This document shows positions 1 through 43,578 of a stretch of DNA of 43,578 nucleotides, one piece after another; positions within the stretch are counted from its first letter, which is position 1; each line of letters opens with the position of its first letter. The stretch lies in the NCBI GenBank assembly GCA_020347605.1, contig CP070734.1, positions 2,129,278 through 2,172,855 of the forward strand, given 5' to 3'. Source of the DNA: Deltaproteobacteria bacterium. GTDB lineage: Bacteria > Myxococcota_A > UBA9160 > G020347605. Both the position numbers and the translations under genes were made by a program. The notes beneath the pieces are model-generated. The model ran no database searches. It worked only from the letters and a program-made list of their open reading frames with translations, and was not told where the DNA came from.

Positions 1-1
1 C

Positions 2-544
2 ATCGATCTCTTCGACACCGCGGGAACGCTGGTCGGTCTTTCGCATCGCGCCGGACTGCTCGACGCGCGGGGTCGCCTGCCGCGCATCGGCCGCGCCCTG
101 CTGGCCGACTCCACCGCCACGGTGGCCGGTGCCCTGCTCGGGACCTCCACGACGACCAGCTACGTCGAGAGCGCCTCGGGCATCAAGGCCGGCGGGCGCA
201 CGGGCCTGTGCGCCCTGACCGTCGCCGTGCTCTTCCTGATCTGCCTCTTCTTCGCGCCGCTCGCCCAGACCGTCCCGGCCTACGCGACCGGCGCCGCCCT
301 GCTGTTCGTCGCGTGTCTCATGGCCCGCGGCCTCACCGAGATCGACTGGGACGACGCGACGGAGTACGCGCCCGCCGTCGTCACGGCTCTGGGAATGCCC
401 CTCACGTTCTCCATCGCCGACGGAATCGGGCTGGGGCTCATCACCTATGCCCTCGCCAAGCTGCTGAGCGGGCGCTTTGCCGACTGCTCCCCCGCCGTGC
501 TCGTCATCGCTGCGCTCTTCGCGCTGAAGTTCCTGTTGCTCTGA
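2..544 (+). CDS. NCS2-family nucleobase permease (AzgA/PurP-type adenine/guanine/hypoxanthine permease), C-terminal part; 5' end outside the window
   Basis: The frame is open from the window edge to TGA 542-544. The translation (IDLFDTAGTLVGL...TSTTTSYVESASGIKAGGRTGL... followed by hydrophobic helices) matches the conserved C-terminal half of this permease family as I recall it. Confidence 0.8.
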   Translation: MDLFDTAGTLVGLSHRAGLLDARGRLPRIGRALLADSTATVAGALLGTSTTTSYVESASGIKAGGRTGLCALTVAVLFLICLFFAPLAQTVPAYATGAALLFVACLMARGLTEIDWDDATEYAPAVVTALGMPLTFSIADGIGLGLITYALAKLLSGRFADCSPAVLVIAALFALKFLLL

Positions 545-576
545 GGCCGCAGCGCGGGCCCGGTCCCGCGGCGGCC
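545..576 (+). terminator. GC-rich hairpin directly after the permease stop (possible intrinsic terminator, no U-tract)
   Basis: ggccgc(ag)cgcggg - cccggt - cccgcggcggcc forms a roughly 12 bp stem with a 2-nt bulge, starting 1 nt after the stop. No T-run follows, so the call is weak. Confidence 0.3.
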
Positions 577-737
577 TCGAGTCGCTCCGCCCACTCCGCA
601 CTTTTGCGTAGACTCGACCCCGCCTGCCGAGTAGTCTTGCCGCGTGCCCGCCGCGGCGTGTTCGCGCGCGATGCCGACGCCCCACAGTCGTTCGCGTGCG
701 ACGCTGCCGAGCCGCTTCTTCGCATGGGAGTCGAGCC

Positions 738-1616
738 ATGAACGGAGGCAAGCGAAGCGCGCGCAGGGGATGGTCCCATGCCGCACTCCTGATCCTGATC
801 CCGGCAGTTTCCGCCGCCCAGACGTTCCAGGCGCCCGAGATCGTGTTCGCCGACGAGACGGGCTCGTTCGAGTATCAGGCCACGTTCACTGCGGGGCCCG
901 GAGGAGACGTCCTGGCATCCTACATCATCGATGGAACCGCCAACACGAACCTCGGCGTGTTCACCGGCGATTTCTTCTGCTTCGTCGGCATCGAAGAGGG
1001 CGAGACGTGGCCCGTCTTCGTCGGCGGATCGCTGCTCGACCCGGCCGTCGAGGGATCGGTCTTCATCGAGTTCTCCACCGGCTGCCCGGGGGGCTCGGGG
1101 CAATCCCTCGTGGTCGAGACGGTCGTCGTGCCGCCCCCACCCATCTCCGTCGACATCGACATCAAGCCGGACAGCGACGCCAACGCCATCAATCCCTTTG
1201 CGCGCGGGGCCATCGCCGTGGCGGTCCTGGGATCCGCCTCGTTCGACGTCGCCGACGTGGACGCGATCACCCTGGCATTCGGTCCGGACGCAGCACCCCC
1301 GAAGCACGACCTGTCAGACCCGGTCGAGCTCGCGCATCACCTCCGGGACGTGAACGGGGACGGTCGCACGGACCTGATCTCGCACCATTCGACTCGGGAC
1401 ACGGGGATCGTTCGAGGGCAGACACATGCGTGTCTCTCGGGCCGGACCTGGAGCGGAATGCCGTTCCACGGCTGCGACGCGATCGCCACCGAGACCCCGA
1501 GCGGGGGCGCGGGCTGCGGGCTCGGCTTCGAGCTGACCCTCATCGTGCCGCTTCTCGCACGCCGGCGTCGCCGGCGCGCGGCGCACGTCGGCGCGAGCTC
1601 GGGACGAGTGGTGTGA
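738..1616 (+). CDS. secreted hypothetical protein with a DxNxDGxxD (Ca-binding/FG-GAP-like) motif and a C-terminal GlyGly/MYXO-CTERM-like sorting tail
   Basis: ATG 738 is preceded by gggag (726-730). The N-terminus MNGGKRSARRGWSHAALLILIPAVSAAQ looks like a signal peptide. An IDIKPDSDANAINPFARGAIAVAVLG repeat-like motif and DVNGDGRTD are present. The C-terminus is GGAGCGLGFELTLIVPLLARRRRRR plus 12 aa. The upstream ATG 696 is in frame but lacks an SD. Confidence 0.6.
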   Translation: MNGGKRSARRGWSHAALLILIPAVSAAQTFQAPEIVFADETGSFEYQATFTAGPGGDVLASYIIDGTANTNLGVFTGDFFCFVGIEEGETWPVFVGGSLLDPAVEGSVFIEFSTGCPGGSGQSLVVETVVVPPPPISVDIDIKPDSDANAINPFARGAIAVAVLGSASFDVADVDAITLAFGPDAAPPKHDLSDPVELAHHLRDVNGDGRTDLISHHSTRDTGIVRGQTHACLSGRTWSGMPFHGCDAIATETPSGGAGCGLGFELTLIVPLLARRRRRRAAHVGASSGRVV

Positions 1617-1632
1617 ACTCGGGACGAGCGGC

Positions 1633-2577
1633 GTGAGCCGGCTACGGGTCCTCTTGCCGTTGGTTCTCTTCGCATCGCAGCCTCGGGCGAGTCCCGCCCA
1701 GGAGGCGCCGATCGAAGTGCTGCTGATCGGAGATTCGATCACGGCCGGTGCGGTCAGCGGCGCCGACGGCGTGGCCTATGCGGAGCGGCTCCGATCCCGG
1801 CTCGGAGCCGACTTCGAAGTCCGCAACATCGCGTGCCCCGGAACCACGTCGCTCGACTGGACGCTGACCCATGCGTCGCCCTGGTGCAGCGCGGAATACG
1901 TCCCACCGGGTCTCTTCGAGACACGCGCGCTACCGATTCTGCCGGTGTCGTTCGCCGCGATCCTGCTCGGCACGAACGACGCGGTGGGATTCGGGGAGCC
2001 GGAACCGGTCTCCGTCGCAGCATACGCCGTGGCCATCGACGAGATCGCCGCGAATCTCCTCGCCGCGGGCGCCGCCCAGGTGATCCTGATGACACCCCCG
2101 CGGAACTGCGGTGCAGACGCGTCGGGCCAGAGGCGGCTCTTCGGCTACCGCCGAGCGATCCTGGCTCTGTGCGCGGGGCCCCCGGGCCTCCTGTGTGGAC
2201 CGGACCTCTACGCGCTCCTCGATCTGGATCTGCACTTCGCGAGCTGCGATCCGCACCCGAACGCCGCCGGCCACGGGGTGATCGCCAGCGAGCTCGCGAG
2301 AGCCGTCATCTCGGCCGTTCCGGAGCCCGACGCCATCACGTCCCGGCTCTCGGCGTTGGCCGCGCTCGCAGTGCTCGCCCTGTGGACCCGGCTCCGCTCG
2401 CGCGATTCTGCGATACTGCCGCCATGCACGAATACGCGATCGACCCCAGCGACGAGGGGCGCCACGAGCCCGGCTCCGAACGATTCTGGAGCGAGTCCTA
2501 CTACTTCGACTTCCAGCGAGACGACGGATCGCTGGGCGGCTACGTCCGGATCGGGATCTGCCCCAATCTCGGGGTGA
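1633..2577 (+). CDS. SGNH/GDSL-family hydrolase (lipase/esterase-like), secreted, with an internal PEP-CTERM-like segment
   Basis: GTG start followed by the signal-like MSRLRVLLPLVLFASQPRASPAQ. Block I is LLIGDSITAG, block III is LLGTNDA and block V is DPHPNAAGH. VPEPDAITSRLSALAALAVLALWTRLRSR spans aa 229-257. The frame then stays open for 57 more low-complexity codons to 2577, so the true 3' end is uncertain. Confidence 0.75.
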   Translation: MSRLRVLLPLVLFASQPRASPAQEAPIEVLLIGDSITAGAVSGADGVAYAERLRSRLGADFEVRNIACPGTTSLDWTLTHASPWCSAEYVPPGLFETRALPILPVSFAAILLGTNDAVGFGEPEPVSVAAYAVAIDEIAANLLAAGAAQVILMTPPRNCGADASGQRRLFGYRRAILALCAGPPGLLCGPDLYALLDLDLHFASCDPHPNAAGHGVIASELARAVISAVPEPDAITSRLSALAALAVLALWTRLRSRDSAILPPCTNTRSTPATRGATSPAPNDSGASPTTSTSSETTDRWAATSGSGSAPISG

Positions 2578-3353
2578 CCTGGTACTGGGCCTGCCTGGTC
2601 GGAGCGGGACGCCCACTCGTGACCGTGATCGATCACGCGGCGCCCCTCCCGGCGGCGGGTTCGCTCGATCTACGGCACGGCGACCTCGCCGCCACGCACC
2701 GCTGCGCGACCCCGAACCAGAGCTTCCGCCTCACGCTGGCGGCCCGCGCGATCGCGCTCGAGGATCCCGCCGAGACCTACCGCGGGATGCACGGCAAGCC
2801 GACACGGCTGCGGTTCGACCTGCAGTGGGAGACCGACGGACCGGGCGGCTACCGCTTCCGCGACCTCACCCGCTACGAGATTCCGTGTCGCGTCAGCGGA
2901 CAGCTCGAGACGGACGGGGAGACGATCGCGTTCGAGGGGCACGGTCAGCGCGATCATTCGTGGGGCGAGCGCGACTGGTGGGCCAACGCCTGGTGCTGGA
3001 ACGCGGGTCGCCTCGCGGACGGGACGCGCTTCCACTCGGTGGCACCGCGCACCCTGGACGGTCAGAACATCCCCTGGGCCGCGGGCTACGTGCAGCCGCC
3101 CGGCCAACCCCTCGAGCCGATCCACAGCTCGAGCGCCGAAGAGGCGCTCGGCGCCGACGGCCTCCCGACCTCCGCACGCATCGGGGTCGGCGACCTGCAC
3201 CTCGACGTGGAGCCCCTGTATTTCTCACCCGTCCTGCTCACCGATCCCGACGGCCGCGTCTCGCGCTTCCCGCGCTGCCTCGCCCGCTACAGCGCCGCCG
3301 ACGGGCGCACGGGGCTCGGTTGGATCGAGTGGAACCAGCCGCAGTCCGGCTGA
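2424..3353 (+). CDS. conserved hypothetical protein (possibly an AttH/CrtC-like beta-barrel family; name uncertain)
   Basis: ATG 2424 lies inside the longer track ORF 1833-3353. From this Met the composition becomes protein-like (MHEYAIDPSDEGRHEPGSERFWSESYYFDF..., GHGQRDHSWGERDWW motif). Upstream of it the ORF is an Arg/Pro-rich out-of-frame read of the SGNH gene. Confidence 0.6.
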   Translation: MHEYAIDPSDEGRHEPGSERFWSESYYFDFQRDDGSLGGYVRIGICPNLGVTWYWACLVGAGRPLVTVIDHAAPLPAAGSLDLRHGDLAATHRCATPNQSFRLTLAARAIALEDPAETYRGMHGKPTRLRFDLQWETDGPGGYRFRDLTRYEIPCRVSGQLETDGETIAFEGHGQRDHSWGERDWWANAWCWNAGRLADGTRFHSVAPRTLDGQNIPWAAGYVQPPGQPLEPIHSSSAEEALGADGLPTSARIGVGDLHLDVEPLYFSPVLLTDPDGRVSRFPRCLARYSAADGRTGLGWIEWNQPQSG

Positions 3354-3468
3354 CGGCTCCCCCCCGTTCGCAGCTCCGGCTCGGCGCGTTCGAGACCACC
3401 CGCTACGCAGCTCGGCACGGCCGGCCGGGACGTGGCGCTGCTAGCATGTCGCGGGGAGAGGCGAATCG

Positions 3469-6400
3469 ATGCGTCACGGTCTGCTCCGGTCGTCGTTGGC
3501 GTTCGCCGTCCTCGCGCTCGCCCCGCCGCTCGACGCGCAGCAGACACCGACCCGCGCTCCCACGGAGACCGGGGCCGGCGCCCGCGCCGCCAACCTGTCC
3601 GCGGAGGCGAGCGCCAAGCTCGCCGAGATCGAGGCGCAGCTCGCACGCGCGCGCGCGCAGGCCGAGGAGTGGGCGGCAAAGGCCGCGGACTACGAGCAGG
3701 CGCGCGCGGCGGCGCCCGAGCGGTTGCGCGCGATCGAGGAGGAGATCGCAGCGCTGCAGTCGCGCGAGCCGGTCGAGCTTCCAAAGAGCGCGACGCTCGA
3801 CGAGATCGAGGCGCAGCTCGTCGGCGCGCAGCAGGACTTCGACCTGGCGCGCAAGGAGGCTGCGGAGCTCGAAGCCGAGTCCGCGCGCCGCTCGGAGCGC
3901 CGCAAGCGGATCCCGGAGCTGCTCGCCGCCGCGAAGGAGCGGCTGCGCGCGCTCGAGGATGTTCCGGCCGGCGCGCCGGACGAGGCCCCGCAGCTGATCG
4001 AGGCCCGCGGACAGCTCGCCGACGCCCGCCGCGTCGCGCTCGAGCAGGAGATCGACGCCTACGAGAAGGAGCTCACCAGCTACGAAGCCCGGGGCGCGCT
4101 GCTCGCGCGGCGACTCGACCGCGCCACGCTCCGCGTCGCCCGCAACGAGGCCCGGACCGCCGCGCTGCGCGACGCCGTCACGATCGGTCAGCAGGTCGAA
4201 GCCGCCCGCGACGCCGAACGGGCGAGCGAGCTTCTCGAAGCGGCCACCGCGCTGCCGCCGACCGCGCGCGGCGTGGTGCGCCAGCTCGCCGAGCAGAACG
4301 CCGAGCTCGCCCGTCAGCGCACCGGCGACGAGGGACTCGTCGGAAAGATCGACGATGTGAGCCGCAAGCTCGCGCGCGCCGAGGGCGCCGTGGCCGCGGT
4401 CGAGGCGGAGTTCGCGCGCCTCGAGACCAAGATCGAAGCCGCCGGGCTCAGCGATTCGGTGGGTCTGTTGCTGCGACGGCAGCGCTCCGAGGCGCCCGAC
4501 GTCGGCAAGTACCGCCGCTTCATCCGGATGCGCCAGGAGCAGATCGGCGCGGTGCAGCTCCAGCAGATCGAGCTGCGCGAGCGACGCCGCGAGCTCGCCG
4601 ATATCGACCGCATCGTCGAGACGACGATGGCGCGACTCGACCCCGACCTCGGGTCCGCCGACCGCGCCCGCATCGAGTCCCTGTTGCGCGACCTGCTCGA
4701 GACGAAACGTCGGTACACCGAAGCGCTGATCCAGGACTACGAGACCTACTTCGAGCGACTCATCGACTTCGACGCCAAGCAGCAGGAGCTGATCGACCGG
4801 ACCGAGCAGCTGCTGCGCTACATCGACGAGCGCATCCTCTGGATCCCGAGCGGCGAAGCGGTGCGTCCCAGCATGCTCGCCGACGGCCGCGATGCGCTCG
4901 CCTGGTTCATGGCGCCGCGTTTCTGGGGCCAGCTCGGCCGGGCGCTCGCGCGCGCGGTGCGCGACGGACCCATCCTGTTCGCGGCCGTCGTGATCGCGCT
5001 GCTCGCGTCGCTGCCACTCGCGCGGCGCGTGCGGCCCCGGATCCGCGCGCTCGGCGAGCGCGCGCGCGAGACGACGTGCACGCGCTACGCACCCACCTGG
5101 CAGGCGCTCGGCTACACGATCCTGCTGGTGCCGTGGCTGCCGGGCCTGCTCGCCGTGCTCGGCTGGCAGCTCGGCATCTCGCCGGGCGCCACGCAGTTCA
5201 CGCGCTGCGTGGCGCACGGAATGCTGATGGCCGCCGCGCTCTGGTTCACGCTCGAGATCCCGCGCCAGCTGCTCCGGGATCTCGGCGTAGCCGAGGCGCA
5301 CCTCGGCTGGCCCCGCGCGGCGGTGGAGGCGCTCCGCCGCGACCTCCTCTGGCTGACCGCCAGCGCCGTACCGGCGGTGTTCCTGATCTACGTGTTCGAG
5401 CTTCGGGACGAGGAGGCGTGGCGCGAGTCGATCGGCCGCGCGCTGTTCGTCGCCACGATGGCCGCGGCACTCGTCTTCACGCACCGCGCCATGCGGGAAC
5501 GCAGCGGGGCGCTCCGGGAGATCGCGCGCGCGGCGATCGGGTCCCGGATCCCGCGCTGGCTGTGGCGGCTCGCGTACTCGCTCGCCGTCGCGCTGCCGGT
5601 GTTTCTCGCCGCCGCCGCGCTGAGCGGGTACTACTGGACCGCCCTGCGACTGGCCGCGCCCTACCACCTGAGCCTCTTCTTCCTGGTCACGCTGTTCGTC
5701 GTGTTGCGGCTCGGCGGCCGCTGGTCGCTCCTCGCCCGGCGCCGGCTCGTCATGGAGCAGGCGCGGCAGCGGGTGGAGGCGGAGCGGCGCGCCCGGGAGG
5801 CGAAGGGCGAGGCCGAGCCGACCCCGGAGATTTCGGAGCCGGAGGTCGACGTCGCAGCGGCGGGCGCGCAGACCGGTCGGCTCCTCACGAGCACGGCGCT
5901 GTTCGCGGTGCTCATGGGTCTGTGGCTGATCTGGGCCGACGTCCTGCCCGCGGTCGGAATCCTTCGGGAGGTCGAGCTCTGGACGACGACCGAGACGGTG
6001 ACGGTCGAGACTGCGGACGCCGAGGGCGAACGGCTCTTGACCAGCGAGGAACGCGTCGCGCCCGTCACGCTGGCCGACCTGCTCCGCGCGCTGCTGATCG
6101 GCGTGGTGGCGCTGGTGCTGGTCCGCAACCTGCCCGGGCTGCTCGAGATGGCGTTGCTCGGACGCGCCGGCATCGGCGCCGGGGAGCGCTACGCGTATGC
6201 GACGATCCTGCGCTACGGCATCACGCTCGCCGCGCTGGTGCTCGCCTTCAACGCGGTCGGCGTCGGATGGTCCAGCATCCAGTGGCTCGTCGCGGCCGTC
6301 GGACTGGGCCTGGGATTCGGGCTGCAGGAGATCTTCGCGAACTTCGTGTCGGGTCTGATCATCCTGTTCGAGCGGCCGATCCGGGTCGGCGACACCGTGA

Positions 6401-6885
6401 CGGTCGGGGACATCAGCGGCACTGTCACGCGGATCCGGATCCGGGCGACCTGGATCACCGGCTTCGACCGCAAGGAGCTCGTGGTTCCGAACAAGGAGTT
6501 CGTGACCGGGCGGCTCGTCAACTGGTCGCTGTCGGACGCGATCCTGCGCGTGGACGTGCCCGTGGGCATCGCGTACGGGTCGGACACCGACAAGGCGCTC
6601 GAGGTGCTCCACCGCGTCGCCGCCGAGAACGAGCACGTCTTGAAGGATCCGGAGCCGCAGGCGTGGTTCCTGAGCTTCGGCGACAGCTCGCTCGAGTTCC
6701 AGCTGCGCGTCTTCAGCCCGGACGTGGCGCACATGTTCCTGATCCGCCACCAGATCCACATGGCGATCGACCGGGCGTTCCGCGACGCGGGCATCGAGAT
6801 CGCGTTTCCGCAGCGCGACCTGCACGTGCGGTCGGTGCCCGACGCCTGGAAGGCGGTGGAGCGGCCGCGCGCCTCCGAGAGCTAG
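3469..6885 (+). CDS. mscK: MscK/KefA-type large mechanosensitive channel (MscS superfamily)
   Basis: 1138 aa with a signal peptide (MRHGLLRSSLAFAVLALAPPLDAQ). A long Ala/Glu/Arg-rich coiled-coil periplasmic domain is followed by multiple TM helices. The canonical MscS core is present: GLGFGLQEIFANFVSGLIILFERPIRVGDTVTVGDISGTVTRIRIRAT...NWS. Confidence 0.9.
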   Translation: MRHGLLRSSLAFAVLALAPPLDAQQTPTRAPTETGAGARAANLSAEASAKLAEIEAQLARARAQAEEWAAKAADYEQARAAAPERLRAIEEEIAALQSREPVELPKSATLDEIEAQLVGAQQDFDLARKEAAELEAESARRSERRKRIPELLAAAKERLRALEDVPAGAPDEAPQLIEARGQLADARRVALEQEIDAYEKELTSYEARGALLARRLDRATLRVARNEARTAALRDAVTIGQQVEAARDAERASELLEAATALPPTARGVVRQLAEQNAELARQRTGDEGLVGKIDDVSRKLARAEGAVAAVEAEFARLETKIEAAGLSDSVGLLLRRQRSEAPDVGKYRRFIRMRQEQIGAVQLQQIELRERRRELADIDRIVETTMARLDPDLGSADRARIESLLRDLLETKRRYTEALIQDYETYFERLIDFDAKQQELIDRTEQLLRYIDERILWIPSGEAVRPSMLADGRDALAWFMAPRFWGQLGRALARAVRDGPILFAAVVIALLASLPLARRVRPRIRALGERARETTCTRYAPTWQALGYTILLVPWLPGLLAVLGWQLGISPGATQFTRCVAHGMLMAAALWFTLEIPRQLLRDLGVAEAHLGWPRAAVEALRRDLLWLTASAVPAVFLIYVFELRDEEAWRESIGRALFVATMAAALVFTHRAMRERSGALREIARAAIGSRIPRWLWRLAYSLAVALPVFLAAAALSGYYWTALRLAAPYHLSLFFLVTLFVVLRLGGRWSLLARRRLVMEQARQRVEAERRAREAKGEAEPTPEISEPEVDVAAAGAQTGRLLTSTALFAVLMGLWLIWADVLPAVGILREVELWTTTETVTVETADAEGERLLTSEERVAPVTLADLLRALLIGVVALVLVRNLPGLLEMALLGRAGIGAGERYAYATILRYGITLAALVLAFNAVGVGWSSIQWLVAAVGLGLGFGLQEIFANFVSGLIILFERPIRVGDTVTVGDISGTVTRIRIRATWITGFDRKELVVPNKEFVTGRLVNWSLSDAILRVDVPVGIAYGSDTDKALEVLHRVAAENEHVLKDPEPQAWFLSFGDSSLEFQLRVFSPDVAHMFLIRHQIHMAIDRAFRDAGIEIAFPQRDLHVRSVPDAWKAVERPRASES

Positions 6886-6894
6886 ACTCGCGGC

Positions 6895-7344
6895 GTGGCG
6901 AGCGCGCACGACGAGATCCGCCGGCTCATCTACGCCTACGCGGAACGCCTCGACGCGGGCGACTTCGCCGCCGTCGGTCGACTCTTCGCCGCGGCCCGCT
7001 ACGGTGCGGGCGAAGGCCCGCTCGGCCTGAGCGGTGCGGACGTGGAGCGACTCCATGGCGAGCTGGTGATCCTCTACGAGGATGGAACGCCCCGCACCAA
7101 GCACGTCACGACCAACGTCGCGATCGAGCTGGATGCGGCGGGGCGCGGCGCCCGCGCGCACTCCTATTACGTGGTCCTGCAGCAGGTTCCGGGCGGACCG
7201 CTGCAGCCGATCGTTTCCGGCCGCTACGAGGATCGCTTCGAGCTGGCCGACGGACGCTGGCGCTTCGCGGCCCGGCGCATCCACGTGGATCTGGTCGGCG
7301 ACCTGAGCCGCCACCTGCGCACGATCCCCGCCGGCGTCCGCTAG
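6895..7344 (+). CDS. SnoaL-like / NTF2-fold protein
   Basis: GTG start. DEIRRLIYAYAERLDAGDFAAVGRLFA is a typical SnoaL_4 N-terminus, and the C-terminus is ...GRYEDRFELADGRWRFAARRIHVDL. 149 aa. Confidence 0.6.
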   Translation: MASAHDEIRRLIYAYAERLDAGDFAAVGRLFAAARYGAGEGPLGLSGADVERLHGELVILYEDGTPRTKHVTTNVAIELDAAGRGARAHSYYVVLQQVPGGPLQPIVSGRYEDRFELADGRWRFAARRIHVDLVGDLSRHLRTIPAGVR

Positions 7345-7375
7345 CGCGGCGCGCCGCGGCGCGTCCCGGCGGAGC

Positions 7376-7975
7376 TCAGTCGGTTCGCAGAGTGGCGCGG
7401 TCCACGATCGACTGTCGCTCCAGGTCGTCCGTGGCGAGCAGCAGCGCCTTCTGTTTCACGCGCAGCGTCTCCCGATCGACGATCACGCGGATCCGGTCGG
7501 TGCGCAGCTGCCGGCCGCGCAGCGTCAGGACGTCGCTGCCGCCCGTAAAGGGGACGAGTCCTCCGACGGCGCCGAGCACCGCGGTGCTCGCTCGGAGCTC
7601 GCGCGGCTGTCGAAACGCCTCGGACTCCTCGAAGGGCTCGAAGAAGAAGCCGAGGATGCCCATGGCGGTTCCGAGACCCGGGAGGCGCAGCGCGTCGCTG
7701 GGCACGAAGAAGCGGAGATCGGTGGCGCGGTGACGGCCCGTGTCGTACTCGAGGACCTCGTCGGCGAGCGTGTAGCTGAGCCGGTCCGGAGGCCCCAGGC
7801 GCGCGAGCACGTCCGCGCGGCCGTTCGCGCCGACCTCGATCGCGTCGAAGTCGGCCACCGGAAAGGGACGGCGGACCTCGACCTGGGCCATGTGGAATCC
7901 GCAGCCCGCAAGGAGCAGCGGCCCGGCGAGCAGGAATGCCGCGACGCTAGAAGGGCGTCCCATACCGCGGTTCAT
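7376..7975 (-). CDS. hypothetical lipoprotein
   Basis: ATG start. The signal peptide carries a lipobox (LLLAGC). The gene overlaps the 3' end of the upstream lipoprotein gene by 29 nt, so the two are probably co-transcribed. Confidence 0.55.
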   Translation of the reverse strand: MNRGMGRPSSVAAFLLAGPLLLAGCGFHMAQVEVRRPFPVADFDAIEVGANGRADVLARLGPPDRLSYTLADEVLEYDTGRHRATDLRFFVPSDALRLPGLGTAMGILGFFFEPFEESEAFRQPRELRASTAVLGAVGGLVPFTGGSDVLTLRGRQLRTDRIRVIVDRETLRVKQKALLLATDDLERQSIVDRATLRTD

Positions 7976-8342
7976 CCATCTCGAAGCGCGTCGCCACGTC
8001 CTCGACGACCCCGCGGTCGTCGAAGAAGATCACCACGTGATCGCTGTTCTTGTCGCTGTTCGCGGCCGAGAACAGGATCAACGTGAAGTAGGTCGTCTTC
8101 CTGCGGGTGCGCTCGTAGCGGTAGGCCCGCTCGAAGAGCCGGTCGTGCTCGCGGTTGGAGTAGACGATCTCGTCGGGCGTGCCCAGCAGGCGCGTCACGT
8201 CCGCGCGGGTGGACGTGCCGGGAACGATCTCGTTCACGGCATCGCGCGCGAGCGGACTACCGTCCGTGGTCTGCGTGAGAACGCAGCCCGACACGAGAAC
8301 CGCCACGCCGAGCCCTGTCAGCAGCGCGCCGAACCGTCGCAT
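7947..8342 (-). CDS. BamE/SmpA-OmlA-like small lipoprotein
   Basis: [20 protein letters not shown] has a lipobox. The motif GTSTRADVTRLLGTPDEIV is typical of the SmpA_OmlA (BamE) fold as I recall it. Confidence 0.55.
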   Translation of the reverse strand: MRRFGALLTGLGVAVLVSGCVLTQTTDGSPLARDAVNEIVPGTSTRADVTRLLGTPDEIVYSNREHDRLFERAYRYERTRRKTTYFTLILFSAANSDKNSDHVVIFFDDRGVVEDVATRFEMDEPRYGTPF

Positions 8343-8503
8343 GCGAACCTTCCCGGTTCCCCGGAGCCCATCGCCCGACGCGGTCCGCCCCGTGGAGCCG
8401 ATCGTTGGGTCCCCCAGGATACCGGTCCCGACGGGGTTCGGCCCGACGGTATACTGGGAGCGATGCCCGCCATCCGGAGCGACGTTTCCAACCCCGGGAC
8501 GGT

Positions 8504-9808
8504 GTGAGGCCCGCGCGCTCTGCGCGGGCCCGCGGCCGGCGGCTCGGGCTGCTCGCGAGCATCGCGGCCGCCCTCTCGGCCTGTGGCGCCGAAGCGCCCG
8601 CTTCCCGCAACCTCCTGCTCGTCAGCGTGGATACGCTGCGCGCCGATCGCCTGGGCGCGTGGGGCTATGAACGGCCCAGCTCGCCGAACCTCGACGCGCT
8701 GGCGCGCGAATCCGTCGTCTTCGAGGACGCGCGGGCCCCGTCGTCCTGGACGCTGCCCTCGCTGGCCTCGCTCATGACCGGCTTCGAGGTCTCGACACAC
8801 CGCTGCTGGAACTTCGCGTCGCGCCTCGACGGCAGCTTCACCACGCTGGCGGAGATCCTGGGCGAAGCGGGCTTCGACACCGCGTGGATCGGCAGCCACA
8901 CCTTCCTGGCCGAGAAGTACGGCCTCCAGCAGGGCTTTGCGGACTACGACGCCGAGCTGATCGACCCGGTAACCATCGAATCGCACGAGGCGATCACCTC
9001 GCCGCGCATCACGGACAAGGCGATCGCGTGGCTCGACGGGCGCGCGGGCGTCGCAGACCGCTGGTTCCTGTGGGCCCACTACTTCGACCCCCACGAGCGG
9101 TATCTCGAGCACGAGGGCGTCTCGGAGCGCTTCGGCACGGAGACGAAGAGCGACCTCTACGTCGGCGAGATCGCATTCACCGACGCCGCGATCGGACGCC
9201 TGCTGGACCACCTGCGCGAATCCGGCCTCAGCCCGGAGACGCTCGTGGTCTTCACGGCGGATCACGGCGAGGAGTTCGGGGAGCACGGGCTCACCGGACA
9301 CGGCTTTCACCTGTACCGCGAGGTGGTCCACGTGCCGCTCGCGCTGCGCGCCGCCGGCTTCCCCGCGCGCCGCGTCGAGACGCTGGTGGGTCTCGTGGAC
9401 GTCCTCCCGACCGTGCTCGAGCTGCTCGGCGTGCCGGCGCCCGACGGGCTCGCCGGGCGCAGCCTCGTCCCGGCGATGCGCGGGCAGCATCTGCCCCCGC
9501 GTCCCGTGCTCCAGGAGCTCCGGCTCTTCGCAGACGTGGACAGCATCGAGGCCGACGGCTGGAAGCTGGTGCGACGGCGAAAGGCCGGAGTTCTCAGGCT
9601 CTTCGACCGGAGTCAGGACCCCGGGGAACGGCGCAACCTCGCGAGTGCCCGGCCCGAGGTGCGGGAGCGGCTCGAGGCGCTGCTCGACGCGGCACAGGAA
9701 GCCGCCGTGGCGCGCGGACGGACCTTCGACGAACCGGAGCCGGTGACGCTCAGCGCCGAGGAGGAGCAGGCGCTGCGGAACCTCGGCTACCTCGACGCGC
9801 CGCCGTGA
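8504..9808 (+). CDS. sulfatase-like hydrolase/transferase (alkaline-phosphatase superfamily), lipoprotein
   Basis: NLLLVSVDTLRADRLG (metal-binding Asp), SSWTLPSLASLMTG (nucleophile region) and FTADHGEEFGEHG are present. I prefer GTG 8504 because it gives VRPARSARARGRRLGLLASIAAALSAC, a basic n-region plus lipobox. The track start ATG 8405 is in frame but adds 33 non-signal residues. Confidence 0.8.
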   Translation: MRPARSARARGRRLGLLASIAAALSACGAEAPASRNLLLVSVDTLRADRLGAWGYERPSSPNLDALARESVVFEDARAPSSWTLPSLASLMTGFEVSTHRCWNFASRLDGSFTTLAEILGEAGFDTAWIGSHTFLAEKYGLQQGFADYDAELIDPVTIESHEAITSPRITDKAIAWLDGRAGVADRWFLWAHYFDPHERYLEHEGVSERFGTETKSDLYVGEIAFTDAAIGRLLDHLRESGLSPETLVVFTADHGEEFGEHGLTGHGFHLYREVVHVPLALRAAGFPARRVETLVGLVDVLPTVLELLGVPAPDGLAGRSLVPAMRGQHLPPRPVLQELRLFADVDSIEADGWKLVRRRKAGVLRLFDRSQDPGERRNLASARPEVRERLEALLDAAQEAAVARGRTFDEPEPVTLSAEEEQALRNLGYLDAPP

Positions 9809-9818
9809 CGCCGCGCGC

Positions 9819-10667
9819 TCAGTCGGGTCCGCGCGCGGCGAGCGACAGCACGCGGTAGATCACGAAGGCGCTCAGGAAGGGCAGCAGCAGCAGCTCGACG
9901 AGCAGGATCAGGACGAGGGCGAGGAACGCCTGGAGGCGTTCCCAGATCGCGTTCGACACCTGGTCGGCGATCGCCTTGGCTTCCCGGCTCACGGCATCGA
10001 CGCTCTTGGCGGGCTCGAGGATCGAGATCTTCTCCCGCAGCCGTCGCATGCGCTCCGCGGCGTCCGCCAGGGGCTCGCGCGTCTCCTCGATGCGCGCCGC
10101 GGTCCGCGCCTCGAGCGGAACCAGGTAGCGCTGCGCCGCGAAGTGACTGACGAGCAGCGCGACCGGGACCACGTAGATCACGACGAGGCCGAGCGCGATG
10201 GCGCGCCGCCCCCAGCGCCGCAGCGCCGCCGCCGCGGCGAGGTCGAGACCGCCCGCGGCCCACCTCAGCATTCCGATGCCGAGCAGGGGGAACCCCAGGC
10301 CGAGGATCCCCGTCTCCATCCCGAGCTTGTAGAGGCCGAGCAGCGCGAGGGCGTACAGGAAGGCGTGCCACACGAAGTCGACGTAGTCGTAGGCGGGCTG
10401 GATCAGGTCGCCCATCTCGAAGTGGAAGCCGACCCCCACCGCGCTTCCCTCGATGGACGCCATCACGGCCTTGATGCCCGAGAGCGACAGGAAGGTGACG
10501 GTGTTGCGCTCGAGGCTCTCGTCCACGCGCGCCTCGGCCGCGCGCACCACGGCCGGGTAGCCCACGCCCGCCTCGAACACGCGCGGAAGCACCAGGGCGC
10601 ACAGGCCCGCGGCAACGACGGCCCCGCGGAGGGCGCGGCGCAGAATCGGAGAGTCGGGCATCGGCAT
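9819..10667 (-). CDS. hypothetical multi-pass membrane protein
   Basis: The ATG at 10667 (MPMPDSPILRRALRGAVVAAGLCALVL...) opens a hydrophobic, protein-like sequence with about 5 TM segments and an amphipathic segment (EETREPLADAAERMRRLREKISILE). The 124 codons upstream in track ORF 9819-11039 are Arg/Pro/Gly noise. Confidence 0.55.
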   Translation of the reverse strand: MPMPDSPILRRALRGAVVAAGLCALVLPRVFEAGVGYPAVVRAAEARVDESLERNTVTFLSLSGIKAVMASIEGSAVGVGFHFEMGDLIQPAYDYVDFVWHAFLYALALLGLYKLGMETGILGLGFPLLGIGMLRWAAGGLDLAAAAALRRWGRRAIALGLVVIYVVPVALLVSHFAAQRYLVPLEARTAARIEETREPLADAAERMRRLREKISILEPAKSVDAVSREAKAIADQVSNAIWERLQAFLALVLILLVELLLLPFLSAFVIYRVLSLAARGPD

Positions 10668-10799
10668 GCTGCGCGCACCAGCATGACGGCCCGGACGGGC
10701 GGATTCAAATCGAACCGCGGCGTGACCGGGCGCACCAACCGTCGGGCCCGGCTGTCCGAAAGCGGGGTGGCACGCGAAGCGCCAGGGAGGTCGAGGGCT

Positions 10800-11177
10800 G
10801 TGACGCGGATCACGCGAGCGCTGCTGGCCGGCGCGTTGGCCTGCGCCGGCTGCTCGGCGTCCGCACCCGACCGGGTGACGGAGCGCTGCATCGCGGCGCT
10901 GCACTACTGGATGTCGCCCGACGGCACGCCGGACGTGCTCGCGGTCGAGCCCGAGCCGCGGCACCGGCTTCGCTCGATCCGCTACGCGTCGGGCGGCGCG
11001 CTGCGCCGTTCGAAGCCGGGCCGGATCACCTGCCAGCACGACCCCGACGACCCGTGGACCTTCACCCGCATCCGGATCGGGGACCGCGAGCTGTCAGCGG
11101 TCGAGGTGTCCCTCGTGAACGGCGAGCTGTTCCTCCGGGATCTCGTCGAGAACCCGGAGCGCCTGCGCCGCCCCTGA
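10800..11177 (+). CDS. small hypothetical lipoprotein
   Basis: GTG 10800 gives VTRITRALLAGALACAGCSASAP (lipobox). Third-position GC is very high throughout. The in-frame ATG 10683 is an alternative start. Confidence 0.5.
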   Translation: MTRITRALLAGALACAGCSASAPDRVTERCIAALHYWMSPDGTPDVLAVEPEPRHRLRSIRYASGGALRRSKPGRITCQHDPDDPWTFTRIRIGDRELSAVEVSLVNGELFLRDLVENPERLRRP

Positions 11178-11235
11178 GGTCGGCGCCGGCCGACGGCACC
11201 CGCTCGGCCGCGCGCGCCTGAGCTAGCCTGGCGCG

Positions 11236-12849
11236 GTGCAGTTCGCGAGCTTCGACCTCGCCGATCCGACGTTCCGCGCGTTCGGGCACTGCTTCTCGGT
11301 ACAGATCACGACGCTCGAGAACCTGTACGGCCTGGATCCGGAGCGGATCGAGCGGCGCGAGACCGCGAACGCGCTGCGGCTGCGCGCCGGGGGACTCTCC
11401 TGGGCCGGCCAGCAACAGCGGGCCGCGGGCGAAGTCGAGCTCGTGCTGCGGCGCGAGGACACCGGCGCCGTGCGCGCGAGCGTCCGCGCGCGGGCGCCGG
11501 AGCCCATCCGTTGCAGCAAGCTCTTGTTGCGCGATCTGGATCCCGCGCTGGCGACGATCGGACCCGCCGGCGGCGTGACGAGCGTCGGTGAGCACGGCCA
11601 GCTCCTCGCCTATCCGACGGGGCTGCCGGCGCCGTTTCTGTGCGTCCGGAGCGGGGAGCGGAGCCTCGGACTGCGCGCCGAGGATCGCGATGTCCGGGCC
11701 AAGCGGTTCGCGCTGTTTCGGGAGTCCAGCGGAGCGATGGCCGGCCGCGCCACCATCGAGCTCATCCACGAAGAGGCGGCGTCCCGGTTCTCGCGGGACC
11801 TCGACACGCCCGACTGGGTCGTGACCTCCGACGTCACGGCGGAAGACGTCGCGCGGGACCACCTCCGCTTCGCGGAGCGCGCGCTGGGCCTCGATCCCTG
11901 GGAGCGGCGGGCCGACCTGCCCGATTGGGCGCGCGACCTGCGCCTCGTCGCGACGCTGCACGGGATGCACTTCACGGGTCGCGTCTTCCTGCGCTACGAC
12001 GAGATGCTCGGAGTCCTGCGCTTCCTCGCCGAACGCATTCCGGGCAGACACGTCCTCGCCTATCTGCCGGGCTGGGAGGGCCGCTACTACTGGCAGTACG
12101 GCGACTACCGGCCGGAGCCCCGCCTGGGCGGTGCGAGCGGCTTCGCGAAGCTCTGCGACGGGGCGCGCGAGCTGGGGGTGCACGTGATGCCCATGTTCGG
12201 CGCGAACTGCGCGAACGTCTGGCTGCCCGCTTGGCGCGACGTCGACCCGACGGCGTACCTGAAGAGCGCCACGGGCAACCGCTTCCACGGCAACCAGCCC
12301 GACTGGGACCTGTCTCGCGCGCACGACACGGGCTGGCAGGCCTGGCTGAACCCCGGACATCCGAGCTGGCGGGATGCCCTGGCGTCCGCGATCGAGGCGC
12401 TTTGGCAGCGCTTCGGGTTCGACGCGGTCTTCCTGGACACGGTGCACGCCTGGACCAACGACCCCGACCACGCCGTTCACGAAGGCCTTCGCGCGCTCAC
12501 CGCGCGCCTGCGCAGCCGCCTGCCCGGCGTGCTGCTCGCGGCCGAGGCGGACTACGACGCGCTGCTGCCGCTGTTCGGTCTGTTTCAGCGGCCCTGGTGG
12601 ACCGAGCCGGCTCCCTGGACGCAGCGCTACGTGCGGCGCTTCGGGCACCTGTGCGAGGGCGAGCCGCGCGGGCGGACCGGCGTGCACGAGGCGGGCGTCC
12701 ACCGCTCGGACGCCTGGCAACCGGCGCCCGGCTATCTCCCCACGCTCGCGTTCCAGGACGGCACGCTCGAAGCGGCGCGCGATGCGATCGAGGGTCTCCT
12801 GGCGCGACTCGCGGCGCGGGATGACGCTCCGCGCGGAGCCCGCCGGTGA
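11236..12849 (+). CDS. hypothetical protein, C-terminal half resembling a glycoside-hydrolase-like TIM barrel
   Basis: GTG start, 537 aa. The segment GWEGRYYWQYGDY...GVHVMPMFGAN...WLNPGHPSWRDALASAIEALWQRFGFDAVFLDTVHAW resembles GH13/GHL-type beta-strand/Asp motifs. The stop overlaps the next start (GTGA at 12846-12849). Confidence 0.55.
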   Translation: MQFASFDLADPTFRAFGHCFSVQITTLENLYGLDPERIERRETANALRLRAGGLSWAGQQQRAAGEVELVLRREDTGAVRASVRARAPEPIRCSKLLLRDLDPALATIGPAGGVTSVGEHGQLLAYPTGLPAPFLCVRSGERSLGLRAEDRDVRAKRFALFRESSGAMAGRATIELIHEEAASRFSRDLDTPDWVVTSDVTAEDVARDHLRFAERALGLDPWERRADLPDWARDLRLVATLHGMHFTGRVFLRYDEMLGVLRFLAERIPGRHVLAYLPGWEGRYYWQYGDYRPEPRLGGASGFAKLCDGARELGVHVMPMFGANCANVWLPAWRDVDPTAYLKSATGNRFHGNQPDWDLSRAHDTGWQAWLNPGHPSWRDALASAIEALWQRFGFDAVFLDTVHAWTNDPDHAVHEGLRALTARLRSRLPGVLLAAEADYDALLPLFGLFQRPWWTEPAPWTQRYVRRFGHLCEGEPRGRTGVHEAGVHRSDAWQPAPGYLPTLAFQDGTLEAARDAIEGLLARLAARDDAPRGARR

Positions 12850-13940
12850 GCGCGGGCGGGCCGAGGCGACGTCTGCCGGAGCACCTGCCGATCTTGAACC
12901 GGCGGATGGCCCGCGGCGACTACCGCCCCCGCTACGCGGAACGCGAGATCACCGCGCCCGTCGACCTGTGCGACGCGCGCGGAGTTCTCAACCCCGACGC
13001 GGTCGGCTGGTCGCGCTTCCCGATCGTCCGAGCCAACCTGTCGGGTCACTGGCCGCGCAAGAAGCGCTGGAACTTCTGGAACTGGATCAGCCGGGACTTC
13101 GTCTTCTCGGTGACGCTCGCCGACCTCGACTACGCGTCCTTCTGCGCCGCGACGTTCAGCGATTTCGCGGCGGGGCAGACGTTCCGCTGCCAATCCAACG
13201 GGCGCCCCGGTCGCTTCGCCATGCCCGAGCACGTCGAGCGCAGCGTGTCCTTTCGGGGCGGCGGTCTCGAGTACGCCAACGTGAACGCAGGCGGCGACCT
13301 CGAGGTCGACTTCCGGGGCCGCACGCGTGACGGCGTCGAGATCGTCGCCGATTTCCGGGTCCACAAGCCCCCGGATCACGAGAGCCTGAACGTGGTCGTG
13401 CCCTGGACGGACCGGCGCTTCCAGCTCAACTCGAAGCACAACACGCTGCCCTGCGAAGGTCACGTCACGGTGGCCGGCCGGCGCCACGCGATGGAGCCGG
13501 CCACCTGCCACGCCGTGCAGGACTTCGGGCGCGGCATCTGGCCCTACCGCTCCTTCTGGAACTGGGCCGTCTGCACCGGAGAGCAGGCCGGCCATCGGAT
13601 CGGCGTGAACCTGGGCGGCAAGTGGACGACCGGCACCGGCGCCAACGAGAACGGAATCCTGCTCGACGGTCGTCTCCACAAGATCATGGAGGACCTGCAC
13701 TGGAGCTACGATCCGCGCGATTGGATGAAGCCGTGGCGCATCCGATCGCTGCACTCCGATACCCTCGACCTCACGCTGCGACCCCGCATGGCGCACCGCT
13801 CCAGTCTGAACCTCGGCCTGCTCGCGACCGGCGGCGTGTGCTGCTTTGGCGCCTGGCGAGGCTGGGTCCGGATCGACGGCCAGTCGTTCGAGATCGAGGA
13901 CCTCGTCGGCTGGGCCGAGGAGTTCGCGCACCGCTGGTGA
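12846..13940 (+). CDS. DUF2804-family protein
   Basis: 364 aa. The motifs WNFWNW..., FWNWAVCTG...GVNLGGKWTTGTGANENGILLDGRLHKI and ...GWAEEFAHRW match my recollection of DUF2804. The gene is translationally coupled to the upstream gene. Confidence 0.65.
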   Translation: MSAGGPRRRLPEHLPILNRRMARGDYRPRYAEREITAPVDLCDARGVLNPDAVGWSRFPIVRANLSGHWPRKKRWNFWNWISRDFVFSVTLADLDYASFCAATFSDFAAGQTFRCQSNGRPGRFAMPEHVERSVSFRGGGLEYANVNAGGDLEVDFRGRTRDGVEIVADFRVHKPPDHESLNVVVPWTDRRFQLNSKHNTLPCEGHVTVAGRRHAMEPATCHAVQDFGRGIWPYRSFWNWAVCTGEQAGHRIGVNLGGKWTTGTGANENGILLDGRLHKIMEDLHWSYDPRDWMKPWRIRSLHSDTLDLTLRPRMAHRSSLNLGLLATGGVCCFGAWRGWVRIDGQSFEIEDLVGWAEEFAHRW

Positions 13941-13953
13941 GGCTTCCCCGTCG

Positions 13954-13982
13954 GTGCCACGCCGCGCGCTCCCGAGTAGACT
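13954..13982 (+). promoter_or_regulatory. candidate sigma70-like promoter (-35 GTGCCA, 17-nt spacer, -10 TAGACT) placed for a leaderless transcript
   Basis: GTGCCA lies at 13954-13959 and TAGACT at 13977-13982. The ATG at 13989 lies 7 nt after the -10 hexamer (6 nt intervening), and there is no SD-like purine run between them. Confidence 0.3.
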
Positions 13983-13988
13983 ATCCCG

Positions 13989-16900
13989 ATGCGTTGCGCG
14001 AGCTGCCAGCGCGAGAACCCGGCTGCAGCGCATTTCTGCAACGGCTGCGGGTCTCCGCTCACCGGCGCGTGCCGTGAATGCGGACATTCGAATCCGCCCG
14101 GCTCGCGTTTCTGCAACGCGTGCGGCGAGTCGCTCGGCGGGTCGACCGAGGCCCCGAAGTCGAGCCGGACGCCCCGCAGCTACACGCCTCGGCACCTCGC
14201 CGACCGGATCCTGAGTGCGCGAACCGCGCTGGAGGGAGAGCGCAAGCACGTCACGGTGCTCTTCGCCGACCTGCGCGACTCGACCCCGCTCACCGAGCGG
14301 ATCGGCCCGGAGGACATGCACGCGCTGATGGACCGCTGCTTCGGGCTCATCCTCGAGCAGGTCCACCGTTACGAAGGCACGGTCAACCAGTTCCTGGGAG
14401 ACGGGGTGATGGCGTTGTTCGGTGCGCCCATCGCCCTGGAAGACGCGCCGCGCCGAGCGCTGCTGGCCGCTCTGGGAATCCAGCGCGCGCTCGCTGCGCT
14501 CCACGACGAGGTGAAGGCGCAGCACGGTCTCGAGTTCCGGATGCGGATCGGAATCCACACCGGACCCGTGGTGGTGGGCCGGATCGGGGACGATCTGCGG
14601 ATGGACTACACCGCCGTCGGCGACACCACGAACCTGGCTGCGCGTCTCCAGCAGACCGCAGCACCGGGCTCGATCCTGATCTCGGAGGCGACGGAGAGCC
14701 TCGTCTCCGGCTTCTTCGAGGTTCGCGACCGGGGTCGGATGGGCCTCAAGGGCAGGACCGGTGCGGTCCGGGCGTTCGAAGTGCTGGCCGAGCGACCCGT
14801 TCGCGGCCGCATCGAGGCGGCGGCTGCGGAGACGGGCCTCACCCCGTACGTCGGTCGCGACCGCGAGTTCGGCGCGCTTCGCGACGCGTTCGAGAGCGCC
14901 CGCCAGGGACGCGGCCAGGTCGTGTTCCTCGTCGGCGAAGCCGGTCTCGGCAAGTCGCGCCTGCTCCACGAGTTCCGCGAGAGTCTGGACGGCGCGGCCC
15001 ACACGTGGTTCGAGGGACGCTGCAGCGCGTACGGTCGGACGACGGCCTTCGAGCCGATCCGCGATGGCCTGCGCCGGCGGGTCGGCATCGAGGAGCGCGA
15101 CGACGACGCCCGCGCCGTTGCGAAGCTGGCAGACTTCGAGGCCGCGCAGGGTGGAGAGCTGGCGTGGACGCTGCCCTACCTGCGGCAGCTGCTCTCGCTA
15201 CCCGTCGGCGATCCCGACGTCGAGGCCATGGAGGCGGGCACCCGTCGCAGCGAGACCTTCCGCGCCCTGCAGGCGCAGTTCCTGCGCGCGGCCCGGCGGG
15301 ACCCCGTGGTCTTCGCGATCGAGGACCTGCACTGGATCGACCCGGCCTCGGAGGAGTTCCTGGTGTTCCTGGCCGATGCCTGTCCCGCCGCCCGGGCGCT
15401 CCTGCTGTTCACCTATCGCCCGGGCTACCACCAGCCCTTCGGCGACCGCAGCTATCACGTCCGCCTCTCGCTTCAGCCCCTCTCCCCGGCCGAGATGGGC
15501 AGCATGACCGGCTGGCTGCTCGAAGCGCCCGCCGTGCCCGAAGCGCTTCGCGATCTGATCGCGGCGAAAGCCGAGGGCAACCCGTTCTTCGTCGAGGAGG
15601 TGACCAAGTCGCTGATCGAAGGCGGCGTGTTGCGCGTCGAGAACGGTCGCGCCGAGCTCACCCGCGAGCTGCATTCGATCGCGGTGCCCGACCGCATCCA
15701 GGACGTGCTGATGGCGCGCATCGACCGACTCGACGAGGAGGCGAAGCGGGCCATACAGGTCGCTTCGGTGATCGGTCGCGAGTTCGCGCTGCGCCTGCTC
15801 GAGAAGATCAGCGAGGCCGGCGACAAGGTGCGCAGCGTGGTCGAGGACCTCCGGGCCCTCGAGCTGATCTACGAGAAGGCGGCGCACCCCGAGCTGGCGT
15901 TCATGTTCAAGCACGCGCTCACGCATGACGTGGCGTACGAGAGTGTCCTCGTGCAGCGCCGCAAGGCGTTGCATCGCATCGTGGGAACGGCCATCGAGGA
16001 GCTCTACGCCGATCGGCTCGCCGAGCACTACGAAGCGCTCGCCCACCACTTCGAGCGCGGCGCCGACTGGACGCGCGCGATGCTCTATCACGAGCGCGCC
16101 GGGGACAAGGCCGCCGACGCCTACGCCAACCAGTCCGCGCTCAGCCACTACACCGAGGCCCTCGCCATCGCCGAGCGGCTCGGCGACCGCGCAGCTCCGG
16201 AGCCGCGGCTGCGCATCGAAGAGAAGCTGGCGGACGTGCACTTCTGCGTGAGCGCGTTTCGCCCCTCGGCCGAGGCGTACCGCCGAGCCGCGGCGCTCTG
16301 CGCGGACGGCGCGCGGCGCGCACGCAACCACGCGCGCGCCGCCTTCAGCTACGTGTGGGCTCACGACTACGACGCCTCGGCCGAGGCCCGTCGCGAGGCG
16401 ACCGCGACCGCGCGCGAGAGCGGCGAGGCCGCGGCGGAGTGCATGGCGCTGGCTGCGCGCGATCTCGCGGACACGGCGTGCGAGGGGCCGCGGGGGAGCG
16501 CGGCGGCCGGCGCCGATACCTTCGAGCGGGCCGAGCGCAGCGGCGACGCCGAAGCGCTCCTCTACGCGGGCTCCCAGCGCGCGCTGTACCTCGAAGCCGG
16601 CGGTTCGTACCGCGCGGCGGTCGCGCTCAGCGAACGGGCGCTGGAGCTCGCGCGCGGCCGGCGCATGAGCCTGCTCACCATCTACCCGCGCTGGGCGCTC
16701 GGGCTCTCGCTCGGCTGTCTCGGCGACTACGGACGTGCCATCGAGGTCCTGCGTGAAGCCCTGGATTGCTGCGATCGCGCGGGCGAGCGGGCGCTCAAGG
16801 CGCGTCTGCTCAACTCGCTCGGCTGGTGCTACGCCGAGTTCGGCTGCCACGAGATCGCCGCCGAGTACAACCGGCGCGGCGAGGCGCTCGCGTGGCAGAT

Positions 16901-17504
16901 GGTCGAGCTCGACCTGGTGGCCGGCGCACCCGAGCTCCACGCCAACGCGGCGATCAATCTGGCGAACAACCGGACCGCGCTCGGCGAGGAGGAGCGCGCG
17001 CTCGAGCACCTCGCGCCGATCCAGGCGGAGCTCGACCATCCCGGCGATCCCTGGCAGCGCTGGCGCTACCGACTGCACGTGCACGACGGCCTGGGACGCG
17101 TGGCCCTGGTTCGAGGCGAGCCGGAGCGCGCGATCGCGCTGGCGGACGAGGAGCTCGAAGGCGCCCGCTTCCACGGGCCCGCGAAGATCCAGGCCCGGGC
17201 GCTGGAGCTCCGCGGCCGGGCGCTGGTCACGGTCGACCAGCGCGAAGACGCCGAGGCGAGCCTGCGCGAGGCGCTCGAGATCGCGCGTCGCATCGAGTAC
17301 CCGCCCGTCGTATGGCGCTCGCTCTCGCTGCTCGCCGAGCTGGCGCGGCGCTCCGCCGACCGCGCCGCGGCGGAGCGGCATGCGGCGGAGGCGCGCGGCC
17401 TCGTCGACGCGCTGGCGCGGTCGCTGCCCGAGGCCGAGCTCCGCCGCGGCTTCCGCCAGCTCGGGGAGCGGCTGGTCCGCGATCCGCTCGGCGCCTATCG
17501 CTGA
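13989..17504 (+). CDS. multidomain signalling protein: double zinc ribbon + class III adenylate/guanylate cyclase + AAA/STAND NTPase + TPR repeats
   Basis: The N-terminus is CASCQRENPAAAHFCNGCG...CRECGHSNPPGSRFCNACG. Cyclase motifs are KHVTVLFADLRDSTPL, FLGDGVMALFGAP, RIGIHTGPVVVGRIG and TAVGDTTNLAARLQ. The Walker A is LVGEAGLGKSRL. A long Ala/Leu/Arg-rich TPR-like C-terminus follows. Confidence 0.9.
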   Translation: MRCASCQRENPAAAHFCNGCGSPLTGACRECGHSNPPGSRFCNACGESLGGSTEAPKSSRTPRSYTPRHLADRILSARTALEGERKHVTVLFADLRDSTPLTERIGPEDMHALMDRCFGLILEQVHRYEGTVNQFLGDGVMALFGAPIALEDAPRRALLAALGIQRALAALHDEVKAQHGLEFRMRIGIHTGPVVVGRIGDDLRMDYTAVGDTTNLAARLQQTAAPGSILISEATESLVSGFFEVRDRGRMGLKGRTGAVRAFEVLAERPVRGRIEAAAAETGLTPYVGRDREFGALRDAFESARQGRGQVVFLVGEAGLGKSRLLHEFRESLDGAAHTWFEGRCSAYGRTTAFEPIRDGLRRRVGIEERDDDARAVAKLADFEAAQGGELAWTLPYLRQLLSLPVGDPDVEAMEAGTRRSETFRALQAQFLRAARRDPVVFAIEDLHWIDPASEEFLVFLADACPAARALLLFTYRPGYHQPFGDRSYHVRLSLQPLSPAEMGSMTGWLLEAPAVPEALRDLIAAKAEGNPFFVEEVTKSLIEGGVLRVENGRAELTRELHSIAVPDRIQDVLMARIDRLDEEAKRAIQVASVIGREFALRLLEKISEAGDKVRSVVEDLRALELIYEKAAHPELAFMFKHALTHDVAYESVLVQRRKALHRIVGTAIEELYADRLAEHYEALAHHFERGADWTRAMLYHERAGDKAADAYANQSALSHYTEALAIAERLGDRAAPEPRLRIEEKLADVHFCVSAFRPSAEAYRRAAALCADGARRARNHARAAFSYVWAHDYDASAEARREATATARESGEAAAECMALAARDLADTACEGPRGSAAAGADTFERAERSGDAEALLYAGSQRALYLEAGGSYRAAVALSERALELARGRRMSLLTIYPRWALGLSLGCLGDYGRAIEVLREALDCCDRAGERALKARLLNSLGWCYAEFGCHEIAAEYNRRGEALAWQMVELDLVAGAPELHANAAINLANNRTALGEEERALEHLAPIQAELDHPGDPWQRWRYRLHVHDGLGRVALVRGEPERAIALADEELEGARFHGPAKIQARALELRGRALVTVDQREDAEASLREALEIARRIEYPPVVWRSLSLLAELARRSADRAAAERHAAEARGLVDALARSLPEAELRRGFRQLGERLVRDPLGAYR

Positions 17505-17619
17505 GCCGAGAAGCCACCGTCCCCGTTCAGGAATCGTCGGCGCGCGGCTTGCGTGCGAGGCCCGCGACCCGCACACTCCCGGCCGGCTCGAGTCCCGAGG
17601 TGGAGGAGGATCCCGCAGC

Positions 17620-18552
17620 ATGGCGACCACGCCCGAGATCCCGGCGGCGCGCATGGAAGGCACCGTCGAGCTGTGTGACGGACGCGCGATCGGATTGGCC
17701 GAGTACGGCGTACCCGACGGGAACACGATCTTCTGGTTCCACGGCACGCCGGGCGGCCGCCGGCAGATCCCGCCGCTCGCGCGGCGCATCGCACTCGAGC
17801 GCGGCATCCGCTTGATCGGGATCGAACGCCCGGGCGCGGGCAGCTCCACGCCACATCTCCACGATTCGCTGCTCGCCTGGGCGGACGACATGCAGCAGAT
17901 CGCGGATCGGCTGAACGTCGATCGCTTCGGGCTCGTGGGCCTGTCGGGTGGGGGTCCCTACGTCTTGTCGTGCGCGCACGAGCTTCCGGACCGGGTCGTC
18001 GCCGGCGCCGTGCTGGGGGGCGTCGCCCCCTCGTGCGGCGACGAGGCGGTACCGGGAGGCGCGGTGGCGCTCGCGCGGCGACTCCGGCTCCCGCTGGGGG
18101 TCTTCCACGGCGGTCTGGGCCGGCTCGCCTGGGTGCTCACCTACTCCGCCCGGCCGCTCGCATCGCAGGCCTTCGACCTGTTCATCAGCACGATGCCGGA
18201 GGGGGACCAGGCCGTGATGTGGCGGCCGGAGATGAAGGCGATGTTCCTCGACGACATGCTCCGCGCCGGCCGGCGGCAGCTGCGCGCGCCGATCTACGAC
18301 ATGGTCCTGTTCAGCCGGCCCTGGGGCTTCTCGCTGCGCGACATCCGCGTGCCGATCCGCTTCTGGCACGGCGACGCGGACCACCTCGTTCCGCTGGCGC
18401 ACGGCGAACACCAGGCGCGGCTGGTGCCCGACTCCGATCTCAAGGTCCGGCCGCGCGAGGGCCACATGGGCAGCCTCGACGCCGCGGACGAGATCCTCGA
18501 GACCCTCCTCGGGCTCTGGCCGCGCCAGACCGCGCGCTCGCGGGTGGGCTGA
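17620..18552 (+). CDS. alpha/beta-fold hydrolase
   Basis: ATG 17620 is preceded by ggaggagga (17603-17611). The nucleophile elbow is GLSGGGP, and HGDADHLVP and EGHMG (His) are present. The upstream part of track ORF 16735-18552 is an out-of-frame read of the cyclase gene. Confidence 0.8.
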   Translation: MATTPEIPAARMEGTVELCDGRAIGLAEYGVPDGNTIFWFHGTPGGRRQIPPLARRIALERGIRLIGIERPGAGSSTPHLHDSLLAWADDMQQIADRLNVDRFGLVGLSGGGPYVLSCAHELPDRVVAGAVLGGVAPSCGDEAVPGGAVALARRLRLPLGVFHGGLGRLAWVLTYSARPLASQAFDLFISTMPEGDQAVMWRPEMKAMFLDDMLRAGRRQLRAPIYDMVLFSRPWGFSLRDIRVPIRFWHGDADHLVPLAHGEHQARLVPDSDLKVRPREGHMGSLDAADEILETLLGLWPRQTARSRVG

Positions 18553-18709
18553 CCGGCGCACCGCGCGGGCGACTCCGGGGCCGGGCGCGCCGAGCGGGAG
18601 AACCGCCTTGTGCCTCGCCGACACGCCGTGATAGCCTCGCGCTCCGCTTCGAACCTGCATCGACGCACGCGCCGGACCTCATCTCCGTGCGCGCTTCTGG
18701 GAGAACGAG

Positions 18710-19030
18710 ATGTCGAAGACTGCAGCCCTGCTCGCCGTGTTCCTGCTGACGCTCGGCGTGGGCGGGTGTGTCGCCGCGCCCGTCGTGCCGCCGCTCGGAA
18801 TGGTGTACTCCGATTTCGACGCGCCCCTCGGTCTCGGTGGTGGCGAGGTCGGCAGCCGACGCGGCGAATCGAGCGTGGTCGCGGTGCTCGGCCTGGTGTC
18901 GACGGGCGACGCGAGCGTCCGGGGCGCCGCGCGGGCCGGCGGCATCACCGAGGTGAAGCGCGTCGACTACGAGTTCTACAACTTCCTGGGCCTGTATCAG
19001 CGCTTCACGACCGTCGTCTACGGAGACTGA
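18710..19030 (+). CDS. TRL-like small lipoprotein (paralog 1)
   Basis: MSKTAALLAVFLLTLGVGGC has a lipobox. The C-terminal ...GDASVRGAARAGGITEVKRVDYEFYNFLGLYQRFTTVVYGD matches my recollection of the TRL-like family. Confidence 0.6.
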   Translation: MSKTAALLAVFLLTLGVGGCVAAPVVPPLGMVYSDFDAPLGLGGGEVGSRRGESSVVAVLGLVSTGDASVRGAARAGGITEVKRVDYEFYNFLGLYQRFTTVVYGD

Positions 19031-19034
19031 GTCG

Positions 19035-19436
19035 ATGCTCGCGCGCTCGATCGCTGCGCTGCTCGCGTCGATCCCGCTCCTCGGGTGTGTCGGCGCCGGC
19101 TCGCGGCCCGACATGGCCTACCGGATGGCCGCCAAGGTCCGCGCGCCCGTGATTCCGCCCCAGGGTCTGCTCTACAGCGACATCAAGGCGCCGGTCACCG
19201 CGGGCGGGACCGATTTCGGCACCCGGCGCGGCACCGCGACGTCGTTCCAGATCGGTCTGCCGCCGCTGCCGGTGGCGGGTCTCGCTTCGGGCCTCGACCT
19301 GTTCGCCTGGGGAGACGCGTCGTCGGAGGCGGCGGCCGCCGCCGGGGGAATCCAGCAGGTCGACCACGTCGACTACCGGCTCGAGGTGTTCCTCTTCGTC
19401 TACCGGCGCTTCACGACCGAGGTCTACGGCGACTGA
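19035..19436 (+). CDS. TRL-like small lipoprotein (paralog 2)
   Basis: It starts 4 nt after paralog 1. The lipobox is LLGC. The C-terminus GDASSEAAAAAGGIQQVDHVDYRLEVFLFVYRRFTTEVYGD parallels paralog 1. Confidence 0.6.
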   Translation: MLARSIAALLASIPLLGCVGAGSRPDMAYRMAAKVRAPVIPPQGLLYSDIKAPVTAGGTDFGTRRGTATSFQIGLPPLPVAGLASGLDLFAWGDASSEAAAAAGGIQQVDHVDYRLEVFLFVYRRFTTEVYGD

Positions 19437-20668
19437 CGCCCGAAGGCGCCCGCGGCCTCGAGGGCCGCGATCCGTTCCGCGTCGTAGCCGAGCACGTCGC
19501 GCATCACCTGCCGGGTGTGCTCCCCCACCGTCGGCGCCTTGCCGGGCACGGGCAGCGCTCCGTCCGAGAACTTCACCGGAAACGGAAGCATGTCGGCGCC
19601 GTGCTGCGGGTGCGGATAGAGCGGGAAGCGCGCCTGGAACTGGGGATCCCACGCGATGCTCTGCGGGGTGTTCACGGGCGCGACCGGAAAGTTCTTCTCG
19701 CCGCCGAGCCGGATCCACTCCGCCGAGGTCTTCTGTTTGAAGATGTCGCGCAACACGGCCTGCAGCTCGCGGTTGCCGCGCGCGTGGTCCGCGTACTTCG
19801 AGCCCGGCCAACGCTCGAACAGATCCATGCGCCCCACGCACTCGCAGAAGTTCTTCCAGAACGCCTGCTCCGACGCCATGAACAGCACGTGTCCATCGGC
19901 GGACTCGTAGATCTGGTAGCGAACGCCCTCCTTCATGCCCGCGGTACCGGGCGCGCGACGCACGTAGTCGTCGGCCTTGTTGCCCGTCACCTCGGACTCG
20001 GGACGCTCGTAGGCGAGCCAGCTCTCGATCCGATACCAGTCCATGTAGGCCGTCGAATCGGACTGCCCGATCTCCAGCGCACAGCCCTCGCCCGAATCGC
20101 GCGCCCGGATCACGGCCGCCAGGATGCCCATGGCGCCGAACATCGGTCCGGCGTGCATGCCGATCGAGGCGTGCTCCGGAATGAAGCAGTAGCCCTCTGC
20201 GTCGTACTCCGGCTTGACCACGCCGCCCCAGGTGTCGAACGCGATGCCGTGCGACGGCAGGTCCCGGTAGGGCCCGGTGGCGCCGTACCCCGAGATGTTG
20301 CAGAAGACCAGCTTCGGATTGAGCGTTCGCAGGTCTTCGTAGCCGAGCCCGCGTCGGCCGAGCGAGCCCGGCCGCATCGCCTCGATGACGACGTCGGCGC
20401 CCCGCGCCAGGTCGCGATAGACCTCGACGCCCTCGGGCGTGCGCAGATCGAGGGCGATGCTCTGCTTGCCGCGATGCACGTGCAGGTGCAGGAGCGAGAC
20501 CCCTTCGATGATCGGCCAGGTCATCTCCCGGATGTAGTCGCCGGACGGCGACTCCACCTTGATCACCTCGGCGCCGAGGTCCGCGAGGTGGGTTCCGATG
20601 GCACCGGGACCGAGCAGTGAGCTCTCGATCACGCGCAGGCTGGCGAGCGGCGGACGTGTGTGCGGCAT
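19424..20668 (-). CDS. family III CoA-transferase (CaiB/BaiF/Frc-type)
   Basis: LRVIESSLLGPGAIGTHLADLGAEVIKVESPSGDY, the NISGYGATGPY motif and a length of 414 aa fit the family. Confidence 0.85.
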   Translation of the reverse strand: MPHTRPPLASLRVIESSLLGPGAIGTHLADLGAEVIKVESPSGDYIREMTWPIIEGVSLLHLHVHRGKQSIALDLRTPEGVEVYRDLARGADVVIEAMRPGSLGRRGLGYEDLRTLNPKLVFCNISGYGATGPYRDLPSHGIAFDTWGGVVKPEYDAEGYCFIPEHASIGMHAGPMFGAMGILAAVIRARDSGEGCALEIGQSDSTAYMDWYRIESWLAYERPESEVTGNKADDYVRRAPGTAGMKEGVRYQIYESADGHVLFMASEQAFWKNFCECVGRMDLFERWPGSKYADHARGNRELQAVLRDIFKQKTSAEWIRLGGEKNFPVAPVNTPQSIAWDPQFQARFPLYPHPQHGADMLPFPVKFSDGALPVPGKAPTVGEHTRQVMRDVLGYDAERIAALEAAGAFGRQSP

Positions 20669-20731
20669 GTGCGCGATGATGCCTCTGGCGGCTTCCCGAT
20701 TCCAGCTCCGCGAAGACCGTGCACCGGCCGC

Positions 20732-21514
20732 TCAGGGATGCTGGCTGGAGACGGAGACGACCTCTCCGGTCATGTACGAGGAATAGTCGCTGGCCAGGAA
20801 CACCATCACGTTGGCGACCTCCCAGGGCGCCGCGCCGCGACCGAACGCCTCCCGCGCAGTCAGCTCGTCGAGCAGCTCGCGCGACATGACCTTGGTCAGG
20901 TACTTGTGCGTGGCGAGGCTGGGCGACACCGCGTTGACGCGCACGCCCGACTCGGCGGCTTCGACGGCGGCGCAGCGCGTGAACGCCATCACGCCGGCCT
21001 TGGCGGCCGCGTAGTGGGCCTGTCCGGCCTGTGCGCGCCAGCCGAGCACCGACGCGTTGTTGACGATCACGCCCGAGCCGCGCTCCATCATGTGGGGCAG
21101 AACGGCGCGCGTCATGCGAAAGGTCCCCGTCAGCGTGACGTCGATCACCGCGTACCACTGCTCGTCCGTCATGTCGACGATGGCGGTGGTGCCGCCCAGA
21201 CCCGCGTTGTTCATCAGGACGTCGATGTGGCCCAGCTCCGAGAGCGCCGCGCGCGCGAGCCCGCGCACGTCGTCTTCGACGGCGACGTTGCACGGATGAC
21301 TGGCGGGCCGCGTCCCGCACTCCCGCTCGAGCATTTCGACCGACTCGCCGAGGCGCCGCTCGTGGACGTCGCTCAGCATCACGGTCGCGCCCTCCTCCAG
21401 GCAGCGCTTGGCGACGGCGAATCCGATGCCGGTTCCGGCCGCGGCGGTCACCAGGACCGTCTTGCCCAGAAGCAGGTCGTGGCCCTCGACGTAGGGCGGA
21501 ATGGCCTTGCTCAT
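20732..21514 (-). CDS. SDR-family oxidoreductase
   Basis: The Gly-rich NAD(P) motif VTAAAGTGIGFA, NNAG, the catalytic Ser (NNASVLG) and YAAAKAG (YxxxK) are present. 260 aa. Confidence 0.9.
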   Translation of the reverse strand: MSKAIPPYVEGHDLLLGKTVLVTAAAGTGIGFAVAKRCLEEGATVMLSDVHERRLGESVEMLERECGTRPASHPCNVAVEDDVRGLARAALSELGHIDVLMNNAGLGGTTAIVDMTDEQWYAVIDVTLTGTFRMTRAVLPHMMERGSGVIVNNASVLGWRAQAGQAHYAAAKAGVMAFTRCAAVEAAESGVRVNAVSPSLATHKYLTKVMSRELLDELTAREAFGRGAAPWEVANVMVFLASDYSSYMTGEVVSVSSQHP

Positions 21515-21527
21515 CCGTCTCGTGTCC

Positions 21528-22724
21528 TCAGGCGGCCGGCGCAGGGCGCGGCTCGCGCGGCAGTCCCAGCGCGCGCTCGGCGATGATGTTGCGCTGGATC
21601 TCGTTCGAGCCGGCGTAGATCGTGTCGGATCGGCTGAACAGGAACAGCCGCTGCAGTCGGCTCAGGTCATAGGGCTCCCCGTCGGTGACCAGCGATCGCG
21701 CGCCGAGCACGTCCATCGCGAGCTTCCCCAGGTTGCGGTGCCAGGTCGCCCAGTAGAGCTTGGTGATCATCGCCTCGCGGCCGAGCTCCGCAGCCTCGGC
21801 GTGGCTCAGCGTCCGCAACGCGTGGTAGCGCTGGATCCGAAGGCCGATCCAGGCGTCCGCCAGGCGCTGTCGCACCACGGGGTGTCGGGCCGCGCCGTTG
21901 GCGCGCGCCGCGCCGATCACCTCGTCGAGCTCGTTCTGGAACAGCATCTGCTGACCCAGGGTGGACGCGCCGCGCTCGAATGCGAGCGTGCCCATCGCGA
22001 CCGCCCAGCCCCCGTTTTCTTCGCCGACGATGTTCTCGGCGGCGGTTCGCGCGCCGTTCATGAACACCTCGCTGAACTCCGAGTCGCCGGTCATCTGCAC
22101 GATGGGCCGGATCTCGATGGCCTCCTGGCGCATGGGCACGAGCAGGTACGAGATGCCCCGGTGCTTCGGCCGCGCCTCGGGATCCGTGCGGCAGAGCGCA
22201 AAGCACCAGTCGGACCAGGCCGCCAGCGACGTCCAGACCTTCTGACCCGTGATCACCCATTCGTCGCCCACGCGCTCGGCCTTCGTCTGGACGTTGGCGA
22301 GGTCGGAGCCCGCATTGGGCTCGGAGTACCCCTGGCACCAGAGCTCCTCGCCCCGGACGATCCCCGGCAGGAAGCGCCGCTTCTGCGCCTCGCTGCCGAA
22401 CGCGATGAGGGTCGGCCCGATCAGCCCTTCGCCGATGTGCCTGACGCGTCCCGGCCCGCCGGCGCGCGCGTACTCCTCGTAGTAGATCACCTGCTGGTTC
22501 AGGGAGAGCCCGCGACCGCCGTACGCCTCGGGCCACCCCACGCACGTCCAGCCCGCCGCGCCGAGCTTGCGCTCCCAGGCGCGCCGCTCCTCGAGGAATG
22601 CGTGCTCGTCGCCCGGACCGCCCCGCCCCCGAAGCTTGGCGAACTCGCCGCTCAGGTTGTCGGCGAGCCACTTCGCGATCTCGCGGCGGAAGCGCTCGTC
22701 TTCCTCGCTGAAGTGGATGTTCAC
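21528..22724 (-). CDS. acyl-CoA dehydrogenase
   Basis: GTG start. The sequence WPEAYGGRGLS..., LWCQGYSEPNAGSDLANVQTKAE, and C-terminal YAGSNEIQRNIIAERALGLP is the canonical ACAD (FadE-like) pattern. Confidence 0.9.
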   Translation of the reverse strand: MNIHFSEEDERFRREIAKWLADNLSGEFAKLRGRGGPGDEHAFLEERRAWERKLGAAGWTCVGWPEAYGGRGLSLNQQVIYYEEYARAGGPGRVRHIGEGLIGPTLIAFGSEAQKRRFLPGIVRGEELWCQGYSEPNAGSDLANVQTKAERVGDEWVITGQKVWTSLAAWSDWCFALCRTDPEARPKHRGISYLLVPMRQEAIEIRPIVQMTGDSEFSEVFMNGARTAAENIVGEENGGWAVAMGTLAFERGASTLGQQMLFQNELDEVIGAARANGAARHPVVRQRLADAWIGLRIQRYHALRTLSHAEAAELGREAMITKLYWATWHRNLGKLAMDVLGARSLVTDGEPYDLSRLQRLFLFSRSDTIYAGSNEIQRNIIAERALGLPREPRPAPAA

Positions 22725-22837
22725 CGGGCGCGCGGCCCCCCGAGATGCGGAATGCGCCGGTCATACTAGGATCTGGTGCGCGGTCCACGCAACACGGGCG
22801 ACCGCCTGCGGAATCGCCCGACGAGGGGAGCGGACGC

Positions 22838-24424
22838 GTGAAGCTGGCAGCCTCGCCCGAGCGGGAACGCACGATTCCCCGGCTCGTAGATGCCGCCGCC
22901 GAACGCTTCGGCGAGCGCAGCGCGATCGAAGACGGCGACGCGAAGCTCTCCTTCGCCGAGCTCCGCGACGCCGCGCGGCGGGCCGCGCGCGCCTTCTGCG
23001 CCGCCGGGATCCAGCCGGGCGACCGCGTCGCGATCTGGGCCCCGAACATCTTCGAGTGGATCCTGGCCTCGATCGGGCTGCAATCGGCGGGCGCCGTCCT
23101 CGTCACGCTCAACACCCGCTTCAAGGCCGCCGAGGCCGCCTACGTGCTGCGCAAGAGCGGCGCTCGCATCCTGTGTACGGTGGGCGGGTTCCTGGGTACC
23201 CGCTACGTGGACCTGATCGCCGGGGAAGAGCTGCCGGCGCTGGAGCGGATCGTCGCGCTGCGCGGCGAGGCCGAGGGCGCGGTGCCCTGGCCCGAGTTTC
23301 TGGCCGACGGCGAGTCGGTGTCCGAGGCCTCGGTCCGCCAGCGCGCGGACGCCGTGTCGCCCGAGGATCTGTCGGACCTGCTCTTCACATCGGGCACCAC
23401 GGGCAAGCCCAAGGGCGTCATGACCGCTCACGGGCAGAACTTGAAGGCGTTCGAGACCTGGACCGAGGTGGTGGGGCTCCGCGAGGGGGACCGCTACCTG
23501 ATCATCAACCCCTTCTTCCACGGCTTCGGTTACAAGGCCGGCTGGCTGTCGGCGATCATGCGCGGGGCCACCATCATCCCGCAGCCGGTGTTCGACGTGC
23601 CGGCCGTGCTCGAGCGCATCGGGCGCGAGCGGATCAGCGTCCTGCCGGGGCCCCCGGCGCTCTACCAGTCGATCCTGGCCCACCCCGACCGCGCCCGGTA
23701 CGACCTCTCGTGTCTGCGGCTTGCGGTGACCGGCGCAGCCGCCATTCCGGTGGAGCTGATCCACCGCATGCGCGACGAGCTGGGCTTCGACACCGTCATC
23801 ACCGGCTACGGCCTGACGGAGAGCTGCGGCGTGGTCAGCATGTGCCGCTACGACGACGACCCGGAGACGATCGCCAACACCTCGGGGCGGGCGATCCCCG
23901 ACGTCGAGGTGCGCTGCGTCGACCGCGACGGCAAGGAGGTTCCGCGCGGCCAACCCGGCGAAGTGGTCGTGCGCGGCTACAACCTCATGAAGGGCTACTT
24001 CGAGGAGGAGGCGGAGACCCGCCAGGCCATCGACGCCGACGGCTGGCTGCACACGGGCGACATCGCGGTGATGGACCCGCGCGGCTACCTGCGGATCACC
24101 GACCGCATCAAGGACATGTTCATCATGGGCGGCTTCAACTGCTACCCGGCCGAGATCGAGAACATCATGTTCGGGAGCGGACGCTTCGCACAGGTCGCGG
24201 TGATCGGCGTGCCGGACGCGCGCATGGGCGAGGTGGGCATGGCGTTCGTGGTGCCGGCGCCCGGGCAGGAGCTCACGCCCGACGGCGTGATCGCCTGGTG
24301 CCGCGAGAACATGGCCAACTACAAGGTCCCGCGCTTCGTGGAGATCGTCGATGCGCTGCCCACGACGGCCTCCGGAAAGGTCATGAAGTACGTGCTGCGC
24401 GAGCGCGCACGCGCCGCGCGCTGA
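22838..24424 (+). CDS. AMP-dependent acyl-CoA synthetase/ligase (FadD-type)
   Basis: The AMP-binding motif LLFTSGTTGKPKGVM, plus GYGLTES, WLHTGDIAVMDPRGYLRITDRIKD and SGKVMK are present. I prefer GTG 22838 because gaggggag lies upstream at 22823-22830. The track start ATG 22745 is in frame. Confidence 0.9.
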   Translation: MKLAASPERERTIPRLVDAAAERFGERSAIEDGDAKLSFAELRDAARRAARAFCAAGIQPGDRVAIWAPNIFEWILASIGLQSAGAVLVTLNTRFKAAEAAYVLRKSGARILCTVGGFLGTRYVDLIAGEELPALERIVALRGEAEGAVPWPEFLADGESVSEASVRQRADAVSPEDLSDLLFTSGTTGKPKGVMTAHGQNLKAFETWTEVVGLREGDRYLIINPFFHGFGYKAGWLSAIMRGATIIPQPVFDVPAVLERIGRERISVLPGPPALYQSILAHPDRARYDLSCLRLAVTGAAAIPVELIHRMRDELGFDTVITGYGLTESCGVVSMCRYDDDPETIANTSGRAIPDVEVRCVDRDGKEVPRGQPGEVVVRGYNLMKGYFEEEAETRQAIDADGWLHTGDIAVMDPRGYLRITDRIKDMFIMGGFNCYPAEIENIMFGSGRFAQVAVIGVPDARMGEVGMAFVVPAPGQELTPDGVIAWCRENMANYKVPRFVEIVDALPTTASGKVMKYVLRERARAAR

Positions 24425-24451
24425 TCCCCGCCACGACGCCCGCTCCACGTC

Positions 24452-24856
24452 TCACGGCTGCGCGGCGAGCCCCTTCAACACCAGCTGGTCGTAGGCCACG
24501 ATGCCCTTGATCTCCTGGCCGTCGATCACGGGCGCGGCGGAGATGCCGAAGCGCTGGAAGAGCCGCGCGCAGTAGCGGATGTCCATCTCCGGCTTCACGG
24601 ACAGCACCGGCTTCGACATGATCTCGTAGACGTTGGTGCGCTCGGGGGAGCGATTCTGCGCCAGCACCTGCTTGGCGATGTCCGCGACCAGCACGATGCC
24701 GAACTCGTCGTCCTCGTGGCGTTTGGCGACGATCAGGAAGCGGGCGTTCTTCGCCCGCATCGTCGCGAGCGCCTCCGCCACCGTCGCGACCCCGTCCACG
24801 ATGGCGAAGTCCAGCTCCATGACGTCGGACACTCGAACCAGACTCTTCTCCGTCAC
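24452..24856 (-). CDS. CBS-domain pair protein (stand-alone)
   Basis: 134 aa, consisting of two CBS repeats (VSDVME...VATVAEALATMRAKNARFLIV... and IMSKPVLSVKPEMDIRYCARLFQRFGISAAPVI). The GTG start overlaps the stop of the PII-like gene (GTGA). Confidence 0.85.
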   Translation of the reverse strand: MTEKSLVRVSDVMELDFAIVDGVATVAEALATMRAKNARFLIVAKRHEDDEFGIVLVADIAKQVLAQNRSPERTNVYEIMSKPVLSVKPEMDIRYCARLFQRFGISAAPVIDGQEIKGIVAYDQLVLKGLAAQP

Positions 24857-25206
24857 AGCTCCTCCTCCTCGAGGCTGGGCGTGATGCTCTCGACCTGATG
24901 CGTGACGCCCACGGCGTCCTCGACGTCGATCTGGAATGCTATGCCGGTGCCGGGCGTCGTGTCGAATTCGCCGGCTTCGCCGACCGTCTCCAGGATCTGG
25001 CGCGCGCGGTGCTCCTCGACGAGCAGCAGGACCATGTCCCGCTGCGTCTCCAGGCTCAACCCGAGGAAGGTCTTCTTCTCCTCGAGCCCTTCCCCGCGCG
25101 CGTTGGTGATGACGGTGCAGCCGGTGGCCCCGGCTTCACGGGCGGCTTTCGTGATGGTGTCCGTCTTGTGGTCGTCTGCGAAGACGACGATCAGCTTGAA
25201 CCGCAT
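24853..25206 (-). CDS. P-II (GlnB)-like signal-transduction protein, divergent
   Basis: 117 aa from ATG 25206: MRFKLIVVFADDHKTDTITKAAREAGATGCTVITNARGEG...MVLLLVEEHRARQILETVGEAG...GTGIAFQIDVEDAVG. This gives a beta-alpha-beta x2 pattern with the GxG(K)IF-like motif of PII. The upstream 175 codons of track ORF 24853-25731 are an out-of-frame read of the DUF1538 gene. Confidence 0.75.
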   Translation of the reverse strand: MRFKLIVVFADDHKTDTITKAAREAGATGCTVITNARGEGLEEKKTFLGLSLETQRDMVLLLVEEHRARQILETVGEAGEFDTTPGTGIAFQIDVEDAVGVTHQVESITPSLEEEEL

Positions 25207-26030
25207 GCTGGGTCTCCTCCAGAAGCGTTGGAATCTCCGGTCGGCGGTGCGTCGGCCGGGGTGTTGCGCGCGGCGTACCACGCCGATGCCTGTGCGTAGG
25301 CGAGGACGGAGATCATGGGAAACAGACTGGCGAAGGCGATGAGCCCGAACCCGTCGATCAATGGGCTGCGCCCCGGGACCGTCTCGGCCAGGCCCAACCC
25401 GAGCGCCGCCAGGATCGGCACGGTCACGGTGGAGGTCGTGACGCCGCCCGAGTCGTAGGCCAGCGGCACGATGAAGCGGGGCGCGAACAGCGTCTGCACG
25501 ACCACCACGACGTAGCCGATGGCGATCAGCTCGTGCAGGGGCGCACCGACGACGATGCGGAACACGCCCAGGGTCACGCCGATGGCCACGCCGACCGCGA
25601 CCGCGATCCGCAGGCCGTGGGCCTTGATGGCGCCGGCGGACAGCTCGTCGGCCTTGAGGGCCACCGCGATCAGCGCCGGCTCGGCGATCGTGGCGCTGAA
25701 GCCGATCGCGCCGGCGAATGCGTACACCCACACGTAGGCGCTGGGGTCGACGGACGCGACCGCCGCGGCGTTCGGCCCACCGCCGATGAACGCCGGGTCG
25801 GTCAGCTGGGCCGCCATGATCCGGCCCAGTGGAAAGAGCGCCTGATCGAGACCCAGCAGGAACAGCGTCAGACCCGCAATGGCGTAGGCGAACCCCACGA
25901 GGAGCCGCTTCGGGCTGGGCGGCGCCTGGCGCAACACGAAGAACTGGAACGTCACGAGGATCGTCGCGATCGGGAGGACGTCGCGCAGGGTCTCTCCCAG
26001 GACACCGAACGGCGCGGCCAACGGCAGCAT
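25191..26030 (-). CDS. DUF1538-family integral membrane protein (subunit 2)
   Basis: 279 aa from ATG 26030 ([33 protein letters not shown]...). It is a paralog of the upstream gene and shares [30 protein letters not shown] and [12 protein letters not shown]. Its start shares 1 nt with the upstream stop. Confidence 0.8.
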   Translation of the reverse strand: MLPLAAPFGVLGETLRDVLPIATILVTFQFFVLRQAPPSPKRLLVGFAYAIAGLTLFLLGLDQALFPLGRIMAAQLTDPAFIGGGPNAAAVASVDPSAYVWVYAFAGAIGFSATIAEPALIAVALKADELSAGAIKAHGLRIAVAVGVAIGVTLGVFRIVVGAPLHELIAIGYVVVVVQTLFAPRFIVPLAYDSGGVTTSTVTVPILAALGLGLAETVPGRSPLIDGFGLIAFASLFPMISVLAYAQASAWYAARNTPADAPPTGDSNASGGDPACGSS

Positions 26031-26761
26031 CAGATGAGCATCCCGTAGAGCAGCACGAAGAGGATCGGCGTGAGCGACGCGAACGCGATCAGCCCGAAGC
26101 CATCGGTGACGGGATTGCGCCCCTTGATGGACGACGCGAGACCGATACCGAGAGCGGTGACCAGAGGCACCGTGATGGTCGACGTGGTCACGCCGCCGGA
26201 ATCGTAGGCGATCCCCACGATCTCCGGGGGCGCCAACGCCGTCAAGACGACGACCAACAGATAGCCGGTGGCGATCATCGCGTGGATCGGCCAGCCCGTG
26301 AGGATGCGCCAGACGCCGATCACGATGGCCGTGCCGACGGAGAGCGCCACGGTGAACCGCAGACCGAGCGCATAACGCCCGCGCGCGAGCTCGGTGTCGG
26401 CGATGGCGCCGGCGCGGGCCGCGACCTCGGAGGCCTCGTTGGCGATGGCGATGAGCGCGGGCTCGGCCGCTGTGGTGCCGAACCCGAGCGCGAAGGAGAA
26501 CCCGACGAGCCACGCCAGCGAGCCCTTGCGGGCGAACGCGTGGGCCATGCTCTCTCCCAACGGGAACAGTCCGAGCTCGAGGCCGCGGACGAAGCAGGCC
26601 AGGCCCAGGATCACCAGGGCGAGGCCGGTCAGAAGCGCGCCGAATTCCGGTATCGGTTGCCGCAGGACGACCAGCTGGAAGACGCCGATCACCAGGATGA
26701 TGGGCGCGAGATCCTGGGCGCTGCGCGCGATCGGGCGAAACATCGATTTCAGCCAGGACAT
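26030..26761 (-). CDS. DUF1538-family integral membrane protein (subunit 1)
   Basis: 243 aa with multiple TM helices. The motifs [35 protein letters not shown] and [12 protein letters not shown] are present. Confidence 0.8.
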
Positions 26762-27011
26762 GGCGGCGGCCGGGCCCCCTCTCCCGAGCCTCGCGCGCGC
26801 CAGGGTACCCCACGTCGCGGTACGAGGGTCTCTCTAGGATAGTTGCGAAAAACCCTCGAAACTGGTGTAGGCTTGTCCGGTTGGGCGCGGCGGATCCCTC
26901 GGACGGGGCCGCTGCGACGACGCGCGCTGGCGAGGGGCCGCGCGTCACGATTCGTTCGGCGGGGCGCTCGGGATCGCCCCGGGATCAACTCGAGACACAG
27001 GAGAGTCCAAG

Positions 27012-27458
27012 ATGAGCATCACGCGGATCGCGCTTTCCCTGGTCGGATTCGGTGCGGGCCTCGGGCTCGCGAGCGCTGCGCTGGCGGGTCCGCCGCCGGC
27101 CACGGGGTGCGCGGCTGACTGGCCGAGCACCAGCATCACCACGATCGCGAAGGGCCAGTCGGCCAGCCAGAACGCCAAGATCTCGCACGCCATCACCGGC
27201 AACATCGTGGGTGGCGCCGCCGCCTACGGGGACACCGCGCACCGGATCAAGATCTGCTCCGGTACCGCGGTCGACATCGCGATCACGTGCAGCAGCGCGG
27301 GCTGCCCCACGACCGGCCCCACCATCACCAAGGAGGTGGGCGGCAGCTTCTGCAACAGCGCGGGGTGCACGGTCCCGTCCCTGGACGGCAAGTTCAAGTA
27401 CGTCGTGACCTCCGAAGACGGCAAGGACACGGACGCGGTGACGCTGCTCCCGCAGTAG
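27012..27458 (+). CDS. small secreted Cys-containing hypothetical protein ('AGPPP' N-terminus)
   Basis: ATG follows aggag. The signal peptide is MSITRIALSLVGFGAGLGLASAALA, followed by GPPPATGC. The mature part has 6 Cys. A strong hairpin follows the gene. Confidence 0.55.
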   Translation: MSITRIALSLVGFGAGLGLASAALAGPPPATGCAADWPSTSITTIAKGQSASQNAKISHAITGNIVGGAAAYGDTAHRIKICSGTAVDIAITCSSAGCPTTGPTITKEVGGSFCNSAGCTVPSLDGKFKYVVTSEDGKDTDAVTLLPQ

Positions 27459-27500
27459 TCCCCCTCCATCCCTCTCCGCGGCGATCGCCCGCGGAACAGG

Positions 27501-27528
27501 AGACGCCCCGGCTCCGGCCGGGGCGTCT
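27501..27528 (+). terminator. perfect 12-bp GC hairpin downstream of the small secreted-protein gene
   Basis: agacgccccggc - tccg - gccggggcgtct, 43 nt after the stop. No U-tract follows, which may be the norm at this GC content. Confidence 0.5.
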
Positions 27529-27651
27529 GCGTCTGGGTCCTCCGAGTCCCGCTCTCCCCGCGCGGCGCGCATGACCCCGGTCATACGGGTCCAATCGGCG
27601 ATGTGGCATCCAGTCCCGGGTCGGATGCCGAGCCAGCGAGGAGGGCGGAAC

Positions 27652-30420
27652 GTGGCCGAAACCCGGGGCCCCTGGGCCGACGCCTATCGGAAGAAGTGGA
27701 CCTGGGACAAGGTCGCCTGGGGAAGCCATGCGGTCGACTGCTACCCGGGCGGGTGTCCCTACCGGATCTACGTGAAGGACGGGCGCGTCGTCCGCGAGGA
27801 GCAGGCCGGCAGCTTCTCTCCGGTCGAGCGCGGCATTCCCGACATGAACCCGATGGGCTGCCAGAAGGGGGCCTGCTGGAGCCAGCTGCTCACGGCTCCG
27901 GATCGCGTCACGCACCCGCTGAGGCGCGTGGGGGAGCGCGGCGAGGGACGGTTCGAGCGCGTCTCCTGGGACGAGGCGTTCACCGACATCGCGGACGCGA
28001 TGCTCGACGCCCTGCAGGAGGACGGACCCGAATCGATCATCACGCTGATGACGCCCGAGCTCGGCGGCTCGCCCGCGCGCCTGTTCGCCGACGTGCTCGG
28101 TACGCCGACGACCGACGGCAACGCCGAGTTCCAGGACTTCAGCCCGGGCTGGCATTTGACCTGGGGCGTGTTCAACCCCACGGCCTCGATGGACGACTGG
28201 TTCCTGGCCGAGCTGACGCTGATCTGGCACGCCAATCCGGTCTACACGAACATCCACTGGTATCACTACGTCGCCGAGTCGCGCTACAACGGCGGCGAGG
28301 TCGTCACGATCTCGCCCGACTACAGCCCCTCTGCGATTCACGCCGACTACCACGTGCCGGTCCGGATCGGCAGCGACGCCGCGCTCGCGCTCTCGATGTG
28401 CCAGGTCATCGTCGACGGGAAGCTCTACGACCGCACCTTCGTACAGGAGCAGACCGACCTGCCGCTCCTGGTGCGCAAGGACACGGCCCGCTTCCTGCGC
28501 GGCAGCGAGGTCAACGAGGGCGACCGGGACGACCAGTTCTTCTGGCTGGATTCGCGCTCGCGGATCGTGACGCCCGCGCCGCGCGGTACGCTCGCGACCG
28601 GCGACGTGGATCCCGCGCTCGAGGGAAGCGCCACCGTGACGCTCAAGGACGGCACCCGCGTGGAGGTGGAGCCCGCCTTCGAGCGCCTCAAGCGGCGGCT
28701 CGAGGACTACGAGCCGGCGCGCGCGTCGAAGCTGTGCGGCGCGCATCCGGACGCGATTCGCAAGCTCGCGCGCAAGGTCGCCACGCGGCGCACCAAGATC
28801 TTCATCGGCTGGAATTCGGGCAAGTACTACCACGGGGACCTGATGGAGCGCTCGATGGCGCTGCTGCTCGGGCTCACCGGAAACTGGGGGCGCAAGGGAA
28901 CCGGCACGCGCTCCTGGGCGGTGGCGGGCTGGGACAGCTTCGTCTTCCTGTCGCAGAAGGCTCGGCCCGGTCAGGACGCCGCCCGCGAGTACCTGCAGAA
29001 CCTGGTGCAGATGCGTCGCCTGATCGCCCAGGACGACCCGACGCAGACGCTCGAGATGATCTCGAATCGCGCCGCCTCGATGAGTCCCGAGCTCAGCGGC
29101 ATGGGTCGCATGATGCCGCCGGCCTTCCTCTGGTACTACCGCTACGGCTATCGGGACCGCTGGAACGATCCGAAGAACCACGATCCCTCGATGAAGCGAA
29201 GCTTCGACGCGTACATGAACGAAGCGATCGAGAAGGGCTGGTGGGATGCCAGCTACGCCAAGGCCTACCAGGAGGTGTCGCCGCGCGTTTTGTTCGAGGC
29301 GGGTGGCAACATCCTGCGCCGGCAGCGCGGCGGACAGAAGCTCCTGCTCGAGAACCTCTGGCCGCAGCTGCGCATGATCGTGTCGGTGGACTTCCGGATC
29401 ACCACGACGGGGATGTACTCCGACTACATCCTGCCGGCGGCGCAGCACTACGAGAAGCTCGGCCAGAGCATGCCGTCGGTGCATCACCTCAACTGGGTGC
29501 TGTGCGATCGCGCGGTCGACCCGCCGGACGAAGCGCTCTCCGACAACGAGATCGGCCTGCGCCTGGTGGAGAAGCTCGAGGAGCGCGCGGCGGCGCGGGG
29601 CCTGACGGGCTTCACGGACCGCGCGGGCACGCCCCGCTCGCTCACGGGGCTCATGGCGCGTGCCACGCTGAACGGCGCCTTCCGGGACGAGGAGAAGATG
29701 TTCGACGAGGCGCTGCGCGACAGCGCGGCCTACGGGATCCTGCCGCCCGACGCGAGCCTCGACACGCTGCGCGAGAAGGGTCACCTGCGCTGGACCGCGT
29801 GGGGGATGATCGGCCACGGGCAGGCCCAGGCCTCGACGCTGCGGCCCGACGAAGTCCACAACCCGTTCCGCTGGCACACCGAGGAAAAGGTCCCGTACGC
29901 GACGCTCACCCGGCGCGCGCAGTACTACATCGACCACGAGTGGTTCCTCGAGGCCGGCGAGGAGCTTCCGATGCACAAGGAGCCGCCCGGCCAGGGCGGG
30001 CCCAAGCGGCGCTTCCAGCTGACCAGCGGCCACAACCGCTGGAGCATCCACTCGATGAACATGCCCAACCGGACCCTGCTCAACACGCATCGCGGCGAGC
30101 CGTTCGTGTTCCTGAACGATCGCGACGCGGCGGAGCTCGGCATCGAGGGCGGCGACAAGGTGCGCCTGTCGAGCGACGCGGGTGCCATGCTGCTGGTCGC
30201 GAAGCTCACGCCCGCCTGCCGACCGGGGCAGGTGATCCTCTACAACGGCTTCGAGCCCTACATGCACGAGCAGTGGTACAGCCAGTCGGACCTGGAGCCG
30301 GGACACGTCAAGTGGCTCGGGCTGGCGGGCGGCTACGGCCACCTCCAGTACCGGCCGCTGGCCTGGCAGCCGATCCCCGCCGATCGGGCCATCCGGGTGG
30401 ACGTCGCGAAGGCGGGCTGA
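27652..30420 (+). CDS. Mo-bisPGD oxidoreductase catalytic (alpha) subunit, type II DMSO-reductase family (NarG/EbdA/DdhA/SerA-like), no Tat signal
   Basis: AYRKKWTWDKVAWGSHAVDCYPGGCPYRIYVKDGRVVREEQ...(x34)...GCQKGAC is the N-terminal FS0 [4Fe-4S] motif. HPLRRVGERGEGRFERVSWDEA, ISPDYSPSA, and C-terminal GEPFVFLNDRDAAELGIEGGDKVRLSS (the Mo-pterin-binding beta-barrel) are also present. I prefer GTG 27652 because gaggagg (27638-27644) lies 7 nt upstream. In-frame ATGs at 27571 and 27601 are alternatives. Confidence 0.9.
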   Translation: MAETRGPWADAYRKKWTWDKVAWGSHAVDCYPGGCPYRIYVKDGRVVREEQAGSFSPVERGIPDMNPMGCQKGACWSQLLTAPDRVTHPLRRVGERGEGRFERVSWDEAFTDIADAMLDALQEDGPESIITLMTPELGGSPARLFADVLGTPTTDGNAEFQDFSPGWHLTWGVFNPTASMDDWFLAELTLIWHANPVYTNIHWYHYVAESRYNGGEVVTISPDYSPSAIHADYHVPVRIGSDAALALSMCQVIVDGKLYDRTFVQEQTDLPLLVRKDTARFLRGSEVNEGDRDDQFFWLDSRSRIVTPAPRGTLATGDVDPALEGSATVTLKDGTRVEVEPAFERLKRRLEDYEPARASKLCGAHPDAIRKLARKVATRRTKIFIGWNSGKYYHGDLMERSMALLLGLTGNWGRKGTGTRSWAVAGWDSFVFLSQKARPGQDAAREYLQNLVQMRRLIAQDDPTQTLEMISNRAASMSPELSGMGRMMPPAFLWYYRYGYRDRWNDPKNHDPSMKRSFDAYMNEAIEKGWWDASYAKAYQEVSPRVLFEAGGNILRRQRGGQKLLLENLWPQLRMIVSVDFRITTTGMYSDYILPAAQHYEKLGQSMPSVHHLNWVLCDRAVDPPDEALSDNEIGLRLVEKLEERAAARGLTGFTDRAGTPRSLTGLMARATLNGAFRDEEKMFDEALRDSAAYGILPPDASLDTLREKGHLRWTAWGMIGHGQAQASTLRPDEVHNPFRWHTEEKVPYATLTRRAQYYIDHEWFLEAGEELPMHKEPPGQGGPKRRFQLTSGHNRWSIHSMNMPNRTLLNTHRGEPFVFLNDRDAAELGIEGGDKVRLSSDAGAMLLVAKLTPACRPGQVILYNGFEPYMHEQWYSQSDLEPGHVKWLGLAGGYGHLQYRPLAWQPIPADRAIRVDVAKAG

Positions 30421-30477
30421 GACGCGTCCGGGAACGCACGCTCGCGGGAGCTTGCGTCAAGCGAGGAGCGAGATCCG

Positions 30478-31509
30478 ATGGGAAGCCTCACCGAGTCGAA
30501 GCGCCAGCTCGCCTGGGTATTCGATCTGAACAAATGCATCGGCTGCCAGACCTGCTCGGTCGCGTGCAAGGTGCTCTGGACCGAGGACGCGGGTGCGGAA
30601 CCGATGTGGTGGATGTCGGTGAACACGCAGCCGGGCCGTGGCACCCCGCGCGACTGGGAGAAGATGGGCGGCGGCTGGGACGACGGAAGGCCGGTGCTCG
30701 GCAAGCTCCCGACGCCGGAGGAGTTCGGCGGCGGCTGGGACTTCAACTACGACGAGGTGCTGCGGGGCGGGCGGGGGCGCGACGCGCACCTCACCAAGGT
30801 CGGCGGCAGCAAGACCTGGGGCATGAACTGGGACGAGGACGAGGGCGGCGGGGAGTTCCCGAACGCCTACTTCTTCTACCTGCCGCGCATGTGCAACCAC
30901 TGCAGCCGGCCCTCCTGCCTCGACGCGTGCCCGAACGACGCGCTCTTCAAGCGGGAGGAGGACGGCCTCGTGCTGCGCGACGAAGACCGCTGCAAGGGCG
31001 CGCAGAAGTGCGCGCGCGCCTGCCCGTACAAGAAGATCTACTTCAACGAGGCGCGCAAGGTGAGCCAGCACTGCATCGGTTGCTTCCCGCGCATCGAACA
31101 GGGTGTCGCGCCGGCGTGTGTTCGACAGTGCCCGGGGCGGGCCGCCTTCGTGGGGTTCCTCGACGATCCGGCCGGCGCGGTGGCGAAGCTGGTCCGTCAG
31201 TGGAACGTCGCGCTGCCGCTGCATCCGGAGTTCGGGACCCGGCCGAACGTGTACTACGTGCCCCCGCTCGCCCCCGCTCCGCTGCGCGAGGACGGCAGCT
31301 TCGACGAAGGGGGCTCGCGGATCCCACCCTCCTACCTCGAATCGCTGTTCGGAGAAGAGGTGCACGGCGCCCTCGACCTGCTGCGCACCGAGCTCGACAA
31401 GAAGCGCCGCGGGCAGGGCTCGGAGCTGCTGGACACGCTGATCCTGTACCGCTGGAAGGATGCGCTCGGGCACCTCGACCGCGACCCCGCGGAGATCGTC
31501 TGGGACTGA
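30478..31509 (+). CDS. iron-sulfur (beta) subunit of the type II Mo enzyme (NarH/EbdB/DdhB-like), 3x[4Fe-4S]+[3Fe-4S] pattern
   Basis: The four Cys groups are CIGCQTCSVAC, CNHCSRPSCLDACP, CKGAQKCARACP (second Cys missing, as in the [3Fe-4S] site) and CIGCFPRIEQGVAPACVRQCP. ATG follows gaggag. Confidence 0.9.
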   Translation: MGSLTESKRQLAWVFDLNKCIGCQTCSVACKVLWTEDAGAEPMWWMSVNTQPGRGTPRDWEKMGGGWDDGRPVLGKLPTPEEFGGGWDFNYDEVLRGGRGRDAHLTKVGGSKTWGMNWDEDEGGGEFPNAYFFYLPRMCNHCSRPSCLDACPNDALFKREEDGLVLRDEDRCKGAQKCARACPYKKIYFNEARKVSQHCIGCFPRIEQGVAPACVRQCPGRAAFVGFLDDPAGAVAKLVRQWNVALPLHPEFGTRPNVYYVPPLAPAPLREDGSFDEGGSRIPPSYLESLFGEEVHGALDLLRTELDKKRRGQGSELLDTLILYRWKDALGHLDRDPAEIVWD

Positions 31510-31524
31510 GATCCGGCGCCCGCG

Positions 31525-32130
31525 TCAGTCCGAGGCCCCGGCGCGCGGCGTGATGCCCTTCAAGACCAGCTCGATGGCGGGCCGGACGAGCTTCGGGTTG
31601 ATGCGCGCCCCGGCGAAGAAGACCCGCATGGCGATCGGCCCGAAGATCAGGTCGGCGACCAGCTCGAGATCCAGGTCGTCCCGCACCTCACCGCGCTCGA
31701 CGGCGCGCTCGAGCGCCCGGAGGACGGGCTTGCGCCGGCCGCGGAGGATCGGATCGATGAGCTCGGAGAGCTCCGGGTTGTGGGCGCGTTCGCCGGCCAG
31801 GCTGGGCATCACGGCAGCCAGGGGCGTGTCGTTCAGGATGCGCAGATAGCTCCCCAGCATCTGCTCGAGGTCCTCCACCAGGTCGCCGGTGTCCACCTCG
31901 GCGAGCCCCGGCAGCTGGCGGAAGGCCTCGATCACGAGGTGGAGCTTCGAGGGCCAGCGCCGGTAGATCGTGGCCTTTCCGACCCCGGCGCGCGTCGCCA
32001 CGCCTTCCACGGTCAGCCCCGAGAAGCCCGCCTCGACCAGCAGCGCCAGCGTCGCGTCGAGGATGGCCTGGTGGGCCTCCTCGCTCCGAGGCCGGCCGGC
32101 GCTCACGGGGGTCTGCGCGTTGGAGCTCAT
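31525..32130 (-). CDS. TetR/AcrR-family transcriptional regulator
   Basis: The N-terminal HTH is ILDATLALLVEAGFSGLTVEGVATRAGVGKATIYRRWPSK. 201 aa. The gene is convergent with the Mo-enzyme operon, with a 15-nt gap. Confidence 0.9.
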   Translation of the reverse strand: MSSNAQTPVSAGRPRSEEAHQAILDATLALLVEAGFSGLTVEGVATRAGVGKATIYRRWPSKLHLVIEAFRQLPGLAEVDTGDLVEDLEQMLGSYLRILNDTPLAAVMPSLAGERAHNPELSELIDPILRGRRKPVLRALERAVERGEVRDDLDLELVADLIFGPIAMRVFFAGARINPKLVRPAIELVLKGITPRAGASD

Positions 32131-32512
32131 CGGGACTCCCAGAACCGCACGCGGGCGGCGACCCGTCCGGATCCCGCGGAGGTCCCCTGGGATCCGATGT
32201 CCATTACGATACTAACCGTTCCGTTCAGGAGCTGCGCAGGCGCCGCGGCCTACCGCACGGGAAGCGGGATGGGGTGGAAAAGAATTTCCCTTCTGGTGGA
32301 AGCGGCGTCGCACGGGACCGACCGGGCTGGCTCCAGAGGCCTCCGCGCCGCTCCTGACGCCGTTCTACGCGTTGCGCGGCGGCGTGATTCTTGCAAAACG
32401 TAGACCGATCGGGTGGGCGACCCGTAAACCCGGACAGCCCGTCGCGCGGTTCGCCGCTGGGAGGAGATGCGGCCCAAACCTGGTTCGAGGCGCAAGCCGC
32501 GGAGGATACTTC

Positions 32513-33052
32513 GTGAGGAAAGCAATCTCGCTGGGCTCCGTGCCCGCTCTCTTGTTCGGTCTCGCGGTGGCCAACATCGCGGAGGCGGGTCCGCCGCCGG
32601 TGCAGAAGGAGTGCAGGCCGTTGGTGACGCGCCTCGCGACGCCGGGGAAGATCTCCCTAACGGGCGCCAAGGGCTTCCTGCTGACCAAGTCCGCCACCGT
32701 CAAGGGGACGCTGGTGAGCGACGAGACGGTGTGCCCCGACGGCGCGACCCGCGAGATGGAGGTCGACCTGGCCGTCATCAACAGCGCGAACCAGTTGATC
32801 TTCTCGGACACCATCGACATGGGTCGCAGCGGTGTGCTGCTCTACACCGAGGGCTCGAACACGGCCACCAAGTTCTTCGTGCCGTTCGACTCGAGTGCCT
32901 GCAACGGCGTCCCGGCGCCCGGCAGCGGCGTCACCACCGAGGGAACCCTGACCTACGTCGCGACGCCCCGGATCACCGAGGCGGGGCCGGATCAGGGCAA
33001 CATCGGGACGGAGACCAAGGTGATTCCGGTCTTCTGCAAGGCCGCGCGCTGA
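32513..33052 (+). CDS. small secreted hypothetical protein ('AGPPP' N-terminus, 4 Cys)
   Basis: GTG 32513 lies 6 nt after ggagga (32501-32506). The signal peptide is VRKAISLGSVPALLFGLAVANIAEA, followed by GPPPVQKEC. The 47 upstream codons of track ORF 32372-33052 are Arg/Gly-rich and probably non-coding. Confidence 0.55.
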   Translation: MRKAISLGSVPALLFGLAVANIAEAGPPPVQKECRPLVTRLATPGKISLTGAKGFLLTKSATVKGTLVSDETVCPDGATREMEVDLAVINSANQLIFSDTIDMGRSGVLLYTEGSNTATKFFVPFDSSACNGVPAPGSGVTTEGTLTYVATPRITEAGPDQGNIGTETKVIPVFCKAAR

Positions 33053-33081
33053 GCGGGCGGCTCCTCTCGTTCTGACCTGCG

Positions 33082-33110
33082 AGGGCGGCGGCCGATCCGG
33101 CTGCCGCCCT
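33082..33110. terminator. GC hairpin between convergent genes (possible bidirectional terminator)
   Basis: agggcggcggcc - gatcc - ggctgccgccct forms a 12-bp stem with one G.U pair on the plus-strand transcript (an A-C mismatch on the minus-strand transcript). It sits between the stops at 33052 (+) and 33154 (-). Confidence 0.4.
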
Positions 33111-33153
33111 TCGTGCGTCCGGGGCTCGGCGCCGGCGATCGCGCGCGGCGAGC

Positions 33154-33585
33154 CTAGGCCAGCACCCAGCGCGGCAGATGGATCGCGTCGCTCACGGGCT
33201 CGAAGACGACGCGGACCGCGGCGCCGATCTCGATCGTGGCCGGATCGACCTCGTCGATCGGACCGCCGGCGCGCGCCACCAGGTTGCCGACCAGCCGGAT
33301 CGTCGGATCCTCGTCGAGCGCCACCACGATCACGTTGTACGGCGCGAGCTCCGCAAACTGCGGCAGGAGCGGCGGATGGGGCACGACGAAGGACCAGATC
33401 GCGCCCCGGCCCGAAACCGCCGTCCAGACCGGCTCCGCGTGCGGGTCCCACGGGCTCATCGGGCGGGGGGGGAAGATCAGGCGACCGGTGACCGCACAGC
33501 GCTGGATGCGCAGCTCGCCGTTGCGCGCGCCCTCCCAGAAGGGCGCCGAGTCCGCATCCACCGGCGGCAGTAGCGGCTCGCTCAC
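33154..33585 (-). CDS. DUF35 (OB-fold / degenerate Zn-ribbon) acyl-CoA-associated protein
   Basis: GTG start. FWEGARNGELRIQRCAVTGRLIFPPRPMSP is the ribbon region, retaining only one Cys. It is followed by the OB-fold GAIWSFVVPH...APYNVIVVALDEDPTIRLVGNL. The gene sits 3 nt downstream of the thiolase-like gene, the classic pairing. Confidence 0.8.
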   Translation of the reverse strand: MSEPLLPPVDADSAPFWEGARNGELRIQRCAVTGRLIFPPRPMSPWDPHAEPVWTAVSGRGAIWSFVVPHPPLLPQFAELAPYNVIVVALDEDPTIRLVGNLVARAGGPIDEVDPATIEIGAAVRVVFEPVSDAIHLPRWVLA

Positions 33586-33588
33586 CGC

Positions 33589-34728
33589 CTACTTCCTCAG
33601 AATGAGGGCGCTCGTGGGAACGCCCTCTCCGGCGGTGACCAGACACGCGTCCGCGTCCCGAACGGGGTTCACCGACGTTCCGCGGATCTGGCGCACCCCC
33701 TCGTTGATCAGGTTGAAGCCGTGGACGTAGGCCTCCGACAGTCCGCCGCCCGACGTGTTGATGGGCAGGCGCCCGCCGATCTCGAGCGCGCCGCCCTCGG
33801 TGAAGGCCGCCCCCTCGCCCTTCGCACAGAATCCGTAGCCCTCCAGCGAGAGCGGAATCAGCGGCGTGAACGCGTCGTACAGCTGCGCGACCGGAATGTC
33901 GTGGGGCTTGATGTCGGAGCGCCGGTAGAGCTGTCGTGAACACGTCCACGCCGGACCGGTGAGCGGGTCCTCGCACCAGTAGTTGACCATGGTGTGCGAC
34001 TGACGGGGTAGACCCTGCCCGAAGGCGTGCACGTAGGCCGGAGGCTGACGACAGTCACGCGCGCGCTCGGCGGAGACCAGCACGCACGCCAACGCCCCGT
34101 CCGTCTCGAGGCAGTTGTCGAACAGACACAGCGGCTCCGAGATCCAGCGCGCCGCCATGTAGTCCTCGCGCGTGAGCCGGCGCTCGTACATCAGCGCGCG
34201 CGGATTGTGGTTGGCCATCGTGCGCACGGCGATGGCCACGTTGGCGAGGTGGTCGCGCGTCGCGCCGTACTCGTGCATGTAGCGGCGCGTCAGCATCGCG
34301 ATCTCGTCGACCGGTCGCAGCAGTCCCCACGGCCGCGTCCAGCGGGCCGGCGCGCTGAAGGCCTGGGACGCGCCGGCCCACGGGCGAGCGCCCGAGCCGC
34401 GCTTGCGCGAGCGCCAAGCCACCCCGACCCGGCACTGGCCGGCCGCGATGGCCATCGCCAGCTGGCCGACCGTCGCCGGGCCGGCGCCGCCGCCGTAGCC
34501 GACCTGGCTGAAGAACGTCACGTCGCCCGCGCCGATGTTCTTCGCCACCTCGACCTCGTCCGTGGCCTCCATCGTGTAGGAGGCGAAGCCGTCGACCTCC
34601 GACGGAGAGACTCCGGCGTCGTCGAGCGCGGCGAGGATGGCCCGGACCGCGAGTGTCTTCTCCGGGGCGTCGAGCTTCCTGGCGAATGCGGTCTCGCCGA
34701 TCCCGACGATGGCGGCGGCGTCCTTCAC
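33589..34728 (-). CDS. thiolase-fold protein of the SCP-x/Ltp2 type (apparently lacking both thiolase catalytic Cys)
   Basis: 379 aa from GTG 34728 (VKDAAAIVGIGETAFARK...). The motifs FFSQVGYGGGAGPATVGQLAMAIAAG, LYDAFTPLIPLSLEGYGF and INTSGGGLSEAYVHGFN are present. The start overlaps the ligase stop (GTGA). Track ORF 33589-35994 extends spuriously upstream. Confidence 0.85.
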   Translation of the reverse strand: MKDAAAIVGIGETAFARKLDAPEKTLAVRAILAALDDAGVSPSEVDGFASYTMEATDEVEVAKNIGAGDVTFFSQVGYGGGAGPATVGQLAMAIAAGQCRVGVAWRSRKRGSGARPWAGASQAFSAPARWTRPWGLLRPVDEIAMLTRRYMHEYGATRDHLANVAIAVRTMANHNPRALMYERRLTREDYMAARWISEPLCLFDNCLETDGALACVLVSAERARDCRQPPAYVHAFGQGLPRQSHTMVNYWCEDPLTGPAWTCSRQLYRRSDIKPHDIPVAQLYDAFTPLIPLSLEGYGFCAKGEGAAFTEGGALEIGGRLPINTSGGGLSEAYVHGFNLINEGVRQIRGTSVNPVRDADACLVTAGEGVPTSALILRK

Positions 34729-36350
34729 GCCGCACCCGGCTTCCGTGTGTGTACGTTCGCGGCGCCCGCATCGAAGCGCTCGACGAACCAGCGCTCCTGC
34801 GGCTTCTCCGATGCCGTCTTGGGAATCTCGTCCACGACCTGCACGTAGCTCGGCACGAAGTTCGCCTCGAGCTCGGCGCGACAGCGCTCGAAGATCGAGG
34901 CCGGGTCGAGTCCGCCCTCGCCCACCGGGACGATCGCCGCCACGACGTCCTTCTCGCCGGGCGTTCCCGAGGCGGCCGGCACGCCGTACACGAAGACGTC
35001 GCGGACGCTCGGGTGCTCCGCGATGGCCTTCTCGACGAAGCCCGGATTCACGAACTCCCCGTTGTGGCGGATACCGCCCCCGGCGCGGTAGTCGAAGAAG
35101 AGCCAGCCGTCGGCGTCGGCGTGGCCCATGTCGCCGCTGTGGTTCCAGCCGCCGCGCAGCTTGCGGGCGGAGGCCTCCGGGTCGCCGAAGTACTCGAGGG
35201 TGGCCGGATCGCCCCCGGCCGGGCGCGTGCAGATCTCCCCGACGACACCGGGTGGGCACACGTCTCCGTTCGCGTCGAGCACCTTCATCTCGAGGCCCGG
35301 CATCGGCTTGCCGAACGATCCGGTCGGGCCCTCGCCCACCGGCTTGTACGCCATGCCGCCGCCGTCCATGGCGCCGTAGAACTCGAGGATCTTCACGGCG
35401 AAGCGTTTCTCGAAGGGCTCCCAGATCGCGGCGGGCATCCCGCCGGAGACGACCCGGCGAACGGGGTTGTCGGCGTCGTCGGGCCGCGGCGGCTCGCTGT
35501 AGATGCCCATGGCCATGCCCCCGACCAGCGAGAAGCTCGTGCAGCCGTACGCGCGACACACGTCCCACAGCCGCGATTTCGTGAAGCGCCGGGAGAGCAC
35601 GGCCCGCAGCCCCCGGGTCAGGGCGGGGGCGAGCGTGACGGACTGGGCGTTTCCGTGGGTGAGCGAGAGGCCGGTGTACGGCCGCTCGTCCTCTCCGTAG
35701 GCGAACAACGCGCCGAGCACGCCCGCTGCGCAGAAGCGCGCATTCGAGCCGACGATCCCCTTCGGATCGCCGGTGGTGCCCGAGGTGTACATGATCTGGA
35801 GCGGCGCATCGGGGCTCGGCACGCGCGCGTCGAGACTCGGGGCCGGCTCGGCGAGCACCTCCGCGAGGGAATCGACGCCGCGGAAGCTCGTACGTGCGGG
35901 CGCGTCGCCACCGGTCTCGAGTGCCAGCACCCATTCGAGGCCAGCGAGCTGCGCGCGCACCGCGTCGAGCTGGAAAAGACAGTAGTCCGCGCACAGAATG
36001 CCGCGGCAGCCCGACCGGCCGAGCAGGTAGAGGAGCTTCTCGCCCCGGGTGCGCGGATCGATCGGAACGAATACGGCGCCGCTCGCGGAGGCGGCGACCA
36101 TCGCCTCCACGAACTCGGGGTGGTTGCCCATCATGATCGCGAAGCGCTCCCCCGGCGCGAGACGCCTCGCCAGGAGACCCGCCGCGATCCGATTGGCGTT
36201 CGCATCGAGGTCGGCGTAGCTGCGCACCTCGTCCGGCGTCGCGCGCCCGTCCAGGCTCAGATGCTCGAAGGTCAGGACGGGGAGATCCGGTTGCCGCTCG
36301 GCGCGGATCCGGATCAGGTCGGCCAGGATCATCTCGCTGCGTTCGCGCAT
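34725..36350 (-). CDS. AMP-dependent acyl-CoA synthetase/ligase
   Basis: IMYTSGTTGDPKGI, FYGAMDGG, WNHSGDMGHADADGWLFFDYR and the C-terminal TASEKPQ (Lys motif) are present. 541 aa; the internal Met at aa 7 is an alternative start. Confidence 0.9.
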   Translation of the reverse strand: MRERSEMILADLIRIRAERQPDLPVLTFEHLSLDGRATPDEVRSYADLDANANRIAAGLLARRLAPGERFAIMMGNHPEFVEAMVAASASGAVFVPIDPRTRGEKLLYLLGRSGCRGILCADYCLFQLDAVRAQLAGLEWVLALETGGDAPARTSFRGVDSLAEVLAEPAPSLDARVPSPDAPLQIMYTSGTTGDPKGIVGSNARFCAAGVLGALFAYGEDERPYTGLSLTHGNAQSVTLAPALTRGLRAVLSRRFTKSRLWDVCRAYGCTSFSLVGGMAMGIYSEPPRPDDADNPVRRVVSGGMPAAIWEPFEKRFAVKILEFYGAMDGGGMAYKPVGEGPTGSFGKPMPGLEMKVLDANGDVCPPGVVGEICTRPAGGDPATLEYFGDPEASARKLRGGWNHSGDMGHADADGWLFFDYRAGGGIRHNGEFVNPGFVEKAIAEHPSVRDVFVYGVPAASGTPGEKDVVAAIVPVGEGGLDPASIFERCRAELEANFVPSYVQVVDEIPKTASEKPQERWFVERFDAGAANVHTRKPGAA

Positions 36351-36360
36351 CTCGCGGCTC

Positions 36361-37149
36361 TCAGATCAGGCCTTCGCCCTCGAGCTCGAGCGCCTTGCGG
36401 AGGTACGCGAGCTCGGCCTCCCGCCAGGGCAGGGGCGCCAGCGCCTGGATCATCCCGTCGCGCTCGAGCTCCGCGACGACCTCGGGCGCACGCGGGAACG
36501 GGCTGTCGTACGCGTTCAGCTGAAACAGCTCTTCGAAGGGCAGACGCGGCCGTTGCCCGCCCGCCTCCGGGCTCTCGGCCGGGTAGCCCACCGTCTGGGT
36601 GACCAGCACCCGGCAGCTGTCGGGCAGCCCGAGCTTGCGGCGAATCGCGTCCGGATCGGCGCTGCCGAGGCAGCAGGTGCCGAGTCCCTGCTCGAAGGCC
36701 ACGAGCGTCGCCTGCGCGATGCCCTGGCCGCAGTCGATCTCGCCGAGGCCCGGCAGCTTCACCGCGTCCCCGATCCGCTCGAAGATGGGAACCAGGGTCT
36801 GCTCGAGCACCTCGCGCTTGCGGTCGCCGTACCCGATCGCCCCCGCGTCCACGAGTTCGCGGAGCCGCTCGGCCGCGTGATCGGTGGCGGCCGTCTCGAT
36901 GTACCAGACGATCACCACCGGGGCGAGCTGGATCTGGTAGCCGCCCACCGGCGACGGAAGCGCATCGAGCACCGCCTGGGACGCCTTGTCGCGCTCCACG
37001 ACGAGGGCGCGAAGGCTGTTCACGTTCCCCCAGTGCGACGCGAGCCGCGCCGCCTCCAGCATGCGCTGGATCTTGTGCAGCTCGACCGGCCGGTGCGGGC
37101 ACAGGAAACGGATCGAACGCCGGCGTCCGATGACCTCTCTCAACTCCAT
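36361..37149 (-). CDS. nitroreductase-family flavoprotein with a C-terminal extension
   Basis: The N-terminal VIGRRRSIRFL (the FMN-binding RRSxR motif) and ...GIAQATLVAFEQGLGTCCLG... are present. At 262 aa it is about 50-60 aa longer than my recollection of typical family members. Confidence 0.75.
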   Translation of the reverse strand: MELREVIGRRRSIRFLCPHRPVELHKIQRMLEAARLASHWGNVNSLRALVVERDKASQAVLDALPSPVGGYQIQLAPVVIVWYIETAATDHAAERLRELVDAGAIGYGDRKREVLEQTLVPIFERIGDAVKLPGLGEIDCGQGIAQATLVAFEQGLGTCCLGSADPDAIRRKLGLPDSCRVLVTQTVGYPAESPEAGGQRPRLPFEELFQLNAYDSPFPRAPEVVAELERDGMIQALAPLPWREAELAYLRKALELEGEGLI

Positions 37150-37180
37150 CGGAATGCTCCCCTCCGCCGGGCGCGCCCGC

Positions 37181-38383
37181 TCACAGACGCGCGCCGCCGA
37201 CGATGCTCAACACTTCGTTGCAGCCGTCCTCGATGAGCGAGGCGCGCGCGTCGCGCAGCAGCTTCTCGATCGGGTACTCGCGGCACAGGCCGTTGGCGCC
37301 GAAGATCTGGAGCGCCTCGGTGGCGACCTCGAACGCGGTGTCCGTGCAGAAGGTCTTCGAGGCGATGCAGTGCTGGATCTGCGGTGCGCCACCGGCGTTG
37401 TAGACGGCGACGCGGCGCGCCAACGCGCGCGCCGCCTCGACCCTCGCGAACATCTTGAAGAGCCGGGCGCGCACGCTCTGGTGCTCGAAGATCGCCACCC
37501 CGCCCTGCACGCGCTCCTTGGCGTAGGCCAGCGCGAGCTCGTACGCGGCGCGCGCCACCCCCACGAAGAGCTGGCCCATGGCGGCGTTGGCGTGGCACAG
37601 CATCATCTCCAGGCCGATCGCGTAGAGGTCGGGACCCAGCGCCATGTAGCGGGCGGGGACGCGTACCGAGTCGAAGAAGATCTCGCCCTGGTTGAGCGAC
37701 CGCTGTCCCAGCTTGTCGAGCGGCGCAGGCCGCGAGACGCCCGGCAGGTCGAGCGGAACCAGGAAGACGCCGCCGCCCTGGAAGCCCCGGCTCTCGTCGA
37801 GCGCGCAGAAGAGCACCGCGATGTGCGCGATCGATCCATTCGATACCCAGGCCGCCTTCTGCCCGCTGATCACGTAGTCGTCGCCGTCCTTGCGCGCGCG
37901 GCAGTTCGCCCGCAGCGACGGGTCGCGGAAGTGCGGCTCGGTCAGTGCGACCGTGTCGCTACCGTGGTCCGGCTCGGTCAGCGCCCAGCAGCCGATGGTG
38001 GGCTCGTCCGCCGAGCAGAAGCGCTCGATCAGCTCGGAATCGCCCGTCTGCTGGACCCAGGGGCCGTGGAAGCCGCACAGCCCGCAGCTGATCGCGAGCC
38101 CGACGTCACCCCGGGAGAGCTCCTCGTTGACCACGGCCATCAGGCGGGCCTTCGCGACGGGCTCCCGCTCCGCGTCGCCGGCCAGGCTGGAGAGCCCCAG
38201 CGCGTGGTACTTCGCGAAGACCTCCCAGAGAACCGACTCGGGCGCGATCACGTCCGCCGGATCCACCATCCGATCGAGCTCGATGCCCGCGGGCCGCAGC
38301 ACGTCGTCCGCGAACCGGTGCGCCGCATCGCGGATCGCGATGTCCTCGTCGGAGAGCCCCGCCTCGATGTCGATCGACGTCAC
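37181..38383 (-). CDS. acyl-CoA dehydrogenase
   Basis: GTG start. GCWALTEPDHGSDTV, the ISGQKAWVSNG-like motif, and C-terminal QIFGANGLCREYPIEKLLRDARASLIEDGCNEVL are present. Confidence 0.9.
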   Translation of the reverse strand: MTSIDIEAGLSDEDIAIRDAAHRFADDVLRPAGIELDRMVDPADVIAPESVLWEVFAKYHALGLSSLAGDAEREPVAKARLMAVVNEELSRGDVGLAISCGLCGFHGPWVQQTGDSELIERFCSADEPTIGCWALTEPDHGSDTVALTEPHFRDPSLRANCRARKDGDDYVISGQKAAWVSNGSIAHIAVLFCALDESRGFQGGGVFLVPLDLPGVSRPAPLDKLGQRSLNQGEIFFDSVRVPARYMALGPDLYAIGLEMMLCHANAAMGQLFVGVARAAYELALAYAKERVQGGVAIFEHQSVRARLFKMFARVEAARALARRVAVYNAGGAPQIQHCIASKTFCTDTAFEVATEALQIFGANGLCREYPIEKLLRDARASLIEDGCNEVLSIVGGARL

Positions 38384-38590
38384 GCCCGGTCCCCGCCTGC
38401 TGGGTGACGGTCAGACTACCGCGACCTCGACCACCTTGACGACCCGGGTGCGCGGAGGCCTCGACCCGGCGCCGGCCCGGCGTCCTGCGCGCGGTCGACA
38501 CGCGCAGGGCGTTCGTGTAGACCTCGCTCGAACGCGCGCCCGCCCGCCCGAACGGCGCGGGCGGCACGCCGTTCGTCACCGGGGACGCGC

Positions 38591-39814
38591 ATGAACGCTG
38601 CGGGAGACGCCGCCCTCCGGGGTCGGCGCGTGCTCGAAGTCGCCGACGAGAAGGGCGTCTACTGCGGCAAGCTGCTGGCCGACATGGGCGCGGACGTGAT
38701 CAAGGTCGAGCCGCCCGGCGGCGACGCCACGCGTCGGATCCCGCCGTTCTGGCGCGACGAGCCCCATCCCGATCGAAGCCTGTTCTTCCTGTACATGAAC
38801 ACCAGCAAGCGCGGCATCACGCTCGACCTCACGAAGCCGGCGGGGCAGGCGCTCTTCAAGCGGCTGGCGGAGACGGCGCACGTCGTGCTGGAGACGTTTC
38901 CGCCCGGCTACCTGGACGCGCTGGGGCTGGGATACCGCTCGCTCGAGGCGTCGAATCCCGGCCTCGTGTTCACCTCGATCACGGGCTTCGGGCAGAGCGG
39001 TCCCCACCGTCACTACGCGTCCTGCGACCTCGTCGCGAGCGCCCTGGGCGGCGCGATGCACGTCACCGGCGCCGCGGAGGACCCGCCGGTGACGCTGGCG
39101 GGCTCGCAGGCGCACCAGATGGCGTCCTCGTTCGCCGCCGCGAGCAGCATGATCGCGCTCTTCCACAGCACGCTCCGCGGAGAGGGACAGCACGTGGACA
39201 TCTCGGTGGAGGAGACCACCAGCTCGGTAACGCACATCTGTGGCGCCGGGAAATGGTTGGACGACGGCATCGTGCCGAGGCGCTGGGGCACGGGTCTGTT
39301 CCACTCCGTACCGTCGGGCGCGTATCCGTGCAAGGACGGCAAGGTCTACCTGATGGTCAACCGCCCCCTACACTGGAAGGCCCTGGCGGAGTGGATCCAC
39401 GAAGTGACCGGAAACGAGGAGGTCCTCGATCCGATGTTCGACGGGCCTTCGTCGAACCGGCAGCCGTATCGCGAGCTCCTGGACCTGTTCATCTCCGAAC
39501 TCACCACGCGACTCACGGTCGAGGAGGTCTACCACGAAGGACAGCGACGCCACATCGCGTTCACGCCGGTCAACACCGCCACCGACGTGACGCGCGACGC
39601 GCAGCTCCTGGCCCGCGACTACTTCGTCGAGGTGGAACATCCGGGCGTCGGGCGCCTGCGCTACCCGGGCGCACCCTACCGCCACGCCGAAACCCCGTGG
39701 AGCATCCGCGGGCCGGCGCCGCGCGTGGGCGAGCACAACGCCGAGATCTACTGCGGGGAGCTCGGCGTTTCGGAAGACGAACTGCGCGCCTTGCACGCCG
39801 ACGGAATCGTCTGA
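38591..39814 (+). CDS. family III CoA-transferase (tandem copy 1, canonical Asp present)
   Basis: LRGRRVLEVADEKGVYCGKLLADMGADVIKVEPPGGD is present, along with ITGFGQSGPHRHYASCDLVASALGG (Asp in the canonical position). 407 aa. Confidence 0.9.
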   Translation: MNAAGDAALRGRRVLEVADEKGVYCGKLLADMGADVIKVEPPGGDATRRIPPFWRDEPHPDRSLFFLYMNTSKRGITLDLTKPAGQALFKRLAETAHVVLETFPPGYLDALGLGYRSLEASNPGLVFTSITGFGQSGPHRHYASCDLVASALGGAMHVTGAAEDPPVTLAGSQAHQMASSFAAASSMIALFHSTLRGEGQHVDISVEETTSSVTHICGAGKWLDDGIVPRRWGTGLFHSVPSGAYPCKDGKVYLMVNRPLHWKALAEWIHEVTGNEEVLDPMFDGPSSNRQPYRELLDLFISELTTRLTVEEVYHEGQRRHIAFTPVNTATDVTRDAQLLARDYFVEVEHPGVGRLRYPGAPYRHAETPWSIRGPAPRVGEHNAEIYCGELGVSEDELRALHADGIV

Positions 39815-39821
39815 CCGTGGA

Positions 39822-41087
39822 ATGCGGGAGGCGCGGCGCGTGACACGAGCCCTGGACGGCCTCCGCGTCGTCGAATTCTCGGCCGGCATGGCCGGCCCCT
39901 GGGTCGGGCGCTTCATGGCGTACTGCGGCGCCGAGGTCATCCGCGTCGAGTCGAAGCAGCGTCCGGACGTGGTCCGCCTCTACGTACCGCCCGGTCAGCC
40001 GGAGCGGGGCACGCAGCCCCAGCTGTCTCCGTGGTTCACCGACTGGAATGCCGGAAAGCGCTTCGTCGCGCTCGACCTGACCTGCCCGGATGCGGTGGAT
40101 CTCGCCCGACGCCTCGTGGCGGCGAGCGACGTCGTGGTCGAGAACTACAGCACCGGCGTGATGGAGAAGCTCGGCCTCGGCTATGCGGAGCTCCGCCGTG
40201 CGAAGCCGGACCTCGTGATGCTCAGCACCTCGGGGTACGGCGACACGGGTCCGTGTAGACAGTACGTCACCTGGGGTCCCAACATCGAGGCACTCGCCGG
40301 ACTCAGCACGCTCTCCGGCTTCGCCGAACGGGACTGCACCGTCACCCAGTATGCGTATCCCGACGCGCTCTGCGGCCTGCACGGCCTGTTTGCCGTGATG
40401 TGCGCCCTCGATCATCGGCAGCGCACGGGTTGCGGCCAGTACATCAACCTGTCCCAGTTCGAAGCGACGGTGGGCGTGGTCGGGCACCAGATCATGGAGA
40501 CCCTGGCCAACGGGCGCGAGCCCCGCCGGCTCGGGAACCGCGCGCTGCACGCGGCGCCGCACGGCTGCTACCCGTGTCGGGGCGAGGATCGCTGGTGCGC
40601 GATCGCGGTGTTCGGCGACGCGGAGTGGGAGCGCCTGTGCGCGGTTGCGGGCCGCCCCGAGTGGGTGACGGATCCGCGGTTCGCGACGCAGCCCGCACGG
40701 CTCGAGCACGCGGAGGCGCTCGATCGCGAGATCGCAGCGTGGACGTCGAGCCAGACCGACTACGCGCTGATGGAGGCGCTACAGAGCGCGGGGATCGCCG
40801 CGGGCGTCGTGCAGAACATCGAAGATCAGATGCGACGCGATCCCCAGCTGGCCGCGCGGGGCTTCTTCGAGTCGATCGAGCACCTCGTGAAAGGGACCGT
40901 CGTGGCGAACGGCATCCCGCTCGGCCTCACCGGAACACCCGGCCGGAGCGGTCCGGCGGGTGCCGCGGTCGGACAGGACAACGACTACGTATTCGGCGAG
41001 CTGCTCGGCCTGACGCCGGAGGCGCTGCGACACTACGCGGACGCCGGGGCGATCGAAACCGGCGACGACGAGCCCGCGGGCGCCTGA
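39822..41087 (+). CDS. family III CoA-transferase (tandem copy 2, divergent active-site segment)
   Basis: LDGLRVVEFSAGMAGPWVGRFMAYCGAEVIRVES and TSGYGDTGPCRQYVTWGPNIEALAG are present. It starts 7 nt after copy 1; GTG 39840 is an alternative start. Confidence 0.85.
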   Translation: MREARRVTRALDGLRVVEFSAGMAGPWVGRFMAYCGAEVIRVESKQRPDVVRLYVPPGQPERGTQPQLSPWFTDWNAGKRFVALDLTCPDAVDLARRLVAASDVVVENYSTGVMEKLGLGYAELRRAKPDLVMLSTSGYGDTGPCRQYVTWGPNIEALAGLSTLSGFAERDCTVTQYAYPDALCGLHGLFAVMCALDHRQRTGCGQYINLSQFEATVGVVGHQIMETLANGREPRRLGNRALHAAPHGCYPCRGEDRWCAIAVFGDAEWERLCAVAGRPEWVTDPRFATQPARLEHAEALDREIAAWTSSQTDYALMEALQSAGIAAGVVQNIEDQMRRDPQLAARGFFESIEHLVKGTVVANGIPLGLTGTPGRSGPAGAAVGQDNDYVFGELLGLTPEALRHYADAGAIETGDDEPAGA

Positions 41088-41230
41088 GCCGCCGTTGCGG
41101 CGGCGAGCGCCCGCAGCCCGGCGACAGCGCCGGCGTCCACGGGCTATAAAGGGGGGTCGGCGTCCCCGGGGTCGGATCGTCGAGGAGGGTCGGACGTGTC
41201 GACGCGACGTCGGCTTCGGAGGCGCTAGAC

Positions 41231-42553
41231 GTGGCGGTGCCCGACCCCGTTGCCACGCCCCCGGCGCCGCGGCGTTCCGTCTGGCGAAATCCCTGGTGGA
41301 TTCCCCCGTTCCTGGGAAGCGTTCCGGCCGACGTCCGGCCGCAACACCTCTCCCTGCTCGGCGCGATCGCACTGGCGCTCGTGTTCGAGGAATACGACCT
41401 CGCGATGCTGACCGCGGCGCTGCCCTACATCGCCGCGGACCTGTCGATGGCCGAGATCGACTTCGGTCTGTATCTCGGAGTGATTCGCCTCGGCGCGTTG
41501 CCCGCCCTGTTCTTCATTCCCTTCGCCGATCGGATCGGCCGGCGACGGGTATTCCTGGCAGCGCTCGTGATCACGGCGCTCACGACCTTCCTGACCGGCT
41601 TCAGCCAGACGGCCGAGCAATTCGTGGCGCTCCAGATGTTCACGCGAACCTTCTTCGTCACGGGCTCGGCCGTGGCCTTCGTCGTCATCACCGAGGAGTT
41701 CCCGGCCGGGAACCGGGGCTGGGGAATCGGAATGCTCGGTGCGCTCGGCGCCTGCGGTCACGGCCTCGCCATGCTGCTCTACTCCGTGAGCGAGTACCTG
41801 CCCTACGGCTGGCGCGCGCTCTACTTCATCGGCGTGATCCCGATCTTCTTCCTCCCCATGTTCCGGCGCCGCATCCACGAGACGGAGCGCTTCACGCGAC
41901 ACGACGCCGACCGGGCCGGGTCTGCGAGCGAAACCGCGATCCAGCGCTGGGCGGGGCCGCTCGTCGAGCTGGCTCGGACGCACCCGGCGCGCGCCGTGGG
42001 GATCGCGGCGGTCGGATTCCTTCCGTCCGTGGGTCTCATCTCGGCCTTCCAGTTCACGGGCTACTTCACACAGGCGATCCACGGCTGGTCCCGGGCAGAG
42101 TACGCGGCGATGGTCTTCCTCGCCGGTGCGATCGGGATCATCGGCAACGTGGCGGCGGGTCACCTCGGCGACCGCTTCGGGAGACGTCGCGTGGGCTTCC
42201 TGCTGCTCGGCACGTTCCCGCTCTGGGTGACGGTCTTCTACAACGGCCCCGGCTGGAGCCTGCCCTTCATGTGGATCGGTCTCGTCTTCTCGTCTTCGGG
42301 CGGCCGCGTGATCCTGCGCGCGCTGGCGGCCGAGCTCTTTCCGACCTCGCAGCGGGCATCGTCCTCGGGACTGTTCGCAATCCTCGATACGCTCGGTGCC
42401 GCGCTGGGTCTGTTCATCCTGTACTTCGGAAGCGTGGAGCCCGGCGACTTCATCGGCATGACGTCGGCGCTCGCATTCGCCGTGTTCGCCGGGGCCGCGC
42501 TGCTGGTCTTCTTCCCGGAGACCCGGCGGCGCGAGCTCGAAGCCATCAGCTGA
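41231..42553 (+). CDS. MFS transporter
   Basis: About 12 hydrophobic helices are visible. The MFS loop motif FADRIGRRRVF lies between TM2 and TM3, and a second LGDRFGRRRVG lies in the C-terminal half. The GTG start follows ggagg (41218-41222); GTG 41237 is an alternative. Confidence 0.85.
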   Translation: MAVPDPVATPPAPRRSVWRNPWWIPPFLGSVPADVRPQHLSLLGAIALALVFEEYDLAMLTAALPYIAADLSMAEIDFGLYLGVIRLGALPALFFIPFADRIGRRRVFLAALVITALTTFLTGFSQTAEQFVALQMFTRTFFVTGSAVAFVVITEEFPAGNRGWGIGMLGALGACGHGLAMLLYSVSEYLPYGWRALYFIGVIPIFFLPMFRRRIHETERFTRHDADRAGSASETAIQRWAGPLVELARTHPARAVGIAAVGFLPSVGLISAFQFTGYFTQAIHGWSRAEYAAMVFLAGAIGIIGNVAAGHLGDRFGRRRVGFLLLGTFPLWVTVFYNGPGWSLPFMWIGLVFSSSGGRVILRALAAELFPTSQRASSSGLFAILDTLGAALGLFILYFGSVEPGDFIGMTSALAFAVFAGAALLVFFPETRRRELEAIS

Positions 42554-42556
42554 CCC

Positions 42557-43578
42557 GTGGCCGTGCACCTCCGCGACATCCAGGCCGCCGCCGAGGCGAT
42601 CGCCGGGAGCGTCGTGCGGACTCCCTGCACGCGATCCCGGACGCTTTCCGAGATCACCGGTGCGCAGGTGATCCTCAAGTTCGAGAACCACCAGTTCACC
42701 GCTTCGTTCAAGGACCGCGGCGCGCTCGTCAAGCTGCTCACGCTGACGCCGGAGGAGCGGAGCGCCGGCGTGATCGCCATGTCGGCGGGAAACCACGCCC
42801 AGGCCGTCGCCTATCACGCGCAGCGGCTCGGCATTCCCGCGACCATCGTGATGCCCCGCACCACGCCCAACGTGAAGGTCGAGCGTACGCGTGCCTTCGG
42901 CGCGGAGGTGATCCTGCACGGCGCCGGGCTCGACGCGGCGCGCGAGCACGCGGAGGCACTCGCCCGCCAGCGGAAGCTCGTGCTGGTCCACCCCTACGAC
43001 GACGAACACATCATCGCGGGCCAGGGAACGATCGCACTCGAGATGCTCGACGCGTTTCGCGACCTCGAGACGCTCGTGGTTCCGATCGGCGGCGGCGGAC
43101 TGATCGCCGGCGTGGCGACCGCGGCCAAGGCCTTGCGTCCGGAGATCGAGATCGTCGGCGTCGAGGCGGCGCGATTTCCGGCGATGCTTCAGGCGATCCG
43201 CGGAGAGCCGATCGAGTGCGGGAGCGAGACGCTCGCCGAAGGCATCGCGGTCGTGGAGCCGGGACGCTGCACGCTGCCCGTGATCCGGGAGCGGGTCGAC
43301 GAGATCCTGCTGGTCGGGGAAGGCGACATCGAGGCGGCGGTGCTGCTGCTGCTCGAGGTCGAGAAGACGGTCGTCGAGGGCGCCGGGGCGGCCGGTCTGG
43401 CCGCCCTGCTCCAGCACCGCAGCCGCTTCGCGGGCCGGCAGGTGGGCCTGATCCTGTCGGGCGGAAACATCGACCTGCTGGCGCTGTCCTCGATCATCCA
43501 GCGCGGGCTGGTGCGATCCGGACGCCTGGTGCGGCTGCACGTCGGGATCCCGGACGTGCCGGGTGCGCTCGCCGAGGT
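42557..43578 (+). CDS. PLP-dependent threonine ammonia-lyase (threonine dehydratase, IlvA/TdcB-type); 3' end outside the window
   Basis: This is my own translation, because the ORF is absent from the track (no stop within the window): VAVHLRDIQAAAEAIAGSVVRTPC...LKFENHQFTASFKDRGA (PLP Lys)...SAGNHAQAVAYHAQRLGIPATIVMP...VVPIGGGGLIAG...LSGGNID. It starts 3 nt after the MFS stop. Confidence 0.85.
   Translation, partial: MAVHLRDIQAAAEAIAGSVVRTPCTRSRTLSEITGAQVILKFENHQFTASFKDRGALVKLLTLTPEERSAGVIAMSAGNHAQAVAYHAQRLGIPATIVMPRTTPNVKVERTRAFGAEVILHGAGLDAAREHAEALARQRKLVLVHPYDDEHIIAGQGTIALEMLDAFRDLETLVVPIGGGGLIAGVATAAKALRPEIEIVGVEAARFPAMLQAIRGEPIECGSETLAEGIAVVEPGRCTLPVIRERVDEILLVGEGDIEAAVLLLLEVEKTVVEGAGAAGLAALLQHRSRFAGRQVGLILSGGNIDLLALSSIIQRGLVRSGRLVRLHVGIPDVPGALAE

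Follow-up and report, generated by a model that had tools for sequence, protein, structure and literature searches.

What might a cassette of four overlapping genes do, when it encodes two paralogous membrane proteins of the DUF1538 family, a PII-like protein and a CBS-pair protein? We analysed such a locus within a 43,578-nucleotide stretch of contig CP070734.1 (hereafter the window), from a genome assigned to Myxococcota_A. The cassette is a real feature that joins a known transporter core to an unreported regulatory architecture. It is probably best explained as a UmpAB-type secondary transporter equipped with two dedicated cytoplasmic sensor subunits.

The features of the cassette are collected in Table 1. 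Read directly at the junctions, the four minus-strand genes and their overlaps of 1, 16 and 4 nt are as the first-pass annotation of this DNA had described them. Shine-Dalgarno-like sequences lie ahead of the ATG of the PII-like gene (GGAGGAG, 25214-25220) and ahead of the GTG of the CBS gene (GAGGAGGAGGAG, 24859-24870), and in orthologous loci, too, junctions repeatedly overlap or closely abut. This arrangement suggests tight translational coupling within the cassette, leading to a fixed stoichiometry. Across the upstream intergenic region, the ORF map places a divergent 148-aa ORF on the plus strand (27012-27458). No sigma-70 consensus site was found upstream, where a promoter and terminator consensus scan was uninformative at 70% G+C, and Rfam riboswitches were detected neither in this region nor at 13 distant loci. 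The window neighbours of the cassette are unrelated genes, encoding an acyl-CoA dehydrogenase, an AMP-dependent ligase and a molybdopterin oxidoreductase.

Table 1. Features of the DUF1538 cassette, in window coordinates
Feature	Position	Strand	Description
Gene A, UmpA-like DUF1538 membrane subunit	26030..26761	minus	243 aa; predicted 7 TM, N-terminus in, C-terminus out
Gene B, UmpB-like DUF1538 membrane subunit	25191..26030	minus	279 aa; predicted N-terminus out, C-terminus in
PII-like gene	24853..25206	minus	117 aa; divergent; putative trimeric regulatory subunit
CBS-pair gene	24452..24856	minus	134 aa, GTG start; stand-alone Bateman module; putative adenylate sensor
A/B junction	26030	minus	TGATG; the A is the 1 nt common to both genes
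B/PII-like junction	25191..25206	minus	16-nt overlap of the end of B with the start of the PII-like gene
PII-like/CBS junction	24853..24856	minus	GTGA, 4-nt overlap
Intergenic region upstream of the cassette	26762..27011	no strand	presumed promoter region; divergent gene beyond

Both membrane proteins matched DUF1538 (Pfam PF07556; gathering cut-off 22.6), A with 227.5 bits (E 1.4e-67) and B with 213.9 bits (E 2.1e-63). With these, all three Pfam families named in the first-pass annotation (DUF1538, P-II and CBS) were matched in the respective cassette proteins. A and B are paralogs with 49% identity, and two strings of 19 and 11 residues are common to both. The pair also matched both NCBIfam Ump models strongly and over the full length: A scored 363.3 bits with UmpA (NF041627; E 4.8e-109) against an equivalog cut-off of 490, and B scored 296.2 bits with UmpB (NF041628; E 1.8e-88) against one of 500. 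Gammaproteobacterial orthologs score 355-400 bits with the UmpA model, much as window A does, and a Gynuella locus comes nearest to that model at 400 bits. By sequence, A and B are thus homologs within the UmpA/UmpB clade and not equivalogs by the NCBI criterion, and scores under these cut-offs do not guarantee the same substrate specificity as UmpAB.

UmpAB of Halomonas zhaodongensis was described in 2017 by Meng et al. as a DUF1538 pair forming a heterodimeric Na+(Li+,K+)/H+ antiporter (PMC5484666). Complementation of E. coli KNabc required both subunits, everted vesicles displayed antiport with K0.5 values of 0.26-0.46 mM for Na+, Li+ and K+, and the UmpA-UmpB heterodimer was demonstrated by co-immunoprecipitation (PMC5484666). 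Given this work and the UmpA and UmpB models of NCBIfam, the earlier statement that DUF1538 lacks an assigned function and that the substrate is unknown is out of date; a published functional assignment, which the first-pass annotation had itself listed as evidence against its reading, exists for the membrane half of the cassette. Like the window pair, UmpAB consists of two neighbouring DUF1538 paralogs (about 245 and 270 aa, 7 predicted TM segments each) whose genes overlap at a stop/start junction of the TAATG/TGATG type. Among the members of the published UmpA clade, which have at least 54% identity to UmpA, are Vibrio, Methylococcales, Desulfobacula and Scalindua (PMC5484666), to be compared with cassette loci in Vibrionaceae, Methylococcales and Desulfobacterales and with close window homologs named Planctomycetota. 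Halomonas itself was absent among the best 80 genome loci and from a Gynuella-seeded homolog search, which returned Teredinibacter, Neiella and Halioglobus. Only umpA and umpB were cloned in that study, which mentions neither PII-like or CBS genes nor membrane orientation or regulation (PMC5484666). PII-like and CBS genes are dispensable for basal transport, as UmpAB works in E. coli in their absence (PMC5484666). Our literature search found no paper that mentions PII-like or CBS partners of UmpAB or DUF1538.

We then considered how the two subunits may be arranged. Lys and Arg residues in A are biased towards the inside (7.0 inside vs 2.1 outside, 80 orthologs), the pattern in B is the mirror image of that in A (66 orthologs), and the same mirror image separates the two halves of fused DUF1538x2 proteins (80 fused homologs). 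The sequence pattern indicates that A and B would form a 7+7 inverted repeat with antiparallel orientation in the membrane, and this topology is consistent with natural A-B fusions that carry no extra TM segment and with B-PII fusions. B additionally has a variable tail predicted to be cytoplasmic. The AF2 monomer model of A (pLDDT 82.9) contains ten helices, with helix breaks at AEPA (100-101) and YDSGGVTTS (186-194). Carboxylates at these breaks, the Glu of AEPA in TM3 and the Asp of YDSGG in TM6, are invariant in the family, and the Asp of DGFG at the start of TM7 is invariant inside the UmpAB-like clade; the three are likely cation/proton sites, as a prediction. Solved structural relatives of DUF1538 were found neither by sequence nor by profile search, and the fold comparison by Foldseek proposed earlier returned none for the A model either (best E 0.31, TM at most 0.27). 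UraA/SLC26-type 7+7 folds, NhaA and IT-superfamily folds were weighed as well, and nothing spoke for them. As the fold has no solved relative, structure gives no clue to the substrate.

The PII-like protein matched Pfam P-II (PF00543) with 46.3 bits (E 5.6e-12; gathering score 25), while no NCBIfam model matched it. Its AF2 monomer model (pLDDT 76) gave 207 Foldseek matches at E <1e-3 and matched GlnB, GlnK, GlnZ and SbtB with a probability of 1.0, canonical GlnB/GlnK being the best matches by both structure and sequence. The possibility raised beforehand, that the 117-aa protein does not have a PII fold, is thus not what the structure prediction returned; the predicted fold is the ferredoxin-like beta-alpha-beta-beta-alpha-beta type of the PII family. 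When ligand residues were mapped by profile alignment to archaeal GlnB/GlnK structures, the MgATP/2-oxoglutarate positions were found to be replaced (Q39 by G40, K90 by I89, R101 by G100 and R103 by H103, which is H/T), and K58 alone of the canonical ligand residues stays basic, as R56. Because the canonical triphosphate and 2-oxoglutarate ligands are lost, the effector would not be MgATP/2-oxoglutarate in the classical binding mode. The T-loop, NARGEGLEEKKTFLGLSLETQ, is conserved and, in the profile alignment, 5 residues shorter than in canonical PII. Its sequence confirms the earlier description of a short loop without Tyr at the uridylylation position: what we take to be the position of E. 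coli GlnB Tyr51 is Phe47 here. Phe47 is invariant in the family, and a modifiable T-loop residue (Tyr51 or Ser49) is not present. Some sources label close homologs of this protein 'YaaQ'.

The CBS-pair protein matched Pfam PF00571 in two stretches (E 2.5e-16). It also matched PDB 5nmu, the CBS-CP12 protein, at E 3.2e-24 over residues 7-128, with about 50% identity over about 122 residues; the ribose-binding motif of the second CBS domain reads GIVAYDQL in the window protein vs a family consensus of GIVSYTDM. The CBS module of CBS-CP12 binds AMP and not ADP, ATP or cAMP, and CBS-CP12 acts on the soluble enzyme phosphoribulokinase (PMC6142219). The relative in question comes from Microcystis aeruginosa, and it is for this cyanobacterial module that AMP specificity is established. 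Unlike it, the cassette protein ends at residue 134 and has no CP12 domain, the match covering only the CBS part of 5nmu (residues 5-126), so that it is expected neither to form hexamers nor to regulate phosphoribulokinase; the cassette gene also stands in an entirely different genomic context. Bateman modules likewise control ion and osmolyte transport in MgtE, OpuA/OpuC, ClC and CorC, through sensing of adenine nucleotides or ionic strength, but as fused cytoplasmic domains, whereas the cassette CBS pair is a separate polypeptide beside the PII-like protein.

Conservation of the cassette was examined in the best 80 loci of a genome scan, which comprised 78 evaluable species-representative genomes. 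The order A-B-PII-CBS was kept on one strand in 72 of the 78, across at least 4 phyla, and A-B-PII in 75. The four genes do co-occur in other genomes, as the proposed check of gene order across phyla was meant to establish, and the arrangement is far beyond chance. Genomes with the cassette belong to Gamma- and Alphaproteobacteria, Nitrospirota, Myxococcota and Desulfobacterota, Gammaproteobacteria being the commonest among the best 80 loci. The complete genome of Teredinibacter turnerae T7901 carries the full cassette with Pfam-annotated gene calls, and it is also found in Shewanella, Photobacterium and Colwellia. No further conserved neighbour was found across the compared loci. We rejected nadC and ampD-ampE as partners, their recurrence at the flanks being Gammaproteobacterial synteny.

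Natural fusions tie the same components together. A-B-PII occurs as a single polypeptide in P0242 (659 aa, with 3 cluster members on 5 contigs) and in P0400 (639 aa), and in P0257, P0264, P0271 and P0294 the PII domain is fused to the C-terminus of B; no CBS-DUF1538 fusion was seen among 150 representatives. Synteny across phyla together with these fusions strongly supports a functional unit, and it upholds the earlier proposal of a heteromeric transporter of two DUF1538 paralogs co-encoded with PII-like and CBS proteins. A distant branch of gut Clostridia type encodes fused DUF1538x2 proteins of about 500 aa, with 28-45% identity to one another and to A. There, 71 of 73 evaluable metagenome loci have a tandem PII-like gene immediately after the DUF1538 gene, and none has a CBS gene. 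P-II also stood beside DUF1538 in all four RefSeq plasmid records inspected, as a 222-aa P-II with fused DUF1538 in Paraclostridium and Peptoclostridium and as a single P-II with a split DUF1538 pair in Chelativorans and Methylocystis. At one PII-less locus, an anecdotal case, the next gene encodes a CPA-type Na+/H+ exchanger with a TrkA_C domain.

On the reading that we consider probable, A and B would pair antiparallel into a 7+7 inverted-repeat carrier that, by homology with Halomonas UmpAB, would exchange Na+, and likewise Li+ or K+, for H+. A presumed trimer of the PII-like protein would dock at the cytoplasmic face beside the C-terminal tail of UmpB, where its T-loop could gate or clamp the carrier. 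For such an effector-dependent complex, indirect support comes from the A-B-PII and B-PII fusions. The CBS pair would modulate the same complex and most likely report AMP, that is, low energy charge. As a guess, the antiporter may be restrained at low energy charge or low proton-motive force, against futile cation/proton cycling. The two soluble proteins are very probably dedicated to the A-B carrier, and it is plausible that they regulate it as sensors of nucleotides or metabolites. The stoichiometry of a presumed PII-like trimer with a UmpAB heterodimer is a point against this four-part model, and so is the departure of the second CBS motif from its family consensus.

The precedents for such gating are GlnK-AmtB and SbtB-SbtA, in which a PII or PII-like protein gates a co-transcribed membrane transporter. 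As in these systems, the cassette places a PII-fold gene directly downstream of the transporter and the pairing is kept across phyla; by analogy, the conserved T-loop could act as a plug. The transporter belongs to an unrelated family with another proposed substrate (cation/H+), and, in place of a homotrimer, it is a predicted heterodimer of antiparallel paralogs. Unlike GlnK and SbtB, the PII-like protein lacks Q39, K90, R101, R103 and Tyr51 and has an extra predicted C-terminal helix. The CBS-pair protein is an addition as a fourth component, and the tandem PII of the distant branch also departs from these precedents.

An unlikely but not negligible alternative keeps the same four-subunit complex and gives it a physiological substrate other than Na+/H+, such as K+ alone, ammonium, bicarbonate or another small ion, with antiport by Halomonas UmpAB in E. 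coli KNabc as a side or clade-specific activity. All functional evidence comes from one heterologous study in antiporter-deficient E. coli, with broad Na+/Li+/K+ specificity (PMC5484666). Characterised PII-type proteins gate transporters related to nitrogen or carbon, namely AmtB, SbtA and NrtBCD (Foldseek list; bioRxiv 10.1101/2023.08.10.552651), A and B score under the equivalog cut-offs, and the fold gives no substrate hint. Against this stand the sub-millimolar K0.5 values of UmpAB for Na+, Li+ and K+, the need for both subunits in complementation, and invariant membrane-embedded carboxylates in both halves that suit cation/proton chemistry. There is, moreover, no conserved neighbour of carbon or nitrogen metabolism, no upstream riboswitch and no set of 2-oxoglutarate ligand residues in the PII-like protein. 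We know of no native-host knockout phenotype for the DUF1538 family.

It is improbable that the membrane pair serves chiefly for sensing or anchoring (as a 'transceptor'), with its state passed on by the PII-like and CBS proteins to other targets in the cytoplasm. PII proteins process signals for several targets, the related CBS-CP12 protein targets a soluble enzyme, and UmpAB functions in E. coli without the two soluble proteins; yet the A-B-PII and B-PII fusions bind the PII domain covalently to the membrane protein, no third-party target gene is conserved in the neighbourhood, and tight translational coupling suggests fixed stoichiometry. Least credible of all is that the soluble proteins are c-di-AMP receptors (compare DarA/PstA and DarB/CbpB) controlling a K+/H+ antiporter, an idea not kept as the main reading on account of the GlnB/GlnK-type matches, with PstA/DarA absent among the 50 Foldseek matches listed, of the AMP-specific nearest CBS relative, and of a cassette that among the best 80 loci is commonest in Gammaproteobacteria, which to our knowledge generally lack diadenylate cyclases. 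In its favour are the 'YaaQ' label, the carriage of K+ by UmpAB, and the action of c-di-AMP on K+ and osmolyte transport via PII-like and CBS receptors (PMC9293649, PMC4316997).

Beyond the probable reading of this cassette as a sensor-equipped UmpAB-type transporter, we tentatively consider a wider one, which as a whole is somewhat less likely to hold than to fail. DUF1538 and the PII-like protein may form an ancient, family-wide, obligate and undescribed transporter-regulator pair. It would combine a 7+7 inverted-topology carrier, of a fold unrelated to solved structures, with a PII-like lineage that left ATP/2-oxoglutarate sensing for another effector; the proteobacterial-type clade would have gained a CBS AMP sensor, Clostridia a second PII domain and another branch a P-loop kinase-like domain. 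In that case thousands of PII-like genes would be wrongly annotated as 'nitrogen regulator', and the Na+/H+ antiporter label may cover the function only in part.

For the cassette itself, the label 'P-II family nitrogen regulator' would be corrected as a systematic mis-annotation, and its PII-like protein delimits a subfamily whose effector pocket is non-canonical. DUF1538 points to a transporter fold without a solved representative, for which the predicted inverted topology offers an experimental handle. How energy or metabolite sensors control bacterial cation/proton antiporters post-translationally is poorly understood, and this cassette, which is compact, widespread and amenable to genetics, offers a case in point. 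With it, the PII 'plug' paradigm would reach beyond nitrogen and carbon transporters into ion and pH homeostasis.

The four-gene cassette on the minus strand of the window comprises two DUF1538 membrane subunits, A (UmpA-like) and B (UmpB-like), followed by a PII-like gene and a CBS-pair gene. The ORF map placed all four genes where the first-pass annotation had drawn them, Pfam matched DUF1538 in A and B as well as P-II and CBS in the soluble proteins, and the sequence itself showed the reported junction overlaps of 1 nt (TGATG), 16 nt, and 4 nt (GTGA), with Shine-Dalgarno-like runs upstream of the PII-like and CBS starts. A aligns with B at 49% identity, and the motifs previously listed for them occur in both. 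The cassette lies in a window of ~70% G+C and has a convergent acyl-CoA ligase gene on one side and, on the other, a divergent small ORF and then a molybdopterin oxidoreductase gene, none functionally related to it. Between a 148-aa ORF and the oxidoreductase gene, a short stretch that looks palindromic matches the sX6 sRNA model below its gathering score and may be a hairpin.

Coordinates of the cassette genes and neighboring features in the window
Feature	Position	Strand	Size	Evidence
Gene A	26761..26030	minus	243 aa	Pfam DUF1538, E 1.4e-67
Gene B	26030..25191	minus	279 aa	Pfam DUF1538, E 2.1e-63
PII-like gene	25206..24853	minus	117 aa	Pfam P-II, 46 bits (gathering 25)
CBS-pair gene	24856..24452	minus	134 aa, GTG start	Pfam, two CBS stretches
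Signal-peptide-like ORF	27012-27458		148 aa	no match in Pfam search
sX6-like match	27499-27532	both		28 vs gathering 40 bits
Molybdopterin oxidoreductase gene	27571-30420			

A genome scan using one genome per GTDB species detected relatives of A in >587 genomes. The best 80 loci (62-76% identity to A) came from Gammaproteobacteria (Beggiatoa-like, Thiomargarita, Sedimenticola, Methylococcales, Shewanella, Colwellia, Photobacterium, and Hahella), Alphaproteobacteria, Nitrospirota, Myxococcota, and Desulfobacterales, and source databases also name Planctomycetota for close homologs of the window proteins. When the four window proteins were searched by tblastn at the 78 evaluable loci to assess synteny, A-B-PII was found in 75 and A-B-PII-CBS in 72, always in the same order and on a single strand, a strong conservation that extends across phyla. 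Three loci (L016, L024, and L063) lacked the CBS gene alone. Teredinibacter turnerae T7901, a complete genome, shows the same series: DUF1538 (240 aa), DUF1538 (267 aa), P-II (116 aa), and CBS (139 aa), each called independently as a gene and matched by Pfam. No further conserved gene was found beside the cassette in the neighborhoods of the genome loci. The window copy is an ordinary member of a widespread cassette. Orphan A genes, with B, PII-like, and CBS genes absent nearby, were seen in Parabeggiatoa, Thiomargarita, and an uncultured Gammaproteobacterium (L005, L042, and L072) and may be decayed or second copies. Many Gammaproteobacteria (L002, L006, L008, L014, L019, L021, and others) have the cassette flanked by nadC on one side and ampD-ampE on the other, which appears to reflect synteny of the lineage and not a functional link.

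The membrane pair is homologous to UmpAB of Halomonas zhaodongensis. Meng et al. 2017 (PMC5484666) reported that rescue of E. coli KNabc required both overlapping DUF1538 genes, that UmpA and UmpB form a heterodimer by co-immunoprecipitation, and that everted vesicles show Na+, Li+, and K+/H+ antiport (K0.5 0.26-0.46 mM, optimum pH 9). NCBIfam equivalog models named 'Na,Li,K/H(+) antiporter subunit UmpA/UmpB' matched A (363 bits, E 4.8e-109) and B (296 bits, E 1.8e-88) over their full length, under the curated thresholds (490 and 500 bits), and the UmpA-model score of A is comparable to those of Gammaproteobacterial orthologs (355-400 bits). The view that DUF1538 lacks an assigned function is therefore outdated, the published assignment covering the transporter core only. 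The cloned fragment stopped after umpB, and the paper mentions neither a PII-like gene, nor a CBS gene, nor membrane orientation; among the UmpA relatives it lists (54-70% identity) are Thiohalospira, Vibrio, Scalindua, Desulfobacula, Methylosarcina, Mariprofundus, and Methyloglobulus, several of which fall in groups where we found the cassette. The transport activity proposed for the cassette is drawn by homology from this one heterologous study of a homolog, and a rival reading is that the cassette transports another substrate.

We then consider how the carrier may be built. Lys+Arg counts in A orthologs (n=80) were 7.0 for the N-terminus together with loops 2, 4, and 6 vs 2.1 for the others, and in B orthologs (n=66) 7.1 for loops 1, 3, and 5 and the C-terminus vs 3.2 for the others. 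These patterns are mirror images, and the halves of 80 distant fused proteins show them more clearly still. By the positive-inside rule, A is predicted to be N-in/C-out and B N-out/C-in, an arrangement that would explain both A-B fusion without an extra helix and PII fusion to the end of B. A 7+7 inverted repeat is therefore the most likely architecture of the carrier. AlphaFold2 predicts ten helices for A (pLDDT 82.9, pTM 0.79), which break precisely at two invariant motifs, AEPA and YDSGGVTTS. Throughout the family, both halves keep the Glu of AEPA and the Asp of YDSGG without exception, and the Asp of DGFG is likewise invariant inside the UmpAB-like clade, which fits cation/proton coupling at these carboxylates. 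Foldseek of the A model against the PDB gave no relative (best E 0.31, TM at most 0.27), nor did sequence and profile searches find a solved-structure relative of DUF1538. Alternatively, the membrane pair may be a signaling 'transceptor'.

The PII-like assignment withstood structure prediction: the model (pLDDT 76, T-loop low-confidence) matched GlnB, GlnK, GlnZ, and SbtB structures with Foldseek probability 1.0, confirming a PII fold for the predicted 117-aa protein. By sequence its relation to PDB entries is remote (best E 0.05 with a single sequence, 7e-6 with a profile), and it is covered by no NCBIfam model. Profile alignment against canonical PII shows a T-loop, already noted as short, that is shorter by 5 residues, and other residues in place of the canonical ligands (Gly40 for Q39, Ile89 for K90, Gly100 for R101, and His/Thr for R103), with K58 retained as Arg56. 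In this mapping, which follows E. coli GlnB numbering, an invariant Phe occupies the Tyr51 position, in line with the absence of a uridylylation Tyr noted earlier. The T-loop is strongly conserved across the family, as expected for a docking element. Public names for this protein and its homologs P0001-P0120 ('P-II family nitrogen regulator', 'nitrogen regulatory protein PII', and some 'YaaQ') are probably misleading, as the protein belongs to this cassette and lacks those ligand residues.

When A was used in an all-against-all HMMER search (E at most 1e-3), it matched 2,827 50%-identity clusters, many with two DUF1538 domains in one polypeptide. PII domains are fused in A-B-PII proteins (P0242, 659 aa, three cluster members, five contigs; and P0400, 639 aa) and in B-PII proteins (P0257, P0264, P0271, and P0294); these fusions argue for direct physical association of the PII-like protein with the C-terminus of the B half. 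P0243 (724 aa, 6 contigs, longest 689 kb) carries, after two DUF1538 domains, a C-terminal cytidylate-kinase-like/AAA_18 P-loop domain, a different nucleotide-binding module at the position of PII in other lineages. Distant ~500-aa fused forms, used as seeds for a metagenome scan, yielded 80 loci (L081-L160), mostly from human gut, and 71 of the 73 with sufficient downstream sequence had a tandem PII-like protein (two domains, ~230 aa; e.g., L091:1882-2580) directly 3′ of the fused gene; Pfam detects its C-terminal domain only, the family HMM both. No CBS gene was found at these 73 loci. At one of the two PII-less loci (L156:1715-3175), the gene that follows codes for a Na+/H+ exchanger of the CPA type with a TrkA_C (RCK_C) domain. 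RefSeq plasmids of Paraclostridium and Peptoclostridium carry fused DUF1538 and, downstream of it, an overlapping 222-aa 'P-II family nitrogen regulator', and those of Chelativorans and Methylocystis a split pair with a single P-II. These findings indicate that the PII-like partner, unlike the CBS partner, is a family-wide feature, and the DUF1538-PII link is therefore ancient.

The CBS protein aligned with the CBS pair of Microcystis CBS-CP12 (E 3e-24, identity ~50%), a module that binds AMP but not ADP, ATP, or cAMP and forms dimers without the CP12 domain (PMC6142219). Its CBS2 ribose-binding motif (window 24483-24506) reads GIVAYDQL vs the consensus GIVSYTDM of 70 orthologs, a departure that may have changed one of the nucleotide sites in this organism. 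A competing proposal places the cassette under c-di-AMP control.

In the mechanism we favor, an antiparallel UmpA/UmpB carrier would exchange monovalent cations for protons, a PII-like trimer at the cytoplasmic face would gate it via the T-loop, and the CBS pair would add input from AMP, i.e., energy charge; docking, effectors, and direction of control are our inferences. The searchable literature mentions no PII-like or CBS partner of DUF1538/UmpAB. The transporter core is already known; what is new, as far as we have checked, is the conserved regulatory architecture, together with the inverted topology and a PII-like subfamily of non-canonical type.

Follow-up and report, generated by a model that had tools for sequence, protein, structure and literature searches.

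The closest known system is the ethylbenzene dehydrogenase (EBDH) of Aromatoleum aromaticum, EbdABC(D) (PDB 2ivf), in which the catalytic alpha subunit has an Asp molybdenum ligand, the Lys450 partner of that Asp, and the His/Cys3 ligands of cluster FS0. The 15 cluster cysteines of its beta subunit, EbdB, serve FS1 to FS3 ([4Fe-4S]) and FS4 ([3Fe-4S]), and ebdC (EB_dh haem b) and ebdD (NarJ-like) are encoded past beta. EBDH is active with high-potential acceptors only (PMC8840923). The steroid C25 and C26 dehydrogenases (S25DH1-4/S26DH1) of Sterolibacterium denitrificans, which fall in the same EBDH-like subgroup as the pair described here, are alpha-beta-gamma enzymes with haem b that need the chaperone SdhD, and their catabolic setting ends in CoA-dependent side-chain degradation (PMC6016249, PMC6153880, PMC7411048). 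This species has eight alpha paralogs, all eight of them Tat bearing, and fewer beta (and gamma) genes, so that subunits are shared; alpha1, for example, is produced with beta3 and gamma3 (PMC6016249). Tat signals are present on 17 of 17 named EBDH-like alphas (PMC7411048, Suppl. Table 3). Respiratory nitrate reductase (NarGHI) and the cytoplasm-facing nitrite oxidoreductase are type II alpha-beta enzymes on the cytoplasmic side, which shows that the family is workable without export; narJ and narI are part of the nar operon. PadBCD (phenylacetyl-CoA:acceptor oxidoreductase) offers a precedent, as a Mo-bisPGD enzyme on the cytoplasmic side that uses water to hydroxylate a CoA thioester and delivers the electrons to quinone. 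PadBCD is from another subfamily of DMSOR enzymes, in which beta is small and DmsB-like and a further subunit serves as membrane anchor.

We analyzed a 43.6-kb stretch of DNA, referred to as the window, that encodes an alpha-beta pair related to EbdA and EbdB, and used a canonical ebd-type locus (L009) for comparison. The features of the window are as follows, where L005 is a 90%-identical ortholog locus in which the gene order is syntenic:

27640 to 27645, + strand: GGAGGG ribosome-binding site, read from the sequence, 6 nt 5' of GTG 27652
27652 to 30420, + strand: alpha (catalytic) subunit, 922 amino acids, start GTG 27652
27727 to 27861, + strand: FS0 motif H-x3-C-x4-C-x34-C (HAVDCYPGGC...NPMGC), residues 53 to 97 of the 949-amino-acid reading
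28135 to 28137, + strand: codon of the predicted molybdenum-ligand Asp (FQDFSPG)
30478 to 31509, + strand: beta (electron-transfer) subunit, 343 amino acids, four Cys groups
31525 to 32130, - strand: TetR-family regulator, convergent, 15 nt past beta, syntenic in L005
32372 to 33052, + strand: small secreted-looking protein, function unassigned, same position in L005
33154 to 38383, - strand: catabolic operon, syntenic in L005, made up of the next five genes
33154 to 33585, - strand: DUF35/ChsH2-like OB protein
33589 to 34728, - strand: thiolase-like "lipid-transfer protein"
34725 to 36350, - strand: acyl-CoA ligase
36361 to 37149, - strand: nitroreductase-family flavoprotein
37181 to 38383, - strand: acyl-CoA dehydrogenase (ACAD)
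38591 to 41087, + strand: two family III CoA-transferases, divergent from the catabolic operon, the first syntenic in L005

The longest open reading frame for alpha runs from ATG 27571 to 30420 on the + strand and gives a maximum of 949 amino acids. GTG 27652 is likely the true start, because it follows the GGAGGG at 27640 to 27645 and yields the 922-amino-acid length seen in most homologs. A public protein with 100% identity to alpha (P0001) is annotated at 922 amino acids, and 65 of 120 alpha homologs have only 7 residues ahead of the conserved Trp. The initial annotation had read the two genes as a type II Mo-bisPGD alpha-beta pair with the hallmarks of the NarG/EbdA clade on alpha and four NarH/EbdB-type Cys groups on beta. 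Both hallmarks (YRKKWTWDK and the FS0 His/Cys motif) and all four Cys groups were found, and the pair can be placed on the EbdA branch. Alpha has the Pfam domains Molybdopterin and Molydop_binding and aligns over its full length with EbdA (PDB 2ivf_A; E 5.7e-213, 40% identity); PcrA, the second-best solved relative, follows at E 1e-135, and NarG (1e-49) and NxrA (1e-38) are much more distant. Beta is 52% identical to EbdB and has all 15 of its cluster Cys; from the four Cys groups, three clusters of the [4Fe-4S] type and one of the [3Fe-4S] type are predicted.

The FS0 His and Cys residues of alpha line up with the FS0 ligands of EbdA, and among the best 120 homologs the His is kept in 118, while none of the three Cys is missing from any of the 120. 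The predicted molybdenum-ligand Asp aligns with EbdA Asp223 and is Asp in 120/120 homologs, and its Lys partner (EbdA Lys450) is likewise kept in alpha and invariant. The alignments thus show all predicted ligands to be in place, for Mo-bisPGD (the Asp and its Lys partner) and FS0 in alpha and for FS1 to FS4 in beta. The FS0 motif had been read correctly as H-x3-C-x4-C-x34-C, but the statement that it is one residue longer than in EbdA was wrong: EbdA itself has H-x3-C-x5-C (HLNICWPQGSC), so the x4 spacing, invariant in the Tat-less clade, is no anomaly relative to EbdA. PcrA has H-x3-C-x3-C. Unlike EbdA, the window alpha has Glu in place of His192, a Glu that is invariant in the Tat-less clade, and Tyr in place of Trp87, and its score of 744 is far under the EbdA equivalog cutoff of 2000. 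The EBDH active-site His is also absent from S25DH (PMC6153880). On this evidence, alpha is predicted to carry Mo-bisPGD and the [4Fe-4S] cluster FS0 and is a member of the EbdA-like branch that lacks a Tat leader, and together alpha and beta are a predicted complete Mo/iron-sulfur enzyme, kin of the oxygen-independent hydrocarbon and steroid hydroxylases.

In contrast to EbdA, which has ~50 more N-terminal residues, the window alpha has no Tat leader at any candidate start, as had been claimed, and an export signal is absent from both alpha and beta. The alpha query matched 2570 proteins at E<=1e-50; the best 120 of these are 71 to 100% identical to it and all Tat-less, with the RRxFL motif in 0/120. 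Because an export signal is lacking and this absence is kept across the clade, the enzyme probably works inside the cell, in agreement with the cytoplasmic placement first proposed, and the Tat-less branch is one from which the export signal has been lost. The description of the pair as an "orphan" does not hold, since its family is conserved and very large: the alpha query gave the 2570 proteins above, a search of GTDB species genomes found 236 relatives, and the members of the Tat-less clade in Binatia-like MAGs number in the hundreds, a single genome having as many as 8 alpha paralogs. In the tree, which is neighbor-joining only, with 100 bootstraps and without labelled S25dA, CmdA, or AhyA, alpha lies outside any characterized clade. 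The Tat-less core has a bootstrap value of 100, as does the core plus the deeper Tat-less relative P0241 (52% identity), all four deeper Tat-less representatives join the core at 70, and the EbdA-like clade is placed as the sister group of the Tat-less one at 88. One Tat-less relative (P0251) comes from a Sterolibacterium sp. MAG and matches none of the eight tabulated Tat-bearing S. denitrificans alpha N-termini.

Our preferred reading, to which we give an even chance, is that alpha and beta make up the core of a Mo-bisPGD enzyme of the EBDH/S25DH type that is cytoplasmic and independent of Tat, and that would act as a water-dependent C-H hydroxylase/dehydrogenase and feed CoA-ester catabolism. 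The overall interpretation in the initial annotation is supported in part: it survives as a Tat-less EbdA-branch pair in the cytoplasm with a CoA link, and loses "orphan" and the FS0-length comparison.

As had been stated, the operon ends after beta. Pfam scans of the open reading frames in the window did not find the EB_dh, NarJ, or NarI families, and phmmer queries with EbdC and EbdD had no match among all its six-frame open reading frames; these searches covered 43.6 kb of the 3.67-Mb contig. The orthologs, too, lack conserved gamma and chaperone neighbors, and NarI, EB_dh, and NarJ are not among the 25 most frequent families of the 132 genes flanking Tat-less alphas. It is conceivable, though in our judgment unlikely, that this is a conventional alpha-beta-gamma enzyme with NarJ-type maturation whose gamma and delta are encoded elsewhere in the genome, act in the cytoplasm, and may be shared with Tat-bearing paralog clusters. 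Subunits in trans are normal in the clade, as 29 of 66 Tat-less alphas stand without an adjacent beta, and S. denitrificans alpha1, without its own beta or gamma, works with beta3, gamma3, and SdhD (PMC6016249). Supply of gamma or chaperone in trans to a cytoplasmic alpha-beta would be topologically possible, because EbdC-type gamma proteins, including those of related genomes, have no obvious signal peptide. EbdC-like gamma (PF09459) or EbdD-like delta (PF02613) genes occur within 10 kb in 11 of 77 flanks of Tat-less alphas; at L047 a NarJ-like gene follows a Tat-less alpha-beta on its strand at a distance of 2 kb, and EB_dh-like and NarJ-like open reading frames lie directly upstream of another at L057. 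A chaperone domain is fused to alpha in another Tat-less lineage (P0247), a sign that enzymes of the Tat-less kind may continue to depend on a chaperone.

Where the flanks can be resolved, however, the order is gamma-beta'-alphaTat(-alphaTat)-delta, and gamma does not stand beside the beta type of the Tat-less alphas. At L061, L020, L048, L026, and L086, gamma/delta adjoin Tat-bearing alphas and beta' (486 to 530 bits), and at L077 and L080 delta adjoins beta'. The Tat-bearing clusters at L007, L020, L026, L048, L061, and L086 are in the same Binatia-like genomes, often within 10 kb, and in the same EBDH-like superclade, but their alphas have RRxFL, they include an EB_dh gamma and a NarJ-like delta, and they occupy other tree branches. 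A beta type of its own goes with the Tat-less clade: of the 37/66 Tat-less alphas with an adjoining beta, 34 have the dedicated type (612 to 833 bits). By its 78% identity to the beta adjoining a Tat-less alpha at L007, versus 58 to 65% to beta', the window beta is assigned to this dedicated type. The split between Tat-less and Tat-bearing systems is blurred by the ambiguous cases L047, L057, and L083, the last having gamma next to a piece of a truncated beta where the locus ends and no Tat-bearing alpha visible there. Also against gamma in trans, P0241 is likewise encoded as beta-alpha with neither gamma nor delta, and a concatenated Binatia gamma+delta query gave 51 matches at E<=1e-5, 0/51 of them on the window's 3,670,899-bp contig, versus the 2570 for alpha at E<=1e-50; this outcome counts weakly, the search being limited by its word index. 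Finally, NarG retains a remnant Tat peptide that is bound by NarJ (PMC10609526), whereas the window alpha, with ~7 residues before the core, has no such peptide for NarJ-type chaperones.

The neighborhood had been described as one of CoA-ester catabolism, and its two AMP-ligases, two ACADs, three family III CoA-transferases, DUF35/thiolase-like pair, and convergent TetR gene are all present. For the small protein at 32372 to 33052, no evidence was found that it is an enzyme subunit, and its structure prediction (pLDDT 39.5) was too poor to use. The CoA link is real, as judged from synteny in L005 and from recurrence. The ligase, ACAD, and nitroreductase have orthologs that recur near Tat-less alpha(beta) at L007, L047, L018, L029, L022, L028, L062, L040, L030, L036, and L083, along with a thiolase-family gene that is distant from that of the window (81 to 97 bits). 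Tat-less alpha(beta) genes lie beside ACAD, thiolase, and CoA-ligase genes at ~12 of 80 related loci and form one operon with them once, at L007 (beta-alpha-ACAD-thiolase-CoA ligase, with gaps of 44, 0, and 11 nt). Among the 132 immediately flanking genes, TetR is the commonest family (10), followed by MFS (9) and ACAD (7). The link concerns a minority of loci, because most Tat-less alphas have unrelated neighborhoods.

These ties bear on a second alternative, that of a cytoplasmic reductase of nitrate, chlorate, selenate, or a DMSO-like S- or N-oxide, with a cytoplasmic donor feeding beta. The type II family is rich in such reductases, PcrA ranks second among the solved relatives, the alpha score under the TIGR03479 cutoff leaves family-level function not assured, and the cytoplasm is better suited to a low-potential donor than to a high-potential acceptor. 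We nevertheless regard a reductase as improbable, given the far closer match to EbdA than to PcrA or NarG, the grouping of the clade as sister of the EbdA-like one, the synteny and operon ties to ACAD, thiolase, CoA ligase, and TetR genes with none to anion transporters or respiratory genes, and the paralog numbers, which suit diversification on organic substrates over a single oxyanion. Export by piggy-backing on another Tat substrate, or decay of a nonfunctional copy of a periplasmic enzyme, is very improbable: betas of the EBDH-type family normally hitch-hike out on alpha and Tat-bearing paralogs are present in related genomes, but neither subunit has a signal, the window has no cotranscribed Tat-bearing gene, the cofactor ligands are invariant as described above, and GC3 (0.93 for alpha and 0.92 for beta) with 68 to 90% identity across genomes indicates purifying selection.

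For the cytoplasmic hydroxylase that we favor, the chemistry would be that of its nearest characterized relatives: Mo(VI)=O would take two electrons from a C-H bond and give back a water-derived OH. The substrate would be a hydrophobic alkyl or isoprenoid-type chain that is a CoA thioester already or soon after, the product would enter the adjoining ligase/ACAD/thiolase-like/DUF35 pathway, and the adjacent TetR regulator would control expression. Electrons would pass along the chain Mo, FS0, FS1-FS3, and FS4 (in beta) and then on to a partner encoded outside the operon. Since EBDH-type chemistry requires a high-potential acceptor, this partner is probably either a soluble redox protein or one linked to the membrane or to quinone. 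How such an acceptor could operate in the cytoplasm is puzzling on thermodynamic grounds, which counts against this reading. The multiple alpha paralogs, some without beta, probably differ in substrate specificity and would work on common beta subunits, as described for the S25DH isoenzymes. The clade is a large, unstudied branch that is expanded in Binatia-like soil bacteria, and the Tat-less variant of EBDH-like enzymes is thus a recurrent clade and not a one-off.

The window has a G+C content of 70%, and by third-position G+C the two reading frames that make up the alpha-beta pair are genuine genes.

27571 to 30420, forward strand, alpha subunit gene (third-position G+C, 0.93)
30478 to 31509, forward strand, beta subunit gene (third-position G+C, 0.92)

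The alpha protein contains the Pfam domains Molybdopterin and Molydop_binding and aligns end to end with EbdA, the alpha subunit of ethylbenzene dehydrogenase (EBDH; PDB 2ivf_A), with an E value of 5.7e-213, residues 14 to 948 of the query falling on residues 44 to 976 of EbdA with 40% identity across 912 aligned positions. Matches to the perchlorate reductase subunit PcrA (1e-135), NarG (1.7e-49, in four separate stretches only), and NxrA (1.5e-38) are weaker. The top NCBIfam model for alpha is TIGR03479 (type II DMSO reductase family, alpha subunit), which is matched over its full length save for its leader portion, with a score of 852.7, below the curated cutoff of 984.75. Alpha scores 743.7 bits on the EbdA equivalog NF042978 (cutoff, 2000) and 208.6 on the NarG model (cutoff, 1084). 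The beta protein is a four-cluster ferredoxin-like protein (Fer4_11) that is 52% identical to EbdB and has in common with it all 15 cluster cysteines, in four groups, of which group III contains three Cys (three [4Fe-4S] clusters and one [3Fe-4S] cluster are predicted). Its top NCBIfam model, TIGR03478 (the beta counterpart of TIGR03479), is matched over the full length with a score of 475.9, below the curated cutoff of 480.7, and it falls far below the cutoff of the EbdB equivalog.

The Tat signal of EbdA lies in an N-terminal stretch of ~50 residues for which the window alpha has no counterpart. The alpha frame opens at ATG 27571, and a ribosome-binding site (GGAGGG, 27640 to 27645) lies 6 nt 5' of GTG 27652, the start from which the identical public protein (P0001) is annotated. 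This gives a protein of 922 aa, which is also the length of most homologs. In 65 of 120 homologs (the best 120 of 2,570), the sequence N-terminal to the conserved Trp in the motif W-A-D-x-Y-R-K-K-W-T-W-D is just 7 residues long. None of the alpha starts yields an RRxFL motif or a hydrophobic region, and none of these best 120 of 2,570 homologs has an RRxFL-type motif. The position at which the frame opens, the ribosome-binding site before 27652, and the homolog N termini together rule out an upstream start with a Tat leader. The statement in the initial annotation that alpha lacks a Tat leader is therefore correct for every start of this gene and extends to all 120 of the best 120 of 2,570 homologs. 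Beta has no export signal either. Since neither subunit has a signal, the enzyme is predicted to be cytoplasmic, and alpha-beta must, on this reading, stay in the cytoplasm unless some partner carries it out.

For the cofactor sites, we rebuilt EbdA numbering from the PDB alignment and aligned the same 120 homologs (best 120 of 2,570). The predicted Mo-ligand Asp (FQDFSPG) corresponds to EbdA Asp223 and is invariant in 120/120. The cluster FS0 motif reads H-x3-C-x4-C-x34-C, and its His and three Cys align with the FS0 ligands of EbdA. In this set, these four residues are essentially invariant, as are Asp223 and Lys450. Two EbdA residues are replaced throughout the best 120 of 2,570: His192 is Glu in 120/120, and Trp87 is an invariant Tyr in the aligned homologs. 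Because steroid C25 dehydrogenase (S25DH) likewise lacks the EBDH active-site His (PMC6153880), the loss of His192 is no argument against hydroxylase chemistry. The FS0 motif had been read correctly in the initial annotation, which also held it to be one residue longer than that of EbdA; at the second FS0 Cys the spacing is in fact x5 in EbdA, x3 in PcrA, and x4 in the window alpha, so the supposed anomaly relative to EbdA does not exist. These comparisons show alpha to be a complete predicted Mo-bisPGD and FS0 subunit and beta to be a complete predicted FS1 to FS4 subunit, with no export signal on either. The Asp ligand, the His/Cys3 FS0 motif, and the four Cys groups of beta agree with membership in type II of the DMSO reductase family (the NarG/EbdA/DdhA/SerA/ClrA/PcrA group).

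Periplasmic EBDH-like hydroxylases (EbdABC, CmdABC, S25DH, and AhyABC) have a Tat leader, a gamma subunit gene in the operon, and a chaperone gene in the operon, whereas the window locus lacks all three. Pfam analysis of all credible ORFs in the 43.6-kb window detected no EB_dh (PF09459) gamma gene and no member of the NarI family, and Pfam likewise detected no NarJ/TorD-type chaperone (PF02613, Nitrate_red_del) in the window. Neither the gamma nor the chaperone family was found in L005, the syntenic locus of a 90%-identical ortholog. When EbdC (gamma) and EbdD (chaperone, delta) from the canonical ebdABCD locus L009 were compared by phmmer with all six-frame ORFs of the window, there was no match. 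Within the 43.6-kb window, the absence of gamma, chaperone, and NarI genes beside alpha-beta noted in the initial annotation is thus confirmed; a gamma subunit, chaperone, or membrane anchor may be encoded elsewhere in the genome. The locus also differs from NarGHI operons, which include narJ and narI; the window has neither family, and similarity to NarG is low. A concatenated gamma-plus-delta query gave 51 matches, 0 of them on the contig of the window, in a word-index search of limited sensitivity.

Beta is separated by 15 nt from a convergent TetR gene. A frameshifted or assembly-split operon is ruled out, since the order alpha-beta-TetR is kept in the 90%-identical L005. The protein encoded at 32372 to 33052 was considered as a cryptic gamma and rejected; it has no Pfam match, and its single-sequence AlphaFold pLDDT is 39.5. 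The ORF at 27012 to 27458 was likewise set aside; it is conserved in no related locus. These two ORFs flank the alpha-beta-TetR unit and encode small, Cys-containing, beta-rich proteins whose signal peptides both end A-x-A-G-P-P-P; the proteins are otherwise unrelated, and of the two, the downstream one alone is kept in L005. We dropped the argument that a Sec-exported gamma cannot meet a cytoplasmic alpha-beta, because EbdC and the Binatia gamma proteins have no obvious signal peptide; for the same reason, an EbdC-type gamma could in principle bind a cytoplasmic alpha-beta. No Moco riboswitch or other RNA was found upstream of alpha. A promoter and terminator consensus scan returned no sites. 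A GC-rich hairpin at 27501 to 27528, between the 148-aa ORF and the alpha promoter region, is a probable terminator; in sRNA models, it matches the terminator portion alone.

The alpha query retrieves 2,570 database proteins at an E value of ≤1e-50, of which the best 120, 71 to 100% identical, derive from MAGs that bear names such as Deltaproteobacteria and "Candidatus Binatia." With each GTDB species represented by one genome, a scan gave 236 alpha relatives, and 77 loci were taken from it. The MAGs with relatives are labeled Binatia, Deltaproteobacteria, Myxococcota, Dehalococcoidia, or Chloroflexota, all sampled loci have a G+C content of 62 to 72%, and as many as 8 Tat-less alphas are encoded in a single MAG (MFD09779.bin.1.97 and MFD03804.bin.2.13). 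In a neighbor-joining tree of 63 full-length sequences (100 bootstrap replicates), the Tat-less core has a bootstrap value of 100, as does the core together with P0241 (52% identical), an alpha whose gene forms a beta-alpha pair that lacks both gamma and delta. The grouping of four deeper Tat-less representatives (P0241, P0242, P0243, and P0251) with the core has a value of 70. The Tat-less group is sister to the EbdA-like clade (bootstrap, 88) in this tree, which is built without labeled S25dA, CmdA, and AhyA and from a sequence set in which the only published N termini matched are those of EbdA and an Immundisolibacter EbdA-like protein. P0251 (L087), which comes from a Sterolibacterium sp. 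MAG, is an EBDH-like alpha that has no Tat leader; its gene is followed by a TetR gene, and it matches none of the eight Tat-bearing alpha N termini tabulated for S. denitrificans Chol-1S. Loss of the Tat leader has also occurred in other lineages, e.g., in P0247, which has a NarJ-like domain (PF02613) fused at its N terminus. P0247 (1,152 aa) and P0275 (1,130 aa) form a separate Tat-less EBDH-like lineage with an N-terminal extension of ~240 aa, which in P0247 is a NarJ/TorD-type chaperone domain, placing chaperone and catalytic subunit in one protein.

Among 66 Tat-less alphas with enough flanking sequence, 37 have an adjacent beta (32 downstream and 5 upstream) and 29 have none. One beta type, with 612 to 833 bits to the window beta, accounts for 34 of the 37, showing that Tat-less alphas own a dedicated beta. 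In five loci (L061, L020, L048, L026, and L086), Tat-bearing alphas instead lie beside a second type, beta' (486 to 530 bits; 58 to 65% identity to the window beta), together with a gamma and a delta that Pfam confirms as EB_dh and NarJ-like, respectively (gene order, gamma-beta'-alpha(-alpha)-delta); in L077 and L080, delta adjoins beta'. In L007, alpha paralogs have clear Tat leaders (RRGFLR, RRQVLR, and RRDFLR). Where related loci do have a chaperone gene, its neighbor is in most cases a Tat-bearing paralog. Based on the distinct betas and on the gamma and delta genes beside Tat-bearing alphas, we conclude that in these Binatia-like organisms a canonical exported system operates alongside a Tat-less system that has its own beta. 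The observation made for the window is upheld and generalized. Islands that mix Tat-bearing clusters with Tat-less alpha(beta) units are found in L007 (694 to 20274, with four alphas in 22 kb), L020, L026, L048, L061, and L086. The picture is ambiguous in three loci. In L047, a NarJ-like gene lies on the same strand as a Tat-less alpha-beta, 2 kb downstream of it. In L057, at a contig edge, the ORFs immediately upstream of a Tat-less alpha-beta are EB_dh-like and NarJ-like. In L083, a gamma adjoins a truncated beta fragment where the locus ends, and 9 kb separate it from the Tat-less pair. At 13915 to 16648 in L047, directly after alpha-beta, the gene for a 639-aa Tat-signal protein, with a flavin amine-oxidase domain and with cytochrome c at its C terminus, precedes the NarJ-like gene.

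L005 keeps the order alpha, beta, TetR, small protein, DUF35, thiolase-like protein, CoA ligase, nitroreductase, acyl-CoA dehydrogenase (ACAD), and CoA-transferase, and its upstream side is unlike that of the window. L007 has beta followed by Tat-less alpha, ACAD, thiolase, and CoA ligase, and the gaps of 44, 0, and 11 nt among the last four indicate that alpha, ACAD, thiolase, and ligase form one operon. In ~12 of 80 loci, a Tat-less alpha(beta) has beside it orthologs of the window ligase (750 to 1,020 bits), ACAD (380 to 790 bits), and nitroreductase, accompanied by a thiolase-family gene. A census of 132 immediate flanking genes is heterogeneous (144 families), led by TetR (10), MFS transporters (9), and ACADs (7), and no respiratory anchor or heme subunit is among its 25 most frequent families. 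These loci show a recurrent link of Tat-less alpha(beta) to cytoplasmic acyl-CoA enzymes. The window ligase encoded at 22745 to 24424 reaches the FadD3-family cutoff and the window thiolase-like protein reaches the "lipid-transfer protein" model, a combination that hints at steroid/terpenoid-type side-chain and ring catabolism. Elsewhere in the window are a reverse-strand operon (24452 to 26761) in which two DUF1538 membrane proteins are encoded with a P-II-like and a CBS-domain protein and which is divergent from alpha and not conserved beside homologs; a 1,171-aa signaling protein with a double zinc ribbon, adenylate/guanylate cyclase, AAA_16 ATPase, and TPR repeats (13989 to 17504); and two tandem TRL-like small lipoprotein genes (18710 to 19436). 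Tandem Lambda_Bor-like lipoproteins lie near the alpha gene in L001.

To our knowledge, every characterized EBDH-type hydroxylase is a Tat-exported alpha-beta-gamma heme enzyme that passes electrons to periplasmic cytochrome c. The characterized substrates are ethylbenzene, p-cymene, and steroid C25/C26; the alkane C2 enzyme is putative. Jacoby et al. found Tat signals on all 17 named EBDH-like alphas that they tabulated, namely, S. denitrificans alpha1 to alpha8, CmdA, four EbdA proteins, and the HdN1, Steroidobacter, T. terpenica, and D. oleovorans Hxd3 proteins (PMC7411048), and reviews place EbdA, CmdA, S25dA, SerA, ClrA, and DdhA in the periplasm (PMC10100899). There is precedent in S25DH for many alphas on shared subunits (PMC6016249). 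In the literature searched, we found no mention of a Tat-less EBDH-like clade or of Binatia together with EBDH-like enzymes. The window pair, beside which neither gamma nor delta is encoded, is an unstudied, Tat-less, paralog-rich form of a known kind of enzyme.

By analogy with the nearest characterized relatives, a C-H bond would be oxidized by two electrons at Mo(VI)=O, a water-derived OH would rebound onto the substrate, and the electrons would pass along five Fe-S clusters. In EBDH, the Mo and heme potentials are above +250 mV, and activity requires a high-potential acceptor or cytochrome c (PMC8840923); a cytoplasmic counterpart of such an acceptor is not obvious. A candidate membrane partner or electron exit is orf139, a four-helix, His-rich membrane protein of approximately 139 residues that has no Pfam family and has the conserved motifs RTAHL, YGGHxYG, and SSHMPGRxRYYS. 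It is absent from the window.

Loci that contain orf139
L018, 9241 to 9693, directly upstream of a Tat-less alpha
L022, 5391 to 5879, directly upstream of a Tat-less alpha
L023, 335 to 787, directly upstream of a Tat-less alpha
L029, 5221 to 5673, directly upstream of a Tat-less alpha
L056, 225 to 683, directly upstream of a Tat-less alpha
L035, 3324 to 3713, ~6 kb from alpha, on the opposite strand
L007, 5377 to 5796

The initial interpretation of the locus as an orphan cytoplasmic alpha-beta Mo-bisPGD enzyme among CoA-ester genes is, as a whole, partly supported. We tentatively propose, as a possibility that we consider rather unlikely in its full form, that the Tat-less clade consists of distinct cytoplasmic, oxygen-independent C-H hydroxylases, heme-free alpha-beta enzymes that act on acyl-CoA, intracellular lipid, or isoprenoid substrates and use a new type of acceptor, for which orf139 is one candidate. 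With a sister clade that is large, conserved, Tat-less, and apparently devoid of gamma, this difficult chemistry would move into the cell, near CoA-dependent catabolism, which raises the issues of a cytoplasmic high-potential acceptor, of type II maturation without an N-terminal chaperone-binding peptide, and of paralog substrate range. S25DH has already been used to make 25-hydroxyvitamin D3 (PMC6016249), and a soluble cytoplasmic two-subunit enzyme could be simpler to produce. Metagenomic counts of "EbdA/CmdA/AhyA-like" genes as periplasmic anaerobic hydrocarbon activation may mislabel the Tat-less clade. If the proposal is true, the expansion to 8 or more paralogs per genome would mean that Binatia-like soil bacteria turn over hydrocarbons and lipids by a major route that has been overlooked.
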